64,000 nucleotides of DNA, taken from Candidatus Heimdallarchaeota archaeon. Lineage in GTDB: Archaea; Asgardarchaeota; Heimdallarchaeia; Heimdallarchaeales; Heimdallarchaeaceae. Location: NCBI GenBank assembly GCA_030603365.1, contig JAUVXV010000011.1, positions 1 through 64,000 of the forward strand, in the 5' to 3' direction. The translations under genes were made by a program, and so were the position numbers. The notes beneath the pieces were generated by a model. The model did not search any database, was not told the DNA's origin, and saw nothing but the letters and a program-made list of their open reading frames with translations. This document shows positions 1-64,000 of this stretch, in pieces. The first letter of the stretch is position 1. Each line of letters starts with the position of its first letter.

Positions 1-139
1 AACCTCAAGCACGGTTCTGTGAGGGGCGTCGAATATCCTTTTATGATAGAATAATGCGACACTCCTTACATCGAAAGAGAGGAGAAACAGGGAATACAAA
101 GTATATCTAAGAAAGGAGATTTAAAGATGTCTACTCGAC
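1..139 (+). mobile_element. 3' end of a group II intron (distal domain V plus extended domain VI), truncated by the window edge
   Basis: ACGGTTCTGTGAGGGG (11-26) is the typical DV/DVI junction. GAGGGGCGTC (21-30) pairs with GATGTCT[A]CTC (126-136), leaving A133 bulged, and the segment ends in CTACTCGAC (139), the canonical 3' terminus. Confidence 0.85.
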
Positions 140-357
140 AAGAAAAAGTGGAAGCAGCTTTGGAGAAGATAAGACCATCTCTTCAAGAAGATGGCGGAGA
201 TGTTGAATTGGTAGAAGTAACTACAGATGGAGTAGTAAAAGTAAAATTAACCGGTGCCTGTAGCGGATGTCCCATGAGAGAGATGACTTTACAGATGGGC
301 ATTGGCAGAGTGTTAAAGGAAGAAGTTCCCGGAGTAAAAGAAATTGTAGCTGTATGA
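127..357 (+). CDS. NifU/NfuA C-terminal-domain Fe-S cluster carrier protein
   Basis: IRPSLQEDGGDVELV...GACSGCP (CxxC) NifU-C signature; RBS AAGGAG at 113-118. The first 13 nt derive from the intron end. Confidence 0.9.
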   Translation: MSTRQEKVEAALEKIRPSLQEDGGDVELVEVTTDGVVKVKLTGACSGCPMREMTLQMGIGRVLKEEVPGVKEIVAV

Positions 358-837
358 TTATTAATCTAATAAAATAATAAATATATCTTTTATTATTGTA
401 TTAACCTTAAAAATCTTAAATTTTTTTAAGATTTTAAAAATCATTGTTAAAGATAATTATTTATAACATAGTCTCTTCAGTCAGCGGGAATGACATATAT
501 ACGTTATATGAAATAAGTTTTGAGTTTTGAATTATGGTTTTTCGCTTTCCGTTTTAAATTTTTAGCTATATAACAATAATTGAAAACTGATTTTCTTTGC
601 GAGATACGATTCACGAGATACTAATTATGTTGGAAATATTGATTTTAAATCTAGATAAATGTATTATTATATAAAAGCAATAAATAGGTATTTTAAAAGA
701 AGAATAGCAGAAGAATTAAGATGCAAAATACATTTTACCTTTCAGTGAAAAAGTTCTTTATAAAAAATTATAAAATATTTTTATTTAAATACAATGACAA
801 GGGGTTAATTGCTTGTTTATTAAAAAATTATCTCATA

Positions 838-886
838 AAAGACAGAGCGGGGAAAATTCTTAGAATATTTCTTACTCTGTTTTTTT
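838..886. terminator. Long hairpin flanked by A/T tracts, possibly a bidirectional terminator
   Basis: AAAAGACAGAG..GGAAAAT / ATTTTC..CTCTGTTTTTTT imperfect inverted repeat. Confidence 0.4.
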
Positions 887-950
887 ATTGCATGAATGCT
901 TATTGTATTAGCTAATTTAAATAGAAATAAAAAATTATTTTTAGTAATCA

Positions 951-2801
951 TATGATTATCTCCCAAAAACTAACTATTTAATACAACATATTTTATTTAA
1001 GCAGCAAATTTAACTCTATATGTCCTTTGAAAACTGAATAACGAAAATAAATGGTTATATAGAAGAGTAGAAAGCTCGGGTATAGGGCTATTCATCAACC
1101 CTTTTATCAATCTCTTACAGTTTATTGCTGATATTTTAAACCCTAAGTATACTTTTCCCCGTATCAGTCCCCTTACCGGTAGATGATCTATTTTGTACTT
1201 CCTGCGAAGAACCGAGGGGATACCCTCAATCCCAGCTCTCTTTCTGGCTAACTCCTGGTACTCGAAGGTTCCCATCTTAGTGATAAGCTGGCAACGGTGT
1301 AAGGTTTTCTCTGATACTTTTAAGAGATAACTCTTCTTCTGTTCTATGACCGGACAATCTTTACGTAAGGGGCAATATTTACAGTGTTTCTTATCAAAGT
1401 GTGCTCTATAGGATCCTTCTTTAAACTTACTGGTTATCGGCTTGTGACCAAAAGGACATCCCCTTACCAGATGTTCTTTCTCATCTATCTCAAATTTATC
1501 ACCATTGCTATTTTTACCTCCCCCTACCAGGTTAGTAGGGACCATCTTTATGCCTTTGGCTCTGGCTTTTTTGTCTATGTCTTCTGAATAATAGGCACCA
1601 TCTGCAAGAGCGGTAGTACCTTTATCTAATTTGGAAATGGTATCCTTAGCGAATTTCTGGTCACTGTAGGTATTTTTTTGTAAGTCATAACCTTCTATCA
1701 TCCGATTCTTATCATCGAACTTCTCTATGATATTTGCCGTATAACCGATGTGTTTCTTCTTCCCCTTTTTACGGTAGGTAGCATCAGGGTCAGTAGGGTT
1801 TTGTAAGGAGTCAGGTGATATATGTTTAGATGACTTTCCCTTCTGTTCTTTTAACATGCGGGCAAGGAGTTTAAACTCTTTGGTCTTTCTTATCTCTTTA
1901 TCTTTTCTATATATAGAATAAAGTCTTACACCATCTTTAAGTACTTTTTTAATTTTAGTATTCAGATCTTTATCTCTTGAACGGTAGATGGTATCATTAT
2001 AATGGCTTTCATCTAAATAGGGTTTAAAGTATTCCGCCAGGGTAGTATTTTTATCTATGACCTTTATGAGTCTGGAAACGGTAGAGTAGATAATTTCTAA
2101 ACGAGATAATTTTCGGCAGGAGGAGCTTATCATCAAGGAATCCATCCGGACGGTCTTACCATCTATTTTAAGTAGTTTAGAGAAAGTTTTGGCCTGAGAT
2201 TCTATCTCTTCCTGGATAAGATCAATACCGTGTTCTTGATTGTATCTGTATGCCGCTGCCCTAAAATTGGTAAGGCTGTTTTTAGATATGGGCTGTTCCT
2301 GGAAGCTGGTAGTATGTAGTGCATGCTGGTACCTGATATCAAACATTAGAGAATTGAGGGCTTCTTCATCTGATTGGTTAAATATATCCCTTAAGATGAG
2401 AAGTCCAAAATAGACGTTTACCGGATTATTAGGCCGGGAGGCCGGATTATCACTATATAATATGCTAAATCGGTCTTCGGCTATGAAAGGGAATATCTTT
2501 TTACTGAAGGTTTCTGCCCAGGAGCTCATAAGATGTTTTATTTCTCTTTCGGTAAGTGATAATAGGGAATCGTTAATAGCCATTTGTTGTGCGTTATTTA
2601 GCTGAAAGGACATTGGAACTCTCCTTTATTTATTAGTATTTTTATGATTTATTATACCATAAAACGCAAGTAAAATAAAGGGTTTTAGCCATTTTTGCTA
2701 CTTAAATTTTCAAGGTGCATAGAGTAAGTAATTTAAATATGTTGATTAGTATTATTTGGTATTATCTGTAAAGTATGGGTACTTTTTGGGTAGTAACCAT
2801 A
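951..2801 (-). mobile_element. Insertion sequence, IS1182/IS5-like, with imperfect 19-bp terminal inverted repeats
   Basis: TATGATTATCTCCCAAAAA (951-969) versus the reverse complement of 2783-2801, TATGGTTACTACCCAAAAA, bracketing the transposase. Confidence 0.65.
997..2613 (-). CDS. DDE transposase (IS1182-like; DUF772 plus DDE domains)
   Basis: RMDSLMI, TDPDATYR, ADGAY, RAGIEG motifs; CxxCPLRxxC motif; 538 aa. Confidence 0.9.
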   Translation of the reverse strand: MSFQLNNAQQMAINDSLLSLTEREIKHLMSSWAETFSKKIFPFIAEDRFSILYSDNPASRPNNPVNVYFGLLILRDIFNQSDEEALNSLMFDIRYQHALHTTSFQEQPISKNSLTNFRAAAYRYNQEHGIDLIQEEIESQAKTFSKLLKIDGKTVRMDSLMISSSCRKLSRLEIIYSTVSRLIKVIDKNTTLAEYFKPYLDESHYNDTIYRSRDKDLNTKIKKVLKDGVRLYSIYRKDKEIRKTKEFKLLARMLKEQKGKSSKHISPDSLQNPTDPDATYRKKGKKKHIGYTANIIEKFDDKNRMIEGYDLQKNTYSDQKFAKDTISKLDKGTTALADGAYYSEDIDKKARAKGIKMVPTNLVGGGKNSNGDKFEIDEKEHLVRGCPFGHKPITSKFKEGSYRAHFDKKHCKYCPLRKDCPVIEQKKSYLLKVSEKTLHRCQLITKMGTFEYQELARKRAGIEGIPSVLRRKYKIDHLPVRGLIRGKVYLGFKISAINCKRLIKGLMNSPIPELSTLLYNHLFSLFSFQRTYRVKFAA

Positions 2802-2957
2802 AGGTAAAATTTACTTTAAGAGTAGTGCTGGTTTTTTATTATTTTTTAATTCTCAACAAATACTAATAACTTCTTCTAACTTATGATATACTTTTTCAGT
2901 CTCATCACTCATACAAAAAGTTCGAAAATCGTTTTGTTGGGGGAGCTTGCTAATTCC

Positions 2958-2990
2958 AAGCCCTTTGGCATTTTGCTGAAGGGCTTTTTA
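2958..2990 (+). terminator. Rho-independent terminator-like hairpin
   Basis: AAGCCCTTTGGCA-TTT-TGCTGAAGGGCTT stem-loop followed by a T tract. Confidence 0.6.
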
Positions 2991-3366
2991 ATTTTTTAAA
3001 TTATTTTTTAAAAAAAAGAAGGATTTTAATCTAAAGAATGAGTAATTATAAAAATGGTGGATATACCTTTCTGGATTTTAAAAAATAATGTAATAGCAGA
3101 AAGATAAACATATTTTAGAATAACAAATTATATTGAACCTAAGATTTTTCTTAATCATACATCTATTATAGGACAGAACATTAAAATTACTTAATCATAA
3201 TTATCATTTATAGATCATAGATAATAGGTTCATTAGCTCCCATTATGCCAAAGAGATTGACACAGAATTCCCTCATTTTTAATTGGACTACTTTCATTTT
3301 ATTTGTTATCATATCTATGAAGGGTTATATAAGCACCCATACTAATATTATCATAATTAGGAAACT

Positions 3367-3581
3367 ATGAAAAGTTAAAATAATAACGAAACAATCGGGG
3401 ATAAGATAAAACTGCTTAGAAATAAGCAAGGATTGACACAGGACGAATTGGCGAGAAAGTCCGATCTTCCCTATACAACGCTTACCAAAATTGAAAGCAG
3501 TGTTATAACCAAGCCCTCTATCAAAGAGTCGAAAAAATAGCTACAGGGCTTGGAATTACAATTGATAATTTAATGAAATAA
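3367..3581 (+). pseudogene. XRE-family HTH regulator pseudogene
   Basis: MKS*NNNETIGDKIKLLRNKQGLTQDELARKSDLPYTTLTKIESSVITKPSI, then a frameshift to VEKIATGLGITIDNLMK*. Confidence 0.8.
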
Positions 3582-3614
3582 AATATATGACAAATATAAT
3601 AAAGGAGAAAATAA

Positions 3615-4313
3615 ATGGATACAAACAGAAAAACCGCAATAATTGTGGGAGTGCTATTTATTATTGGGACGGTTGCAGGAATATTAAGTGTTGTTTTTAC
3701 CAGCTCTATTCTAAATGCTCCGGATTATCTTATGAAGGTTTCTGCAAATGTAAATAAAATCATAATAGGCGCTCTCTTTGTTTTAGTTATGGGTTTCGTA
3801 CTGGCTATGGTTCCAGTTGTGATGTTTCCAATATTTAAAAAACATAATGAAGTATTAGCTATTGGTTATGTTGTTTTTAGAGGTGCCCTTGAGACAATCA
3901 CATATATTACTACTGCAATAAGCTGGTTATTACTTTTACCATTAAGTCAGGAATATGTAAAAGCAGTATCTCCGGATACATCCTATTTTCAAACTTTTGG
4001 CACTTTATTACAAAGAGTATCCCAATTGCCAATGGGTGTATTCGTTTTTGGACTGGGTGCTCTGATATTCTACTATTTATTATATCAATCAAAACTCATT
4101 CCACGATGGTTATCAGTCTGGGGTATTATTGCAATAATATTGCATTTAATAACTGGCGTCTTAATTTTATTTGGCTTACAGTCTGATTTTTCCACATCTA
4201 ATTATATTATGAATTTTCCAATATTTTTGCAAGAAATGGTTATGGCGGTATGGCTGATCGTTAAAGGATTCAACCCATCTGCAATCGCTTCCAAGTCTGC
4301 CAAACAGATATAA
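3615..4313 (+). CDS. DUF4386 family membrane protein
   Basis: MDTNRKTAIIVGVLFII start, LIPRWLSVWG and EMVMAVWLIVKGFN motifs; multiple TM helices; RBS AAGGAG. Confidence 0.85.
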   Translation: MDTNRKTAIIVGVLFIIGTVAGILSVVFTSSILNAPDYLMKVSANVNKIIIGALFVLVMGFVLAMVPVVMFPIFKKHNEVLAIGYVVFRGALETITYITTAISWLLLLPLSQEYVKAVSPDTSYFQTFGTLLQRVSQLPMGVFVFGLGALIFYYLLYQSKLIPRWLSVWGIIAIILHLITGVLILFGLQSDFSTSNYIMNFPIFLQEMVMAVWLIVKGFNPSAIASKSAKQI

Positions 4314-4357
4314 ACGAAAGAAAATGACAAAATCAAAATGAAATTGAAGGAAAACTT

Positions 4358-5293
4358 ATGAACGCAATTGTATGTACAAAATACGGACCGCCGGAAGTTC
4401 TTCAGCTCAAAGAAGTAGAAAAACCTACTCCCAAGGACAATGAAGTACTGATAAAAATTCATGCGGCAGCGGTAACAGTCTCGGACTGTATAGTTCGAAG
4501 TGGCAAAGTAAATATCTTGCTATGGATCCCCATGCGCATATTTATTGGTTTTAGAAGACCAAGAAAACCTATACTGGGGTTAGAGTTAGCCGGACAAATT
4601 GAAGCAATAGGCAAAGATGTAAAACAGTTTAAGAAAGGAGATCAAGTTTTTGCATCTACCTTATGGTCGAAATTTGGAGGTTATGCTGAGTATAATTGTA
4701 TGCCTGAAGACAAGGTACTTGGCATAAAACCGGCTAATATGACATTTGAGGAAGCAGCTACTATCCCTAATTCAGGAATAACTGTATTAAAGATTCTTCG
4801 TAAAGCAAATATCCAGAAAGGACAGAAGGTTCTAATCTATGGTGCTTCAGGAAGTACTGGAATTACTGCAGTACAGATAGCCAAGTCCTTTGGAGCAGAG
4901 GTTACAGGGGTTTGTAGTACAAGCAATTTAGAAATGGTGAAATCATTTGGAGCCGATAAGGTCATTGATTACACTAAAGAGGACTTTACACAAAGTGGTG
5001 AGACCTATGATGTTATTTTTGATGCAGTAAGTAAGATGGAAAAGAGTAGCAAAAAGTCTCTAAAGAAGACAGTAACCTTTCTTGATGTTAACAAAGATAG
5101 TGGAGGTATGGGTAAAGCTTCAAAGGTAAGAGAAGACTTAGTCATCCTCAAAGAGCTATGTGAGGCAGGAAAATTCAAAGCGGTTATAGATAAGCGATTT
5201 CCATTGGAACAGACTGTCGAGGCTCATAAGTACGTTGAAAAAGGACACAAAAAGGGTAATGTAGTAATAACTGTGAAAGAAGATAAAACTTAG
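4358..5293 (+). CDS. Zinc-independent MDR / NADPH:quinone reductase-like oxidoreductase (MDR copy 1)
   Basis: [31 protein letters not shown] nucleotide-binding motif, [11 protein letters not shown] end. Confidence 0.92.
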
Positions 5294-5312
5294 CAGATTT
5301 GATGTAATATGT

Positions 5313-6317
5313 ATGAAAGCAATTATCTGGACAAAGTATGGTCCTCCAGAAGTTCTTCAACTCCAAGAAGTAGACACACCTACTCCTAAGGGCAATGAAG
5401 TACTAATTAGAATACATGCAGCAAACGTAACAACAGGGGACTGTGAACAAAGAAATCTCAAATTACCATTCTGGTACAGGTACATCATCCGAGCAATTGC
5501 AGGTTTCAAAAGACCAAAGAGAATAAAGATACTTGGGATGGATTTAGCTGGTGAAATTGAATCAGTTGGTAACAATGTGAAACAATTTAGGAAAGGTGAC
5601 GAAGTTTTCGCAGCTACTGGTTTTTTATCTATGGGTGCATATGCAGAGTACATATGTTTGCCTGTAGAACCTATAGATGGAGTACTAGCACTCAAACCTT
5701 CTAATATGACCTTTGAGGAAGCTGCTGTTGTTCCTAATGGGGGACTTGAAGCATTGTGTTTTCTTAGACAAGGAAATATTCAGAACGGGCAAGAAGTTCT
5801 GATTAATGGAGCAGGGGGAACGATAGGTACTATCGCAGTCCAACTTGCTAAATATTTTGGTGCTGAAATTACTGCTGTAGATAGCACCAAGAAATTGGAT
5901 ATGTTGCTCTCTATCGGTGCAGACCATGTAATTGATTACACGCGAGAAGATTTTACTAAAAGTGGTGAGACCTACGATTTTATACTTGATGTAGTAAGCA
6001 TGAGTTCTTTTTCAGATAGTATGAGATCACTAAAACGGAACGGACGCTATCTAATAGCTAATCCTGGAATGTTTCAGATATTCCAAAAGGTATGGCATAC
6101 AATGAAATTAAGTAACAAGAAAGTAATATTCGGAACAGTAAAGCAAAGAAATGAAGATTTGATTTACCTCAAAAATCTCATAGAACAAGGAAAGATAAGA
6201 TCGGTTATTGATAAAAGCTATCCATTGGACAGAATTGTTGAAGCACATAGTTATGTAGAAAAAGGATATAAAAAGGGAAATGTAGTTATAACAGTAGTAC
6301 AGAATAATAATGATTGA
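5313..6317 (+). CDS. MDR oxidoreductase (copy 2)
   Basis: Same constant blocks as copy 1; GAGGTIG motif. Confidence 0.92.
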   Translation: MKAIIWTKYGPPEVLQLQEVDTPTPKGNEVLIRIHAANVTTGDCEQRNLKLPFWYRYIIRAIAGFKRPKRIKILGMDLAGEIESVGNNVKQFRKGDEVFAATGFLSMGAYAEYICLPVEPIDGVLALKPSNMTFEEAAVVPNGGLEALCFLRQGNIQNGQEVLINGAGGTIGTIAVQLAKYFGAEITAVDSTKKLDMLLSIGADHVIDYTREDFTKSGETYDFILDVVSMSSFSDSMRSLKRNGRYLIANPGMFQIFQKVWHTMKLSNKKVIFGTVKQRNEDLIYLKNLIEQGKIRSVIDKSYPLDRIVEAHSYVEKGYKKGNVVITVVQNNND

Positions 6318-6335
6318 CAAACAAGAGGAATAAAT

Positions 6336-7312
6336 GTGAAAGCGATTATTTCTGAAAAATACGGGTCACCTGAAGTTTTTCAGCTCAAAGAAATAGAAAA
6401 ACCTATCCCAAAGGATAATGAGGTCCTAATAAGAGTACATGCAACAACAGTTACAGCAGGAGACTGTGTAAGAAGAACAGGCAAATTCCCTCCCTTATTC
6501 TGGCTCCCCACTCGATTGATGTTTGGTCTTACAAAACCAAGAAAAACTGTACCAGGAGGAACTGTAGCTGGAAAAATTGAATCAGTAGGTAAAAATGTTA
6601 AGTTGTTTAATAAAGGTGATCAAGTTTATGGAGAAGCTGGTTTAGGGATGGGGGCATGTGCTGAGTACATATGTTTACCTGAAAAACCTTTACTAGCAAT
6701 AAAACCTACAAATATGACTTATGATGAAGCTGCTGGTGTTCCTGATGGAGCAATAACATCCTTATATTTTCTTAGAAAAGGGAATATTGGAGAAGGACAA
6801 AAGATCCTTATTAATGGAGCATCAGGAAGCAATGGTACATATGCTATACAACTTGCTAAATATTTTGGAGCTGAAGTTACTGGGGTGTGTAGTACAACAA
6901 ATGTAGAATTAGCAAAATACTTGGAGCCGATAAAGTAATTGATTACACAAAAGAGGATTTTACTCAAAGTGATGAGACATATGATATTATTTATGACCCA
7001 GTAGGGAAAATCTCTTTCTCGCGAAGTAAAAAATTAGTAAAGAAAAATGGATTCTTTCTTACTACTGTTCCTACATTGAGAATTATTCTTCAAATGTTAA
7101 GGACTTCAATAATAGGAAATAAAAAAGTAATCAGTGGTATTCCTTCAACAGAAACATTTTCAGAAGATTTAATTTTTCTCAAAGAACTTATTGAAGCAGG
7201 GAAACTAAAAACAGTTGTAGATAGAAGCTATCCATTGGAAGAAATTGTTGAAGCCCACAAATATGTTGAAAAGGGACACAAAAAGGGAAATGTAGTCATA
7301 ACTGTGGAATAA
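6336..7312 (+). pseudogene. MDR oxidoreductase (copy 3), frameshifted near 6918
   Basis: ORFs 6336-6938 and 7076-7312 join if one base is restored in GCAAAATACTTGGAGCCGAT (expected K-S-L-G-A-D). Confidence 0.85.
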
Positions 7313-7317
7313 CAAAC

Positions 7318-7386
7318 ATGACAGCTATTGTATTATCAAAATACAGATTAATTATTGTTCTTCAGCTCCAAAAAGTAGAAAAAACA
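7318..7386 (+). pseudogene. MDR N-terminal remnant
   Basis: MTAIVLSKYRLIIVLQLQKVEKT is a decayed [23 protein letters not shown]. Confidence 0.65.
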
Positions 7387-7461
7387 ATCTTAGAGTTTTT
7401 GGTAAGTTTTAACTGTCAAAAAAAGAAAAGAATTTAATAACTCAAAAAGAGAAGTTTTCAT

Positions 7462-7917
7462 ATTTCACTGGAAGAGAATAAGGAGATTGTCCGTAGGATA
7501 AATCATGCTTTTAATACCTCTAATTGGGATTTACTAGACGACTTAGTGTCAGAGGATTATTTCGATCACACTAGACAACTAAAAGGTCTGGAAACTCTCA
7601 AACAGCAAATGAAGATGGGTAAGCTGGCTTTTTCTGATTATAATGAAACTATTGAAGATATCATTGCTGAAGGGGATAAGGTGTGGGTTTTTATTACTTA
7701 TACAGCGACCCATACAGGAGAATTACTTGGACTAGCCCCTACTGGTAAAAAGTTAACAGCTAAGGCTGTTGATATCCATCGCATCGTTGATGGTAAAGTT
7801 GTAGAGTATAGGAACGTCACTAATACAATGGATTGGAACATTCTACTTGGTGTTATCGATTACACAGAAAAAGGAAAGGAATTCTTTAAAAAATTCCTTC
7901 CAGAAGATGTCAATTAA
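7462..7917 (+). CDS. SnoaL-like ester cyclase (NTF2 fold); the expected ATG reads ATT
   Basis: Frame is open from ATT-TCA-CTG-GAA-GAG-AAT-AAG (xSLEENK); IIAEGDKV, THTGELLGLAPTGK, RIVDGKVVE motifs. Confidence 0.8.
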   Translation: MSLEENKEIVRRINHAFNTSNWDLLDDLVSEDYFDHTRQLKGLETLKQQMKMGKLAFSDYNETIEDIIAEGDKVWVFITYTATHTGELLGLAPTGKKLTAKAVDIHRIVDGKVVEYRNVTNTMDWNILLGVIDYTEKGKEFFKKFLPEDVN

Positions 7918-7930
7918 CTGCGCGCGATAA

Positions 7931-7958
7931 ATAAACAAGAATAAACAAGAATAAACAA
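7931..7958. repeat. 10-bp tandem repeat (ATAAACAAGA x2.8)
   Basis: Seen directly in the sequence. Confidence 0.8.
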
Positions 7959-8112
7959 TTCTAACTAGAGCTTTGATTTGTCTCTATGTAAAATTTGATT
8001 TTCGCGAAAATTTATATACAAATTAAATTCTAAAACGTTTGGATAATAAAGCAGTTATTATCTCAAATTACAGACCACTGGATATTTCTGATTTAAAAAA
8101 TCAGTAGTTTAA

Positions 8113-8913
8113 TTGAAATGTATGGTGAAAAAAGTGGAAAATAAAGATGAAATTAAAGAAATTGAAATTAGTACATCTAGAATGGTCCTAAAACTATTGA
8201 AGTTACTTGTGTTTAGTCTTATAAGATTGAGGTTTTACATCCCAGGTGTGTCTGAAATTAAAGTTGATAAATTATATGAACTTATCAAATCCGATCAGTC
8301 TCCTTTAATACTTGATACTCGTGACAAAAGAGAGTTTTATGCTTTAGAGGGATGTATTAAAAAATATGGACACATTCCAAATGCTAAGCTATTACCTATT
8401 TTTCAATTAACAGCTAACTTGAAGCATCTTTCTTCTTTTAAAGACAAGAAAATAGTAACCATTTGTCCTGGAGGGGGCGCATCTTTGGTTGTTGCAGAAA
8501 TTATGGTTAAAGCAGGATTTACAGATGTGAATAGCTTAAGGGGAGGTATGAATAAGTGGAGCAGAAAAGGGTATCCCACCACTACAGCTAAAGCAGATGA
8601 TGATCTTATTTACCTTGTTGAAGATGTCAAAACTGAATATTTAGAAAGCATAGCTAAAACAACAGAAGAAAAATACTTGGGTGAAGTTCACAAAACCTTA
8701 GATGCACGCAATTTTAGCTGTCCTAAACCTGTCTTAATGTCTAAGAAAGAAATAGGAAAATTGAAGATTGGTCAAGTGTTAGAAATTCTAACCACAGATC
8801 CTGGGAGTAAAACTGACATCCCAGCTTGGGCTCATGTTACAGGTCAAGAACTCCTTTCCTTAAAAGAGAAAAGTCCAGAAGAATTTCGTTTTCTAGTTAA
8901 GAGACTGAAATGA
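8113..8913 (+). CDS. Rhodanese-TusA fusion sulfurtransferase
   Basis: ILDTR..GHIPNA..ICPGGGAS rhodanese domain followed by LDARNFSCPKP..DPGSKTDIPAW TusA domain. Confidence 0.85.
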   Translation: MKCMVKKVENKDEIKEIEISTSRMVLKLLKLLVFSLIRLRFYIPGVSEIKVDKLYELIKSDQSPLILDTRDKREFYALEGCIKKYGHIPNAKLLPIFQLTANLKHLSSFKDKKIVTICPGGGASLVVAEIMVKAGFTDVNSLRGGMNKWSRKGYPTTTAKADDDLIYLVEDVKTEYLESIAKTTEEKYLGEVHKTLDARNFSCPKPVLMSKKEIGKLKIGQVLEILTTDPGSKTDIPAWAHVTGQELLSLKEKSPEEFRFLVKRLK

Positions 8914-8960
8914 ATCGGCTTTGAGGAAATCTTATATTTTACTTTGTTGACAAATAACTT

Positions 8961-9866
8961 ATGAAAGCTGTAATACAAACAAAACAAGGACCGCCAGATG
9001 TTCTTCAGCTCAGAGAAGTAGAAAAACCTACTCCTAAAGACAATGAAGTATTAGTGAAAATATATGCAACATCAGTAACATTTGGAGATGTAATGCTTCG
9101 AAAAATTCCTCTAGTTTTGTCCATCATCTTCAGTATGATGGGGATGAAACGAAGGAAAATTCCAGGCCATGAGTTTGCAGGAATAGTTGAAGCTGTAGGT
9201 AAAGATGTTAAACGATTTAAGAAAGGTGACGAAGTTTTTGGATCTACCACTGCATTGAAACAAGGTTCTTATGCAGAATACATCTGTGTCCCTGAGGAAC
9301 GAAAAGAAGGAGTAATGGATATTAAACCAAGTACTATGAGTTTTGAAGAAGCGGCTGCAGTTCCAATTGGTGGAATTACAGCCTATCATATTCTTGGAAA
9401 AGCTGACATTCAAAAAGGACAGAAGGTTCTGATCTATGGTGCTTCTGGTAGTGTAGGAAGTTATGCTGCTCAGTTTGCTAAAGCTTTTGGAGCTGAGGTT
9501 ACTGGTGTTTGCAGTACCAGCAAAATAGAGATGTTGAAATCTATGGGAGTAAATAAGATCATTGACTATACTAAAGAGGATTTCACTGAAAATGGTTTGA
9601 CTTATAATGTTATTTTTGATGGTGTAGCAAAGATATCTAAATCATATTGTAAAAACTCACTCACAAAAGATGGGATCTATCTTTCTGCCAGATCTTCTAC
9701 AAAAGAAAAGAAAGAGTATCTACCAGTCTTTAAAGAGCTTAGTGAGGCAGGAAAACTGAAACCAGTTATAGATAGAAGCTATCCTTTGAAAGATATTGCA
9801 GAGGCACACAGGTATGTTGAAGAAGGACATAAAAAGGGGAATGTGGCAATACAAGTACAAGATTAA
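8961..9866 (+). CDS. MDR oxidoreductase (copy 4)
   Basis: Constant blocks; GASGSVG motif. Confidence 0.92.
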   Translation: MKAVIQTKQGPPDVLQLREVEKPTPKDNEVLVKIYATSVTFGDVMLRKIPLVLSIIFSMMGMKRRKIPGHEFAGIVEAVGKDVKRFKKGDEVFGSTTALKQGSYAEYICVPEERKEGVMDIKPSTMSFEEAAAVPIGGITAYHILGKADIQKGQKVLIYGASGSVGSYAAQFAKAFGAEVTGVCSTSKIEMLKSMGVNKIIDYTKEDFTENGLTYNVIFDGVAKISKSYCKNSLTKDGIYLSARSSTKEKKEYLPVFKELSEAGKLKPVIDRSYPLKDIAEAHRYVEEGHKKGNVAIQVQD

Positions 9867-9901
9867 AGTAGCTAGAGAGTATAATCTGAAATCCACTGAG
9901 G

Positions 9902-10540
9902 TTGCATGAAATGAACAAATCTGAGAAGTTTTGGGATAAAAGAGCTGTTAAGTATGATAAGGATGAAAAAGACTGGTCACAAACCTACAATAAAGCTGTT
10001 GAAAACACTAAGAAATATCTCAATAATGATGATACTCTACTAGATTTTGGATGTGGATCAGGAATTCTAACCTTACGTTTTACTGATTTAGTGAAAGAGA
10101 TTCATGCAATAGACATCTCCTCAAAGATTATTGAAGCTGCAAAAGAAAGAGCAAAAGGAAACAATATAGAGAACATAAGCTATGTACAAACAACTATTTT
10201 TGATGAGAGATATAAGAAAGAATCATTTAATGTGGTTTTAGCTTACAACATCTTACATCTGGTAGAAGATATTCAAAGAACTATACAAAGAATATACGAA
10301 ATACTAAAACCTGGAGGGATGTTTATTTCTGAAACAGTTTGCTTAAGAGAAAAGAAATCTTTTTCTAGTAAACTAATAGTTTTCATAAGTAAAACGAAAT
10401 TAGTACCACCAGTGGAAAATTTGAAATCCACTGATTTAGAAAATATGATTATAGACTGCGGTTTTGAAATTATTGAAACTGAAATCTTAGGACAATCTGT
10501 GCCCAACTATTTTGTTGTTGCAAAGAAGATAGGAGTTTAA
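9902..10540 (+). CDS. Class I SAM-dependent methyltransferase
   Basis: LLDFGCGSG, IDIS, LKPGG motifs. Confidence 0.9.
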   Translation: MHEMNKSEKFWDKRAVKYDKDEKDWSQTYNKAVENTKKYLNNDDTLLDFGCGSGILTLRFTDLVKEIHAIDISSKIIEAAKERAKGNNIENISYVQTTIFDERYKKESFNVVLAYNILHLVEDIQRTIQRIYEILKPGGMFISETVCLREKKSFSSKLIVFISKTKLVPPVENLKSTDLENMIIDCGFEIIETEILGQSVPNYFVVAKKIGV

Positions 10541-10542
10541 TC

Positions 10543-11057
10543 TTAAAAAGATGAATGGCAGTACTCTTGGATAGGGCAGGAAGGACATTTCACCTTTATC
10601 AAATACAGGAAATTACCCACTAGCATGATTATGAATCCAACTAAAGCTATTATTGCTAAATAATCGAAATCCATGAAAAATGAAACTATTGTTAGAATAA
10701 TTGGTAATATCCATACTAAAAACATTAACCACACCCAGTTTTTTTGACCTACATGTTTATGAAGAAGTGTCTTACTCCATTTTTCAATAGAAGGCAGCTT
10801 CTCAGTAGCATCCTTTTGCTCTTTATCTACTGAAGTATCTTTAGTTTTGAAATAGCAATATTTACACATCGTAAATGGCATTATCAAGAAGTAAAACACA
10901 AGTGAATAGATCAGATACCCCACAGATTGAGGTAATATATCCCCCAAGTTCCAAAAGCCATTAGAATTATACTAATCGAAACAGGTGTAGGTTTATAGAA
11001 TGGACACCGCGGGATAAATCCCAAAATGAATTGACTAGATTGTTTTTCATCTGGCAA
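10543..11057 (-). pseudogene. Cys-motif membrane protein, frameshifted paralog of 18283-18813
   Basis: Begins MPDEKQ..GFIPRCPFYKPT (TTG at 11057); 10-nt deletion between CCCACA repeats near 10925; C-terminus KCPSCPIQEYCHSSF. Confidence 0.8.
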
Positions 11058-11207
11058 ATTGAGTTACGAACAGATTGTAGCTAGATATTATTTAAACTTA
11101 ACTAGCTCCTTCATTTGAAGAAATTATTGAGTTATTCTAGATTTAAATTAAAGTTAAAATAACAAAAAGTAAAAAGAAAAAGAGATACTATATTCACTTC
11201 TATACTT

Positions 11208-12614
11208 CTAAATTGAATCAGCTTCAAGTAAGAATTGTAAAGCAATATCATTAATTCTTTGAACTGTGTTTGTATCTATTTGTTCTTCTGCAAAATCTAG
11301 AAGTAAGCTCATCTTATTTGAACATGTAACTACTCCAACTACCAAATTAACTGTCACCAAAGGAAAACCAGCACCTGGGAGAACAATTAACCTATCTAGC
11401 TCTAAATTCCCATAGAGTTTTGGGAAATTCATCCGAGTTAGATTTGTAACAGCTGTTCCAATATTAACATTCTCAATAGAATGTGAGTTACTACGTTTAA
11501 ACAAATTATAAGCTGTATCTTGGCACTTACTGAAAGATGATATTTTCTCGTATCTAGATTGGTCAGATGTTACAATATGTCCAAGTACTTTGTAGGGTTT
11601 AGATTCAATTATACTTGCTTCTAATTTTGTAAATAGTAAAGGATTTCTGAAGAAATTCTGATTGTTGTATAATTTCTTAATTTTCTTGTGGAAAGATCTA
11701 GCATTGTCCCACACGCTCTTCTTAAGATTGTACTTATATTCAAGATCTACTACAGTTGCATAGAAACCCATTCCCTCTCCGGCAGAAGGTACTAATTTAG
11801 ATCTTAAGTCAGCAGCAACTGCAACCTTTGAGTTGTGTGGTGTGTCCCCTTGAATAATTTTCTGCGCTCCAATGAATGCTGCTGTTATTGCTGAGTTGAC
11901 TGTTACTTTGTTTGCTTTACAATTTTTGATTAATCTATTGGTTTCTTCTTCTGTAAGTTCAATAGAAATAGTACTGTGGGTGAAATTCTTCCAATATGCT
12001 TCATGTAAGTTTTCATAATCCTCAAGATCAAAAATAACTTCTTCTTGCTTCCATTTACTATTAATTCTTTCTAGTAGTTTTGTAATTAGTCCGCTTAATT
12101 CATGTTCTTCAGGAATGGTTTGTCTTGTCATAGGAAAAACATCAGTTAATATCTCAACTTCCTTTCCTGAATCTCCAAGATGTTCCATTAGATCTCTTGC
12201 AATAAACGCGAGTGATAGTCCATCACAAATAACATGATGGCAAAAAATCATAACATCAGAAACATTTTCTGATTGTATTAAGTAAATTCGAGTTAAAGGA
12301 TACTTATCAAATTCAAAAGATATCCTACATGCTTGATTATACACTTCTATCCAGGTATTATTGTCAACTCTAGTAATAACGTCAACTGGTATTAGTTCTA
12401 CTCCTTCCGATGTAAACCAAAATTCTTGATTTTCATCCATTTCAATTCTAACTTGTAGAAGTGAATGGCGTTGTTGAACCTTAGTAACTGCGTTCCTTAA
12501 CATGTCTTCTGTAACTGTTCCTTTGATTCTAACAATCATAGAAACAACAGAATAGGGGGAAATATTCAACATTCTTTCCCATGCAGTTATTTTACGTTTG
12601 TAATTCTTGTTCAT
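11208..12614 (-). CDS. Condensation-domain / alcohol acetyltransferase-like CoA-dependent acyltransferase
   Basis: HHxxxDG motif (CHHVICDG), VTVNS and ADLR motifs. Confidence 0.8.
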   Translation of the reverse strand: MNKNYKRKITAWERMLNISPYSVVSMIVRIKGTVTEDMLRNAVTKVQQRHSLLQVRIEMDENQEFWFTSEGVELIPVDVITRVDNNTWIEVYNQACRISFEFDKYPLTRIYLIQSENVSDVMIFCHHVICDGLSLAFIARDLMEHLGDSGKEVEILTDVFPMTRQTIPEEHELSGLITKLLERINSKWKQEEVIFDLEDYENLHEAYWKNFTHSTISIELTEEETNRLIKNCKANKVTVNSAITAAFIGAQKIIQGDTPHNSKVAVAADLRSKLVPSAGEGMGFYATVVDLEYKYNLKKSVWDNARSFHKKIKKLYNNQNFFRNPLLFTKLEASIIESKPYKVLGHIVTSDQSRYEKISSFSKCQDTAYNLFKRSNSHSIENVNIGTAVTNLTRMNFPKLYGNLELDRLIVLPGAGFPLVTVNLVVGVVTCSNKMSLLLDFAEEQIDTNTVQRINDIALQFLLEADSI

Positions 12615-12746
12615 TTTAACTAATCCTGTAGTTTAGTTTTTTCATGCAATTTTCTTGCTTCGTGGACGCATTGTACAGTCGCATATATAAATATATTCTT
12701 AAATTTCTAAAATTTCAGAAAGTTTATAAATGATTAATAACAACTA

Positions 12747-13874
12747 TTGTTAACCACTATGAAATCTGAAAAAATAAAAAAAGAGTTCATTCAATTTATG
12801 GAGGATTCTCACAAGAATCTGATTTTTCCAAAAAACTTCATTGGTTGTATGATGTCAGTTTTTATTGAACAGAAACTAGTGACTCAAGAACGAGTTATGG
12901 AATTAACAGGATATTCATTATCAACTGTATCTCAGATGTTAAATTTGATTCAAAGAAATATGCGTTTAGATAGGATCAAAGAACCAAAAATAAGAAAAAA
13001 ATCGTATACATTTTATCTCCCCCCACGAATATTTATGTTTGACTTTTTTCAGATAATTATAGAATCTTTTATTGATAAGATTGAATTTGTTTTACCAATT
13101 ATTGAAGAACTCAATCAGTATACCAACAAACATGAAGCTTTTCTTAAATTTCAAAATTTTCTCAAACAATTCTATGAGAAGTCGAATATTTTTCTGAGTT
13201 TGCATACAGATACTTCTAAGGAAATGAAAGAATTAATTCTCTCTAATTCACAAAATGAATCTTCTTTGGATGACAGCACTCTACAGGAATCACTAGAGTA
13301 TTCGAAGAAGATAAAAGAGATTTTTAAACTGCCATTAGAACCAAAGGACGATTCATTTCAAGCTATACAGTCAGAAGAATTACTTAAATCATATATTGAG
13401 CTAAAGAATAGATTCTATCAACAATTTCGAGCAACTCTTCAAACATCTCAATTAATGACCGCTCGAAGTATAATAGGTACTGAACTGTTATTAGAAAATA
13501 GACCAATGACTCAAGTGGAAATTGAAGAAAATACTCATCTGGCTAGATCGCTTATATCTGAAGCCTTGAATCTTCTTCTAGAATATAGAATGGTCAAGCT
13601 AATTAAGAAATCTGGTGACAGGAAGAATTACTATCTGATATACCAGTCTTGGGATGTTAGAATGATTAATCGAATTCGAGCTTCTCAGAAACATGCAAAA
13701 AATATTAGAATGAAGTTATACAGCTGGATGGAGGAACTTAAACAAGATAAAGCGAATGAAGATGCTAAATCTTTATTGACTACGCTATCAGAAATACATC
13801 ATTCTTATGCTAAATTTGAACAATTTTACAAGATTCTTGAATTGAGATATTTCAAAAGATATGTAAAAGATTGA
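12747..13874 (+). CDS. Tandem GbsR/MarR-like winged-helix regulator
   Basis: Two HTH units: TQERVMELTGYSLSTVSQML and MTQVEIEENTHLARSLISEAL..GDRKNYY. Confidence 0.7.
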   Translation: MLTTMKSEKIKKEFIQFMEDSHKNLIFPKNFIGCMMSVFIEQKLVTQERVMELTGYSLSTVSQMLNLIQRNMRLDRIKEPKIRKKSYTFYLPPRIFMFDFFQIIIESFIDKIEFVLPIIEELNQYTNKHEAFLKFQNFLKQFYEKSNIFLSLHTDTSKEMKELILSNSQNESSLDDSTLQESLEYSKKIKEIFKLPLEPKDDSFQAIQSEELLKSYIELKNRFYQQFRATLQTSQLMTARSIIGTELLLENRPMTQVEIEENTHLARSLISEALNLLLEYRMVKLIKKSGDRKNYYLIYQSWDVRMINRIRASQKHAKNIRMKLYSWMEELKQDKANEDAKSLLTTLSEIHHSYAKFEQFYKILELRYFKRYVKD

Positions 13875-13908
13875 TAAAATGAAATAAAAAAAGAAAATCT
13901 CATGACTT

Positions 13909-14610
13909 TTAATCAATGACACATTTATTCCATTCATCTTCATAAAACTCAGGATTCGCAAGTAAAGCAAAGATTTGAAGAATATCAATTGCTTTACTCA
14001 TTTCTACATAGGTCTTACCTGTAAAGAGATCAGGATTTTTTTCACCAGTTTCTTCCAATATAGTAGAAACTTCATTTACCACTTTAGTGAAAATACCTAT
14101 AATTAAACCTCTTAAACAATCTTCTGAGGATAATTTGAATTTAGGATAAATCTTGAGTATACTACTTACAAAATCAATGATTTCATTACCAGCATCAGTT
14201 TCCCAGTATTTTCTAGACAAATCAATAGTATAAAATACTGTACCAGTTCGACTGTAGAGAATTTCAGTTGCATTTTTAGCCATATCAACTCTTCGACCAG
14301 CTTGAGAAACTAATCCTCCTTTTTCGAGAAGTTTAACGTAACGATAAATTGTCATTTCATTCTTAGGTTTTTCAACAAGAAGGTTATAACCTGCTCTTAT
14401 TTCCTTAATAGTTAAAGGACCACTCCTTAGGATATTAATAATTGGGAATAATTTCTTATCATTAAGTAAATCATACACTTTTCGTTTTACTTTTTTTTCT
14501 TCTCCAGATTTAGGGTCTTTAATAACTTCTTCGAATTCATCCTCTCCTGTGATAATTTTCACAAAAGGAGGAGAATATGTTATGACATTTTGTGTAGCCA
14601 TTTTACTCAC
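13909..14610 (-). CDS. ArsR-like winged-helix protein (archaeal type)
   Basis: GPLTIKEI..MTIYRYVKLLEKGGLV..TEILYSRT. Confidence 0.7.
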   Translation of the reverse strand: MSKMATQNVITYSPPFVKIITGEDEFEEVIKDPKSGEEKKVKRKVYDLLNDKKLFPIINILRSGPLTIKEIRAGYNLLVEKPKNEMTIYRYVKLLEKGGLVSQAGRRVDMAKNATEILYSRTGTVFYTIDLSRKYWETDAGNEIIDFVSSILKIYPKFKLSSEDCLRGLIIGIFTKVVNEVSTILEETGEKNPDLFTGKTYVEMSKAIDILQIFALLANPEFYEDEWNKCVID

Positions 14611-14771
14611 TTAAACATTTATTATGTTATGTTTATTTTAGAGATTAATAAACTTTTTTATTTATTTGTAGCACAAATATTATTTTTTTAGGCAAATCCT
14701 TCTTTTTTCGAAATGTTTATATAAATAAATGTTAAAGTGTTCTCAAGAACTGAGAAAATGGTGAAGGAAAA

Positions 14772-15008
14772 ATGAAAACTGAAATCTATCATCGAAATCA
14801 GAACACAGTTGGATACTCTAAGAGAGAAACTACTGGAGTTTATGAAAGGCTTAAAGCTATTATTAGAAGAATTAAATTGGTAAATAAGGCACCAAAAAAG
14901 GTACTTACTTCAAAGCAATTTAATACAACAACAATCGCTCATCAAGTTCGAGAGCAACAAGATAGTGTAATTATACAATCACTACTATTGTTTGGAACTA
15001 GTCGCTAA
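14772..15008 (+). CDS. Small hypothetical protein
   Basis: ATG after GGTGAAGG; TTTATATA box upstream. Confidence 0.5.
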   Translation: MKTEIYHRNQNTVGYSKRETTGVYERLKAIIRRIKLVNKAPKKVLTSKQFNTTTIAHQVREQQDSVIIQSLLLFGTSR

Positions 15009-15043
15009 AACAATTGAAACAAGGTAAAATTGGAGGAATAAAA

Positions 15044-16021
15044 ATGAAAGCAATAGTATATGAAAAGTACGGACTACCGGAAGTTCTTCAGATTAAAGAA
15101 GTAAAAAAACCTGTTCCCAAAGATAATGATGTGCTGATAAGAGTATATGCTACTACCGCAACTCTATACGACTGTTGGGCGCGAAGTTGTACCGCCCCTC
15201 CTGGCTTCGGGCTTATGAGCAGATTATCGTCTGGTATCAGAAAACCAAAACAACCTATACTAGGGACTGAGTTAGCAGGGAAAATTGAAGCCGTAGGCAA
15301 AGATGTGAAAATATTTAAGAAAGGAGATCAAATTTTTGGATCTATAGCGATGAGTTTAGGTGCTTATGCAGAGTACATTTGTCTACCTGAGGACAAGGCA
15401 TTGGCACTAAAACCTGTCAATATGACCTACGAGGAAGCTGCCACTGTTCCACAAGGGGCATTAACCGCATTGTATTTTCTAAGAAAAGCAAATATTCAGA
15501 GCGGACAAAAAATACTTATCTTTGGCGCTTCTGGAGGTGTAGGTGGTTTTGCGGTACAACTTGCTAAGTATTTCGGAGCAGAAGTTACTGGAGTCTGCAG
15601 TACCAAGAAATTAGAGTTGGTAAAAGCTCTTGGAGCTGATAAAGTCATTGATTACACTAAAGAGGATTTTACAAAAAACGATGAGACATATGATATTATT
15701 CTTGATACAATAGGCAAGAGTTCAGTTTCACGAAGTAAAAAATCACTGAAGAAAAAAGGGTACTATCTTTTTACAACATTTGGGGTGCCAAAGCTTCTTC
15801 AGATTCTATGGCTTAATTTAACAAGCAATAAAAAAGCAATAGTTGGGCTCTTAGAAGAGAGAACTGAAGATCTAAATTTCCTTAAAGAGCTTATTGAGAC
15901 AGAGAAGATAAAATCGGTCATTGATAGAAGTTTTCCAATGGATCAAGCTGCGGAAGCTCATAATTATGTCGAAAAAGGGCTCAAAAAGGGACATGTAGTC
16001 ATAATTATTGAAGATAAATAG
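15044..16021 (+). CDS. MDR oxidoreductase (copy 5)
   Basis: GGAGG RBS; constant blocks; GASGGVG motif. Confidence 0.92.
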   Translation: MKAIVYEKYGLPEVLQIKEVKKPVPKDNDVLIRVYATTATLYDCWARSCTAPPGFGLMSRLSSGIRKPKQPILGTELAGKIEAVGKDVKIFKKGDQIFGSIAMSLGAYAEYICLPEDKALALKPVNMTYEEAATVPQGALTALYFLRKANIQSGQKILIFGASGGVGGFAVQLAKYFGAEVTGVCSTKKLELVKALGADKVIDYTKEDFTKNDETYDIILDTIGKSSVSRSKKSLKKKGYYLFTTFGVPKLLQILWLNLTSNKKAIVGLLEERTEDLNFLKELIETEKIKSVIDRSFPMDQAAEAHNYVEKGLKKGHVVIIIEDK

Positions 16022-16157
16022 GTATTCTAGAATCTTATATACCATTATTTTCATTTCATTACTTTTTTAGTAACTTATAAGGTGCAGAGACTTTTTTGAG
16101 AAAGACTATTAAGTTTAAAGCAATACTATTAATTTATGAAAATGAAAGCAGTTGTAT
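16007..16157 (+). repeat. MDR stop-spacer-start unit, copy 1, with a BRE/TATA-like box
   Basis: Aligns along its length with 17132-17281. Confidence 0.85.
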
Positions 16158-17146
16158 GCACAAAATACGGACCACCGGATGTTCTTCAGCTCAAAGAGGT
16201 AGAAAAACCTACTCCCAAAGCCAATGAAGTACTGATAAGAATATATGCGACAACAGTAACTTTATACGACTGTTGGATGCGAAGTTGCACAGCCCCTACC
16301 GGGTTCGGGCTTATCAACCGAATAGCGTCTGGGCTCAGAAAACCAAAGAAATCTATACTAGGGACTGAGCTAGCCGGGGAAATTGAAGCCATAGGCAAAG
16401 AGGTAAAACTCTTCAAGAAAGGTGACTAAGTTTTTGCAAGTACCTTTTGGGCAGATTTTGGTGCATATGCCGAGTACAAATGTATGCCTGAAGACGGGTT
16501 GGTGGCAATAAAACCAGCCAATATGACCTATGAGGAAGCCGCTGCTTTCCAACAAGGGGCATTAACAGCTATGGTTTTCCTTAGAGATAAGGCAAATATT
16601 CAGAGAGGACAAAAAGTTCTTATCAATGGAGCTTCTGGAGCGGTAGGTACTGCTGCGGTACAGCTTGCTAAGAACTTTGGAGCGGAAGTTACCGGTGTAT
16701 GCAGTACCACGAATTTAGAATTGGTGAAATCTCTGGGAGCTGATAAAGTCATTAATTACACTAAAGAGGATTTTACAAAAAATAACCAGACCTACAATAT
16801 TATTATTGACACGGTAGGCAAGACTTCGTTTTCACGTTGTAAGAAATCGCTAAAGCAAAATGGAACCTTTCTTCAAGCTGCCTCTAAGTCACTTATTCTT
16901 CAAGCATTTCAAACGCTTTGGACTTCAAAGATCGGCAGCAAAAAGGGAATGATTGCGACCACAGGTTTAAGGCCAATAAGCGAAAAGATCAAAGATTTAA
17001 TCTTCCTCACAGAACTGTATGAAGCTGGAAAGCTAAAACCAGTTATAGATAAAAGCTATCCTTTGGAACAAATTGTCGAAGCTCATAGCTACGTTGACAA
17101 AGGACACAAAAAGGGAAATGTAGTAATAACTATTGAAGATAAATAG
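16136..17146 (+). pseudogene. MDR oxidoreductase (copy 6) with a single in-frame TAA at 16427
   Basis: GGT-GAC-TAA-GTT-TTT where paralogs encode GD(Q/E)(V/I)F; the downstream ORF at 16484 is in the same frame. Confidence 0.88.
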
Positions 17147-17281
17147 GTAATCTAGGATTTTATTACCATTATTTTCCCTTCTTATTATTTTTAGTAACTT
17201 ATTAAGTGCTTGGAATTTTGGGAGAAACACTATTAAGTTTAAAGTAATACTGTCAATTTATGAAAATGAAAGCAGTTGTAT
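17132..17281 (+). repeat. MDR stop-spacer-start unit, copy 2
   Basis: Aligns with 16007-16157. Confidence 0.85.
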
Positions 17282-18225
17282 ATGAAAAATACGGAGAATT
17301 GGAGGAAGTTCTTGAATTAAAAAAGGTTGAAAAACCTTCTCCTAGAGACAATGAAGTATTAGTTAAAATTCACGCTACAGGTATAAATTTTGCTGATTTT
17401 GGTTTAGTTAAAGGAAAGCCTTTCTTGGGTCGCTTATGGTCAGGTCTGCTCAAACCAAAACACCCTATACTCGGAGCTGATATAGCGGGACGAGTTGAAG
17501 CAGTTGGTAAAAGCGTAAAGCAGTTTCAGACAGGTGATGAAGTATTCGGGGACATAGGTGGTGTTGGTTGGGGTGGTTTTGCAGAATATGTATCTGTTCC
17601 TGAAAATGTACTAGCACTGAAACCAGTTGATATATCATTTGAGGAAGCAGCAGCATTACCTCAAGCAACACTCGTTGTGATACAGGGTCTTCGTGATCAT
17701 GGACAGATTAAGCCAGGACAAAAGGTTTTGATTAATGGTGCGTCTGGTAATAATGGTTCACTTGCTGTGCAGGTTGCCAAATCATTTGGAGCAGAAGTGA
17801 CTGGGGTATGCAGTACTAAGAATTTAGAATTTGTGAAATCTCTGGGAGCTGATAAAGTAATCGATTACACTCAAGAAGATTTCACTAAAAGTGGGCAGCG
17901 TTATGACTTGATTTTTGATATAGCAGTAAGCCACTCGATATCTGATTATAAACGTGCATTGAATCCTAAGGGGGCTTACATTGCAGGCGGATTTAATCCA
18001 ACCTCTCTGTTCTTTGGTCCATTGATTTCAATGTTCGGGAGTAAGAAAGTGGCTTCATACATGGGCAGATTAAGCATTAAGGATCTGGAATTTATGAAAG
18101 AGCTTATTGAAGCTGGTAAGGTCGTACCTGTTATAGACAAACGTTTCCCGTTAACGGAGACTGCTGAAGCTATCCGATATTATAAAAAAGGTGCTCAAGG
18201 AAAAGTGGTCATAAATATAGTCTAG
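17260..18225 (+). CDS. MDR oxidoreductase (copy 7, more divergent subtype)
   Basis: LVKGKPF..PILGADIAG, GASGNNG, GKVVI motifs. Confidence 0.92.
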   Translation: MKMKAVVYEKYGELEEVLELKKVEKPSPRDNEVLVKIHATGINFADFGLVKGKPFLGRLWSGLLKPKHPILGADIAGRVEAVGKSVKQFQTGDEVFGDIGGVGWGGFAEYVSVPENVLALKPVDISFEEAAALPQATLVVIQGLRDHGQIKPGQKVLINGASGNNGSLAVQVAKSFGAEVTGVCSTKNLEFVKSLGADKVIDYTQEDFTKSGQRYDLIFDIAVSHSISDYKRALNPKGAYIAGGFNPTSLFFGPLISMFGSKKVASYMGRLSIKDLEFMKELIEAGKVVPVIDKRFPLTETAEAIRYYKKGAQGKVVINIV

Positions 18226-18282
18226 AAATAAACAGACTAATGATTTCATTACCATTCTTCTCTTTTTTTCATTTTATAGTTT

Positions 18283-18813
18283 CTAAAACGATGAATGGCA
18301 TTCTTCCCTGATTGGACAGGATGGACATTTTACCTTTAACATGTAAAAGATATATCCCACTAGCACAACTATAAATCCAACTAAAGGTATTATAGCAATA
18401 TAAGAGAAATTTCTAAAGAATGAAACGATTATCAGAACAACAGGTAAAAACCATATTATGACCATTGGCCATACCCAATTTTTTTGACCTACATGTTTAT
18501 GTAAATGCGATTTGCTCCATTTATCAACAGACAACAGTTTCTCGATAGCCTTCCCTGTCTCTTTATCTTTTGTAATTTCCTTTACTTTGAAATAACAGTA
18601 TTTACATATTGTTAATGGCATTAGCAAAAAGAAAAATAAAATAGAAAATATCAAATATCCCACAGCAGCCCACAAATTAAGATAATATATCCCCCATGTG
18701 CCAAGAGCTATCTTTACTAGAATAATCAGTAAATTTGTAGGTTTATAGAAGGGACATCTTGGGATTATTCCAAGAAAAGAGAGTTTGGGATCTTGCTCAT
18801 CAACCATACTCAT
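18283..18813 (-). CDS. Four-TM membrane protein with Cys motifs (PRCPF, CKYC, CPSCPxxxxCH)
   Basis: Intact ORF; paralog of 10543-11057. Confidence 0.75.
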   Translation of the reverse strand: MSMVDEQDPKLSFLGIIPRCPFYKPTNLLIILVKIALGTWGIYYLNLWAAVGYLIFSILFFFLLMPLTICKYCYFKVKEITKDKETGKAIEKLLSVDKWSKSHLHKHVGQKNWVWPMVIIWFLPVVLIIVSFFRNFSYIAIIPLVGFIVVLVGYIFYMLKVKCPSCPIREECHSSF

Positions 18814-18950
18814 TCATACTGGATTTATTTTACTAGTTATTTAAACTTAACTGGTTATTTTCTTTTAACAGTGGATACAACCATATTTTCTCTTAGGAAA
18901 TTCATTGTATTGCTCTTTAGAATTTAAATCGAAGTATATTAGACATTTTC

Positions 18951-19052
18951 AAAGGTTCCGTTGGAACAAATTGCTGAAGCTAATAGCAATGGTGATAAAA
19001 GCACAAAAAGGGAAATGTAGTCATAACTGTGGAACAAAAAAACAAAACCTAA
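18951..19052 (+). pseudogene. MDR C-terminal remnant
   Basis: PLEQIAEAN...[16 protein letters not shown] with a frameshift. Confidence 0.75.
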
Positions 19053-19134
19053 CAGGATGAAGAAAAAATTGGAGGATTTTAGCTGATTTATGAAGTATTA
19101 GGATATAGAAATTCAATATTTTCAACAATAACAG

Positions 19135-20646
19135 TCAAGGAGTAATTGTAATGAACTTTTTCTTGTCTTGATGGCAGATAATCTGAATTACATTACGACC
19201 AGATATAGCTACTTTAGGTAAGCTTCCACCAGGTTCGACCCATTGCCCCACCATATAAAAATTCTTGAGTCCAGGTAGAGTTTTTTTCAAACGCATCCTT
19301 AAAGTTCTGGTTGTTTCTTGCCAACCTTGAAAGCTACCCTTCCAGTTACCAGTATATCGCTCCCAAGTAGTAGCGGTTGCTACATCACTCATCTCCACTT
19401 TAGCAGCTAACCCAGGGAAGCGTTTATCTAGTGAAGTAATCACATCATCTACAATCTGTTTCTTTACTGCTTTATAGCGTTCAGGATTCTGCTTGAGGGT
19501 TTTCCAGTACTCATAATCAGAAGCATACATTACTCTTACAAATGTCTTACCAGCTGGCGCAAGAGTAGGATCGAAATTGTAAAACTGTACACTCATTCTC
19601 TTCTGTTCTTGTCCACCAATAATAATCGGTTCATCGAGGGGAAAATCTATTCCAGTTACTGTTTGCGGGATCTCCTCGAACGAATGAGCTACCCCCAGAC
19701 CAATATATACTAAGGGTCGATAGAGAGTGAATTTATCATAATAACCCTGGATTCTTTTGTTGACATATTTCCCCTCTAGCATATCAAAAATGGTAGTGTG
19801 ACCATCAGCAGCGGAGATAATAATGTCACTTCGATGTTCACTACTATCAGTTAGCTTAACACCAACTGCTTTATCATTTTCAACCAGAATTTTATTTACT
19901 TTTGACTTGTAATGAATCTTACCACCTAAGTCTATGTAACGACTTTCAATTGCTTTTGCAAATTCAAGAGAACCACCTATAGGATAACCTGCTGTTTTTT
20001 GATTAACCCATGAGAGAGTCATAAGCACAGCTAATATTGGAAAATCTGGAGGATTTTGGAGGTTAAACAAATAAAGAAATACCTCTCTCATGAAAGGATT
20101 TCGAAAACGTGTAGCTATGTCTTGTATAGTTTTTTTACCCCACTTTCTGAATAAACTTGCATAGGGAAACATACTGAATATTATTTTGAGTTTGTCAATT
20201 GGAGTTAATAGTTCAGGAGCTTTTTCCCAAGGTATCGGAAAATTTTTACTCTTATGAATCGCTTTCATAAACTCCTCAATAACATCCTTATCTTCAGGAG
20301 CAAGTTCTTTCATATGCTGCTCCAAGCGATCAATCTCAGAGTAGACAATAAATACTTCATCATCTGAACCTTCAATCCTTGCGTACTCTTCATGGTCAAC
20401 CATAGACCAATCTTTCACTAAATCTAGTTCTTCCCATAAGCGATAGAAACGAGTTCCTGGGCGGGTTCCTGTAACCCAATGAGCACAACCATCAATCGTA
20501 TAACCTTTTCGTTTCCAGGATGTACAAACTCCACCAGGCAGATTATGCATCTCAAAGATTTGTGTGTTGTAACCGTTAATCTGACCATGACATCCTGCAA
20601 ATAAACCAGCAACTCCTGCTCCAATTATCGATATAGATTTCTTCAT
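19135..20646 (-). CDS. Phytoene desaturase-family FAD-dependent oxidoreductase
   Basis: IIGAGVAGL, PGGVCTSWKRKGY, TWERYTGN, GQWVEPGG motifs. Confidence 0.85.
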   Translation of the reverse strand: MKKSISIIGAGVAGLFAGCHGQINGYNTQIFEMHNLPGGVCTSWKRKGYTIDGCAHWVTGTRPGTRFYRLWEELDLVKDWSMVDHEEYARIEGSDDEVFIVYSEIDRLEQHMKELAPEDKDVIEEFMKAIHKSKNFPIPWEKAPELLTPIDKLKIIFSMFPYASLFRKWGKKTIQDIATRFRNPFMREVFLYLFNLQNPPDFPILAVLMTLSWVNQKTAGYPIGGSLEFAKAIESRYIDLGGKIHYKSKVNKILVENDKAVGVKLTDSSEHRSDIIISAADGHTTIFDMLEGKYVNKRIQGYYDKFTLYRPLVYIGLGVAHSFEEIPQTVTGIDFPLDEPIIIGGQEQKRMSVQFYNFDPTLAPAGKTFVRVMYASDYEYWKTLKQNPERYKAVKKQIVDDVITSLDKRFPGLAAKVEMSDVATATTWERYTGNWKGSFQGWQETTRTLRMRLKKTLPGLKNFYMVGQWVEPGGSLPKVAISGRNVIQIICHQDKKKFITITP

Positions 20647-20780
20647 GAGTTTTCCGCAGACATTTTGAATATACAAAAAGTGTCTTTCTATTTATTTAAT
20701 TCTTTTCCACAAACAATGTTGTATAAATTTTAGGAGAGGTTAATCTAAATTCATAAGAAATATGAAGAACCATACTCAAC

Positions 20781-20828
20781 TTATTTTCTGTAATATTTCA
20801 TTGCTTCTTCTTCTTTTCCAGGTTCAAA
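20781..20828 (-). pseudogene. C-terminal remnant (FEPGKEEEAMKYYRK*) of a paralog of 23548-24474
   Basis: Near-identical to the 3' end of the 23548 gene (FKPGKEEEAMKYYKI); cut off at the TnpB element left boundary. Confidence 0.75.
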
Positions 20829-22256
20829 CCTTCAAAAAGAAGAGTAGTTATGACTAATGATTTTCCGTTATTCCGTTATCTATGTGCAATTTTCTGTGGA
20901 GTTTAAATAGTGTAGACTCATTAATTATGAGAAGCTGATGGCACAAGAAGTGTGGAGAACGGAAGTGATGGAAACCACTCCTCATCCAGCTCTTGCATAC
21001 TTGTGCTATCAAACCAAGAACCTCTACAATAGGACAATGTTTGTATTCAAACAGCATTACAATCAGAAGAACAAGTGGTTATCCTATCAACAACTAGATA
21101 GAAAACTGAAAAAAGAACAATGTTACAAAGTTTTACCCGCTCATACAGCACAACATACTCTCAAACTTCTTGTTCGTAACTGGAAGAGTTTTGGCAAAGC
21201 ATTGAAACAATTCCAAATCACTCCCCAAGCATTTCTGGGCAAACCTCGACCACCAACATACAAAGCCAAGAACGGACAACAGATAGCGATTTTCACTAAC
21301 CAACAAGCAAGAATAGACAAGGAACAAACTCTTAGATTACAAAAGACACCTTTCTCTATTAAGACTCGTTTGACAAACACTGTCAAACTCAAGGAAGTGA
21401 GAATCATTCCTCGAGGAGTAGGATATTCCATAGAGATAGTGTATAGTAAACTAGTTCCAGAAGTAGAGGTGAAGGGAACAAACATAGGAGCAATAGATCT
21501 TGGAGTCCACAACCTTCTCACTTATGTAGACAACATTGGGAGTAGACCGATTGTTGTTAAGGATGAAGGGAAAGGGATTAAATCCATCCTCAGGTTCTAT
21601 CTGAAAGAAATAAAAAAGTTACAACAAAAGTATGCACAACAACAGCACCTTACATTAAAACAGAATAATAGACTTGAATACGGTAAGAGGTTTCACAGAC
21701 TTCGTGAGATTAAGCGTAGAAAAGTTAAAAACTGGATTCACCAGATGAGTAGTAAGTTTGTGAAGCTGTGGGTGCAAACAGGAATTCAACAAGTCTATAT
21801 AGGTTATAATCCTCTCTGGAAGCAGCAGGTAAGATTAAGAAAGAAAACCACCCAGCTGTTTGTTATTCTTCCGTTTGAAAGATTCATCCATGCTCTCAAA
21901 TATAAAGCAGAAGAACAAGGGATAATAGTAGAGAAAATTGAAGAAGACTACACCTCCAAATGTAGCTTTCTTGATAATGAATTTCCTAAGAAATACAAGA
22001 GGTACAAAGGACGAAGAACCAAACGAGGGTTATTCAAAGCTGTAACAGGGCAATTAATCAATGCTGATGTAAATGGTGCATACAACATCTTACTCAAAGG
22101 CGATCCGCAAGCACTACCTTCTCGTAGTGTGGGCGGGGTAGGAGGATATGTGGTTTATCCCCATAGATGGAGCTTCGAGCTCTGATAAATCTAGGAAAAA
22201 GGTTTTAACGTGATGACGTAAAAACCTAACCATAACCTAATTGTCTAATGTATCAA
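20829..22256 (+). mobile_element. Non-autonomous TnpB-only element (IS1341-like); boundaries approximate
   Basis: Left junction set by the truncated host remnant; 3' hairpin AGGTTTTAACG..CGTAAAAACCT and TCAA at 22253-22256; no tnpA nearby. Confidence 0.6.
20938..22185 (+). CDS. tnpB: RNA-guided endonuclease TnpB
   Basis: KNLYN, AIDLG (RuvC-I), IGYN..WKQ, EEDYTSKCS, INADVNGAYNI (RuvC-III). Confidence 0.93.
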   Translation: MAQEVWRTEVMETTPHPALAYLCYQTKNLYNRTMFVFKQHYNQKNKWLSYQQLDRKLKKEQCYKVLPAHTAQHTLKLLVRNWKSFGKALKQFQITPQAFLGKPRPPTYKAKNGQQIAIFTNQQARIDKEQTLRLQKTPFSIKTRLTNTVKLKEVRIIPRGVGYSIEIVYSKLVPEVEVKGTNIGAIDLGVHNLLTYVDNIGSRPIVVKDEGKGIKSILRFYLKEIKKLQQKYAQQQHLTLKQNNRLEYGKRFHRLREIKRRKVKNWIHQMSSKFVKLWVQTGIQQVYIGYNPLWKQQVRLRKKTTQLFVILPFERFIHALKYKAEEQGIIVEKIEEDYTSKCSFLDNEFPKKYKRYKGRRTKRGLFKAVTGQLINADVNGAYNILLKGDPQALPSRSVGGVGGYVVYPHRWSFEL

Positions 22257-22280
22257 CCACTCTGGTATATTATTTTGTTC

Positions 22281-23417
22281 TTACAGTTCTTCGATAGTCT
22301 CCTTAAATATCACATTTCTCTTCCGTAAGTATTCAATAACTTGGTGATAGACTTCTGAATGTTTTCCTAATAGTTCTGGAGGAATGATTCCTTTTTCTTT
22401 GAATTTTCCTTCAAGTACAATTTGAGCAACTGCTGTACATGTATATCCTGTTGTTCTTGCTATAGATAATATCCGCTTCTCTCTATCGTACTTATCATAC
22501 ATATCATAGGTATAACGTAGTTTCTTGTCATCTTTTATTCCTTCAATAACTATCTTCATAATAGTATGATCTTCATCTCCCTCTTCAAACATCCAATGAT
22601 CAAGTAGAAGTTTACCTGTTAGCTCAATTGGTTTGATTTTTTTTCCTATTACATCAATTTCCTCTGTATTGAGGAATCCTGCCTCTATTAACATTTGCAT
22701 CTTTTCTATATGATCAGGATATCTCAGTGTTTTTTCTTTCATGAAAGGGATATCCATTGTCTTGATGAGAGTTCTAAGACCATCAGTATTGATGGCTACT
22801 AGAGTTCCTACTTCTGGAAAATCTAATAATTCAAGTTCAGATAATGCTGGTTTAACAACTATCTCACTATTCTCAATATATCTCGCTAATAGGATATAAT
22901 CCTCGATTACCTCAATGGGTGGATAAGGTGATTTATAATCAAAAAGCCAGTTTCTTTCTACCGGTAATCCCCCAACATAACATAGGAAACTTTCTGTTTT
23001 ATCTAAGATTGAATCAATATAACCAAGTATGATGCTGCTTGAACCAGGAGCTACTCCACAGTCAACAACAGCTGTAACTCCTTTCTCCTTTGCTAATTTA
23101 TCTAAGCTTAATGCATCTCCCTCGTAATATGAGATATCTACTATGTTCTTTCCTGCTTCAATTACTGCTTTAAGAGACTTGTACCCCATAAAACTAGGAA
23201 GAGCTCCAATTACTAAATCAAAATCCTTTACAATATCTTTGATGATATTGGGATTGGATAAATCTGCACATATTCCATGAAGATCATAATCATGTTTCAG
23301 TTTATCTAAAACCTCTTGGTTAATATCAACTATTGAAACCTCAGTTGAGGGATCTTCTGCTAAATCTCTTGCAATAACATTTCCTACATATCCTACTCCT
23401 AAAACAACAACTTTCAT
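22281..23417 (-). CDS. Saccharopine/lysine 6-dehydrogenase family
   Basis: VLGVGYVG, DCGVAPG, TDGLRTL, EKTLRYP, ARTTGYT motifs. Confidence 0.88.
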   Translation of the reverse strand: MKVVVLGVGYVGNVIARDLAEDPSTEVSIVDINQEVLDKLKHDYDLHGICADLSNPNIIKDIVKDFDLVIGALPSFMGYKSLKAVIEAGKNIVDISYYEGDALSLDKLAKEKGVTAVVDCGVAPGSSSIILGYIDSILDKTESFLCYVGGLPVERNWLFDYKSPYPPIEVIEDYILLARYIENSEIVVKPALSELELLDFPEVGTLVAINTDGLRTLIKTMDIPFMKEKTLRYPDHIEKMQMLIEAGFLNTEEIDVIGKKIKPIELTGKLLLDHWMFEEGDEDHTIMKIVIEGIKDDKKLRYTYDMYDKYDREKRILSIARTTGYTCTAVAQIVLEGKFKEKGIIPPELLGKHSEVYHQVIEYLRKRNVIFKETIEEL

Positions 23418-23547
23418 ATCTAAACCTCTGGGGAATATGATTATAGAAGTAGATGAGTTAAAAGGGTTTCAGTCGAAAGGTAAACCTGAATACTTTAATT
23501 TATTCCTGAAGAAGTTTCTTCTTCCTATTCTTGACCAGAAACACGTA

Positions 23548-24474
23548 TCAGATCTTATAATATTTCATTGCTTCTTCTTCTTTCCCGGGTTTAAAATTGT
23601 CCCAGAACTCCTTTGGAGGATGACGTAAATCGTAATCGATACGAGTATCATGTAACACTCTAGAACAGTACGGGTCTCCTTCCATGATAGTGTGCTCCAT
23701 GGTTAGAATTATATGATCATTAGCGTGTGCTCGGAATTTTTCATAATCACCATAACAACAAGCAAGATATTTTAATTCAACATCTGGAAGATCTACCATA
23801 GCATCGACACAAGTTGGACAGTTCTCATTTTTGAAAGCGTATTTGCCCTCTTCTATCATGGAGTGTACCATAACCCATTCAGATGAGGTTGTGTCTCCTG
23901 ACAAACGATTTTCTAATCTTTTTTCAAGGCTAACAAATTTTTCTCTATCCGGGGAAGGATGATCGATATAATAATTTGTTATATATTGCTTGAATAATTT
24001 CACTGCTTCTTCTCTTTCAATAGTTTCTGTTAAAGCTTGTAAGATATAATAAGATGGGTATGTCCATGCTTGTATGAGACCTTTCATTGATATTTGAACT
24101 TCATTCATTTCCCATTCTTTATTCTCTCTTATCTGCAAGAGTTGAAGAAGATAGTTTGAAGTTGCCTTATTCAAATCTGGATATTGAACTAAATTATTGA
24201 ATTCTGCGAATGTCTTTTCAATTTCTCCAGAAGAAATTATCAACAAATCTTCTTCTATTAATCCCAAATATTTCTTTGTAAGATTGTTAACATAATCAGT
24301 GATTATTTCTGATTTTTCTTTAGCTATAAATCCAATAAAATAATCAAGTTTATCCAATAAAATTATGGGGATTTGTTCTTTTAGATTTAGAGTAGTAGGT
24401 TCCTCTAAAGAATTTTCTCTATAGGTTCCAGTTTGTGTAAATTTCATATAAGATTCATTATTTTTAAAAATCAA
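23548..24474 (-). CDS. L-2-amino-thiazoline-4-carboxylate hydrolase-like domain protein
   Basis: C-terminal NCP..ACCYGD..TMEHTIMEGDPYC pattern. Confidence 0.6.
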   Translation of the reverse strand: MIFKNNESYMKFTQTGTYRENSLEEPTTLNLKEQIPIILLDKLDYFIGFIAKEKSEIITDYVNNLTKKYLGLIEEDLLIISSGEIEKTFAEFNNLVQYPDLNKATSNYLLQLLQIRENKEWEMNEVQISMKGLIQAWTYPSYYILQALTETIEREEAVKLFKQYITNYYIDHPSPDREKFVSLEKRLENRLSGDTTSSEWVMVHSMIEEGKYAFKNENCPTCVDAMVDLPDVELKYLACCYGDYEKFRAHANDHIILTMEHTIMEGDPYCSRVLHDTRIDYDLRHPPKEFWDNFKPGKEEEAMKYYKI

Positions 24475-24529
24475 ACTCTAATAAGTATATTGCCGAAAAT
24501 TTAATTATTGAAAAAAAGTGATATGGCAA

Positions 24530-25846
24530 ATGGTATCCTCAAAGATTGTTGTAATTGGAGCTGGCAGCTTACAATTCGGACTAGGAACTTGTGGTAGTAT
24601 CTTCAATTCTAAAGTGTTAGAAGGAACTACAGTGAGTTTGCATGACATAAACGCAGAGAATTTAGAATATGCACGAGATGCATGTCAAGCAAAGATAGAT
24701 CAGGATAATCTAAACTTCACCTTAGAATCCACATCAGACCGAAAGGAAGCTTTGAAAGGAGCTAATTTTATTATTAATTCTATTGAAGTAGGACCAAGAT
24801 TTGATTGGTGGGAATTAGATAAAAGAATTCCATGGAAATATGGTAGTCCTCAAGTGTTTGGAGAAAACGGCGGTCCAGGAGGAATGTTTCATTCATTGAG
24901 AGTTGTTCCACCAATTCTAGATATTTGTGAGGATATTAACAAAATTTGTCCTGATGCAACTTTCATTAACTATTCTAACCCCATGCATAGAATACTTTTG
25001 TCAGTCAACAGAAAGTTTCCAAATCTTAAAACAGTTGGTCTTTGTCATGAAATTGCATTAGCGGAATATCTTCTCCCAAAAATTCTGAAAATACCTTTTG
25101 AAAAAATGGAATTATGGTGTGGAGGATTGAATCATATGGGAGCAATAATCAAAGCCAATCACAAAGATACCAATGAAGACCTAATACCTGAAATTCGGCA
25201 AAGAGGGGTTAAATTCTTGAAAAGATGGAGATGGAGCATTCCATCAAGGATGTTAAATCCAGTTGGTCTTACACTCTACATCTTAGAGAACTTTGGCTTT
25301 CTACCTTATACTAATGATTCTCATTATGGAGAATATATTGGTTGGGCAAAGGATGTTGTCAATATGCGAGGTATCAGGAGTTTTTACAATCTCTACAGAT
25401 TTTTTGTTAATTATAGTGGATCTCAAATTAGAAATAAAATTAAAAGAAATAAAGGACATAAATTAGTAAAACCCGATCATGAACGAGCAGTTCCAATTAT
25501 AGAAGGTATCCTTTCTGACAGTAACCATCATGAACTATCAGTCAATCTTCCTAATAAGGGTATAATCTCTAATCTCCCAGAAGATTTGGTTATAGAATGC
25601 CCAGCAACTGTCAATAAATCAGGAGTAAAGGGAATACCTCTTGGAGAATATCCTGAACCACTAGTTGATCTACTAAGAGATGAAGTTATTGTACAGGATT
25701 TAACAGTAAAAGCTATTCTCAATAATTCACGAGAATATGCAATACAAGCTTTAGAAGCAGATGGAAATTTTCCTCGAAAACATCTTATTGATCCTTTTTT
25801 GGATGAGATGCTTGAGCTTCAAAAAGACTGGGTTAAACTTGAATAA
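24530..25846 (+). CDS. GH4 NAD-dependent alpha-galactosidase/glucosidase
   Basis: IGAGS, GENGGPGG, NYSNP, GLCHE, GLNH motifs. Confidence 0.92.
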   Translation: MVSSKIVVIGAGSLQFGLGTCGSIFNSKVLEGTTVSLHDINAENLEYARDACQAKIDQDNLNFTLESTSDRKEALKGANFIINSIEVGPRFDWWELDKRIPWKYGSPQVFGENGGPGGMFHSLRVVPPILDICEDINKICPDATFINYSNPMHRILLSVNRKFPNLKTVGLCHEIALAEYLLPKILKIPFEKMELWCGGLNHMGAIIKANHKDTNEDLIPEIRQRGVKFLKRWRWSIPSRMLNPVGLTLYILENFGFLPYTNDSHYGEYIGWAKDVVNMRGIRSFYNLYRFFVNYSGSQIRNKIKRNKGHKLVKPDHERAVPIIEGILSDSNHHELSVNLPNKGIISNLPEDLVIECPATVNKSGVKGIPLGEYPEPLVDLLRDEVIVQDLTVKAILNNSREYAIQALEADGNFPRKHLIDPFLDEMLELQKDWVKLE

Positions 25847-25906
25847 CTTGAATATTAATGTCAACAATCGATCGGTTAGTATTTAATGAAGTCAGGTTGT
25901 AATATT

Positions 25907-26845
25907 TCAATCGAATACGTTACTCATAAATTTGCTGTTTCCCATTTCATATAATTTGTCGGCTATATCTACCATTTGTTGGTGATCAGTTGATTTTTCG
26001 TAGGTTGCGAAGCGGATATGAGATTGTCGAAATCGCCAAATAGATGCTGTCACCGCAGCGTATATGCAAAATAAATTTAAAGATTCAATTTCAATTGGTG
26101 TTAACGATTTCACTTCTTGGTATCCTTTTATTAGAGCCTTCGTGTAGCTCATATCAACTATTTTATCCAATGTTAGCAATCCTGTTATAGCCATACCCAA
26201 ATCGAAAATCAAGGGATAATTTGAAACATCCTCAAAATCAATAATTGCTACCAGATTTCCATTTTTTTGAATAATATTATCTGGAAATATGTCACCATGA
26301 ACCAATCCTGTTGGTAGTTGGTCTGGAATTAGTGCCTCTAAATATTCTAATTTGGTTTTAAGCCACTCAATATAGGGATGATCAATATCTGAGGAGATTA
26401 CTTCTTCAAGATAAGATAAACCGTAGGGTAAAGCGGTTTGGATATTATCTGGACAGGGAATATCATGCAACTGGGCTATGCGACTACCTAATTGTTCAAA
26501 AAATTGTATAGTGGGTCTCTTTACAATCTCTCCGTCAAGAAATTTCTTTAAATAGACAGGTTTACCTTTATGTTCTAGTACATATTCGTGATCTTTTGAC
26601 GAAATCACTTGATTAGTTTGAAAATGATGTTTGTGAAGGTAGAGTAACAAATTCGTTATGGCTAGGGTTTGTAGCCTAGTTATATACTCACAGATGGTTA
26701 GGATATATTTCTGAGTTCTTGTTTGAATATAATAATTTGTACTAGATCCCCCCTTCATTGGATAAAATTTGATAACTTTACCGAGTGAATATACATTTGC
26801 AAATTTAGTAATTTCTTTTGAAGTGAGAATTGTATAATGAGCCAT
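25907..26845 (-). CDS. Homoserine kinase type II (APH-like phosphotransferase)
   Basis: MAHYT start, HGDIFPDN and IIDF motifs. Confidence 0.8.
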   Translation of the reverse strand: MAHYTILTSKEITKFANVYSLGKVIKFYPMKGGSSTNYYIQTRTQKYILTICEYITRLQTLAITNLLLYLHKHHFQTNQVISSKDHEYVLEHKGKPVYLKKFLDGEIVKRPTIQFFEQLGSRIAQLHDIPCPDNIQTALPYGLSYLEEVISSDIDHPYIEWLKTKLEYLEALIPDQLPTGLVHGDIFPDNIIQKNGNLVAIIDFEDVSNYPLIFDLGMAITGLLTLDKIVDMSYTKALIKGYQEVKSLTPIEIESLNLFCIYAAVTASIWRFRQSHIRFATYEKSTDHQQMVDIADKLYEMGNSKFMSNVFD

Positions 26846-27041
26846 CTGAAATGATCACCTTTAATTTGTTTTATAGCTTTTTAAGATAGTCGTTATCAAG
26901 GATGTCGACCTGCTTTAGATATGAAAGGACCTCTTTTGTTTTCTTTTATATGGTTTTTCTCTTAAAATTTAAGATTTCTTTGCTAGTTATAATTTAAAAA
27001 TAACCATTTCTTTCTGGTAGTAATTAAATTTCTCCAGAAAG

Positions 27042-28070
27042 ATGAGAAATATCCACAACAATTTAAAAAAAGGAGATACTAAAAATATGAGCTTCTATGA
27101 CACTGGTTGGGCATGGCCTTGGTGGTCGATTATGGTTGCTATTAACATAGTGAGCCTAGTTGTTTGTGCAATTGTTTTCAAACGATCACTGATTCCAAAA
27201 GATGGAAAAGATTCAAAATATCGGATATGGATGAGAATTATGGGAGTAACCTTTACGTTAGTTGCTGCATATCGAGTGGTTTTTGTATCGCGGTATGGCG
27301 CTCAACGTGCTTGGTTTGATACCCTTGCGAATAGCACTCTCTTAATTCGAACACTTGCCACGTTTGCAGAACTTGCATTCAGTGGGTTAATTGCGTTAGC
27401 AATGTTACGTTTTAATACCTATTTACCTCCTAAAGAGGAAGCACTTTCTAATAAGTTCAAGTCATTCTATCTCACAAAGAGTCCATATATCTTACCAATA
27501 TGCATATTTCTAGCAAATATCTTTGCCACAAGTTCGGTGATCACCAAATTTGCATTATTGGGTGCAATCGAGGAGACATTATGGTCAGTTGGGTTCGTAG
27601 CAATACTCCCACTTGCTATTATACAACTTCGCCGTGTTTTCTTGATAAAAGATAAGGAAGCTGCAGGACGGTTACGAATGCTGAAGATGTCTGCGATAAT
27701 AATTGCAGCATGGTGCGTGATTTATGTTGGTTACGGGTTGATCTTTCATTTACCGGATATGTGGATCTATGTGATTGAGTTATTTAAAACAGGATTACCT
27801 CCAATAAAAACAGGCTGGAGTGCGATAGTTGATGCTTTTATGATCGTAAATGTATCTGTATCTAAACTGGCTGCCGATTGGTCTTTTGGTTTTCTAATAT
27901 GGCACTCTGCCTACTTTAGCATCTGTGTTTGGATTTCAATATTCTTAATGCAAGCACCACGACCACAGGAAATTCCTAAGAAACTTAACCTTAAGCTAAC
28001 AATCATAACACTGACTCTAATGATGTTAGTAATAATAGCATTATTAACGCTAATCATCATACGGGGATAA
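27042..28070 (+). CDS. Multi-pass membrane protein of unknown function
   Basis: About 8 hydrophobic segments; RTLATFAE, AIEETLW motifs; likely start at 27087 after AAGGAG. Confidence 0.75.
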   Translation: MRNIHNNLKKGDTKNMSFYDTGWAWPWWSIMVAINIVSLVVCAIVFKRSLIPKDGKDSKYRIWMRIMGVTFTLVAAYRVVFVSRYGAQRAWFDTLANSTLLIRTLATFAELAFSGLIALAMLRFNTYLPPKEEALSNKFKSFYLTKSPYILPICIFLANIFATSSVITKFALLGAIEETLWSVGFVAILPLAIIQLRRVFLIKDKEAAGRLRMLKMSAIIIAAWCVIYVGYGLIFHLPDMWIYVIELFKTGLPPIKTGWSAIVDAFMIVNVSVSKLAADWSFGFLIWHSAYFSICVWISIFLMQAPRPQEIPKKLNLKLTIITLTLMMLVIIALLTLIIIRG

Positions 28071-28266
28071 CATTAAGTTTTAGTCATTTTATGATGAGTA
28101 AATGAACTACTTATCTAGTTTGTTTATCCTTGTTGGAAAATATCTACAGTATTGATAACAAGTTCGTCATACAACTTCTTCTTTTGAAGAATGAGATGAG
28201 AAAAAATCATTAAGCAAGAATATCCAGAATTTATGATGTATATGAGTTTTTTGTGATGAGCTCAAG

Positions 28267-28800
28267 CTAAATAAGTACGTTGCTGAATAATTGCAACTTC
28301 TTTAACCACGTTATTATTATATTATTTGTTGTCTCGGCTTGGGAACCATAAATTGCTAATCCTTCTAAAACAGTTGCTTGAGAGCTCATTTGTTTAATAT
28401 CAGTTAAACAACGAGCTTCTCCACCACCTCCATGAGTTGCAAAAGGGATAATTGTCTTCTCTGATAGATCATGTATGGAAAGAAATGTTGCTACTGGTGG
28501 AGCCATTGTACTGTACCAGTTAGGAGTACCAACAAAAACAATATCATATTGATCTATATTTTCTACTAAACTTTTTATTGGTGGTTTGTACTGATTGTCA
28601 ATTTCAACCTTGCTTACTTTCAGAACTTCCTGATAACTAGCTGGATATTCATTAACTACCTCAATTCTGAAAAGATCACCACCAACAAAGTTCTTTATCT
28701 GATTTGCAAATTCTTCAGTATTTCCTGATCGTGTATAGTATGCTATCAGTATTTTTGGTTGTAGCTCATCTGTTACATTTGTATTCATTTGAATGCCCAC
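28267..28800 (-). CDS. Flavodoxin
   Basis: YYTRSGNT, GTPNW, FATHGGGG motifs. Confidence 0.9.
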   Translation of the reverse strand: MGIQMNTNVTDELQPKILIAYYTRSGNTEEFANQIKNFVGGDLFRIEVVNEYPASYQEVLKVSKVEIDNQYKPPIKSLVENIDQYDIVFVGTPNWYSTMAPPVATFLSIHDLSEKTIIPFATHGGGGEARCLTDIKQMSSQATVLEGLAIYGSQAETTNNIIITWLKKLQLFSNVLI

Positions 28801-28914
28801 ATTGATTAGCTATAATTATCTTAATCATAAATAGGTTGTTCTCTTAAAGTTTTTTCAAAAAAGGATATAAGGATGTTACTAAATGTAACATACACAGGTA
28901 AGAAGGAATTAATA

Positions 28915-29229
28915 ATGATTAGTCGAATTTGGCATGGATGGACTACACTAGAGAACGCTGAAGCATACGAATTACTTCTCAAGAGCGAAATTTTTTTAGG
29001 CATAAAAACCCGTAAAATTGATGGTTTTAAAGGAATTCATCTTCTTCGTCGTAATATCAATAATGAAGTGGAATTCATTACAATTATGTGGTTTGATTCG
29101 TTAGAAGCTGTCCGTGCTTTTGCCGGAGAAGATTACGAGATAGCAGTTGTCCCTACAAAAGCAAGAGACTTGCTTTCACGTTTTGACGCAAGGTCCCAAC
29201 ATTATGAAGTAAAGGATGGAGTTAACTGA
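28915..29229 (+). CDS. Antibiotic biosynthesis monooxygenase (ABM)-like protein
   Basis: MISRIWHGWT..EVEFITIMWFDSLEAVRAFAGEDYE. Confidence 0.85.
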   Translation: MISRIWHGWTTLENAEAYELLLKSEIFLGIKTRKIDGFKGIHLLRRNINNEVEFITIMWFDSLEAVRAFAGEDYEIAVVPTKARDLLSRFDARSQHYEVKDGVN

Positions 29230-29272
29230 ATGACAAACATAACTCTAAAATTTGCTGCAAGGTTCAGATGGT

Positions 29273-29608
29273 TTATTCAGATTTAATCTGATTCTCTTTT
29301 TGATCTAATTTATATCTTTCACCAGAAAAAAAGAATAGCAAAGGCAGTAATAACTCATACACCCCTTCACCTATTTCTGTTAATTCATAGCTAACTTGAA
29401 TGGGTTGCGTATTAATCACTGTTCTAGTTACAATATGATTTTCTTCAAACTCTTTCAAGCGTGTTGTTAGCGTGCGTGAATTTATATTTGGTAAAGCTCG
29501 ACGAATATCATTGAAAAATGGTTTTCCTTTAGATCCTGATAGTAAGCCTGTTTCATTCCTATTTTCTTTTAGTATTATTGCTCTTCTTAGTTTAGTGTAT
29601 ATTCTCAA
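29273..29608 (-). CDS. HxlR-family winged-helix regulator, N-terminus possibly decayed
   Basis: FNDIRRALPNINSRTLTTRLKE..VSYELTEIG. Confidence 0.7.
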   Translation of the reverse strand: MRIYTKLRRAIILKENRNETGLLSGSKGKPFFNDIRRALPNINSRTLTTRLKEFEENHIVTRTVINTQPIQVSYELTEIGEGVYELLLPLLFFFSGERYKLDQKENQIKSE

Positions 29609-29716
29609 GAGAAAATCAAAATTGTATTAACCTAATTTGTTCTTTTTCTTTTCATTTCGTTTTTTTCTGGCAATAAACAAGTTTATGAAGTATTTTTTAA
29701 AATAAATAATGTTAAG

Positions 29717-30391
29717 ATGAAAAACCATAGTAGTGATGAGCAAAATACAACTGATATATCTTTTGATAAATTGAAAGGCTTATACAATGAAACTAGGTTT
29801 GGTATAATTACATACTTATCTATTTACAAAGAGCTTACACTGGATGACCTGTCAGATTTACTAGGACGGAGTAAATCAACTATTCATTATCATATTCAAA
29901 TATTACTGGATTTAGAGATTCTACATGAAACTACAAGAAATGGTAGCAAAATTCATTATTTCTCTATAAAACCAGAAGGCTTAGCTGGAGGTATCTTTCA
30001 AGATATTAGTTTTTTGAAAAATCTGGATGATCGGGAAAGGGGTGATTACTTTAGCGATGGGATAAATGCAATAAGAACCTTAGTTGCATCCATAGTTAAG
30101 TTACTTAAGCTGCAGGATAGCAATTTTGAACAACAGAGTAAATCTGTTGATTCTTTAACCTTTGAACAACTGGAGCTAAAATTATGGGAAAATAGTGATT
30201 TTTTCCTTAATATTACCCAATTCCCAAAAGGATTTCTCCCAATCTATCAAGAAGAATTGAATAAATTCACTCAGACTATCAAAAAGAAGCTCAAGGAATT
30301 CCCCCCGTCTTCAGAGGGAAGTGATAATTTTGCATATTCACTGATTCTACCTGTTGGAAGGTTGTTAAAAGAACAATTTACAAAAAAGTAA
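29717..30391 (+). CDS. ArsR-family HTH regulator
   Basis: LTLDDLSDLLGRSKSTIHYHIQIL. Confidence 0.8.
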   Translation: MKNHSSDEQNTTDISFDKLKGLYNETRFGIITYLSIYKELTLDDLSDLLGRSKSTIHYHIQILLDLEILHETTRNGSKIHYFSIKPEGLAGGIFQDISFLKNLDDRERGDYFSDGINAIRTLVASIVKLLKLQDSNFEQQSKSVDSLTFEQLELKLWENSDFFLNITQFPKGFLPIYQEELNKFTQTIKKKLKEFPPSSEGSDNFAYSLILPVGRLLKEQFTKK

Positions 30392-30501
30392 AAGGAATAT
30401 TCTACCATTACTTTATGGTAATTATTCTGAATACAGTATCCATGCGAAATTCAAAAAATACTCCGAATATTTTAGAAATTCTTACTATTCCCATAACTCA
30501 T

Positions 30502-31767
30502 TTAAAGCTCAAACTTGTAATATTCGGAGAATGTTTCATCAAAATTACCATTTTCTCTTTGGTTCTCCTTCAAGTAGAATTTTACTTCTAAACTCCTCTC
30601 ATTACCATCGTATAAACTATGCCATAATGTTCGAGAAAATCCAGGTTGGTTTACTATTTCTTTCCGATAAATATCAGGTATCCATTCAGCAACTTTAGAT
30701 GTTGTAACCTCCGAATTAGTTTCTTTTATGAATTCTTTTGTATATCTCTTGTTATTTCCTTTCAAAAATACTTCTAACTGCTTATATCTTTGAAATGAAC
30801 TAGTTCCTGTCTTTACAAGAGAGAACTTCTCAGGAAAGGTTTTTAGGAAAAATCTTACGATTTTTCTTTCAGAAAATTGAGAGAGTGGATGGTTAGTTAG
30901 TAGTTGATATTTTCCTTTGTTTTCTATCACCTGTGCATTACTTCTATCTGGTGAAAATTCAAAGACAAAAGAATTACCCTCTCTATCCGCAATAAGGTAA
31001 TGACAAGGAATATTGGTAAAATAATGTTTATTTTGTAATAAGGCTCTTTTCGCTTCTTCAACAGATGCACAATTATCCAGCAAATACCTCATACTTTGTA
31101 ATTCATTAAAACCAACTCCAACATTAGTGACCCTTTGATTCGAGTTTTTTGCCATTGCTATTTCATCACCATTTACACAAACCATTAATCCTTCTGAGTT
31201 TATTCCATCTAATACTCCGGATAAATGTTCAAATGCTGAAATGTAAAGCGAAGCATAACCTCCATCCTCGGGATATATCTTTAAGATATATGGATCACCC
31301 ATTATTGGTCTAACATTCTTCATCTCTTCTGGAGTTTGTAATCCGAATAATTCAAAATTGGACACCCTCACAAAATCATAATTTCGACTTAAAATTCCTG
31401 TATTTGCTTTTGTTGAAGCTGGAGAAAAATAAATGGATGAGCATCCAAATTCCTTACTCATATCCAGATGATTGTATGGAAGTGAAAAGCAATCGTAAAG
31501 TGGATTTTCATAATCAATTCCAAACGAATCAGCTACTCCTTTAGCACGTTCAACTATTATAGGATAATTATGTGTGAAATAATTCATACGTTGTTTAGAA
31601 ATACTAATATCATCCGATTTTGTCGCTTCATTTGAATTCGAATGATTTTTTTTTATCATCTCTACTAGCTTTCTTCCTATTTCTCTATTTGTTCCTTCAA
31701 GATTCGCATATCTAACATTCATCAAGTGTTCTTTACTTCTTGTTAACAATTTTTCTGTATATTTCAA
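30502..31767 (-). CDS. C45-family autoproteolytic Ntn acyltransferase/hydrolase
   Basis: G-CSS cleavage site, RNYD, DGINSEG, TNH motifs. Confidence 0.8.
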   Translation of the reverse strand: MKYTEKLLTRSKEHLMNVRYANLEGTNREIGRKLVEMIKKNHSNSNEATKSDDISISKQRMNYFTHNYPIIVERAKGVADSFGIDYENPLYDCFSLPYNHLDMSKEFGCSSIYFSPASTKANTGILSRNYDFVRVSNFELFGLQTPEEMKNVRPIMGDPYILKIYPEDGGYASLYISAFEHLSGVLDGINSEGLMVCVNGDEIAMAKNSNQRVTNVGVGFNELQSMRYLLDNCASVEEAKRALLQNKHYFTNIPCHYLIADREGNSFVFEFSPDRSNAQVIENKGKYQLLTNHPLSQFSERKIVRFFLKTFPEKFSLVKTGTSSFQRYKQLEVFLKGNNKRYTKEFIKETNSEVTTSKVAEWIPDIYRKEIVNQPGFSRTLWHSLYDGNERSLEVKFYLKENQRENGNFDETFSEYYKFEL

Positions 31768-31812
31768 CTCATACCACCATCAATATTCATCTATTATTAA
31801 ATAATTCCAATA

Positions 31813-31873
31813 TTCGAAACAATATCGATTTTTCGAATATATAACATTTTCGAAATTAGACAATATATTCGAA
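31813..31873. promoter_or_regulatory. Array of four TTCGAA palindromes upstream of the C45 gene
   Basis: TTCGAA at 31813, 31832, 31849, 31868. Confidence 0.5.
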
Positions 31874-32148
31874 TATTGAATTAAAAGTGCTTTAAACTAA
31901 AGAAAACGTGAATTAGAAGAGCTCAAATACTTAATTGGTATAGTTAGAGATCTAAATAAACAAAAAGAATCAGAAAATACTCAGTGAGAAAGTGAGTTAT
32001 CCGTTGAAACAGAAGAGAAGTTGTATATAAGTTCAGGACTTTTTCGTCATTATCTTGGTCTGTAGTTCTCAATTTTACATCTTTTAAACCTTGTTGCAAG
32101 GTTGAATTCATTTTCAAAGATATACCTTCTTGTCAAGAGGACTTTCCT

Positions 32149-32173
32149 AAGAAGATGCCTTCACAACAAGGTT
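32149..32173 (-). repeat. 25-bp boundary motif, copy E
   Basis: AAGAAGATGCCTTCACAACAAGGTT, 20/25 to the consensus. Confidence 0.65.
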
Positions 32174-32357
32174 AACGTTACCAAATAATAAGAGAACGAC
32201 ATGAAAAGATTAGTATTGAAGAGATTAAGCAATATTCTTAAGAGTGATAAATTTATAACAGTCACAATAAAATAAATTATTACAATTTTATTTCTCATAT
32301 TTTTAGGAGTGGTAACTGCAACTCAAAGAAAGAAACCATCCTAAAATTTTCTTTTTT

Positions 32358-32382
32358 CAAACAGTATGTAGACAACGAGGTT
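32358..32382 (-). repeat. 25-bp boundary motif, copy A (overlaps the M28 stop codon)
   Basis: CAAACAGTATGTAGACAACGAGGTT. Confidence 0.7.
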
Positions 32383-33577
32383 ATATAGGTGCCATTTTGT
32401 TAAATTCAATTACTGTAGCTATTGTTGTTTGAGTAACCTTCTTGATGAAATCGAAGTCTAACTTATCAATTGTATCTGCTTTTGTGTGATGATATGGAGA
32501 ACGGAAATTTGCTGTATCTGTTATCATCAATGCAGGGATGTTTTCTTTCCAGAAAGGAGAATGATCTGAAAGAAGTAAATCATATAACCATTTAGCTATC
32601 TTCTCGAATTTGAAAGGTATTCTTGCCCACAGATAAGGAAGCTTAATGCCTTCGTTTTTACAGTTTTTGCAGAATATCTTTCCAAGTTCCCTAGAGTTTT
32701 TATCACTCACAACAGCTATAAAATCAACAATTCTTTTACGAGCTTTTACTTTGTATGATGGTAATAACAAAGGGTTCAATAAAGGAGGGAAAAACTGAGT
32801 GTTTTTTCTTTTAGTAGAATAGCCAATTGTCACTAAATTAATTACTCCTTTAATTTTCTTATCCACGTCTAAAGCTTTCTTAACCCAGTAGTCACTCCCT
32901 ACAAGACCAAGTTTGCCTACACTAGATGTTCTGGTAATGTGTGATCTAGTTTTTATTATATACGCTATGTATTCTTTCTCAGAATCAGTAAGATTGTCCT
33001 TAACCACTTCAAATGCTTTTTGCCACACATCTACTATTGGTTGACCCTTTGCTAGACCTAAAGTAACAGAAGAATAGAATTTCTTAAACATTTTTTGAGT
33101 ATGATAAGAGGTATAACGATGATTTTCATCAACAATTCCGAGCTCTAAAGCTTTATTTCGATCTCCTTGATCAAAAGTAGGACCTAATTCCTCTAGCGTG
33201 AAACTGATAAAACGAACATTTCCTGAAAAGTTTCTAGAAGCTAATATTCTTGCTACTTCTAGCATTGCGGCTACAGCTGAACCACTATCATTTGCCCCAG
33301 GAGAATTGAATCCAGTATCATAATGACTAGTAACCAAAATTTCAGGTTTAGAATCATCTCCCATATATCCTTCTATATTTCTAAAAACCATATCTGTACC
33401 TTCAACTTTGAAAGTTTGTTCATTTGTTTTTATACCATATTTTTTAAATTCTGAACTAATATAATCTGCTGTTTCATTCAGTTTTTGAGGATCAAAAATA
33501 TGGTGTTTAACACCTTCAATAGATAAGACATGTTGGAAAAGTTTCTCCACATCTACTTTATAAGGTATATCATTCAT
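32381..33577 (-). CDS. M28 family metallopeptidase (copy with altered motifs)
   Basis: SHYDT, GAND, LEE, SDH, YHH motifs; NLVTIG and LLSDH replace NLETIG and LRSDH. Confidence 0.88.
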   Translation of the reverse strand: MNDIPYKVDVEKLFQHVLSIEGVKHHIFDPQKLNETADYISSEFKKYGIKTNEQTFKVEGTDMVFRNIEGYMGDDSKPEILVTSHYDTGFNSPGANDSGSAVAAMLEVARILASRNFSGNVRFISFTLEELGPTFDQGDRNKALELGIVDENHRYTSYHTQKMFKKFYSSVTLGLAKGQPIVDVWQKAFEVVKDNLTDSEKEYIAYIIKTRSHITRTSSVGKLGLVGSDYWVKKALDVDKKIKGVINLVTIGYSTKRKNTQFFPPLLNPLLLPSYKVKARKRIVDFIAVVSDKNSRELGKIFCKNCKNEGIKLPYLWARIPFKFEKIAKWLYDLLLSDHSPFWKENIPALMITDTANFRSPYHHTKADTIDKLDFDFIKKVTQTTIATVIEFNKMAPI

Positions 33578-33628
33578 TTTACTTCGCAATCTTTAGAAAT
33601 TAAAGTTTATATACTTTTTCTAGTTTTT

Positions 33629-33653
33629 TGATAGGTAGGTTGACAATAAGGTT
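33629..33653 (-). repeat. 25-bp boundary motif, copy B
   Basis: TGATAGGTAGGTTGACAATAAGGTT. Confidence 0.7.
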
Positions 33654-33701
33654 TTTTCAGTACTCTAGGTTCATTATTCTAAACTTCTCTATATTGCTTG
33701 T

Positions 33702-34637
33702 TTAAAGTTTCTTTTGGACTACAGATATTACAACATTCCCCTTTTTGTGCCCTTTATCGACATACTTGTGAGCTTCGACCATTTGCTCCAAAGGATAACT
33801 TCTATCTATGAATGGTTTAATCTTCTCCTTCTCAATTAGATCTCTAAGGAAAGTCATTTTTTCTGTTGTTTCAGAAGTCATAGATTTTGCTGTAAGAAAG
33901 ATACCATTTGGTTTAAGTGCGCTTTTACATTTTTTGTCTGAAACCTTAACTACTGTTTCAAAAACAACATCATAAGTTTCACTACTTTGTGTAAAATCTT
34001 CCTTGGTGTAATCAATTATTTTATCAGCTCCTAACGATTTCACCATTTCTATTTTATCGGTACTGCATACACCAGTAACCTCAGCTCCAAAGTACTTAGC
34101 TAGTTGTACTGCATAACTACCAATACTTCCAGAAGCACCATAGATAAGAACTTTCTGTCCTTTCTGGATATTGGCTTTTCGAAGAATATGCAATGAAGCC
34201 ATACCTGCAACAGGAACTGCAGCTGCTTCTTCGTATGTTAAATTGGCAGGTTTTATTGCCACAACTCCCATCTTCCATTCTTCTGGCAGACACACATACT
34301 CTGCATAAGAACCTTGTTTCAACATAGTGGTAGTTCCAAAAATTTGATCACCTTTTTTAAACAGCTTGACATCTTTGCCTACTGATTCAACTGCTCCTGC
34401 AAACTCATAGCCTAGTATAGGTTTTCTGGGTTTTCGAATACCATACATTAACCGCAACGCGAAAGTAAAGAATTTGGAATCTGGGTGTTTACCTTTTCGT
34501 CCGTTCACAACTGCAGCGTTTACTGTTGTCCCATAAACTTTTACAAGTAGTTCATTGTCCTTGGGAGTAGGCTTCTCTATCTCTCTTAGTTCAAGAACCT
34601 CTGGTGGTCCGTATTTTTCATAAACTATTGCTTTCAT
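33702..34637 (-). CDS. MDR oxidoreductase (copy 8)
   Basis: Constant blocks; GASGSIG motif. Confidence 0.92.
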
Positions 34638-34702
34638 TATTGCTTCAACTTTGTTTAAGATTTTATGTTAAAAGCCTATATGCAAATAAATACTTAATGA
34701 TT

Positions 34703-35071
34703 TCACAAGAAAAATACCGTACTTGCATAGTAGATTGTTAGAGCATTAAAGACAAAGCTTACTGTGAGCAAAAATATGTCAAAAGGCTTATACCCTTTTA
34801 TTCCAGCAAGATTAAAGAGAAGAAAGAAACTAGCTATGACGATGTTTACTATACTATTAGCAGGAAATCCCAATATCAATGAAAGAAAAACCATAACTAT
34901 TGGAATCACCATTAATACTGCTATTCCAAACCACACTATCTGACCTACTTTCTTACCTTCTATTTCTCCAGGTGTTAATTCCCCTGCAAAAATTCTTAGC
35001 ACATCACCTAACAAATAACATAACATACAAGCTACCCATAAGATTGAAAGTATTATATTTAAATCTTCCAT
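34703..35071 (-). CDS. DUF6326-like membrane protein
   Basis: MEDLNIILSILWVACMLCYLLGDVLR..IPIVMVFLSL; true start probably the ATG at 35071. Confidence 0.75.
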   Translation of the reverse strand: MEDLNIILSILWVACMLCYLLGDVLRIFAGELTPGEIEGKKVGQIVWFGIAVLMVIPIVMVFLSLILGFPANSIVNIVIASFFLLFNLAGIKGYKPFDIFLLTVSFVFNALTIYYASTVFFL

Positions 35072-35121
35072 ATTCCAATTTGGTAGGTTAAGAAATAAAA
35101 ACTTTTGTAATTTTCTTAAAG

Positions 35122-35146
35122 AAGAAGGTATGTTGACAACAGGGTT
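35122..35146 (-). repeat. 25-bp boundary motif, copy C
   Basis: AAGAAGGTATGTTGACAACAGGGTT. Confidence 0.75.
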
Positions 35147-35184
35147 ATTTTTGGAACCTTTTACAAAAAAAAAGAAAAAATAAT

Positions 35185-36882
35185 TTACTCTATTTTTATT
35201 TCCTCTGGCAACACCATCCATACATGAGTATCCAAGAAGGGTTTTATCCAATCTTCTAGTGAGAAATTTATTTTTCCATCTTTATACCAAATAGGCACAT
35301 CAGGTTTAGCTTTGTAAATGTCTACAATTCTACATCTATCAAGATTAAGTTTCGCTATTTCTGCAGCTTTTTCAAAAGCTTTCTTTATACTTCCAAGTTC
35401 ATCAACTAGACCTATTTCTTTAGCATCTTTACCAGACCACACTCTTCCTCCGCAGTATTTTACAAATTCCTTTCTATCCATTTTACGGAATTCTGCTACA
35501 TGATCTAGAAATACATCATAGATTTCGTTTATCCCTTTGAAAACTATATTTCTTTCTTCTTCTGAAAAAGGTTTTTCTGAACTATAAATTCCAGCTCTTT
35601 CTCCTCTACGTAGAAAAACTCTGTTAATCCCTTGTTTTTTAAGACTTTCTTGAGTTATGAATTTTAAGTTAATTACACCAATGGAACCTGTTAATGTCAT
35701 AGGCTGAGATACAACCCAGCTTGAAGAAGTCGCAATATAATATCCTCCTGACGCAGCTACATCGCTGAAGTATGTAACAACTGGTTTCTTCTTAACTAGT
35801 TCTTTTATTGCTGATCTCATTGCTTCAGAGGCAACTGCAGAACCTCCACCAGAATTGACATGAAAAACAACAGCTTTGACTTTTTTATCTCGCTTTGCTT
35901 TTCTAAGAAGGTGTACAATAGTTTGATCTCCTGCTTGGTCATCACCAAAAATAGGGATGGGTAGCTTAATTGGAGGTTTCTTACTTTTACCATCTATTAT
36001 TAAACCTTCAACAGATATAACTGCTATTGTATTCTTAGCTGGCTTTGGTTTAGGGATTTTAAGCTTCTTTAGGGATTTTTCCCAAGTTGTTAATACTAGT
36101 TTCTTCCTTTTAGAATATTCTTTTTTTACATATTCAATTAAATCTTCTTCACCAATTATTGTGTGAACCAATCCTTTTACCAAAGAATCTTTAGCTGTAT
36201 AAGGAGCATTATTCACTAACTCAATAATCTCTTTTTCTGATTTATCTAGAGCCAAACTAACATCTGAAACGAAAGTGTCAAAAGCAGAATCAATGATAGC
36301 TTGATATTGCTCCCTATCTTCTTTGGAAATGCTACTCTTTGAGAACATATCCCCTGCAGATTTGTAAGGAGAAATTGGAACAGCATCAACAGATAGGTCT
36401 CTTTTTGCTAAAGCATCTTTCATAAGCAAACGAGATAACTGAAGACCTATTATGTTAAGATTTCCAGCTTGTTGAAGACAAATTTCATCAGCTGCAGTTG
36501 CTACATAAAATTTAAAGAAATCATATCCGTGAGCATAGACTATAACTTTTTTTCCAGTTTTTCTAAAATCTAGAAGAAGATCTCTAAGTGATTGCGTTTT
36601 AGCTAGTCCTTCAGGTTGTTTTCTTAAGTGAATAATTATTCCTTCAAATTTAGGTAACTTGCTTAAACGATTAAAATATTCTTCAAGAAAAGCAAGAGAA
36701 AGAATTTTGGAAGGGAATAATCTTTTTTGGATGAAATTCTTACGAGGTTCAGGTCTTTCATTCAGTGGTATATCTAAATCAAGATAAATCCATCGAAGTT
36801 TTTTTGATTTAATTCCTCTATGTAGGTTTCTAATCGTCCTTATAATGGATTTAAAAGCTCTATCAATTATCATTTTAGTCAT
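35185..36882 (-). CDS. sppA: Signal peptide peptidase SppA (long, 67K type)
   Basis: YKSAG, VNSGGGS, AASGGYY, TGSIGV, GRVWSG motifs. Confidence 0.92.
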   Translation of the reverse strand: MTKMIIDRAFKSIIRTIRNLHRGIKSKKLRWIYLDLDIPLNERPEPRKNFIQKRLFPSKILSLAFLEEYFNRLSKLPKFEGIIIHLRKQPEGLAKTQSLRDLLLDFRKTGKKVIVYAHGYDFFKFYVATAADEICLQQAGNLNIIGLQLSRLLMKDALAKRDLSVDAVPISPYKSAGDMFSKSSISKEDREQYQAIIDSAFDTFVSDVSLALDKSEKEIIELVNNAPYTAKDSLVKGLVHTIIGEEDLIEYVKKEYSKRKKLVLTTWEKSLKKLKIPKPKPAKNTIAVISVEGLIIDGKSKKPPIKLPIPIFGDDQAGDQTIVHLLRKAKRDKKVKAVVFHVNSGGGSAVASEAMRSAIKELVKKKPVVTYFSDVAASGGYYIATSSSWVVSQPMTLTGSIGVINLKFITQESLKKQGINRVFLRRGERAGIYSSEKPFSEEERNIVFKGINEIYDVFLDHVAEFRKMDRKEFVKYCGGRVWSGKDAKEIGLVDELGSIKKAFEKAAEIAKLNLDRCRIVDIYKAKPDVPIWYKDGKINFSLEDWIKPFLDTHVWMVLPEEIKIE

Positions 36883-36989
36883 TTAGTAAAACGAATCAAT
36901 GCTTATATTTATTTCTGTGTTTAAGAAAAAAAATTGAAAATGCTAGTTTTCAGAAAAATTTAAACATACTAATTAGGATAGTGTAAATT

Positions 36990-37664
36990 ATGTTCCGTCT
37001 TAAAAGCTATGAACCTCCTCTGAGGATTCAAATCACAATCAAGAACCTGTTTATTATCATGGCGTATGTTTTGAATCTAACATTCTTCTTAGCGATTGCT
37101 TATTATCCAGAGAAATATCAATTTTTTAGTGAACACATCAGTAATCTTGGTTCTTTCGAAAGTGCGTTGGGAGCAATTAACATTATTTCTATGAGGATAA
37201 TTATTGTTGGATTTGGAATATGTTCATTACTTCTTCTAGCTGTAGCAATACTGTATTTTACTAGAAGAGATCTATATCTTTGGCATGTTAAAGGAATTCT
37301 CTCACTAATAGTTGCTTTTGGTGTAGCTTGTGATGCAATACCTTCTGATCATCCAAAGCTTTGGGTTTTACATATAATTGGTGCATCCGCATTTATTGGT
37401 GGATTTGCAGCCTTTAACGCAGTATTGCAAATTTCTAGTACGATTAAGAAACGTAAAGATAAACAAGAAGAGGTTAACAAAGTAGATACTATTTGGGATA
37501 TATTCCTTTCCATTGTTTTGATACTTTTACTAATAGGATACTTCACAATCTTTGCATTAAATCTTGACAATTTAGGGATTAGCAATCTAGACGCAATATT
37601 CCAGAAAGTTATAATCTTTGCTGAGATTCTTGCGCTATACTTTATTGATAATAAAGATGTATGA
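36990..37664 (+). CDS. DUF998-like membrane protein
   Basis: HISNLG motif, LHxxGA, five TM helices. Confidence 0.6.
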   Translation: MFRLKSYEPPLRIQITIKNLFIIMAYVLNLTFFLAIAYYPEKYQFFSEHISNLGSFESALGAINIISMRIIIVGFGICSLLLLAVAILYFTRRDLYLWHVKGILSLIVAFGVACDAIPSDHPKLWVLHIIGASAFIGGFAAFNAVLQISSTIKKRKDKQEEVNKVDTIWDIFLSIVLILLLIGYFTIFALNLDNLGISNLDAIFQKVIIFAEILALYFIDNKDV

Positions 37665-37744
37665 AAGATTAAATTTAGTGAACTTCTCTTTTTCTTATTT
37701 TGATAAGTACTTTAGATTTTAGAAATCAATGATTCATTAATTAT
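37612..37744 (+). repeat. ~133-bp direct repeat, copy 1 (DUF998 3' end plus spacer)
   Basis: Near-identical to 40075-40209. Confidence 0.92.
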
Positions 37745-37924
37745 ACTCAAAATACTAGTTCAAACGATATAACAATAATCATATTTATCACAATTATAAT
37801 TCTTTCAGATTGACATACAGTTGTTTGAGAAAAACTAGATTTCAGATTATATTGCTTGAAATCCTCTTTGCAGAATTTACAAAGGAAACTAGTTGTCTCG
37901 CTTTTTCTATTATATCTAGGGCAT

Positions 37925-37949
37925 AAGAAGGTATGTTAACAGCAAGGTT
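37925..37949 (-). repeat. 25-bp boundary motif, copy D
   Basis: AAGAAGGTATGTTAACAGCAAGGTT. Confidence 0.75.
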
Positions 37950-37954
37950 AAATG

Positions 37955-38161
37955 TTACCATATCTTGTGATGATATTGTATTGTAGCAATGGTGACTTGA
38001 GTTATCTTCTTTATGAAATCGAAATCCAATTTGTCAATAGTATCTGCTTTAGTATGATAATAGGGGTAGCGAAAGTTCGCTGTATCAGTGATCATCAAAG
38101 CAGGAATGTTTTCCCTCCAGAAAGGAGCATGATCTGAACGTAGTGTATCCATTAACCATTT
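37955..38161 (-). pseudogene. M28 peptidase C-terminal fragment
   Basis: KWLMDTLRSDHAPFW..DTIDKLDFDF; 5' end abuts the beta-helix gene stop. Confidence 0.9.
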
Positions 38162-38163
38162 AA

Positions 38164-39762
38164 CTATTTTCTCTTTCTTTTATGGAGAACTGCAACAACA
38201 AACAGAAAGAGAATAGAGACAGAAAAGAGTAGAATAGGAGAGAGAGTAGAAAACTCAGGAACAATGGCAGAAACAGTAAAGGAGTAATAGGTACCATTGT
38301 TGTCGTTAGTAGCTTCATTGTGGCTTATTGAACTATCAATAGCTGTAATATAATAATCAATAACGCTACCAACAGTGAACGGACCAATAGTTGCTTGATA
38401 AATTGATCCAGTATAAAGAGTCATAGAAATAACTAACCATCCACCACCATTAATTCGATAATGTAGAGTAACAGAATCGATACCAGAAGAGTGGCTGACT
38501 GTAGCAGAAATGGTTATAGTATCAGAATTTGTGGGGGAAGAGGGATTGTGATTGACACTTTCGATAAGTGGAGGAGTTAGAATACATTCAGAAGGATACA
38601 AATCTGAGGAATTAGCAGAACCATCAATAGAATAATGTTCGCTTCCGTTCCAATCAGACCAACAGTTGCCTTGTAATAATAATTGATCATACCATAGGTT
38701 GTAAGTTCCATCTTCAAATCCTTGTGACGTACCACCAAAATTGTTATTATAGAAAATATTTCTGTAAATAAGATTGTAAGAGGTTGAACTAAAAATGTAA
38801 ACTCCATAAGCAACATTGTCTTGTATGAAGTTTTCATTAATAACATTGAAATTGGATTGGTATAGGTGGACACCATACAAGTCGTTGTTGCTAAAATTAT
38901 TAGCACTTAAAATGTTATTATGAGAAGAATAAAGCGAGATACCATATTGGTTGTTGCTAAAATTATTAGCACTTAAAATGTTATTACCAGAATTACTAAG
39001 CAAGATACCTTCCAAGTCGTTGTAACTACAATTATTGGCACTTAAAATGTTATTACCAGAATCACCAAGCAAGATACCCTCCCTCTGGTTGTAACTACAA
39101 TTATTGGCACTTAAAATGTTATTATGAGAAGAATCAAGCGAGATACCCTTCCTCTGGTTGTAGCTACAATTATTAGCACTTAAATTGTTATTACTAGAAC
39201 CACCAAGCAAGATACCCTCATACAGGTTGTTGCTACAATTATTAGCACTTAAAATGTTATTACTAGAAAGAGAAAGCAAGATACCTACCTCGCCGTTGTT
39301 GCTACAATTATTAGCACTTAAAATGTTATTATGAGAAGAAGAAAGATAGATACCATGATTGATATTTTTTTCACATGTATTGTTTGTTATTGTTGCTGTA
39401 CCATCAGCAATATTCAAAATATAAATACCATGATCTAGTGCATTAACATAACAATTATTGATAATAAAATGTTTTGTTGTACCTGAGATTCTAATACCTA
39501 CACTGCTAGTTGTTGTAATATTGTAACCCTCAATAATATAAGGATCTCCAGGTATTCCTGAACCGAGATAAGGGCTAAATCCGCTATCATCAGTAATACT
39601 TATTGGTCCATGTGCAGTTAGAGCTGAAACGAATATTTGCGTATTATTAGAGTTTTCTTGTATATAATTAGTTGAGAGAAAAGAAACTGCGAGTACAATT
39701 ATTACTGCTACTGTTTTTGAAATTTTTAATTTACTACTTTTTACTTTTTTCACTCTCATCAT
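38164..39762 (-). CDS. Secreted right-handed beta-helix (NosD/PbH1) surface protein with a PEF-CTERM-type anchor
   Basis: Signal peptide, DPYIIEG, 23-aa repeats, GNCWSD, Ig-like domain, VPEF plus TM plus KRKRK. Confidence 0.88.
   Translation of the reverse strand: MMRVKKVKSSKLKISKTVAVIIVLAVSFLSTNYIQENSNNTQIFVSALTAHGPISITDDSGFSPYLGSGIPGDPYIIEGYNITTTSSVGIRISGTTKHFIINNCYVNALDHGIYILNIADGTATITNNTCEKNINHGIYLSSSHNNILSANNCSNNGEVGILLSLSSNNILSANNCSNNLYEGILLGGSSNNNLSANNCSYNQRKGISLDSSHNNILSANNCSYNQREGILLGDSGNNILSANNCSYNDLEGILLSNSGNNILSANNFSNNQYGISLYSSHNNILSANNFSNNDLYGVHLYQSNFNVINENFIQDNVAYGVYIFSSTSYNLIYRNIFYNNNFGGTSQGFEDGTYNLWYDQLLLQGNCWSDWNGSEHYSIDGSANSSDLYPSECILTPPLIESVNHNPSSPTNSDTITISATVSHSSGIDSVTLHYRINGGGWLVISMTLYTGSIYQATIGPFTVGSVIDYYITAIDSSISHNEATNDNNGTYYSFTVSAIVPEFSTLSPILLFSVSILFLFVVAVLHKRKRK
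38880..39355 (-). repeat. Seven intragenic 69-bp tandem repeats (one of 66 bp)
   Basis: GCACTTAA recurs at 38903, 38969, 39038, 39107, 39176, 39245, 39314. Confidence 0.95.
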
Positions 39763-39882
39763 CTTGCTTATTTTTTAATAGTTGAAGATAAAAGATTTTA
39801 AATCTTTCTCTCTCTTATTTCTTACTGTTCACTATCTTACTCCCTCAATGTCAATCTTTTCAAGCTCTAGTTGGGTGAAATC

Positions 39883-40070
39883 GTTAGTATAAATAGAGGC
39901 TAGTTTTGTCGAAAGCTTTGTTCGACCTTGAACTTCTTAGAGAAAGAAAAGAGGAAAAACAACAAAAATTTCTTATTTCAAAGCTTTAACTACATAACCT
40001 CTTTTTTTCTTAAGAACACACATTTGAAGTCGTATTTCCTTTTCGACAAAAAATTACTATTTATACTAGC
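39883..40070. mobile_element. MITE-like element (188 bp) with ~30-bp imperfect TIRs
   Basis: GTTAGTATAAATAG..TTTTGTCGAAA at the left; reverse complement of the right end reads GCTAGTATAAATAG..TTTTGTCGAAA; flanks AAATC / AAATT. Confidence 0.6.
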
Positions 40071-40074
40071 AAAT

Positions 40075-40209
40075 TAATCTTTGCTGAGATTCTTGCGCTA
40101 TACTTTATTGATAACAAAGATGTATGAAAGATTAAATTTAGGGAACTTCTCTTTTTTTCTTATTTTAATAAGTACTTTAGATTCTAGAAATCAATGAGTC
40201 ATTAATTAT
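40075..40209 (+). repeat. ~133-bp direct repeat, copy 2
   Basis: Near-identical to 37612-37744. Confidence 0.92.
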
Positions 40210-40620
40210 CAAGTTGTTTCAGCAAGTTCTATAACAGCTGCAATAGTAGCTTGAGTTATCTTCTTTATGAAATCAAAATCTAGTTTATCTATAGTATCTG
40301 CTTCAGTGTGGTAGTATGGATATCGAAAATTCGCTGTATCTGTTATCATAAGAGCTGGAATATTTTCCTTCCAGAAAGGAGCATGATCAGACCTAAGTGT
40401 ATCCATTAGCCATTTAGCTATCTTTTCGAATTTTAGAGGTAGTTTTACCCACAAATAGGGAAGCTTAATTTCTTCTTGTTTACATTTCTTGCAGAATAAT
40501 TTTCCTAGTTCCTTTGAGTTTTTATCACTAATAACTGAAATGAAATCCCCTATTCTTTTACGAGCTTTTACTTTGTAAGAAGGGAACATTCGTGGGTGCA
40601 TTAGAGGTGGTAAAGTCTGT
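40209..40620 (-). pseudogene. M28 peptidase C-terminal fragment (~135 aa)
   Basis: QTLPPLMHP...SDHAPFW...ELAETT*; N-terminal two thirds absent. Confidence 0.9.
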
Positions 40621-40665
40621 TCTAAGCACGTTAAACGGTTGAATTAAAGGAATGCATTTTCATAG

Positions 40666-41568
40666 TTATATTCCCAGTAGTTTTTTGGCATTATTACCTA
40701 AGATTGCTTTTTTTTCCTCCTCAGTAAAAGGTTGAACACCCATTTGTTTTAAAGGCTCGGGTACATTTAGATTCTTGATTCCTTGTACCCATTCTGATTG
40801 AGATACTATATGGGTGAACAGGGGCCAATCTGAACCGAACAATATTTTCTCTATTCCGCACGTCATTCTTGCATTTTGTAACATTTGTACGAAAATTCCT
40901 GGAACATGTTTAAACACAGATTCCCAAGCAGAGATGTCTAGATACACGTTTGGATTCTTTGCTGCAACTGCAAATGCTTGATCAGTGAATGGATTACCCA
41001 TATGAGCCATGATGAAATTAATATTTGGAAAATCAACTGCTACAGTGTCAATATAGATTGGTTGACAGTATTTTAGATAAGTATACTGTGGTCCTAAACC
41101 AGTATGTGCTAGTATGGGGACGTTAAATTCTTCAACTTTCCTGTAAAAATCATAATACTCCTTAGAATCTGGATAAAATCCAGTTAATGTCCAAAATTTT
41201 ACTCCCTTGAGACCTAATTCCTCAATACATCTTTCAAGCTCTACGATAGCCTCAATACCTCTTCGAGGATCAATCCCTGCAAATCCGATAATTTTGTCAG
41301 AATAGTTCTCAACAATATCTGCAACGTAATCATTATAAACTTTAAAATCCAACTTACTTCGGTATTTCAAGTAACCATCTACAGCAAGAATCACCGTTTT
41401 ATCGATACCTGCTTCATCCATTTCTTCCACTAAACGCTCCACAGAGCCATTAAGTACAGATTGAGGATCAGGACATTTCAAATTTCTAATTATACTTTCC
41501 AACAGTTTATTGAGATCTCCATCGATGATGGTTTCATCCCATATGTGACAATGAATATCAATTATCAT
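40666..41568 (-). CDS. Amidohydrolase family protein (Amidohydro_2)
   Basis: IIDIHCH, AHTG, AHMG, LFGSDWP, ILGNNA motifs. Confidence 0.92.
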   Translation of the reverse strand: MIIDIHCHIWDETIIDGDLNKLLESIIRNLKCPDPQSVLNGSVERLVEEMDEAGIDKTVILAVDGYLKYRSKLDFKVYNDYVADIVENYSDKIIGFAGIDPRRGIEAIVELERCIEELGLKGVKFWTLTGFYPDSKEYYDFYRKVEEFNVPILAHTGLGPQYTYLKYCQPIYIDTVAVDFPNINFIMAHMGNPFTDQAFAVAAKNPNVYLDISAWESVFKHVPGIFVQMLQNARMTCGIEKILFGSDWPLFTHIVSQSEWVQGIKNLNVPEPLKQMGVQPFTEEEKKAILGNNAKKLLGI

Positions 41569-41719
41569 TTTCTTTCCTCAGAATTTTCCAATTAAGATAG
41601 TACTAAAATAAATGAATGATACATTTTAAGTATTTCTCTGATTGGGATTAATCGTTTGATTGGATCCAAACGATCATCCACTCATCATTGTTGAATTTTA
41701 TAGAAGAACAATTATGATT

Positions 41720-42916
41720 TTATTTTTCTCTCTCTTCGGAAAAATCTAATACAGTTGCAATAGTTGCTTGAGTAACCTTCTTAATGAAATCAAAATCCAG
41801 TTTATCTATAGTATCTGCTTCAGTGTGGTAGTATGGATATCGAAAATTTGCTGTATCGGTTATCATCAAAGCTGGGATGTTTTCTTTCCAGAAGGGGGCA
41901 TGATCAGATCGAAGCAAATCCATCAACCATTTAGCTATCTTCTCGAATTTTAATGATATTTTAGCCCACAAATAAGGAAGTTTAATATCTTCATGTTTAC
42001 AATTTTTGCAGAACAGCTTACCAAGTTCCTTTGAATTTTTATCACTCACTACAGCTATAAAATCACCTATTCTTTTACGAGCTTTTACCTTATAAGAAGG
42101 AAACAAAATTGGATGCATTAATGGAGGTAGAAATTGAGAGTTTTTTCTTTTACTTGTATAACCAATTGTTTCTAAATTGATCACTCCTATAATCTTCTTA
42201 CCTTCTTCAACAGCTTTCTTAACCCAATAACCACTACCAACGAGACCTGTTTTTCCTATCCAAGATGTTCTTGTAAAATAAGATCTAGTTTCTATTATGT
42301 ATTCACAATATTCTTTTTCTGTATCAGTTAGATCATCCTTAATCTCTTCAAATGCTTTTTCCCAAGACTCTAGCAAAGGTTTCCCCTTAGCTAGTCTGAC
42401 ATGCACTTTGGAAGAGAATTTCTTTAGTTTTTTCTGAGTTTGATATGAAGTATATTTATAATTCTGATTGAATATTCCCAATTCCAATCCTTTATCTCTA
42501 TATTTTTGACCTAAGATGGGATCAAATTCTTCCAGTGTGAAACTGATAAACCGAACATTACCTGAAAAGTCTTCAGATGCTAATATTCTAGCTGTTTCTA
42601 GCATTGCAGCTACAGCTGAACCATTATCATTTGCTCCAGGAGCATTTCGAACGGTATCATAGTGACTAGTAACAAGAATTTCCGGTTTAGAACCATCCCC
42701 CATATAACCTTCAATATTCCGAAAAGTCATATCTATACCTTTTATCTCAAAGGATTGTTCATTTGTGTTCAGACCAAATTTTTGGAATTCTGATTTTATA
42801 TAATCTGCAGTTTCATTAAGCTTTTCAGGATTAGCATAAGGATGCTTAATTCCCTCAACAGATAAAACGTGCTGATAAAGCCTTTCGACATCGACTTTCT
42901 TTATTGCATCATTCAT
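41720..42916 (-). CDS. M28 family metallopeptidase (intact motifs)
   Basis: SHYDT, GANDNGS, LEE, NLETIG, RSDH, YYH motifs. Confidence 0.92.
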   Translation of the reverse strand: MNDAIKKVDVERLYQHVLSVEGIKHPYANPEKLNETADYIKSEFQKFGLNTNEQSFEIKGIDMTFRNIEGYMGDGSKPEILVTSHYDTVRNAPGANDNGSAVAAMLETARILASEDFSGNVRFISFTLEEFDPILGQKYRDKGLELGIFNQNYKYTSYQTQKKLKKFSSKVHVRLAKGKPLLESWEKAFEEIKDDLTDTEKEYCEYIIETRSYFTRTSWIGKTGLVGSGYWVKKAVEEGKKIIGVINLETIGYTSKRKNSQFLPPLMHPILFPSYKVKARKRIGDFIAVVSDKNSKELGKLFCKNCKHEDIKLPYLWAKISLKFEKIAKWLMDLLRSDHAPFWKENIPALMITDTANFRYPYYHTEADTIDKLDFDFIKKVTQATIATVLDFSEEREK

Positions 42917-43125
42917 AAGGTTATCAATCTTTTTTCATAGCACTGTATTTATATTTTCTCCAAATATCAATAATTGTAGAAGAAGAATTATAGAATTATG
43001 TTTCTTCATTTTATACAGTATTTCTTTTTTAGGAATTCTAGAATACAAAGAAAAAGAATATCACGATATCTTCTAAAATAAAGCTTTACAGATTTTTTTC
43101 AAAACCTTTTTAATTATCAAATTAA

Positions 43126-43710
43126 ATGTTAATATTGGTGTACTTCATGAAAAAAAGATATACGTACTTATTTTTTACTTCAATATTACTAATCCTTTCT
43201 TCATCTCAGATTTTTGCTCGTTCTGCTACTATGACCAGAACTGACCCGGATGGAACTAAATGTACTATGTTTGTTGGATCAGAAGAGTTTTACATAGTTG
43301 GTACTTTATTTGAACTGGAAGTACAATTGACAGCTGATATCTTTGGAACATTATCAGGTGTTGTTATTGTAGCTTTCTATGATATAACAATAAATGTCAC
43401 AATCTTAGGGGATACATATGTTACGACACAAAATACAACTCTCCCAGATATAGATACTGAAGGTGGGAGTAGTTCAACAACTGTAACATTTAATCTATCA
43501 GATATAACAGATGATGAATTTCAAGCTAAGACGCTATTTGACTTCAAGAAAAATAATACACAAGGTGAAGATCTAGATCATGGTGGTACTCTTCTTGGAA
43601 TGAGTGGAATCAGCGTCAGAGTGGAAGAAGAAGCAAATGCTAGCAATATTGCTCCGATTCTAGCAGTTCTAAGTATCGCACTTATCTTAAAAAAGAAAAG
43701 GAAGAAATAA
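43126..43710 (+). CDS. Secreted protein with a C-terminal TM plus basic-tail anchor
   Basis: N-terminal signal peptide; ends ILAVLSIALILKKKRKK. Confidence 0.75.
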   Translation: MLILVYFMKKRYTYLFFTSILLILSSSQIFARSATMTRTDPDGTKCTMFVGSEEFYIVGTLFELEVQLTADIFGTLSGVVIVAFYDITINVTILGDTYVTTQNTTLPDIDTEGGSSSTTVTFNLSDITDDEFQAKTLFDFKKNNTQGEDLDHGGTLLGMSGISVRVEEEANASNIAPILAVLSIALILKKKRKK

Positions 43711-43939
43711 GCTAATTCTAGGTTGACATAGAGATTTGAAAAACACCAGAATTAGTATTAACTGTGATTCTTTTGGTCATTGGATATAATGAACTTCTGA
43801 CTCTTGGATAGGGAAGTAGAAACTGCAAAACTTCGTGTGACTGTTATCAAGGACATTTATATCATAGAAAATCACTACTATCACAAAATCTTACTACTGT
43901 ATAAGGGACACATTAAACCTGAAGAAACATTCAAATAAA

Positions 43940-44086
43940 CTAGAGAGGAAGGAGAATTAGGAAATGCAGCATATCAACTTTCTCTGATTTAAGTGTAGGT
44001 TTTTCGAGCTTTGCCCCACAATATGTACAAAATTTATCGTCAACTAGATTGGTTTGACCACAGTTAACACAGAATGTTAAAGACAT
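43940..44086 (-). pseudogene. Truncated zinc-ribbon protein
   Basis: FCVNCG..FCTYCG followed by an early stop. Confidence 0.55.
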
Positions 44087-44168
44087 TTTAAAGCCTAGTA
44101 TCATTCCATGAAATAAAAGTGTTCTCAATGAAGGAATATTTTTTAATAACTACTAGAATATTTAAAGT

Positions 44169-45197
44169 ATGAAAGTAGGTATTTTAACCGGAGGAGGAGA
44201 CTGTCCAGGATTAAATGCAGTTATCAGAGCTATAGGAAAAAAAGGGATAGTTCACTATGATGATGAATTCATAGGTCTTAAAAATGGTTGGGCAGGATTA
44301 ATGTCTCTTGATTATATTCAATTAGAGAGACACAATTTTTCTGGTATTCTCCATCTAGGTGGAACTATTCTAGGTTCTTCACGAACCAATCCTGAGAAGG
44401 AAGAAGGAGGGTATGATCTTGCTATAAAAAATTTCAAGGAGCTTGGGCTTGATGCACTTATAGTGATTGGGGGGAATGACACACTAGGAGTTGCAGTGAA
44501 GCTTCATGAGTTAGGTATACCCATAGTAGGTGTACCCAAAACAATAGATAATGACATTTGCGCAACAGATATGACTTTTGGTTTTGACACAGCTGTATCA
44601 GTAGCTACTGAAGCAATCGATAGATTACATACAACAGCTGAATCACATCATAGATGTATAGTTGTTGAAGTGATGGGTCGACATGCAGGATGGATAGCTA
44701 CTCATTCGGGTATAGCTGGTGGAGCTGATTATGTACTGATCCCTGAACAACCATATGAAATAAAGGATATTACTGATAAAATTCAACTTAGAATGAATAG
44801 AGGAAAATTTTTCTCAATTGTAGTAGTAGCTGAAGGTGTCGAACTCAGAGTAGAGGGATATGATATTCAGACAAGAGAAACTGATGATTTTGGTAATATT
44901 CGTTTAGGGGGAATTGGAGATCTCCTAGCAAGAGAGATAGAGAAAAGAATTGGTATTGAATCTCGTGCTGTTGTACTAGGACATGTACAACGTGGTGGGA
45001 CTCCTACTGCATATGACAGAGTACTTGGAACAAAGTATGGTATAGCAGCAATTGATATGGTTCATGAAGGAAATTTTGGAATGATGACTGCACTACATGG
45101 AACTAAAGTTGTTCCTGTTCCAATAGAAGATGGAGTGAAAGAATCTAAGATTGTTGACAAAGATACTTATGAAATAGCTAAAGTATTTTTTGGATAG
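44169..45197 (+). CDS. 6-phosphofructokinase (PfkA family, probably PPi-dependent)
   Basis: GGGDCPGLN, GGNDT, PKTIDND, MGR, LGHVQRGG motifs. Confidence 0.93.
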   Translation: MKVGILTGGGDCPGLNAVIRAIGKKGIVHYDDEFIGLKNGWAGLMSLDYIQLERHNFSGILHLGGTILGSSRTNPEKEEGGYDLAIKNFKELGLDALIVIGGNDTLGVAVKLHELGIPIVGVPKTIDNDICATDMTFGFDTAVSVATEAIDRLHTTAESHHRCIVVEVMGRHAGWIATHSGIAGGADYVLIPEQPYEIKDITDKIQLRMNRGKFFSIVVVAEGVELRVEGYDIQTRETDDFGNIRLGGIGDLLAREIEKRIGIESRAVVLGHVQRGGTPTAYDRVLGTKYGIAAIDMVHEGNFGMMTALHGTKVVPVPIEDGVKESKIVDKDTYEIAKVFFG

Positions 45198-45219
45198 TAT
45201 TTTCTTATTAAGCTAAATC

Positions 45220-45624
45220 TTAGAAACAATCACATAAACCTAAGCATTGCAGAAATTTGAACCAGGTTTTTCTTTGGTCAACATAGAATCTTCTAAAGTA
45301 GTAACCAGCAATTAAAGCGGTTATTCCAAAAATACCAGTAACTATGTATGCCCAAATTTCGTAATAGTCTAATCCTGTTATGAGATAAATCATTACAAGG
45401 GTAGCTATGGCTGATACAACCCAAGTAGTTACAATTAGTATCATCTTTCTTTGTTCTTTCTTTTTAGTTTCTTCCTTTCCTTCAGGTTCTATTTGATATT
45501 TAACAGGTAAATGTTGTTGTTTTAGTGCAAGTATCTCATTTTCTAGATCACCACCACAAAATTTGCAGAATTGACCATCAACAACTATTTTTTCTTTGCA
45601 ATGAGGACAATCTATTTCAAACAT
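45220..45624 (-). CDS. Zinc-ribbon membrane protein with a Cys-rich tail
   Basis: CPHC..CKFC, LPVKYQ, two TM helices, ends CLGLCDCF. Confidence 0.75.
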   Translation of the reverse strand: MFEIDCPHCKEKIVVDGQFCKFCGGDLENEILALKQQHLPVKYQIEPEGKEETKKKEQRKMILIVTTWVVSAIATLVMIYLITGLDYYEIWAYIVTGIFGITALIAGYYFRRFYVDQRKTWFKFLQCLGLCDCF

Positions 45625-45705
45625 TCCAAAAAACTGATTCTCATAAGAAATTATAAGTATTGTGAAGAAATGATTTACCAGAAAAAGAAGGGGATGAAGT
45701 TTGGT

Positions 45706-45882
45706 TTAGTCTTTCTGCAGAAATGCATATAATGCAAATGTTTCTTGGTCGCAGTTTATAATTTTCCAGCCTTCATTTAGGTACTTCTGAACTTCATCTT
45801 CAAAAGCTTGGATAAATTCAGCAATTGTGTTATATCTTGTTGGTCTTTGATTAACCATTCTAATTACTTTAAATTTGAACAA
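45706..45882 (-). CDS. Small hypothetical protein (58 aa, below the ORF-track cutoff)
   Basis: TTG-start frame FKFKVIRMVNQR..VQKYLNEGWKII..FLQKD* fills the intergenic gap. Confidence 0.4.
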   Translation of the reverse strand: MFKFKVIRMVNQRPTRYNTIAEFIQAFEDEVQKYLNEGWKIINCDQETFALYAFLQKD

Positions 45883-45943
45883 AGAGTTGAATTAGACTTG
45901 TTTCATAAAATTTTTTCCCTCCTAAAAGAAGAAATATTTTTCT

Positions 45944-46675
45944 ATGCTTACAACAAATGTCAAACTTAAAAAAGGAGAATATTCTTCTATTTTAAGAAGA
46001 GTCTCTTATGCCATGTTTGTGAGGAAAGGAAAAAGGTTCCTAAAAAAAGAGTCTGGGGTTAATGCATTGAAACAACTGATACTAATTAAAAATAAGGATA
46101 AAGAGAAAGCTGCTGATACCCTTGCAAAAGCATTCATGAATGATCCTTTGAGTTGTTGGTTTTTTGAGGATGAAGAAACAAGATATAGTTATCTTTTAGA
46201 TTACTTCAATTTCAGAGTTAGTTATGGAATGAGATATGGAGAAGTTTATGCAACATCTTACAGATATGAAGGGATAGCTATTTGGTTACCAGGGGAAAAA
46301 GCAGAAGTAACTAACTGGAGAGGGATGAGAAGTGGAGGGATGAAACTATATAATAAAATAAGTAGTGATATAATGACACAGTTTAACCAAGTTGGTCATT
46401 ATACAACTGAGTTCAGAAACAATTTGATCCAACCTCCATATTACCAATTATCTCCTATTGGAGTAAAACCTGAATTTCAGGGAAAAGGATTTGGAAGTAA
46501 ACTATTAAAACCAATGCTCGAGAGATTCGATGAAGAAGAGATAACTTGTTTTCTAGAAACTCAAACTGAATCAAATCTACCGATTTATGAAAAACTAGGT
46601 TTCAAAATAATAAAAGAAGGTAAAATTCCAAAAGCTAATTTATCTCATTGGGGAATGATTAGAAAACCAAAATAA
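45944..46675 (+). CDS. GNAT N-acetyltransferase
   Basis: LAKAFMNDP, GVKPEFQGKGFGS, YEKLGF motifs; true start probably further downstream. Confidence 0.88.
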   Translation: MLTTNVKLKKGEYSSILRRVSYAMFVRKGKRFLKKESGVNALKQLILIKNKDKEKAADTLAKAFMNDPLSCWFFEDEETRYSYLLDYFNFRVSYGMRYGEVYATSYRYEGIAIWLPGEKAEVTNWRGMRSGGMKLYNKISSDIMTQFNQVGHYTTEFRNNLIQPPYYQLSPIGVKPEFQGKGFGSKLLKPMLERFDEEEITCFLETQTESNLPIYEKLGFKIIKEGKIPKANLSHWGMIRKPK

Positions 46676-46756
46676 AACAAAGAACAAGTAATAGTAAATT
46701 GTATTTTACAAACGGAAAAAGAAAAAGAAAAAGAATTATTTTATAAAACAGCGATA

Positions 46757-47734
46757 TTATAAGAAATCTCTTGATAATGCTTCTATATCATCCATTTCAG
46801 TTTTAGTTAATTCAATTCTCATAGCTTTGCCATTTTCTTCTGCATGTTTAGGTTTGGTAGCGCCAGGAATTGCTACAACAGTTTCACCATGATAATTAAC
46901 TAACCAATTCAAAGCAACTTGTGATATAGTAGCTTGATGATTTTTGGCAATAATATCCATCTCTTTGACAAGTTCCAAGCTTTTGTTAAGATAACGTTTG
47001 ATCATAATTCTCTTTCCCATAAGTTTGCTTTTCAGTACATCAGGTTCAAAATGGAATATTCCAGTTAGAACACCCATTTGCAATGGAGACCAAGCTATAA
47101 TTGTTATTCCTAATTCTTTAGCAGTTTCAAGAACTCCATTGCTCTCTATATTTCTATGAACAAGACTGTAGTTAACCTGATTAGAAGCAAGAGGAATTCC
47201 CATTTCAGCTAAAACATCATGAGCTTCCCTCATCTTATCTGCTGAAAAATTACTTATTCCTATAGATTTGATTTTGCCATTCTCAATTAACTTAACCATA
47301 CCATAAAGTTGCTTCTTTAGTGACGAAACGGACATAGGATTGTGAATCTGATGAAGGTCAATAGAGTAAGGTTCAAGGTATTTTAATCTATCATCGATAG
47401 TTTTTGTTATTGATTTAGCTCTACGGAATATTGGGCTCCATTTGGTAGCGATGACTATGTCTTTATCAGATTTTCCAGCTGCTTGAAGACCTTTAGAAAG
47501 TTTAGTTTCAGAGATTCCTGACCCATACGCTTCAGCTGTATCAAACCAATTGATATTATTATCAAGAGCTGCTTTTATAATACTTTTAGCTATTTCATCT
47601 TCTAACTCGGGATATAAAAATTTCATAAAGGTGTGACCACCTGCAAATTGCATTACACCTTGACCAATAGGAGAAATTTTGAGGTTAGTTTTCCCTAGTT
47701 TCCTTTTAGAAATAGTATCATTCTTTTGGCTCAT
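46757..47734 (-). CDS. Aldo/keto reductase
   Basis: FDTAEAYG, IATK, IGISNF, AWSPL, AIPG motifs. Confidence 0.93.
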   Translation of the reverse strand: MSQKNDTISKRKLGKTNLKISPIGQGVMQFAGGHTFMKFLYPELEDEIAKSIIKAALDNNINWFDTAEAYGSGISETKLSKGLQAAGKSDKDIVIATKWSPIFRRAKSITKTIDDRLKYLEPYSIDLHQIHNPMSVSSLKKQLYGMVKLIENGKIKSIGISNFSADKMREAHDVLAEMGIPLASNQVNYSLVHRNIESNGVLETAKELGITIIAWSPLQMGVLTGIFHFEPDVLKSKLMGKRIMIKRYLNKSLELVKEMDIIAKNHQATISQVALNWLVNYHGETVVAIPGATKPKHAEENGKAMRIELTKTEMDDIEALSRDFL

Positions 47735-47820
47735 ACTCCGTTTTTAAAAAATCAGATAATAAAGTTAATGGAGTAACAAATGTAAGAAGTCAGATTAGAA
47801 ATGGAAGTGGTATAAGAATC

Positions 47821-48324
47821 TTAACAATCACATCCACCACAATCACCACAATCACAACCTCCACAATCACTACTACAGTCTGCACAACTGCAACCACCAC
47901 AATCACCACAACCAGAACAATCTGAACTCCAACATCCTGTTCCTGTTGAACGACTTGGAGAGATGATTAGGTTAGTAATAGAGGCGATTATAAATAAAAC
48001 ACCCAATACACCCATTAGAATAAAGTGCCAAAGTTGGTAATTTCTAAGGAATACGAAGAGTAGAATCAATGCTACTAATAGCAAAAGAGTAGAAATTCTA
48101 AAAAACAGTTGTACTGGTTTTTGTTTTTCCTTTTGTATTTTTGCTATAGGTTGACCTGGATGAGGTTGATAAGGAGGTGCTTTAGGTTCGGTTTGATATT
48201 TTATTGGTAGTTTTCTCTGTTTATATCTAAGGATTACCTGTTCTAAATCTGTACCACAGTATTCACAAAATTTACCTTCGGCAGCATGCTTCTTACCACA
48301 ATTTGGACAAAAGACTCCAGACAT
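47821..48324 (-). CDS. Zinc-ribbon membrane protein with a Cys/Gly/Asp-rich tail
   Basis: CPNC..CEYC, LPIKYQ, two TM helices, CGGCDC repeats. Confidence 0.78.
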   Translation of the reverse strand: MSGVFCPNCGKKHAAEGKFCEYCGTDLEQVILRYKQRKLPIKYQTEPKAPPYQPHPGQPIAKIQKEKQKPVQLFFRISTLLLLVALILLFVFLRNYQLWHFILMGVLGVLFIIASITNLIISPSRSTGTGCWSSDCSGCGDCGGCSCADCSSDCGGCDCGDCGGCDC

Positions 48325-48620
48325 ATCAAAATATATGTTCTACGAAGTTATATATAAATCTAGAATGTAAAACTTAGTTTGTAGAGAGAAATTTCACGTT
48401 TTTTTTAACAGTATAATATATTACAGTAGAAAAAGCAAATTATCTATTGATTCAGAGAAAACAGAAAGAATCTATTTTGTTTATCTATTTAGACAATAGA
48501 TTTTCATTTAAATTTTAAAAATCCTATTGAGAAAGATTAGAATTGATACAGAAATGACTTTCCTTTGGTATGCGAATTACTTAATAAGCCCTTAGATATA
48601 TAGTTAGTTTGGTGTAGTAA

Positions 48621-50324
48621 ATGAGGAAAAAAATAGGTTTATCTTTACTAATTATTTCGATGTTTTTAATTTCGATAATGTTCAGCCAAACGAGATCAGA
48701 AATTGACAATGTTGATAATCAAGATTTAGAAACAAATTATACAATATCATCACCAATCTTAATAGAAAAAGACTTGGATTTTGGACCAGATGGGTATAAT
48801 TTTCCTGGATCAGGATTTGCAGCAGATCCATATCTTATTCAAAATCTAAATATAACTGCTCCAGGCACTTATGGAATAAAAATCAGTGATGTTTCTGCAG
48901 CAGTGCACTTTGAGATAAGAGATTGCTATATTCTAGCTGATGATCCTATTATTCTGAATACTATTTTAAGTCCAGAAACAGTAATTATCAATAACACATT
49001 AATTGCTGACTTCTATTCAGGAGATGGAATATATGTTAACAACACCGATGATCTTACTATTGACGATAACTATATCTCTGAATGTATAAATGGAGTATAC
49101 ATTGAAAACTCAAACAATCTGAATATTGTAAATAACCATTTTAATGAGAATATTTATGCAATTCAAGGTTATCATTTTACGGGATCTTTAATTGAATTCA
49201 ATACATTTGAAAAGAATAGAGAACTTTATTTTGGAAGTAGTGGAAATCTAGATTTCTTTGATAATACTTTCTTAAATAATGATCATGGTCTCCGATTTAG
49301 CTCTGTAGATTTCACAGTAATTACTGACAATATTTTCATAGACAATATCGGTTATGCAATTAAATTTCTATCAGGAACTGATTGTAAAGTCTATCATAAT
49401 TACTTCATAAGAAATGGAATATCCTTCTTATCACAAGTATATGATGAAGCTCATTTAGGTGGAAATGAATGGGACTATGGAGGAGTAGGGAATTTCTGGC
49501 TTGATCTAGGGGATAAAATATACTATCCCATTGATGGAGATGATTCTACATTTGATTACTATCCCTTCTATAACTCTGACAGTGATAGCCTAAATGATTA
49601 TGAAGAAATAATACTATACAACACAAATCCTTACTCTGAAGATAGTGACTCAGATGATATTCCTGATGATTTTGAAGTGTATAATGGTTTAGATCCTCTA
49701 ATAGATGACGCGAGTGATGATCCGGATACTGATGAATTAACTAACATATTTGAGTATTATTACGGTACAATCCCCCTTAACCCAGATTCAGATGGCGATC
49801 TGATGCCTGATGGATATGAAGTTTTTCATGCACTTAATCCACTAGTAGATGACAGCTCTTTTGATTTAGATGGAGACGGTTTTTCGAATTATCAAGAATA
49901 TGTTTTAGGACTTATGCCTAACAAAGTTGATTCAGATTCTGACGGAATGGATGATTATTGGGAACACTATAATGGTCTTAATCCTCTTATAAATGATGCT
50001 TGGGAAGATCCTGATGATGATAAATTGAATAATTTCCTAGAATATATCTATGCTTGTGATCCTCAAGACAGTGATTCTGATGATGACGGTCATGATGATG
50101 GCTGGGAAATCCTTCAGGGAACAAATCCAAATGATCCAACAGATTATCCATTAACAACATATGAACCTCAACCGACTGAAACTGATACTTTTCCAACAGA
50201 AGAGAGTACATTCTTTCTTATAGCAAGTTTACTAGCTCTACTAATATTTACTGGATTTTCACTTAGAAAGAAACGAAGAGAAACTAAGAAATTAGAGGAA
50301 ATCTTAAAACTATATTTTCCTTAA
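48621..50324 (+). CDS. Surface protein: beta-helix plus DxDxDG Ca-binding (TSP3-like) repeats plus C-terminal TM
   Basis: Signal peptide, DPYLI, GNFW, repeated DSDGDxxxD, TM and basic tail. Confidence 0.85.
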   Translation: MRKKIGLSLLIISMFLISIMFSQTRSEIDNVDNQDLETNYTISSPILIEKDLDFGPDGYNFPGSGFAADPYLIQNLNITAPGTYGIKISDVSAAVHFEIRDCYILADDPIILNTILSPETVIINNTLIADFYSGDGIYVNNTDDLTIDDNYISECINGVYIENSNNLNIVNNHFNENIYAIQGYHFTGSLIEFNTFEKNRELYFGSSGNLDFFDNTFLNNDHGLRFSSVDFTVITDNIFIDNIGYAIKFLSGTDCKVYHNYFIRNGISFLSQVYDEAHLGGNEWDYGGVGNFWLDLGDKIYYPIDGDDSTFDYYPFYNSDSDSLNDYEEIILYNTNPYSEDSDSDDIPDDFEVYNGLDPLIDDASDDPDTDELTNIFEYYYGTIPLNPDSDGDLMPDGYEVFHALNPLVDDSSFDLDGDGFSNYQEYVLGLMPNKVDSDSDGMDDYWEHYNGLNPLINDAWEDPDDDKLNNFLEYIYACDPQDSDSDDDGHDDGWEILQGTNPNDPTDYPLTTYEPQPTETDTFPTEESTFFLIASLLALLIFTGFSLRKKRRETKKLEEILKLYFP

Positions 50325-50425
50325 TTCTTATCTTTTTTCATTCTAAGAACAAAGACAACTCATTATGTTAATTTGTAAGCAAAACAATTTAATAATAGTA
50401 ACTTTGTAAATATAATGATGTATAA

Positions 50426-50656
50426 ATGAAAAGGAAATCAGTTTTTTCTTATTTATTTATAATTTGCTTGTTATTTTCCTTTCAACTGGTTCAAAAAACA
50501 TCCTCTAGCACAGACAATTTACCAGCAGAAGAGACTACTTACTATTATCTAGCAAGCTTACTAGCATTGTTAGTATTTGGAGGTATTGTCTATATTTGGA
50601 GGATGAAAAGAAGAAAGAGAGTTAGAGAACTCTTAGACGATTACTTCCCCAAATGA
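50426..50656 (+). CDS. Mini-protein consisting of a signal peptide plus a C-terminal anchor
   Basis: C-terminus parallels the upstream protein (PxEExT..ASLLALL..YFP). Confidence 0.7.
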   Translation: MKRKSVFSYLFIICLLFSFQLVQKTSSSTDNLPAEETTYYYLASLLALLVFGGIVYIWRMKRRKRVRELLDDYFPK

Positions 50657-50736
50657 AGAATCAAAAATGCAATTTGGATAAAAGAAGAGCACTATTTTTC
50701 CTTCTACAATTTCTTTTATTATATCAAAGGATAAAA

Positions 50737-51036
50737 TTACCTACAATCTGGACCACAACACATCCAGAAGAATAATATCCCAAATAATGCATCCCAGAAA
50801 CCTCGATCACTTCTATGAGGTCTGTCATCATAATACTCGTCAGAACGGCGCTGTTGATATTGGGGTTGTTGTGCTGTTGGTCCACTCTGAGCAGTTGCTT
50901 GATATCTAACTGGTAATTGTTTATTCTTGTATTTGAGGATAACTTCTTCTAAATCTGTGCCACAATGTTCACAATAACGACCTGAAGCTTTATGATTAGC
51001 TCCACAGTTTGGGCAAAAAACGCTATCTTCAATCAT
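50737..51036 (-). CDS. Zinc-ribbon protein with a Q/P-rich linker and a hydrophobic Cys tail
   Basis: CPNC..CEHC, LPVRYQ, GFWDALFGILFFWMCCGPDCR. Confidence 0.78.
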   Translation of the reverse strand: MIEDSVFCPNCGANHKASGRYCEHCGTDLEEVILKYKNKQLPVRYQATAQSGPTAQQPQYQQRRSDEYYDDRPHRSDRGFWDALFGILFFWMCCGPDCR

Positions 51037-51097
51037 ACAAGGAAACTATGTTCTTTCATGTATATAAAGATAAAGAAATAAAAAGAGGAGAAGGAGA

Positions 51098-51485
51098 TTA
51101 TTTTCTCTTTCTTAGAATTGGTAAAGCAACAAATAAGAATACAACAGAAGCCAGAATTAGCCATAGATTGAGAGTATTCATTGATAGCTCGGGAATGATG
51201 ATATAAGGTCCTAATAGAGGATAGAGATCATAATTGTCAACGGGAGTTCCAGGAATTGTATAATTTCCAGTACCGATGTAATCTTTCCAGTAATTCCCTC
51301 CCAGAGTTACATTGTTATACCATAGATTCTCAAAATTTTCATTGTGACCTTCATCAAATGCTTGGTAACCTGAGCTTTCACCATTGTCGGTGAAATTGTT
51401 CCAGTATATCTTACAATCATAACAATTATCTAGATAGATACCTCCTTGCGAGTTATTATAGAAGTTATTTTTTCTTATGTTTTAC
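51098..51485 (-). pseudogene. 3' fragment of a NosD-like surface protein with an IPEL-TM-basic anchor
   Basis: Open frame with no start codon: NNFYNN..QAFDEG..GNYWKDY..DLYPL..IIPEL..LRKRK*. Confidence 0.8.
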
Positions 51486-51593
51486 TATATATCTGATATT
51501 TTCTTAAAAAAGTATCTCAAAAACTTACATACTAAAAAAATGTGTTATTAGAGAAGACTTACAAAGAAAAGAGAAATTTTACTATAGAGAAGT

Positions 51594-52241
51594 ATGTCCT
51601 TACTAGATGAATTTAGACAGCTTTCAGAAGAAATGGCTTACATACCACTATATTTGAAAGAAGTTACCCAAGAAGCTATTCTTGAACAGCCCCTTTTCTT
51701 TCATCTGAGTAAATACCCTTTGTTACAATGCATTGATGTTTACAAATTCCTTTATCAGGGTAGTTGTGGTTGGGCACATCTATCTAGTTTAGGAGATGAA
51801 AAACAAATCAAAGATTATTTAGTTAAAGAACTTACTGAAGCAGAGAAACAACTTGAGATTGACGAGATTTTTGAATTACTAGATAATAAAACCAGGTTAG
51901 GGAGAGTTAATCTTAGATCTTGGAAAGAGCATGTAGGAATGGATAGTGAATTACTTCTGAATTTGATGATGAAAGCACAACAAAATACACCAGGAACTCC
52001 TGAATTATTTATTGAAAGGTGGGAAGAGTTTAAAGAATGGCTACAACAAGGGTTGATAACTTATCCAGCAGGTGCTAAGAAATCCATGAATCGTTGGCTA
52101 GATCTTATTTTTGAAATAGCTCATGAAACAGTATTATCTTCTGATCTACCTTTGGTATCACATTCACCTATGTTCAAGAAATCCTATAATCCAACTTATA
52201 GAATCATTAGAGAGGAAGATATCTTCCAAGAAAAAAAATGA
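51594..52241 (+). CDS. Hypothetical protein
   Basis: DVYKFLYQG..HL and VSHS..YNPTYRII motifs look conserved. Confidence 0.65.
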   Translation: MSLLDEFRQLSEEMAYIPLYLKEVTQEAILEQPLFFHLSKYPLLQCIDVYKFLYQGSCGWAHLSSLGDEKQIKDYLVKELTEAEKQLEIDEIFELLDNKTRLGRVNLRSWKEHVGMDSELLLNLMMKAQQNTPGTPELFIERWEEFKEWLQQGLITYPAGAKKSMNRWLDLIFEIAHETVLSSDLPLVSHSPMFKKSYNPTYRIIREEDIFQEKK

Positions 52242-52245
52242 AGGC

Positions 52246-53019
52246 TTAGAAAAGATAAGGTACAATAGCCTTTCTCTTTTCAGGATAATCTTCAAATGTT
52301 TCTTTATACCAGTTATGATGAGATTTTGCTCTAGGTACTAAATTTGCAATTGTCCAAAACACAAACAGTAAACCTGCCCAATTCCAAACCATTAATCCCC
52401 AACCTATCCAGATTAAAATTTCACCAAAATAATTTGGACTCGAAATAAATTTATACAATCCTCCAAAAGGTATTTTGTATCCTTTTTCTCCAGGTTTTCT
52501 CAAATCTCTTAAGACTATATCTGCGTGACGATTAATAATGTACCCTACTATGAAAATTATAACTCCAATAATAAATCTTGGATCTGTCAACCAAGAAGAA
52601 GTATATTCTGATTCAGCAGCGAAATGAAAAATCCAACGTGCTTGAAGGTAAGTGTTGGAAGTCTGAAAAAGCATCCCGAAGAAAATTATCAGTAAAGGCA
52701 TTCTTTTATTTGTTCTAAGGAAAAATGGAAAAATCAAATCTCTTTGAACATAATGAAGTAACCAGAGAACAAGTAAAACAATTGGAACTAAATCCTTTCT
52801 TTCACTCATAGCAAAGATCACTGCAAAGATAATTACTGCAGGGATTTCCATGATTATCCAACCCAACTTTGAACTGATAGATGGACCCCATCCTTTGCGA
52901 ATGTGACGCCCGTACGGAGCACTAATAAAGAATAATAATATAAACATAGCAAGAGCAACTACCGCGGAAGCGATAAGCAAACCCCTATAGATAACAATCT
53001 CTTCCATTACAGAGAGCAT
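52246..53019 (-). CDS. Steroid 5-alpha-reductase family (3-oxo-5-alpha-steroid 4-dehydrogenase-like)
   Basis: APYGRH, WIIME, HY, YKIPFGGL, PNYFGE, HNWY motifs. Confidence 0.92.
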   Translation of the reverse strand: MLSVMEEIVIYRGLLIASAVVALAMFILLFFISAPYGRHIRKGWGPSISSKLGWIIMEIPAVIIFAVIFAMSERKDLVPIVLLVLWLLHYVQRDLIFPFFLRTNKRMPLLIIFFGMLFQTSNTYLQARWIFHFAAESEYTSSWLTDPRFIIGVIIFIVGYIINRHADIVLRDLRKPGEKGYKIPFGGLYKFISSPNYFGEILIWIGWGLMVWNWAGLLFVFWTIANLVPRAKSHHNWYKETFEDYPEKRKAIVPYLF

Positions 53020-53115
53020 TATCTAGCTTTTTTTAAAATGTTTCCCACTATGCGGGTGAGAAATAACTTTAAAATATGTCTAGAAAGTAAAGAAGCAAAA
53101 GGAAGGATATTACAA

Positions 53116-54339
53116 ATGTCTTCTAGAATTGTAGAAAAAGATAAGACAAGACTCTTTTGGAATGTTCAGTTCATTTATGAGCTTGTTCTTGCAAAAAAAG
53201 AGTTAGAAGCATTTGCGATAAAATATGAGGTTGATAGCAATTTCAGAGGTATAGAAATTCTAGAAATTCCAAGTGAAAAGAATTTCAGTAATAGAACATC
53301 TTATTTTGAAAAAATAAATGGATTACCAACACTTTATTCTAAAATAACTAAAGCAAACATCACTCGTTCTATAAACCAATATCTTACTCATTGGTTTTAT
53401 CCTTACAAAGGAAAATACCACCCCCAGATGATCAGAGCTCTAATCAATATAATGAAGATTAATCCAGGTGAAATAATACTTGACCCATTCATAGGAAGTG
53501 GAACTACAGCATTGGAAGCACAGTTATTAGGTATTGGTTGCATTGGTGTAGACATCTCAGAGGTATGTTTTAGAGTTTCTAAAGCAAAAACTGAAACAGT
53601 AAAGCATACAATTGAGATTGAAAAAGAATTTGAAATAATCTTGCAAAAACTAAGAAATATAGATGAGAATAATAATGAAAAAGTAATTCCTCAAATTCAG
53701 CAATTAATCAGTGATATAACTAATGAAAGTGTTCAGAATTTTTTTCAAGTTGCAGATCTAATTGCCCATAGTGATAAGGCAAGAAGAAAGAAGAAAAATT
53801 TCCTAGAATCGTTTATTAAAAATTCTGAAAAAATGCTCACTTCAGTAAAAGATTATAGTCGAGTTATTCAAGAAAATAATCTGACTCTTGGTGAGGTAAA
53901 TATTCATCTAGGAAATGCAAAGAATCTACAGATAGAATCAGAAACAATCGATGGTATTCTATGCTCACCACCATATTCAATAGCATTAAATTATGTTGAA
54001 AATGATAAGCATGCACTTGAAGCTCTAGGATATAATACTACTGAGATAAAAGAGGATTTCATTGGAGTTAAAGGCTCCGGAAACAAGAAGATTGACTTGT
54101 ATAATAGAGATTTGATACAATCATATTTAGAAATGGATAGAGTACTAAAACCTGGCAAATATTGTTCAATAGTTATTGGAAATGCTAGAGTTAACAAAGA
54201 GGAAGTTCCTACTGTAGAAACAACCATTAATTTCTTCCTGGATAAAGGATATACATTGGAAATGAATGTTGATAAAATAATATTTGGATTGTATAATGTC
54301 ATGCAAAAAGAAAATATACTAATTTTCAAAAAGCCTTAA
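53116..54339 (+). CDS. Orphan site-specific DNA amino-methyltransferase (probably N4-C)
   Basis: LDPFIGSGTT (motif I) precedes SPPY (motif IV). Confidence 0.85.
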   Translation: MSSRIVEKDKTRLFWNVQFIYELVLAKKELEAFAIKYEVDSNFRGIEILEIPSEKNFSNRTSYFEKINGLPTLYSKITKANITRSINQYLTHWFYPYKGKYHPQMIRALINIMKINPGEIILDPFIGSGTTALEAQLLGIGCIGVDISEVCFRVSKAKTETVKHTIEIEKEFEIILQKLRNIDENNNEKVIPQIQQLISDITNESVQNFFQVADLIAHSDKARRKKKNFLESFIKNSEKMLTSVKDYSRVIQENNLTLGEVNIHLGNAKNLQIESETIDGILCSPPYSIALNYVENDKHALEALGYNTTEIKEDFIGVKGSGNKKIDLYNRDLIQSYLEMDRVLKPGKYCSIVIGNARVNKEEVPTVETTINFFLDKGYTLEMNVDKIIFGLYNVMQKENILIFKKP

Positions 54340-54344
54340 TCTCT

Positions 54345-55436
54345 TCACTTCTTTATTTTTGAGAAAGTATCAACTATAAGTTTTGAAATGTCTTCAGGCA
54401 AAATTCCTGGGAGATCAATGTTATTAGAGATAAAGAAATCTGACAATTTTTCTGAAATAATAGTTTCATCTATCTGTGTATTCATCAAAATTTTCTGCAT
54501 TTCTTCTAGAATGAATGGTGGAGAAAGCGAGAAATCACCAGAGATAACGATATCTACAATCTTTCCACTATCAAAATGAATGAAGAGTTGCATCAATCCT
54601 CCAAGAAATTTCTTTTCAGAAAAGACGAAATAAGTATCTCCTTTGATTTTCTGTTGGAATAAATCTGTTTTATCCTTATCTACATAATAAAGCCAATCTT
54701 TCTGTTGATATAGATCTTTAATATCTGCTAGTTTTTCTTCTTCAATGTTTGAAAGAGATCCTTCAATCAATTTTACATCTAATTCTTTCTGGAAGTTTTG
54801 AATGTATTTTTCAACTACTTCTTCTTTTGTAGGAATTTCAGCTAGAAGAATTTTGAAACTTCCCATTCTTTCTTCCAAAGATTTAGCAATTTTATCTCTG
54901 AATTTCTCATCAGGGACCTTAAGGATTTTAGACATTTCTACTGAAGGAAAATCAAAAATGAAATTGCCAACTAATACTCTAGAATTACCGTAGGAAACGG
55001 CACCATTTCCACTAATTTTTCGTCCTTTTGCAACAATATCATTGATTGGTGAGTATTCTGCAGAGATATTAAATTCTTTATAGGTTTGAATCACAGGTGT
55101 AAGAAAATACTCGTAAAATTCTCTCAGTTTTTGATTATAGTCTTTCTTATTGCAGATTATTTGATAAAAAAGTTGATTGCTATCAAGATATACAGATCCT
55201 CCACCAGTTCCTCTCCTGACAATTGGGAGTTTTTGTTCTTGAATATAATCCAATTCAACAGATTGCTCCAATACTTGATGTAATCCAACACAAACTAATG
55301 GTCGATCTGGCCATGTTAGAACTAAAGTATTTGGAGTTTGGGATCCATTTTGGACTAAAGCTAGCGCATGATAAATTGCTTGCGTATCTAACCAGTTCTG
55401 CTCCCCTATATTCAATAAGCGCCATTCTTTTTCCAT
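54345..55436 (-). CDS. Lipoate-protein ligase A family
   Basis: RRGTGGGSVY, NDI, KISGNG motifs; C-terminal ISGDF. Confidence 0.9.
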   Translation of the reverse strand: MEKEWRLLNIGEQNWLDTQAIYHALALVQNGSQTPNTLVLTWPDRPLVCVGLHQVLEQSVELDYIQEQKLPIVRRGTGGGSVYLDSNQLFYQIICNKKDYNQKLREFYEYFLTPVIQTYKEFNISAEYSPINDIVAKGRKISGNGAVSYGNSRVLVGNFIFDFPSVEMSKILKVPDEKFRDKIAKSLEERMGSFKILLAEIPTKEEVVEKYIQNFQKELDVKLIEGSLSNIEEEKLADIKDLYQQKDWLYYVDKDKTDLFQQKIKGDTYFVFSEKKFLGGLMQLFIHFDSGKIVDIVISGDFSLSPPFILEEMQKILMNTQIDETIISEKLSDFFISNNIDLPGILPEDISKLIVDTFSKIKK

Positions 55437-55462
55437 GATTATCCCCCAAAAAAGATGAGTGT

Positions 55463-56158
55463 TTAAACTACTGACCACTCAATCTCATCTGTTATAAAGA
55501 ATACCACTTCACCAAAGTCACTGAAGCATATCAATCTAGAAAACTGAGTTGTCTTTTGAACCCCATCAACTTCAATATTAGCATAGAAATTTACAGATAT
55601 TTCATATTCAATTGTCCATGATGAATATATTGTTTCAATAGTATCGTTAATACTAGGATATGGATAGGTAGGCTGACTTACATGAGATGAATTCCATTCA
55701 TCAAAACCCCACATCCAAGAAAAGAAACTGCCGTTAGAGGTACCAAATAGATTAGCATAGGAATCCTTGGCTCCTGCTGCACTTAATGGTGCTGTACTAA
55801 TTGTCATTTCCAATTCAAAGACATGAACTTCCTTACTCAATCCTTCATAATCAGATAGAGAAACATTTTCCATGAATTTAGCTTCATCTATCATCAGTTG
55901 TGTTATGTTATTTAGATGAGATAATTGTGGTAATCCAGTGATTTGATCCCAGTAATCTAAACTACTCCCATTAATCAAGGCCGTATTATCCATTACAAGG
56001 GCACTTTGAGAATCACCATCAATAGTATTGATAATTATTGAACTGTTGAATTCATCAATCCCAGCAGGAGCAGTTGTAACAGAGATGAGAATAATTGGCA
56101 ATCCAAGTAAACAAAAACCAAAAATAATCAGAAATATATTGAATATACTATTTGCCAT
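55463..56158 (-). CDS. Membrane-anchored hypothetical protein
   Basis: N-terminal TM, acidic ectodomain. Confidence 0.65.
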   Translation of the reverse strand: MANSIFNIFLIIFGFCLLGLPIILISVTTAPAGIDEFNSSIIINTIDGDSQSALVMDNTALINGSSLDYWDQITGLPQLSHLNNITQLMIDEAKFMENVSLSDYEGLSKEVHVFELEMTISTAPLSAAGAKDSYANLFGTSNGSFFSWMWGFDEWNSSHVSQPTYPYPSINDTIETIYSSWTIEYEISVNFYANIEVDGVQKTTQFSRLICFSDFGEVVFFITDEIEWSVV

Positions 56159-56216
56159 GTCTGTGAAATAGTAAGAATATTATTTATAGGTTTTGAATTA
56201 AAAATAGAGGGAAGAG

Positions 56217-57545
56217 TTATTTCTTACCCTTAAATTTCTTCGAATATAATAGGTGTGATGGATAAACTACAGCAAAAAGACCCACTGTACCAATTACGAA
56301 GTAAGAACCAAGATTTGCAAAGAAAGTGTATTCTCCTAAGAAATTATTAGTCCAAACATCACCATCTGTTGAAAAAGCAAAAGCTACACTAGGCCAACCT
56401 CCTCCACCGAATCTACCCCCTCTTCCTACTACAAAAGTGAGGAAAAGTCTTTCTTCATAAATAGAGAGAGATGGGTCTTTACGATAGTAACCGTCAAAAT
56501 TATCTTGGTTTTTAATTATAATATGAGATTTAATAGTACTTGAAATAACTTGTAATCCACTAATAATTCCTGGTTCTACTTGAAATGACTTACCCCACAA
56601 GAATGTCTCTTTCTTGAGAATACCTTGAGCAACATCATATGCATCAGTAAGATTATCTTGAGCTACCATGAAAAATTGTTCTTTCCAGTAGATAACTGTG
56701 GGTTTTGTTAAATTCAGTTCATCATTTGGAGGATCAAAAGTAACAATATTACTCTCAACTTCATAGGTATCATCCAGATTGTCAAAAGATACGGTATGAG
56801 TAATCACATTCCTTAGAAGTTCAAGATCAAATTCTTCTTCCCGAAGAGTATGAATTAGTAAGAAATCACCATCGTGATAATATAATTCGAAATCTTCTCC
56901 ATAACCAGGAGAGAAGTAAACCGAATCAGTAATTTCCAGTGTATCAGGATCTATCTCTAGTATTTCATTACCACTATCGGTGGAATTGACATCAAAAATT
57001 GCATTGTTGAAACCATATGCTAAAATCAGTTTAGTATCATCATGAGTCACAAAAAAGCTGTAAAAGCTAAACCCTTCGTTATCATAAGGAACTGATGTGT
57101 TGTATAACAAGAATAACCCTCCCCAAGTAACACCATTATCTATAGATGTTCTGATAAAGAAAGTCATATTATTAGTGGTTTGGTCCTGTGTTACGAGGAA
57201 TAAGTAAGCTTTTTCATTAAAATAAACTAAACCTGTCTGGTTGGTGTAATAGTTAGTTGAGTTAATAGTGAAAGATTCATCTTGAATAACAGTATCATTA
57301 ATTTCTTCTATTTGAAATTCTGTTGGAAGTCTCCTCATGGTTCGAGATCTAACTGTTTGTTCAACTGATTCTTCATTAGCAATTCGATCTTGGACAAAGA
57401 CCATAATATATTCACCGTTACTACCTTCAACTGTTGAAGGACCATAATCTGCATAAGTTGTTATTGCATAGGTATAATTGGGAATTGAAGTAAGTACTAT
57501 TGAAAATACAAAAATAAAAATTATCCATTTTTTCTTAAATTGCAT
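56217..57545 (-). CDS. Secreted Asp-box (BNR) protein with a C-terminal TM
   Basis: SIDNGVTW and STDGDVW Asp-boxes; signal peptide; TM plus basic tail. Confidence 0.7.
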   Translation of the reverse strand: MQFKKKWIIFIFVFSIVLTSIPNYTYAITTYADYGPSTVEGSNGEYIMVFVQDRIANEESVEQTVRSRTMRRLPTEFQIEEINDTVIQDESFTINSTNYYTNQTGLVYFNEKAYLFLVTQDQTTNNMTFFIRTSIDNGVTWGGLFLLYNTSVPYDNEGFSFYSFFVTHDDTKLILAYGFNNAIFDVNSTDSGNEILEIDPDTLEITDSVYFSPGYGEDFELYYHDGDFLLIHTLREEEFDLELLRNVITHTVSFDNLDDTYEVESNIVTFDPPNDELNLTKPTVIYWKEQFFMVAQDNLTDAYDVAQGILKKETFLWGKSFQVEPGIISGLQVISSTIKSHIIIKNQDNFDGYYRKDPSLSIYEERLFLTFVVGRGGRFGGGGWPSVAFAFSTDGDVWTNNFLGEYTFFANLGSYFVIGTVGLFAVVYPSHLLYSKKFKGKK

Positions 57546-57640
57546 TTAGGAAACTCCTATTATTTTTCTTCTTGAAAAACTTGGTTGAGATATATATAAA
57601 TGTTGCCAAGAGAGAATGAAATTCATAGCTCTTCCACACC

Positions 57641-58156
57641 TTATTCTAGTTCTAGCGAACTTCTGATATTTCTTAATTCCTGCATAGTTTTACCTTTCGA
57701 ATCTTTTTCTGTTGTAGAAATATCCAAGAGGAGAAGAAAATCATTATGTTTGAAAGCTATTAGTTCAAAAATCCCTCTCATACCTTCTTTAACATTATTC
57801 CATGTACCAGATATGAATTGGTTTTCTTTATCTTTGAAATCCATAATATAGTATTCGTTTACTTTCATTATATCTCCGATATAGTATTTATGCACTAAAC
57901 GAGAACGTAAATCAGTAAGATACTCTAATGTTAGGGATTTTTCAGTATAAGGCTGCCAATAAATAAAAAACAACCTGTTCGGTTTTAATCTAATAAATGG
58001 AAGAAATGTAGTATAATCTAGACCAGGAAGTAAATGAGCAAAGTAACCAGATGGAAAGCTAAGAGAACCTATAAATTCTATGTGGGCTTTTTTCTGTTTA
58101 TTAGCTAAATCTAGAGAGATACTTATCATCATAACACTAAATGTTGAAACACTCAT
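57641..58156 (-). CDS. Hypothetical protein
   Basis: 171-aa ORF co-oriented with its neighbours. Confidence 0.55.
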   Translation of the reverse strand: MSVSTFSVMMISISLDLANKQKKAHIEFIGSLSFPSGYFAHLLPGLDYTTFLPFIRLKPNRLFFIYWQPYTEKSLTLEYLTDLRSRLVHKYYIGDIMKVNEYYIMDFKDKENQFISGTWNNVKEGMRGIFELIAFKHNDFLLLLDISTTEKDSKGKTMQELRNIRSSLELE

Positions 58157-58226
58157 ATAGCTTATGTTAAATCATTCTATTTATTGATTTAAAACTTGAA
58201 AAGATTAATAAGTGCTCAATTTTTGA

Positions 58227-60581
58227 CTAGTTTCTTAGTGTTATTTTCTTCTCTTTTTTTATGAAGGGATTTTTGTATCTTTTTAACAAAAGGGAATTAG
58301 TTACAACTGAGACTGAAGACAATGCCATGGCTAAACCTGCTATTTCAGCTGGCAACAAGACACCTAATGGGATCAGAATACCAGCAGCAATGGGTATTCC
58401 AAGAGTATTATAGATTAGTGCCCAGAATAACCCCATCTTTACTCTTCTAATAGTTTTCTTGCTTAGATCAATTGCGGTTGCAACATCTCGTAAATCATCC
58501 TTAACAAGAACTATATCACCTGTTTCGATTGCTACATCAGTTCCAGAACCTATAGCAACACCTACATCAGCTTTAGCTAATGCAGGAGCGTCGTTAACAC
58601 CGTCTCCAACAAACAAAACCTTAGAGTTCTCTTTTTGATATTTATTAACAACTTCAACTTTTTGTTCTGGTAAAACTTCTGCATGTATCTCATCTATTCC
58701 TACTTGTTGTGCAATGGATCTTGCTGCTCTTTCATTATCCCCACTTACCATCACTACTTTGATATCCATTTCTTTTAATGTATCGACAGCTTGTTTTGAT
58801 GTGGGTTTGATTGTATCTGCAATTGCAATAATTCCGATGACATCTTTATTCTCAACAATCAACATCACAGTCTTACCTTGTTCCTCTAGTTGAACCATTT
58901 CATTCTCAATTTTATCCGAGATATCTATGTCACCTAATTGAGCTATTTTTCGACTTCCAACGAAATAGTTCTTTCCGCTTAAGGAAGCTTCAATACCCTT
59001 TCCTGGATGAGCTTTGAAATCATGTATATCAAGAAAATCGACTTTTTCCTCTTGCGCTTTCATAACAATAGCTTTTGCAATAGAGTGCTCTGAACCTTTT
59101 TCTAAGGAAGCTGAAATTTGAAGAAGATAATTATTTGTTAGCTCATTCTTTTGTGAAATTATATCTGTAACCTTAGGTGAACCTTGTGTAATTGTACCTG
59201 TCTTATCTAGCAGAACCACATCAGTTTTTCTTGCAATTTCAAGTGCATCACCGCTTCTAATTAGAATACCATTTGATGCTCCTAATCCAGTTCCAACCAT
59301 TATAGCTGTTGGTGTTGCTAATCCAAGAGCACAAGGACAGGAGATTACTATTACAGTAATAGAAATCAAGAAAGCAAAGAGAAATGTAGATGAAATTCCT
59401 GTAGCTATGTTGTTAGGTAAAGCTGAAAGTTGAATTACATTTGTTTCTAATAGTGAATACCAAATAGCAAAGGTAATCAATGATATTAAAATGACTGCAG
59501 GAACAAACCATGCTGAAATTCGATCTGCTAATTTTTGAATAGGTATTTTGGAAGTCTGAGCATCATCAACCATAGTAATTATTTGATTAAGAGTTGTGTC
59601 TGCCCCTATTCTTGTTGTTTGCATTTTTAGAAAGCCATTTTCATTAATGGTTCCACCTATAAGCATGTCACTTTCTTCTTTGAATACTGATACACTTTCT
59701 CCAGTAATCATACTTTCATTAACATATGATTGTCCTTCCTTAATCACACCATCGACTGGAACACTATCTCCTGGTTTAATGAGACAGATATCGTTTATTT
59801 CAACATCATCAATAGGAATCTCAATCTCCTCCCCATCTCTTTCAACTAGTGCAGTATCAGGACGTAATTCTATGAGTTTTTTAATTGCTTCAGAGGTTCT
59901 TCCTTTCGCAATTTCTTCAAGATATTTTCCTAAAAATATGAAGGTGAGTAGTATTGCAGAGGTTTCAAAGAAAACAGCTACTGGATATGCAGGAGCCACA
60001 TAACTATAAATGATTGAAAACAAACTATAGAAATAAGCTGCACTTGTTCCTAGAACAACTAAAACATCCATTGAGGTACTTTTGTTTATCAAACTCTTCC
60101 AAGCAGCTTTGTAAAAAGTAAATCCTATGATGAATTGTATAGGTGTAGTCAGAACTAATTGTAAGAAATTTGATAATAACATCCCGCTGAAAATCTCTTG
60201 AGACATTAACCAACTAGCAAAGTTTGGGAACCAGTTATTGAATGGAAACATGTGTCCCATTGCAAAAATAAATACTGGGATAGTTAGAACTAAACTAGCA
60301 AAAAATCGATTCCTCATATCAATGAGTTGCTTATTCTGCATGAATGCAAGTTGATCAACTTCAAAAGATGCTTTATATCCAGCTTTTTCAACAGCTTTAA
60401 GAATTTCTTTTTCTTTGACTAAAGAAGGATCATAGATCAGTTTAGCATTATGGCTAATTAGATTAACAGAAGCTGAATCTACTCCTTCAACAGAATTTAT
60501 AGCTTTCTCTACTCTACCTACACAAGTTGCACAATGCATACCTTCAATAGATATGGTTTTTTTTTCCGTACCTTCATTCAT
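58227..60581 (-). CDS. copA: Cu(I)-translocating P1B-type ATPase
   Basis: GMHCATC, TGES, CPCALGLATP, DKTGT, GDGVND, YN and MALSS motifs. Confidence 0.95.
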   Translation of the reverse strand: MNEGTEKKTISIEGMHCATCVGRVEKAINSVEGVDSASVNLISHNAKLIYDPSLVKEKEILKAVEKAGYKASFEVDQLAFMQNKQLIDMRNRFFASLVLTIPVFIFAMGHMFPFNNWFPNFASWLMSQEIFSGMLLSNFLQLVLTTPIQFIIGFTFYKAAWKSLINKSTSMDVLVVLGTSAAYFYSLFSIIYSYVAPAYPVAVFFETSAILLTFIFLGKYLEEIAKGRTSEAIKKLIELRPDTALVERDGEEIEIPIDDVEINDICLIKPGDSVPVDGVIKEGQSYVNESMITGESVSVFKEESDMLIGGTINENGFLKMQTTRIGADTTLNQIITMVDDAQTSKIPIQKLADRISAWFVPAVILISLITFAIWYSLLETNVIQLSALPNNIATGISSTFLFAFLISITVIVISCPCALGLATPTAIMVGTGLGASNGILIRSGDALEIARKTDVVLLDKTGTITQGSPKVTDIISQKNELTNNYLLQISASLEKGSEHSIAKAIVMKAQEEKVDFLDIHDFKAHPGKGIEASLSGKNYFVGSRKIAQLGDIDISDKIENEMVQLEEQGKTVMLIVENKDVIGIIAIADTIKPTSKQAVDTLKEMDIKVVMVSGDNERAARSIAQQVGIDEIHAEVLPEQKVEVVNKYQKENSKVLFVGDGVNDAPALAKADVGVAIGSGTDVAIETGDIVLVKDDLRDVATAIDLSKKTIRRVKMGLFWALIYNTLGIPIAAGILIPLGVLLPAEIAGLAMALSSVSVVTNSLLLKRYKNPFIKKEKKITLRN

Positions 60582-60641
60582 TACTTGTATCCTTCTTTAC
60601 ACTTTGTTTTAAATCATTTTAACTGTATAATAAGTACAAAA

Positions 60642-60854
60642 CTATGCTACAGATGCTTTGTATCCAGCTTCTTCAATAGCTTTAATCAATTTTTCATCAC
60701 TGGTTTTTCCAGCTTTGAATTGAACTAATGCTGAGTTTGTTTCAAGATTAACTTCTACTTCCTTGACACCACTTACTTTTTTTAGAGCATTAGCAACTGT
60801 CATTTGACAATGACCACAAGTCATTCCTTCAACATTAAGAGTAATTTTTTCCAT
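60642..60854 (-). CDS. copZ: Copper chaperone (HMA domain)
   Basis: GMTCGHC..AIEEAGY. Confidence 0.9.
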   Translation of the reverse strand: MEKITLNVEGMTCGHCQMTVANALKKVSGVKEVEVNLETNSALVQFKAGKTSDEKLIKAIEEAGYKASVA

Positions 60855-61001
60855 AATAACCAAATAAAGATTGTCAAATTATATATTTAATAACTATCGT
60901 TGGACAAAAATCTACAGTAAATCGTAAACCAAATATAAACATGGATGAAATTAAGTAAAAAGCATCTTTTTCAAGAAATAGATGAAACAGATTGATTTGT
61001 A

Positions 61002-61229
61002 TCAAACTAACATTGCTGAAAAACCCAAAGCAACTATTATTGCTTTGATTTTATTTGTGGTAATTTTGTCTGGGTTTATATCTACTGTTGCAGTTTTTTC
61101 TTTAAAACTAACTTCTGCAGAATCAATCCCACATGTATACCCTAAAGCAAGACTAATTTTCCTTGCGCATTTAGTACAATGCATATCAGGAATTTCATAA
61201 ACACATAGCATCTTAAACACTCTAATCAA
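61002..61229 (-). CDS. Second HMA-domain protein
   Basis: DMHCTKC..IVALGF. Confidence 0.75.
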   Translation of the reverse strand: MIRVFKMLCVYEIPDMHCTKCARKISLALGYTCGIDSAEVSFKEKTATVDINPDKITTNKIKAIIVALGFSAMLV

Positions 61230-61316
61230 TTAGTAATATATACCCTTTTTAAACTAGGTATTCCACCATAATTCAAAAAAGTAGCATTTTTAGAATGATT
61301 TTTCATATAATTATGA

Positions 61317-63098
61317 TTAGATTCTTAGACTTCTGTTAAGTGCTTGAATTTTCTCTTTATTGAATTTCAAAACCTCTCGATCATAAGATAATAAACCGTT
61401 TATTTCTCCTTCTACATCAGTAGTTTGAGTATAAACTGCTGAGCTCAATCCTTCAGGGATGAGTTTTTTAGTTTCTTCTATTATTCTTTCATAATTCAGC
61501 CAGAGTTCTTCCATTGTTGGGTATTTCTTATAGGACCATTTGAATTTCTTATTCCACATATGGTCCTTAACACTCAGCCCTAAACCTCCAAATTCTCCTA
61601 GAACTGCAATTCTATCATCGTTTTCTAGATTTGGGATTGTTGGGCCTGGATAAAGATGAATATCATTCATATCACCAGTCTTCTTATCTAACCATCCACT
61701 AGCACTATTGATCAAGCGAGTATTATCCAGCGCACGAATATAATCGGTCACTTTTCTGGTTTCAAACTGTCCCCAACCTTCATTAAACGGAACCCAAGCA
61801 GCGATAGAGGGATGATTATAAAGAGAATCAATCATCGATTTTAATTCAGAGTAAAATTGATTTTTTACTGATTTCTTCTTTCTACCATTTCTTAGTTTGA
61901 ATTTACCTCTGAATAGAAGGTATCCGAAAACCCCATAGAATTCATGACCTCCATTTGGCATGTCTTGCCAGACCATCATTCCTAATCGATCACAATGATA
62001 GTACCATCGAGCAGGTTCTGTTTTAAGATGCTTTCTTATCATATTAAAACCAAGTTCTTTAGTTATCTCTATGTCATACACCAAAGCTTCTTCAGTTGGA
62101 GCTGTATAGAGACCATCAGGCCAATAACCTTGATCCAATGTTCCAAACATGAAGATAGGTTCTCCATTAAGAAGGATGCGAGGGATATTATTTTCATCTT
62201 TACCATAAGCAAATTCTCGCATAGCAAAATAGCTTTCAATCCTATCAATTAGTTCTCCTTTCCTTTCTAAAGACAAATTAAGATTATAGAGAAAGGGTTT
62301 ATCAGGTTGCCAAAGTGTAGCTTCAGGGATGTCTAGAATTATTTTCTCATCAATTGCACTTTCTACTTTTGTGATAACTCGATCACTTGTTCTTACAGTA
62401 GCATTAATAATATCATCAGATTTGTTTTTTATTCCAGTTAGGGTTAAGATGAGTTTTTCATCATGAATATTAGGTATCATGAAAACCCTATCAATTCTGC
62501 TTCTAGAAACAGGTTCAATCCATACAGTTTGCCAAATACCGGAAACAGCTGTATAAAATGCTGCAAATGGTTTTAATACCTGTTTTCCTCTTTCTTGTTT
62601 TCCTCTATTAGTTGGATCCCAAACAGAGACAACAATTACATTCTCATCTCTAAATCTAGCATATTTAGAAATTTCAAAATAAAAAGGAACATAACCACCT
62701 CTGTGTTCTCCAACAAATTGTCCGTTAACCCACACTCTAGTTTCCCAATCAACTGCTCCAAAATGAAGAAGAAGATCTTGTTCTTTCCATGCTTCAGGCA
62801 GTTCAAAAGTACGACGATACCATAATTTCTGATTTGGTTTGAGTTTCTTTTTTACTCCAGATAATGCTGATTCAACAGCAAATGGTACTAAAATTTTTCC
62901 TTCAAAAGAAGAAGGTTTATCGTTATTTTTTGGTTGAATAGAATAATCCCATAATCCATTGAGGTTCAACCATGCATCTCGTTTAAATTGAGGTCTTGGG
63001 TATTCAGGCAAAGGTGATTCTGGATTAACGTCTTTACTCCACTTAGACATAATTTCTCCTTCAACAGGAACCCAATCTTCAAACAGCTTTTCTGACAT
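61317..63098 (-). CDS. GH2 glycoside hydrolase (beta-galactosidase-like)
   Basis: EYPRPQ, HFGAVD, LDQGYWPDG, RKH, PFNE, GEFGG motifs. Confidence 0.92.
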   Translation of the reverse strand: MSEKLFEDWVPVEGEIMSKWSKDVNPESPLPEYPRPQFKRDAWLNLNGLWDYSIQPKNNDKPSSFEGKILVPFAVESALSGVKKKLKPNQKLWYRRTFELPEAWKEQDLLLHFGAVDWETRVWVNGQFVGEHRGGYVPFYFEISKYARFRDENVIVVSVWDPTNRGKQERGKQVLKPFAAFYTAVSGIWQTVWIEPVSRSRIDRVFMIPNIHDEKLILTLTGIKNKSDDIINATVRTSDRVITKVESAIDEKIILDIPEATLWQPDKPFLYNLNLSLERKGELIDRIESYFAMREFAYGKDENNIPRILLNGEPIFMFGTLDQGYWPDGLYTAPTEEALVYDIEITKELGFNMIRKHLKTEPARWYYHCDRLGMMVWQDMPNGGHEFYGVFGYLLFRGKFKLRNGRKKKSVKNQFYSELKSMIDSLYNHPSIAAWVPFNEGWGQFETRKVTDYIRALDNTRLINSASGWLDKKTGDMNDIHLYPGPTIPNLENDDRIAVLGEFGGLGLSVKDHMWNKKFKWSYKKYPTMEELWLNYERIIEETKKLIPEGLSSAVYTQTTDVEGEINGLLSYDREVLKFNKEKIQALNRSLRI

Positions 63099-63153
63099 TG
63101 AGCAAGAAAAAATAAACAAGTTGAAAAGTCTTATGGAGGAAAGTTTTTGATAT

Positions 63154-63360
63154 TTATTCGTCTTTAAAACTGAATTCAAGATCCATACTGCCAGTAAATA
63201 GATTTACAAATTGAGTGCTGCGTTTATCTTCGGGAACGTTTTCTCTATCCATTTCATCCTTGATTTCTTCTTTAAGCTCCGCTAACTCTTTATTGGTGTT
63301 AAATATTATTTCATTTAACATTAAGATGTGGCGTAGTTTACTAACTTTTACTGTGGACAC
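63154..63360 (-). CDS. Hypothetical protein, probably the 3' part of a disrupted longer gene
   Basis: The frame stays open upstream to ~63498 without a start codon. Confidence 0.35.
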   Translation of the reverse strand: MSTVKVSKLRHILMLNEIIFNTNKELAELKEEIKDEMDRENVPEDKRSTQFVNLFTGSMDLEFSFKDE

Positions 63361-63841
63361 ATAAACGCCTGTATCTAAAGGAGGAAGAACAATTGAATTG
63401 ATAATTTTCTCATGTACTTCTTTTTCTTCATTCTTTTTATTGTTACTTCTAGAAATTTCTTTATTGATATCATCTCCAAATTGGCTTTTAAAGCAGTATT
63501 AGTTTTCATCTCTCAGCTTTAACCTTTCAGCTTAAACTATTCACTTTTCACTTTCAATTTTCTACTTCGAAATTTGACAATTCAAAGACATCATTTCTCC
63601 CTTAAACTTGCATTTCAGCCTCTTAAACTGATGATTTTCAAAATTCCTTAATAAAGGTGAGTTTTACTGTAGTTCAACAAATAAGGTGAAGTGAAAAAAA
63701 TGAAAATAATCTCAAAACCCAGAAAAACCCGAACTGAAAGAATTGAATATTGGTCATTTGGTGGTCACTTTTTCTCATCACTCTCTAATAAGGTGACCAG
63801 TAATAGTTCAATTAGAAAGTAAAAGTGCTTAAGGTGCTTAA

Positions 63842-64000
63842 ATGGAAAATAATCAGGCAGATACTGAAATTCAAAATGATTTAAGCACTGAGAAAAAGAA
63901 AACCAACCCTTTGGTTCTTCTGAAGAGTTGGGATTTCTCAGCATTATTTCTTGGTGGTTTTATTAGTAATGTAGGCTCATACTTTACTAGCGTTGCAATA
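63842..64000 (+). CDS. MFS transporter, N-terminal part (runs off the window)
   Basis: MENNQ..DFSALFLGGFISNVGSYFTSVAI resembles the first helix of DHA3-like MFS proteins. Confidence 0.7.
   Translation, partial: MENNQADTEIQNDLSTEKKKTNPLVLLKSWDFSALFLGGFISNVGSYFTSVAI

Follow-up and report, generated by a model that had tools for sequence, protein, structure and literature searches.

Our results indicate that a mobile lineage of class E group II introns targets translation starts generally, and that a replacement start carried in the intron makes such insertions tolerable, a reading to which we assign a probability of about 0.78. A member of this lineage is found at the very beginning of the 64,000-nt stretch of DNA analyzed here (the window), which is the start of contig C12 of the source genome G000. 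Positions 1-139 of the window are domains V-VI of a group II intron whose 3′ end, CTACTCGAC, stops at position 139 inside a nifU-type gene. This gene is one of many targets and has no gene-specific role. The features of the window to which the text refers are as follows:

1-5280 (no strand): bacterial-type segment that opens a Heimdallarchaeaceae contig, with its join in a tandem Zn-dehydrogenase array
1-17 (+): loop and 3′ arm of domain V (DV), from the truncated RF00029 match and the 137/139 identity to full introns; the catalytic triad precedes the contig start
21-139 (+): domain VI (DVI), long variant of 119 nt, from folding and alignment
21-30 (+): 5′ strand of the DVI basal stem, the AUG being the partner of CGU at 27-29 (CAU in most relatives)
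31-42 (+): anti-Shine-Dalgarno strand in the long DVI, opposite 111-122 and, within this, 33-41 opposite 112-120, with one A35xG118 mismatch
62-84 (+): inner hairpin with a GAAA tetraloop at 73-76, from folding
114-118 (+): Shine-Dalgarno (SD) core AGGAG, 8 nt upstream of the AUG
127-139 (+): intron AUG plus 10 nt (M-S-T-R and the first base of Q), phase +1 as in the native ATG-A, including the branch A133
140-357 (+): exon 2, the rest of a 73-aa Atribacterota NifU-C/NfuA-type gene, with a complete Pfam NifU domain (1-67/67) and CxxC
997-2613 (−): IS1182-like transposase with a score under the curated cut-off, present once in the genome

The 5′-truncated match to the Rfam family RF00029 spans exactly positions 1-139 and reaches 21.9 bits (E 0.039), under the cut-off because the contig starts in the middle of DV; the same truncation explains why a search of the whole window at gathering cut-offs returned no Rfam match. 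The intron end is identical at 137 of 139 positions to the full introns L035, L039 and L031, and L035 scores 53.6 bits over DV-DVI (cut-off 40) and 118 bits over D1-D4-6 in Rfam, which upholds the recognition of a group II intron end in the first-pass annotation of this DNA. The fold proposed there was also recovered, as positions 21-30 are predicted to pair with 126-136, leaving A133 as a bulge 7 nt before the end, at pairing probabilities of 1.00 for the AUG and 0.79 for the SD. The additional pairing of the ribosome-binding site (RBS, 112-120) with 33-41 is predicted here with its single mismatch, and it is retained despite substitutions in L028, L029, L032, L033 and L055, but it is not general: short DVIs leave the SD mostly in a loop. 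Chance is excluded by the comparative sequence data, the fold z-score of the window DVI (−1.94) being modest by itself. The 3′ splice site follows C139. We discarded a possible 3′ end near 56-72: similarity among all copies is lost immediately past 139, and the junction is defined by the intron-less allele. The hairpin at 62-84 is likely the η′ tertiary contact; an insert resembling it also occurs in the relatives L125 and L274, which have no AUG in DVI. In some long DVIs only, an alternative helix of 21-31 with 56-68 is predicted that would free both SD and AUG.

The open reading frame at 127-357 (76 aa) reads MSTRQEKVE. Exon 2 shares 93% and 90% nucleotide identity with the intron-less alleles L121 and L123, and the closest NifU proteins are 73 aa long, Atribacteria entries among them; an exact-protein contig look-up with the window NifU gave no match. 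The gene had been called nifU, and its NifU domain is indeed complete, but it is a stand-alone 73-aa domain of the NifU-C/NfuA type and not full-length NifU. The intron-less Atribacterota alleles L121-L124 read SD..ATGA followed directly by AAGAAAAAGTGG and match exon 2 from base 140, which places the intron behind the first base of codon 2 and supports the insertion into this codon that had been proposed. With a 5′ exon deduced from these alleles, the spliced product of the window copy would begin MKEKVE, and the unspliced one MSTRQEKVE, three residues longer. The first-pass annotation had also anticipated an RBS and ATG(N) before GTGCG at the 5′ end. Other copies do present SD..ATGN before GUGYG, but the upstream body and 5′ exon of this copy are absent from its assembly: in G000 (89% complete) we found no intron body, second copy, maturase or 5′ exon.

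A DV-DVI pattern search gave matches in one genome and 11 metagenome loci. L035 is a complete intron of 1,980 nt that starts with GUGCG and encodes a 436-aa reverse transcriptase (RT) with YADD, L039 has the same 5′ end and a frameshifted RT, and intron lengths in the lineage range from 1927 to 2049 nt. In the 436-aa RT, Pfam finds only RVT_1 and no endonuclease domain, and the D1-D4 model begins 35-65 nt past GUGYG, leaving no large 5′ insertion. The RTs score 320-476 bits to class E-like RTs versus 123 bits to that of 6ME0, which we take to be of CL type, and only 172-185 bits to the top PDB RTs, GsI-IIC among them; no close RT was found in viral contigs. RF02005 matches all eight loci tested, including L043, which is 99.0% identical to the pRmeGR4b element and whose RT groups with those of the lineage in a clade with 99/99 support. 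This element is the class E intron S.me I4 (PMC5894124), and the lineage is assigned to class E because L043 shares both the Rfam D1-D4-6 family and the RT clade with it. In the RT tree, the 14 AUG-bearing RTs lie within one 17-row clade (SH-aLRT 93) alongside three other rows. The data reject strict monophyly for the AUG-bearing DVIs (p-AU 0.025) and are compatible with one gain followed by later losses. A fusion of the host AUG to the RT was also rejected, as a stop codon closes the frame after a variable 11-46 codons. Open reading frames of 63-130 codons (L164:138-530; L170:1613-1804; L029) cross DI-DIII and either overlap the RT start (ATGA) or lie in the RT frame. They could couple RT translation to upstream ribosomes; long open frames are also present in relatives without the AUG.

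We collected 82 distinct 3′ junctions, 75 of which retain enough exon for a frame test. The frame of the DVI AUG is open for at least 50 codons at 62 of these 75 junctions, against 3 and 3 for the other two frames, and thus the in-frame start described for nifU recurs at other genes. The largest set comes from G058, a 2.9-Mb bacterial MAG with 34 near-identical intron 3′ ends at different genes, 28 of them in frame, and about 29 5′ ends at contig breaks (L056, L072, L080, L084-L114, L236-L264); the intron body was not found in this bin. Pfam domains that start at the N-terminus identify PGK, GroES and rubrerythrin among the G058 hosts and P-II in L036, and in our reading of the translations HisS, GlnA, GlnS and SerA are G058 hosts as well. 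An SD precedes the ATG at 53 of 55 5′ junctions, compared with 7% of background ATGR sites. Outside G058, all 27 junctions are ATG[A/G] with an SD, in a set from which the non-start relative L221 was left out and which does not include L279 and L272. The last base of the 5′ exon is A or G in 54 of 55 cases and exon 2 begins with A in 70 of 82, counts that represent a pattern within few intron variants and not 82 independent events, because copies within a genome or clade are related; moreover, in short-read assemblies of multi-copy introns, 5′ and 3′ flanks can be mispaired and truncations faked. The pattern ATGNGTGCG misses the G058 5′ junctions because the G058 variant starts with GUGUG. In L264 (G058:C376) and L055, one group II intron apparently lies inside another (twintrons). 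A sister intron on a Megaera plasmid (L042) is inserted after SD..TTG GGT in phase 0 at about 1003, and at 2920-2952 its DVI carries an AUG, 33 nt before the end and again in phase 0, possibly a second solution to the same problem. On the Caedibacter plasmid pKAP298 (L040, about 2830-2930), a damaged copy has the same SD and AUG end, with a frame of 10 codons that ends just before the next RBS.

Comparison of these junctions places the insertion behind the fourth base of SD-N5-10-ATG[A/G], in most cases with an A following. All aligned start-targeting members have UCAU as EBS1, which is complementary to AUGA and, by wobble, to AUGG, and pairs with them on the target. Covariation supports this pairing, UUAU facing an exon end AUAA in the nested relative L279/L283, and the EBS1 register is unchanged in the class E controls L043 and L048, whose EBS2 pairs at −13 to −9. 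The EBS2 of the lineage mostly contains CC, GG is common at −16 to −12, and an EBS2 with CC may account for part of the reading of the SD, at about −13 to −9. Cognate EBS2 pairing did not rise above shuffled assignments (p 0.10; 0.49 without L279), and L033 and L220, with no CC in EBS2, still lie at SD-led starts, so that recognition of the SD is only partly explained. We put the chances that EBS2 helps to read it at about even, and something more, either the RT protein or the state of initiation regions, probably reads it. It could be argued that EBS1 alone directs insertion at any AUGR and that selection then leaves the copies at start codons, as EBS2 specificity is not significant and about 17% of 3′ junctions are out of frame with a long ORF. 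This interpretation is very hard to reconcile with G058, where only 7.1% of 7,038 ATGR sites in 372 kb have an SD and yet 26 of 28 5′ junctions do (p about 5e-28), the copies of this one genome being identical and hence recent; neutral intergenic ATGR insertions, which should be common if EBS1 sufficed, also appear to be rare. L279-L283 look retargeted, with an EBS2 lacking CC, an exon end AATAA without an SD and a weakened SD in DVI. Where EBS2 contains CACC (L160-L168), SDs of the archaeal-style GAGGTG type occur at three of four sites, plus L272, although the sites are few.

[quoted passage not shown] Since the phase is the native one, unspliced RNA encodes the host protein plus a net three residues, and splicing would restore the native RBS and N-terminus. 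Of 26 distinct DVIs, 25 carry the AUG at 13 nt before their 3′ end, and in these folding places it in the basal stem in agreement with the first-pass annotation; its partner varies between CAU and CGU (A-U 15, G-U 10). In the 26th, L278, it is displaced by exactly one codon, three bases, and in eight class E relatives without the AUG the corresponding positions vary freely. The spacing between SD and AUG is about 6-12 nt throughout DVIs of 43-119 nt with unrelated interiors. On these sequence comparisons the DVI start looks to be under selection, and its AUG is probably used in vivo. The predicted probability that the SD is paired is 0.6-1.0 in long and medium DVIs and 0.0-0.4 in the common short DVI, and the modeled structures suggest that DVI folding and initiation are mutually exclusive. 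The calculated duplex with the bacterial anti-SD is −8.7 kcal/mol for the DVI SD versus −10.2 kcal/mol for the native RBS.

Start targeting could be real and ribosomes nonetheless ignore the DVI SD and AUG, the hosts being served by efficient splicing and the motif being kept for structure or by descent. We consider this unlikely. DVI initiation may be weak because opening the initiation region is costly, about 10-12 kcal/mol here and 7-21 kcal/mol across variants compared with 3.6 kcal/mol for the native start; GGAGA is already present in the DVIs of L125 and L274, L048 has ACG at the AUG position, a single transition away, and L110 (G058) has a stop in the DVI frame before an intact gene. 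On the contrary, conservation of the AUG is one-sided, its shift in L278 preserves the frame, the SD-AUG distance persists while DVI interiors do not, and the 5′-truncated and unspliceable copies L032, L062, L067 and L073 retain ORFs of 151 to more than 600 codons from the DVI AUG, assembly artefacts being possible for these; L279, which lies away from start codons, has a decayed SD in its DVI. Less probable still is that DVI acts as a regulated conformational switch, in which the balance between splicing and translation, and hence host output or intron mobility, would depend on conditions. Splicing and translation do need the same bases in opposite states, and in several long variants, including that of the window, the 5′ basal strand is predicted to take 56-68 as its new partner once the RBS is kept open; this helix is nevertheless missing in some long DVIs and in all short ones, and both outcomes lead to nearly the same protein, which leaves little to regulate. 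The first-pass annotation had proposed such a switch for an Fe-S gene, a proposal that finds no support, given the same intron end on dozens of unrelated genes. Because the targets are functionally unrelated, with no Fe-S link, and because both routes give nearly the same protein, an Fe-S-specific switch is very unlikely.

In the favored reading, ribosomes would use the replacement start when DVI is unfolded or not yet formed. Branching depends on this stem too, and EBS1 targets the host AUG, so that initiation at either end should compete with splicing; poor splicing on translated mRNA would explain why a backup start is retained. The requirement for a folded DVI in the first step may be relaxed in class E, because the IIE introns tested in vitro splice by hydrolysis (PMC5894124, PMC3753933). 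A bolder and rather doubtful extension is that this undescribed, widespread lineage reads SD and AUG as a homing address, that its branch helix is a working RBS, that it can occupy dozens of genes in a single genome, essential ones included, with no need to splice, and that ribosome loading at both ends gates splicing and mobility to times of low translation.

A specialized IIB1/CL1 lineage is known at start and stop codons (Michel et al. 2007), with Avi.groEL and EcKTE56.groEL as examples (PMC12584367, PMC4028801). Its members have an RT with an endonuclease, a 5′ insertion of 300-700 nt in domain I and specific housekeeping targets, and the groEL members supply a replacement signal, the stop UAA becoming UAG on insertion (PMC12584367, PMC4028801). 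The introns described here are likewise group II retroelements within or beside host translation signals, but they have a class E RT without endonuclease, no 300-700 nt insertion, any SD-ATGR gene as a target and an SD and AUG in DVI. Membership in the published lineage, which the first-pass annotation had implied, thus has to be given up, only start-codon siting being shared. The likeness to IIE introns such as S.me I4 (PMC5894124) and Cl.be.I2 (PMC3753933) extends to the Rfam D1-D4-6 family, RT clade, EBS1/EBS2 register, 3′ end, length of about 1.9 kb and lack of endonuclease. Ordinary IIE members, in contrast, recognize a specific site by pairing, and their DVI lacks an AUG.

Class C (IIC) introns insert after intrinsic terminators. 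The lineage resembles them in combining a short IBS1 with a generic expression landmark, so that each genome offers many sites and the host pays little; unlike the terminator hairpin outside genes, however, its landmark is the translation start inside them, and the built-in start offsets the cost. Its 5′ exons end in an RBS and ATG and its RT is far from GsI-IIC, which does not fit class C. IS elements and IIC-attC introns carry outward promoters. Here too the expression signal of a mobile element would restore the downstream gene, although by translation initiation from the branch-point helix and not by transcription. We found no description of an RBS or AUG in DVI in the open literature, subscription papers being outside the scope of this search. 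The mechanism by which start and stop codons are colonized has been stated to be unknown (PMC12584367); for a separate class, our results suggest a concrete and testable answer, in which the AUG is recognized by EBS1 and a substitute start comes with DVI. Targeting of translation starts would add a generic strategy beside site homing, terminators and attC, and about 30 intragenic group II introns in one bacterial genome, groES and pgk among their hosts, bear on how introns could have spread through coding genes before splicing was efficient. Gene callers already annotate host genes from the DVI AUG, which hides the intron.

The window intron should not be cited as an Asgard intron. G000 is archaeal and has its own, different nifU on contig C1 with archaeal-type signals, whereas the segment at 1-5280 most probably stems from a bacterium, is Atribacterota-like and was attached within a paralogous dehydrogenase array, either in an assembly error or through recent transfer. 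Identity to Atribacterota-type loci is 90-93% over bases 140-378; over bases 2916-5278 it is 89.5% to the outside assembly L305 and 85% to the best archaeal relative. None of 24 genus relatives matches the region from 1 to about 3,100. The IS1182-like transposase was not found in 46 other genomes of the order of the host. Caution is thus warranted with intron fragments in Asgard MAGs, which can be bacterial DNA. Two Heimdallarchaeaceae MAGs (G020 and G004) include 3-kb contigs with ordinary class E introns (L048 and L049). A conserved non-coding element at about 2905-3052 of the window recurs in the Atribacterota-type loci L122 and L123 and twice in L305.

Follow-up and report, generated by a model that had tools for sequence, protein, structure and literature searches.

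Introduction

Why should one short motif, always in the same orientation, separate unrelated genes in an archaeal genome? This question is raised by a window of 64,000 nucleotides (positions 1 to 64,000 of contig JAUVXV010000011.1, Candidatus Heimdallarchaeota archaeon), in which a first-pass annotation had described five copies, A to E, of a 25-bp motif. These were proposed to be recombination sites of an integron-like gene-capture system acting in trans, stacked solo ends of transposons, or transcription factor sites. Heimdallarchaeia, which are closely related to eukaryotes, import genes heavily; to our knowledge, their acquisition and reordering of accessory genes are largely undescribed. 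We show here that the locus is an integration hotspot with reshuffled cassettes. We favour the view, at a probability of about 0.6, that the motif represents the distal arm of an attachment site, a conserved attB- or attI-like platform between genes, with elements integrating at its core and cassettes being exchanged at its tail.

Results

Motif copies and the platform site

Copies A to E are all intergenic and share one orientation (Table 1). The gene order and the stop-codon distances reported initially are correct, including the overlaps at A and B and the gaps of 48 nt between MDR and C and of 38 nt between sppA and D. The 25-bp consensus as first written describes D and E (at most three mismatches, 0 matches expected from 100 shuffles), not A, B and C, and its TGTTG-A-CAACA palindrome is exact in D and inexact in all other copies. 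A PWM trained only on the copies of relatives ranks C, D, E and A as the top four sites of the 3.65-Mb genome (25.6-30.2 bits), the next best site, at 21.8 bits, lying within an ORF. Copy B scores 14.9, in the background range. It is backed by orthology, as locus L178 has the motif followed by the same right flank as B, and one Logan contig begins exactly at the first base of B. The observation of five copies is confirmed, unlike that of weaker ones: the copy suggested at 43712 scores only 1.2 bits, equalled or beaten by 1146 sites in the genome, and the possible relics near 28125 and 29250 have negative scores, that is, background. Scanning the genome showed that the motif is not a genome-wide operator. 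What the first-pass annotation had missed is that copy A merely forms the right end of a longer, 85-bp element; copies B to E are lone tails of this element, hereafter solos.

Table 1. Features of the platform site and of the cassette array (positions in the window)
Feature	Position	Strand	Description
Full platform site, 85 bp	32088..32172	+	box1, AT-rich spacer, 13-7-13 core site, extra arm
Box1	32088..32102	.	ACCTT-N5-AAGGT palindrome
Left arm L of core site	32124..32136	+	
7-bp core GAGGACT	32137..32143	+	crossover of integrase-bearing elements
Right arm R of core site	32144..32156	+	
Copy A	32149..32173	+	outer half of R plus extra arm R2 (32160-32172)
First unit, 184 bp	32174..32357	-	46-codon ORF ending inside copy A
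Solo copy B	32358..32382	+	most decayed; overlaps M28a stop codon
M28 peptidase cassette gene (M28a)	32381..33577	-	
Solo copy C	33629..33653	+	promoter-side end of the M28a unit itself
MDR oxidoreductase + DUF6326 unit	33702..35072	-	
Solo copy D	35122..35146	+	
sppA (S49) cassette gene	35185..36882	-	
Solo copy E	37925..37949	+	M28 3' fragment follows

In 15 related Heimdallarchaeaceae genomes, the 85-bp site occurs once, always at this locus. A strong full copy is present in 13 of 25 congeneric genomes and in both genomes of the sister genus, and two copies in none; all genomes compared are MAGs, and kin among them are not independent. Full sites sit in synteny between constant marker genes, while their flanks vary among strains. 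The site also has two conserved paralogues, which gives at least three related sites per genome and brings to light three conserved non-coding sites. As the two paralogous sites have the same pentamer boxes, the host probably keeps the site for a DNA-binding protein of its own. A replication origin was considered and rejected, the three cdc6 genes being on other contigs (C8, C13 and C14) and GC skew being uninformative. No published description of the site or of the integrase family presented below was found in the literature searched, whose coverage is incomplete.

Cassettes and their reshuffling

The units behind the site comprise one or two genes, with their own promoter and 50-600 bp of upstream DNA of their own. 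Most of them face the site, with their stop codon at or near a tail, and their promoter end carries a tail copy of 13-28 bp. Several units have lost this promoter-side solo, and 4 of about 25 junction genes face away from the site. No homologue of the 184-bp first unit is present in any fetched locus.

Conserved synteny of the motif-bounded genes would have spoken against a cassette array, but gene presence and order vary across relatives, and the genes behind the site differ from one relative to the next. The sppA, M28 and SBP units shift position and neighbours. Thus, the M28 cassette leads the array in G011 and G017 and lies deeper in L172 and L178, and the MDR end adjoins the full site in a Logan contig of run X6. 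As for sppA, it comes first in G013 and is missing after D in runs X4 and X6, with Logan contigs from two studies joining D to position 36931 without it. Its promoter-side solo, present in G018, L172 and L182, has been lost at 36939 in this genome, where sppA is joined to the next gene through a 9-bp microhomology (36931-36939).

Breakpoints coincide with the motif, since high-identity alignments between relatives stop there. G013 aligns at 98% starting with the first base of D, and G008 and G038 align with each other at 99% starting with the first base of the motif. The L178 alignment spans 32371-33653, and SBP units align motif to motif in G007/G011 and in L178/G004. In 11 pairs with the same right unit, motif positions 15-16 and 19-28 show full identity, against background level up to position 14; conversely, 19 pairs with the same left unit match upstream and are at background level after position 22. 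This delimits an exchange interval of ~8 bp (about 32165-32172), and units are re-ordered between strains by exchange inside the AACAAGGT of the tail. Right units start with TA or CA in 21 of 24 cases. Neither circular cassettes nor excision junctions were seen among assembled contigs, the sole data type.

Integrases at the central core

Elements insert at the 7-bp core GAGGACT and duplicate it, and dedicated tyrosine integrases of ~297 residues are found at the right end of such elements. Complete inserts between GAGGACT repeats, with hybrid arms, measure 1804 bp in G016 and 3154 bp in L184. The last gene of the latter, located ~60 bp from the hybrid site, codes for a tyrosine recombinase and is interrupted by one TAG stop. 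P0057 is an intact homologue from an unrelated contig, where the same arm comes next, and then the core and the R arm of the host. The first-pass annotation had proposed to look for a recombinase flanked by the motif: an integrase gene does lie beside an att end, at a hybrid site, in two independent contigs, L184 (broken) and L254 (intact), not in this genome. L179 and L181 have unrelated left flanks, but to the right, starting with the core, their identity is 99.9%. The homologue P0058 ends at the core of a paralogous site, AGTCATC, and next to P0055, P0056 and P0059 the same arm motif is followed by other sequences, so that members of the family have different targets. The family is isolated (four clusters at E ≤ 1e-30 among 1.8 billion), and its sole relative in the PDB is XerA (5hxy, E 2e-7).

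Only one intact member was identified among the 25 congeners. Since the family was not found in the genome under study (G000), any action there would be in trans. A relaxed HMM search revealed no hidden tyrosine recombinase in G000, and PF00589 was not found in seven site-bearing genomes, including the 95% complete G037. An XerA-like gene on contig C11 was rejected as the enzyme, being patchy in the genus and 26% identical to P0057. The genome has five serine recombinases, none near the site. Viral contigs yielded no exact match to the core or to the element-end pattern. No solo except that of L184 keeps the 7-bp core, and the length of the retained tail is variable; the integrase is therefore tied directly to the central core only, not to the solos.

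Discussion

Proposed mechanism and alternative explanations

We infer that a site-specific enzyme also shuffles cassettes at the tail. The solos would be att ends that successive insertions have displaced or truncated, and a tyrosine recombinase from visiting mobile elements, probably of the ~297-residue family, would drive tail exchange as well. The locus would thus act like an integron without a resident integrase. Alternatively, the integrases might use the central core only, the solos being deletion-trimmed remnants or microhomology joins, and the host might reshuffle the units through homologous or homology-facilitated recombination between the 13-28-bp repeats, with no site-specific enzyme. 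The variable tail length and the sppA fusion at a microhomology fit this scenario, as does the SBP upstream region of G004, which has the TTGACAA of the tail and not the rest. However, we consider it rather unlikely, because SBP-type ends have only ~13-14 bp in common with the platform, yet at least four different right neighbours, exchange falls within ~8 bp, and identical tail alleles travel with cassettes across the genus boundary (G008/G038). Another possibility is that the 85-bp element is the gene of a small structured RNA, the end of which has been duplicated to give the solos, in the manner of tRNA and tmRNA islands. It folds well (z -3.4 to -3.7), pairing in its outer stem reaches 92% on the minus strand versus 78% on the plus strand by way of G-U pairs, and integrases that act in tRNA loops use this geometry, namely a 7-nt core with inverted arms on either side (PMC8371274). 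Nevertheless, covariation is no higher than in shuffles on either strand (139/500 and 127/500), Rfam gives nothing meaningful at the gathering or the E-value level, no promoter is conserved and the flanks change at both edges. In addition, a paralogous site retains pentamers and spacing but not pairing, and its core is reversed, all of which makes an RNA gene quite improbable. Hammerhead, SECIS, H/ACA and C/D readings were rejected, as the motifs they require are not conserved.

A divergent Cas1-type integrase (aCas1) could insert DNA in a CRISPR-like manner, the tail being the target-site duplication. The array is polar, with tails of up to 28 bp, the solos of G003 have the same GTGGG allele as its full site, and aCas1 transposases have been described in Asgard archaea (PMC10691335). 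Yet adjacent copies in one genome differ strongly (A and B, or the full site and the solo of G038), tail alleles follow the cassette across genomes, and the only Cas1 Pfam match in G000 is sub-threshold with an internal stop, leaving this hypothesis very little room. As for operators upstream of the next promoter, many solos do have the next start codon at a distance of 50-65 bp, and the presence of three conserved multi-box sites in each genome implies that a host protein binds them. This reading is largely refuted for the solos, with even slimmer chances, given that they occur nowhere else in the genome, that their distances to start codons span 50 to ~600 bp rather than being fixed, that the native paralogues of the cargo genes lack the motif, and that breakpoints inside the motif and integrase-flanked inserts are left unexplained. 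A transcription factor may still account for the role of the full site in the host, considering its two conserved paralogues. Finally, the terminal inverted repeats of 6-10 bp in the full element would fit a DDE transposon or MITE whose solo ends have been stacked. This proposal has to be abandoned for practical purposes: the site is single-copy, syntenic and at a fixed locus, its flanks show no consistent target duplication, and no transposase lies beside any of 21 full sites.

Relationships with known systems

An attachment platform with successive insertions is reminiscent of ICE/IME/CIME accretion (PMC5704250) and of the ssrA islands of Dehalococcoides (PMC3146451), which similarly feature a single-copy target, co-oriented direct repeats of the target end with variable cargo, and integrase-less units mobilised in trans, as we infer here. 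Inserts between core repeats with hybrid arms and an integrase beside the att end, albeit not in this genome, add to the resemblance. In contrast, the target is not the end of an RNA or protein gene (no Rfam match, intergenic, no covariation), be it tRNA or tmRNA, but an intergenic multi-box site. The units are single-gene cassettes of 0.2-4 kb with no transfer module seen, and there are two crossover points, the central core and the tail, the latter with a putative enzyme.

Integrons, including delta-attI cassettes (PMC12901181) and archaeal CALINs (PMC9668308), likewise have stop codons abutting the site and cassettes that change position and neighbours. The layout of their platform, in which accessory boxes precede a terminal point of exchange, may have a counterpart here. 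Delta-attI cassettes also terminate in platform copies truncated to variable lengths, and the tail core AACAAGGTT is one base off the delta-attI1 consensus AAACAAAGTTRRRY (PMC12901181). In contrast, no integrase gene adjoins the platform, GTYA takes the place of GTTRRRY as the right box, and the genes have their own promoters and face the platform, unlike promoterless genes read from Pc and facing away from attI. As the first-pass annotation had stated, the motif does not resemble attC, the folding of copies B to E not exceeding that of shuffled sequences (z -0.4 to +1.1). Regarding IntI, P0055 and P0056 have no TIGR02249 match, and the only tyrosine recombinase of G000 scores 109 against a cut-off of 265. 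The initial interpretation is thus partly supported: the copies mark recombination junctions in a locus that captures genes and is served in trans, but its membership of the integrons is not supported. A possible, tentatively held extension is that of an independently evolved Asgard analogue, in which promoter-bearing cassettes ending in truncated copies of a host-kept multi-box platform would be excised and re-inserted at AACAAGG|T by a borrowed, non-IntI tyrosine integrase, without attC hairpins.

With archaeal tyrosine integrases and XerA/dif (PMC8371274), the family shares an R-HxxR-H-Y type catalytic set, with the first His replaced by His/Asn variants, a classical, non-suicidal layout with att beside the gene, and a 7-bp overlap. 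Its identity with XerA-like proteins is nonetheless ~26%, its scores fall far short of the cut-offs for XerA, XerC and XerD, and its target is not a tRNA. The site differs from dif, as proposed initially, by its 13-7-13 rather than 11-6-11 geometry and by its related sites in the same genome, and the lack of PF00589 matches in seven site-bearing genomes agrees with this distinction.

Implications

The integrase family predicted to target the site is newly spotted, and the anchor of the cassettes is a non-coding DNA site. The locus yields a complete set for testing: attB, attL and attR as natural hybrids, P0057 as intact integrase, and an attP that can be reconstructed. Should the tail prove to be a second site-specific crossover, shuffling of the integron type would have arisen without IntI or attC.

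An intergenic multi-box site and its tail copies

The first-pass annotation had described five co-oriented copies of a 25-bp motif (A to E), and in the window all five are indeed real, intergenic and in the same orientation. Homologues of its genes carry the names Candidatus Heimdallarchaeota or Heimdallarchaeaceae, so the window belongs to an Asgard archaeon of the Heimdall group. When a position weight matrix built solely from the relatives' copies was used, the top four scores in the source genome (G000; 3.65 Mb, 17 contigs) went to C, D, E and A. Copy B scores weakly and is supported by orthologous junctions, while the three additional relics proposed at 43712, 28125 and 29250 do not rise above background. 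Copy A forms the right-hand end of an 85-bp element, of which copies B to E, the solo tails, keep only R2 and the outer portion of the right arm R. A covariance model detected a single strong copy of this element per genome in 13 of 25 congeneric and two of two sister-genus genomes and none in the remaining genera searched; six further sites lie on metagenome contigs. The locus is fixed: on its left are flavodoxin, GH4, APH and saccharopine dehydrogenase genes, and on its right pfk and core genes. The sequence abutting either edge of the site varies among genomes. Assemblies frequently break at or inside such sites (G006:C196, G008:C33, G016:C144/C200, G034:C31), consistent with variation within populations.

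A paralogous site behind an M20 peptidase gene, found in 27/27 genomes of both genera, has the same pentamers and spacing and a different core, AGTCATC, inverted relative to its flanks. A third ACCTT/AAGGT intergenic site contains the same AACAAGGTT and is kept in all 13 relatives fetched. Cassette stacks are absent from both. The simplest reading is that a host protein binding these boxes preserves them, which would make them reliable targets. There is possibly a fourth site, with a similar one in another family, and two similar intergenic stretches of contig C6, each with a box1-like palindrome, possibly mark another repeat-delimited unit.

Features of the locus, its paralogous sites and the associated integrases (C numbers without genome, G000)
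Feature	Location	Strand	Remarks
85-bp site	window 32088-32172
box1			palindromic ACCTT-N5-AAGGT
Spacer			AT-rich, ~20 bp; length constant, sequence not
Core site			two inverted 13-bp arms (L, R) flanking 7-bp core GAGGACT
R2			additional arm beyond core site
Motif copies A-E	window 32149, 32358, 33629, 35122, 37925
M28a	window 32381-33577		M28 peptidase gene
Cassette MDR	window 33702
MDR paralog array	window 4358-19052
82-bp stretches	window 37665-37746, 40128-40209		93% identity
TnpB gene	window 20938-22185		solo, IS605/Cas12f-like
M20-side paralog	C1:607547-607629 (L167)
Third multi-box site	C1:14635-14720 (L288-L300)
Possible fourth site	C14:96109; similar, G019:C167
C6 stretches	C6:65852-65923, 71251-71322
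Broken tyrosine recombinase	L184:1326-2084	minus	integrase family
Other integrase-family loci	L254; G011:C55; G042:C1:29408-30277
Defence-like cargo	L088 (G016:C200), L178, L179, L172, L081

Units behind the site move between strains

The units behind the 85-bp site are mobile between strains. Across genomes, the first position is taken by at least a dozen distinct genes. sppA leads in G013, comes fourth in G000 and is second or later at loci L172, L173 and L183; M28a leads in G011 and G017 and lies further in for G000, L172 and L178. One M28 gene leads in G037 and comes second in G038, after a Fer4 unit that matches the first unit of G008, a genome of a different genus, with 99% identity starting at the motif's first base. 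In Logan contigs from two studies, copy D is fused directly to 36931, with sppA missing, and one Logan contig has the MDR end adjoining the full site.

In the window, the cargo consists of an M28 peptidase, MDR with DUF6326, sppA and an M28 fragment. As the cassette MDR is an inverted member of a large array of MDR oxidoreductase paralogs, cargo appears to be drawn from the lineage's own accessory families. Elsewhere, defence-like genes lie next to the site (an AAA/AbiEii-type ATPase pair, a NERD-STAND NTPase, PIN toxin-antitoxin-like genes). A direct repeat including the 82-bp stretches encloses copy E, the M28 fragment and a beta-helix gene, and a TnpB gene lies 10 kb left of the 85-bp site.

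A tyrosine-integrase family targets the core

The core search revealed hybrid sites, with all sequence right of GAGGACT replaced, in G007:C53, G016, G018 and L184. In G016 and L184 both hybrid ends lie on a single contig, and the inserts (1804 and 3154 bp) are bordered by the 7-bp core repeat. In the L184 insert, the gene that comes last encodes a tyrosine recombinase; a single TAG breaks it, and its end lies about 60 bp from the right hybrid site. An intact homologue of 298 aa, P0057, lies on an unrelated ENA contig, where the same arm comes next, then the core and the host R arm; loci L179 and L181 have exchanged left flanks at this core, and another integrase, P0058, terminates at the paralog core AGTCATC. 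The 85-bp site is the target of a tyrosine-integrase family, which integrates at the central core.

This family is small and isolated, and its members have a common arm motif directly after the stop codon. It retains the catalytic residues, scores far under the XerA, XerC and XerD cut-offs and gave no match to the integron-integrase model; its only relative in the PDB is XerA. The G042 member sits within a larger element of unknown genes. Four congeners hold remnants or one intact copy, and C-terminal remnants occur in G034, G001 and G013. The family was not found in the G000 genome, so any action at the G000 site would be in trans or historical.

Exchange at the tail and alternative explanations

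Small promoter-bearing units are reassorted at the tail. Among 32 junctions, pairs that share the right-hand unit have identical bases at motif positions 15-16 and 19-28 and show background agreement as far as position 14, while pairs that share the left-hand unit match upstream and no longer do so past position 22. Each unit therefore has a tail copy of its own at the promoter end, and the exchange falls within AACAAGGT, an interval that resembles in sequence the delta-attI1 consensus AAACAAAGTTRRRY (PMC12901181). Tail copies are of distinct types in SBP, M28a and sppA units. Units start with TA or CA in 21 of 24 cases. These bases are often complementary to the stop codon of the unit's gene, and in M28 paralogs this stop lies at its native position.

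Most likely, every insertion pushes the earlier tail outward, truncated tail copies become fixed at the ends of units, and a recombinase arriving on mobile elements would exchange units at these copies. The weak point is that the solos, bar L184's intact hybrid, are without the 7-bp core and differ in how much they retain, between 13 and 28 bp. For this second step, recombination by the host on short repeats is a less likely but serious rival. As for the 85-bp site itself, RNA tests were negative, although its minus strand accommodates G-U pairs better. That it is a dif site is unlikely, given its wrong geometry and several site-bearing genomes in which no tyrosine recombinase was found. Insertion of DNA by aCas1 is disfavoured, as the allele pattern speaks against it. 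In a family-wide search, 16 of 31 genomes, some of them 93-95% complete, gave no PF00589 match; judged from the genomes searched, this lineage may be without a conserved XerA.

The locus operates like tandem accretion islands (PMC5704250, PMC3146451), and its unit shuffling recalls integrons with delta-attI cassettes. Assignment of the locus to integrons, of the site to dif, or of the site and its copies to transposons was tried and rejected. New features of this locus are a multi-box anchor that lies between genes, the paralogs of that anchor, the presence of two crossover points, and an integrase that can be named.
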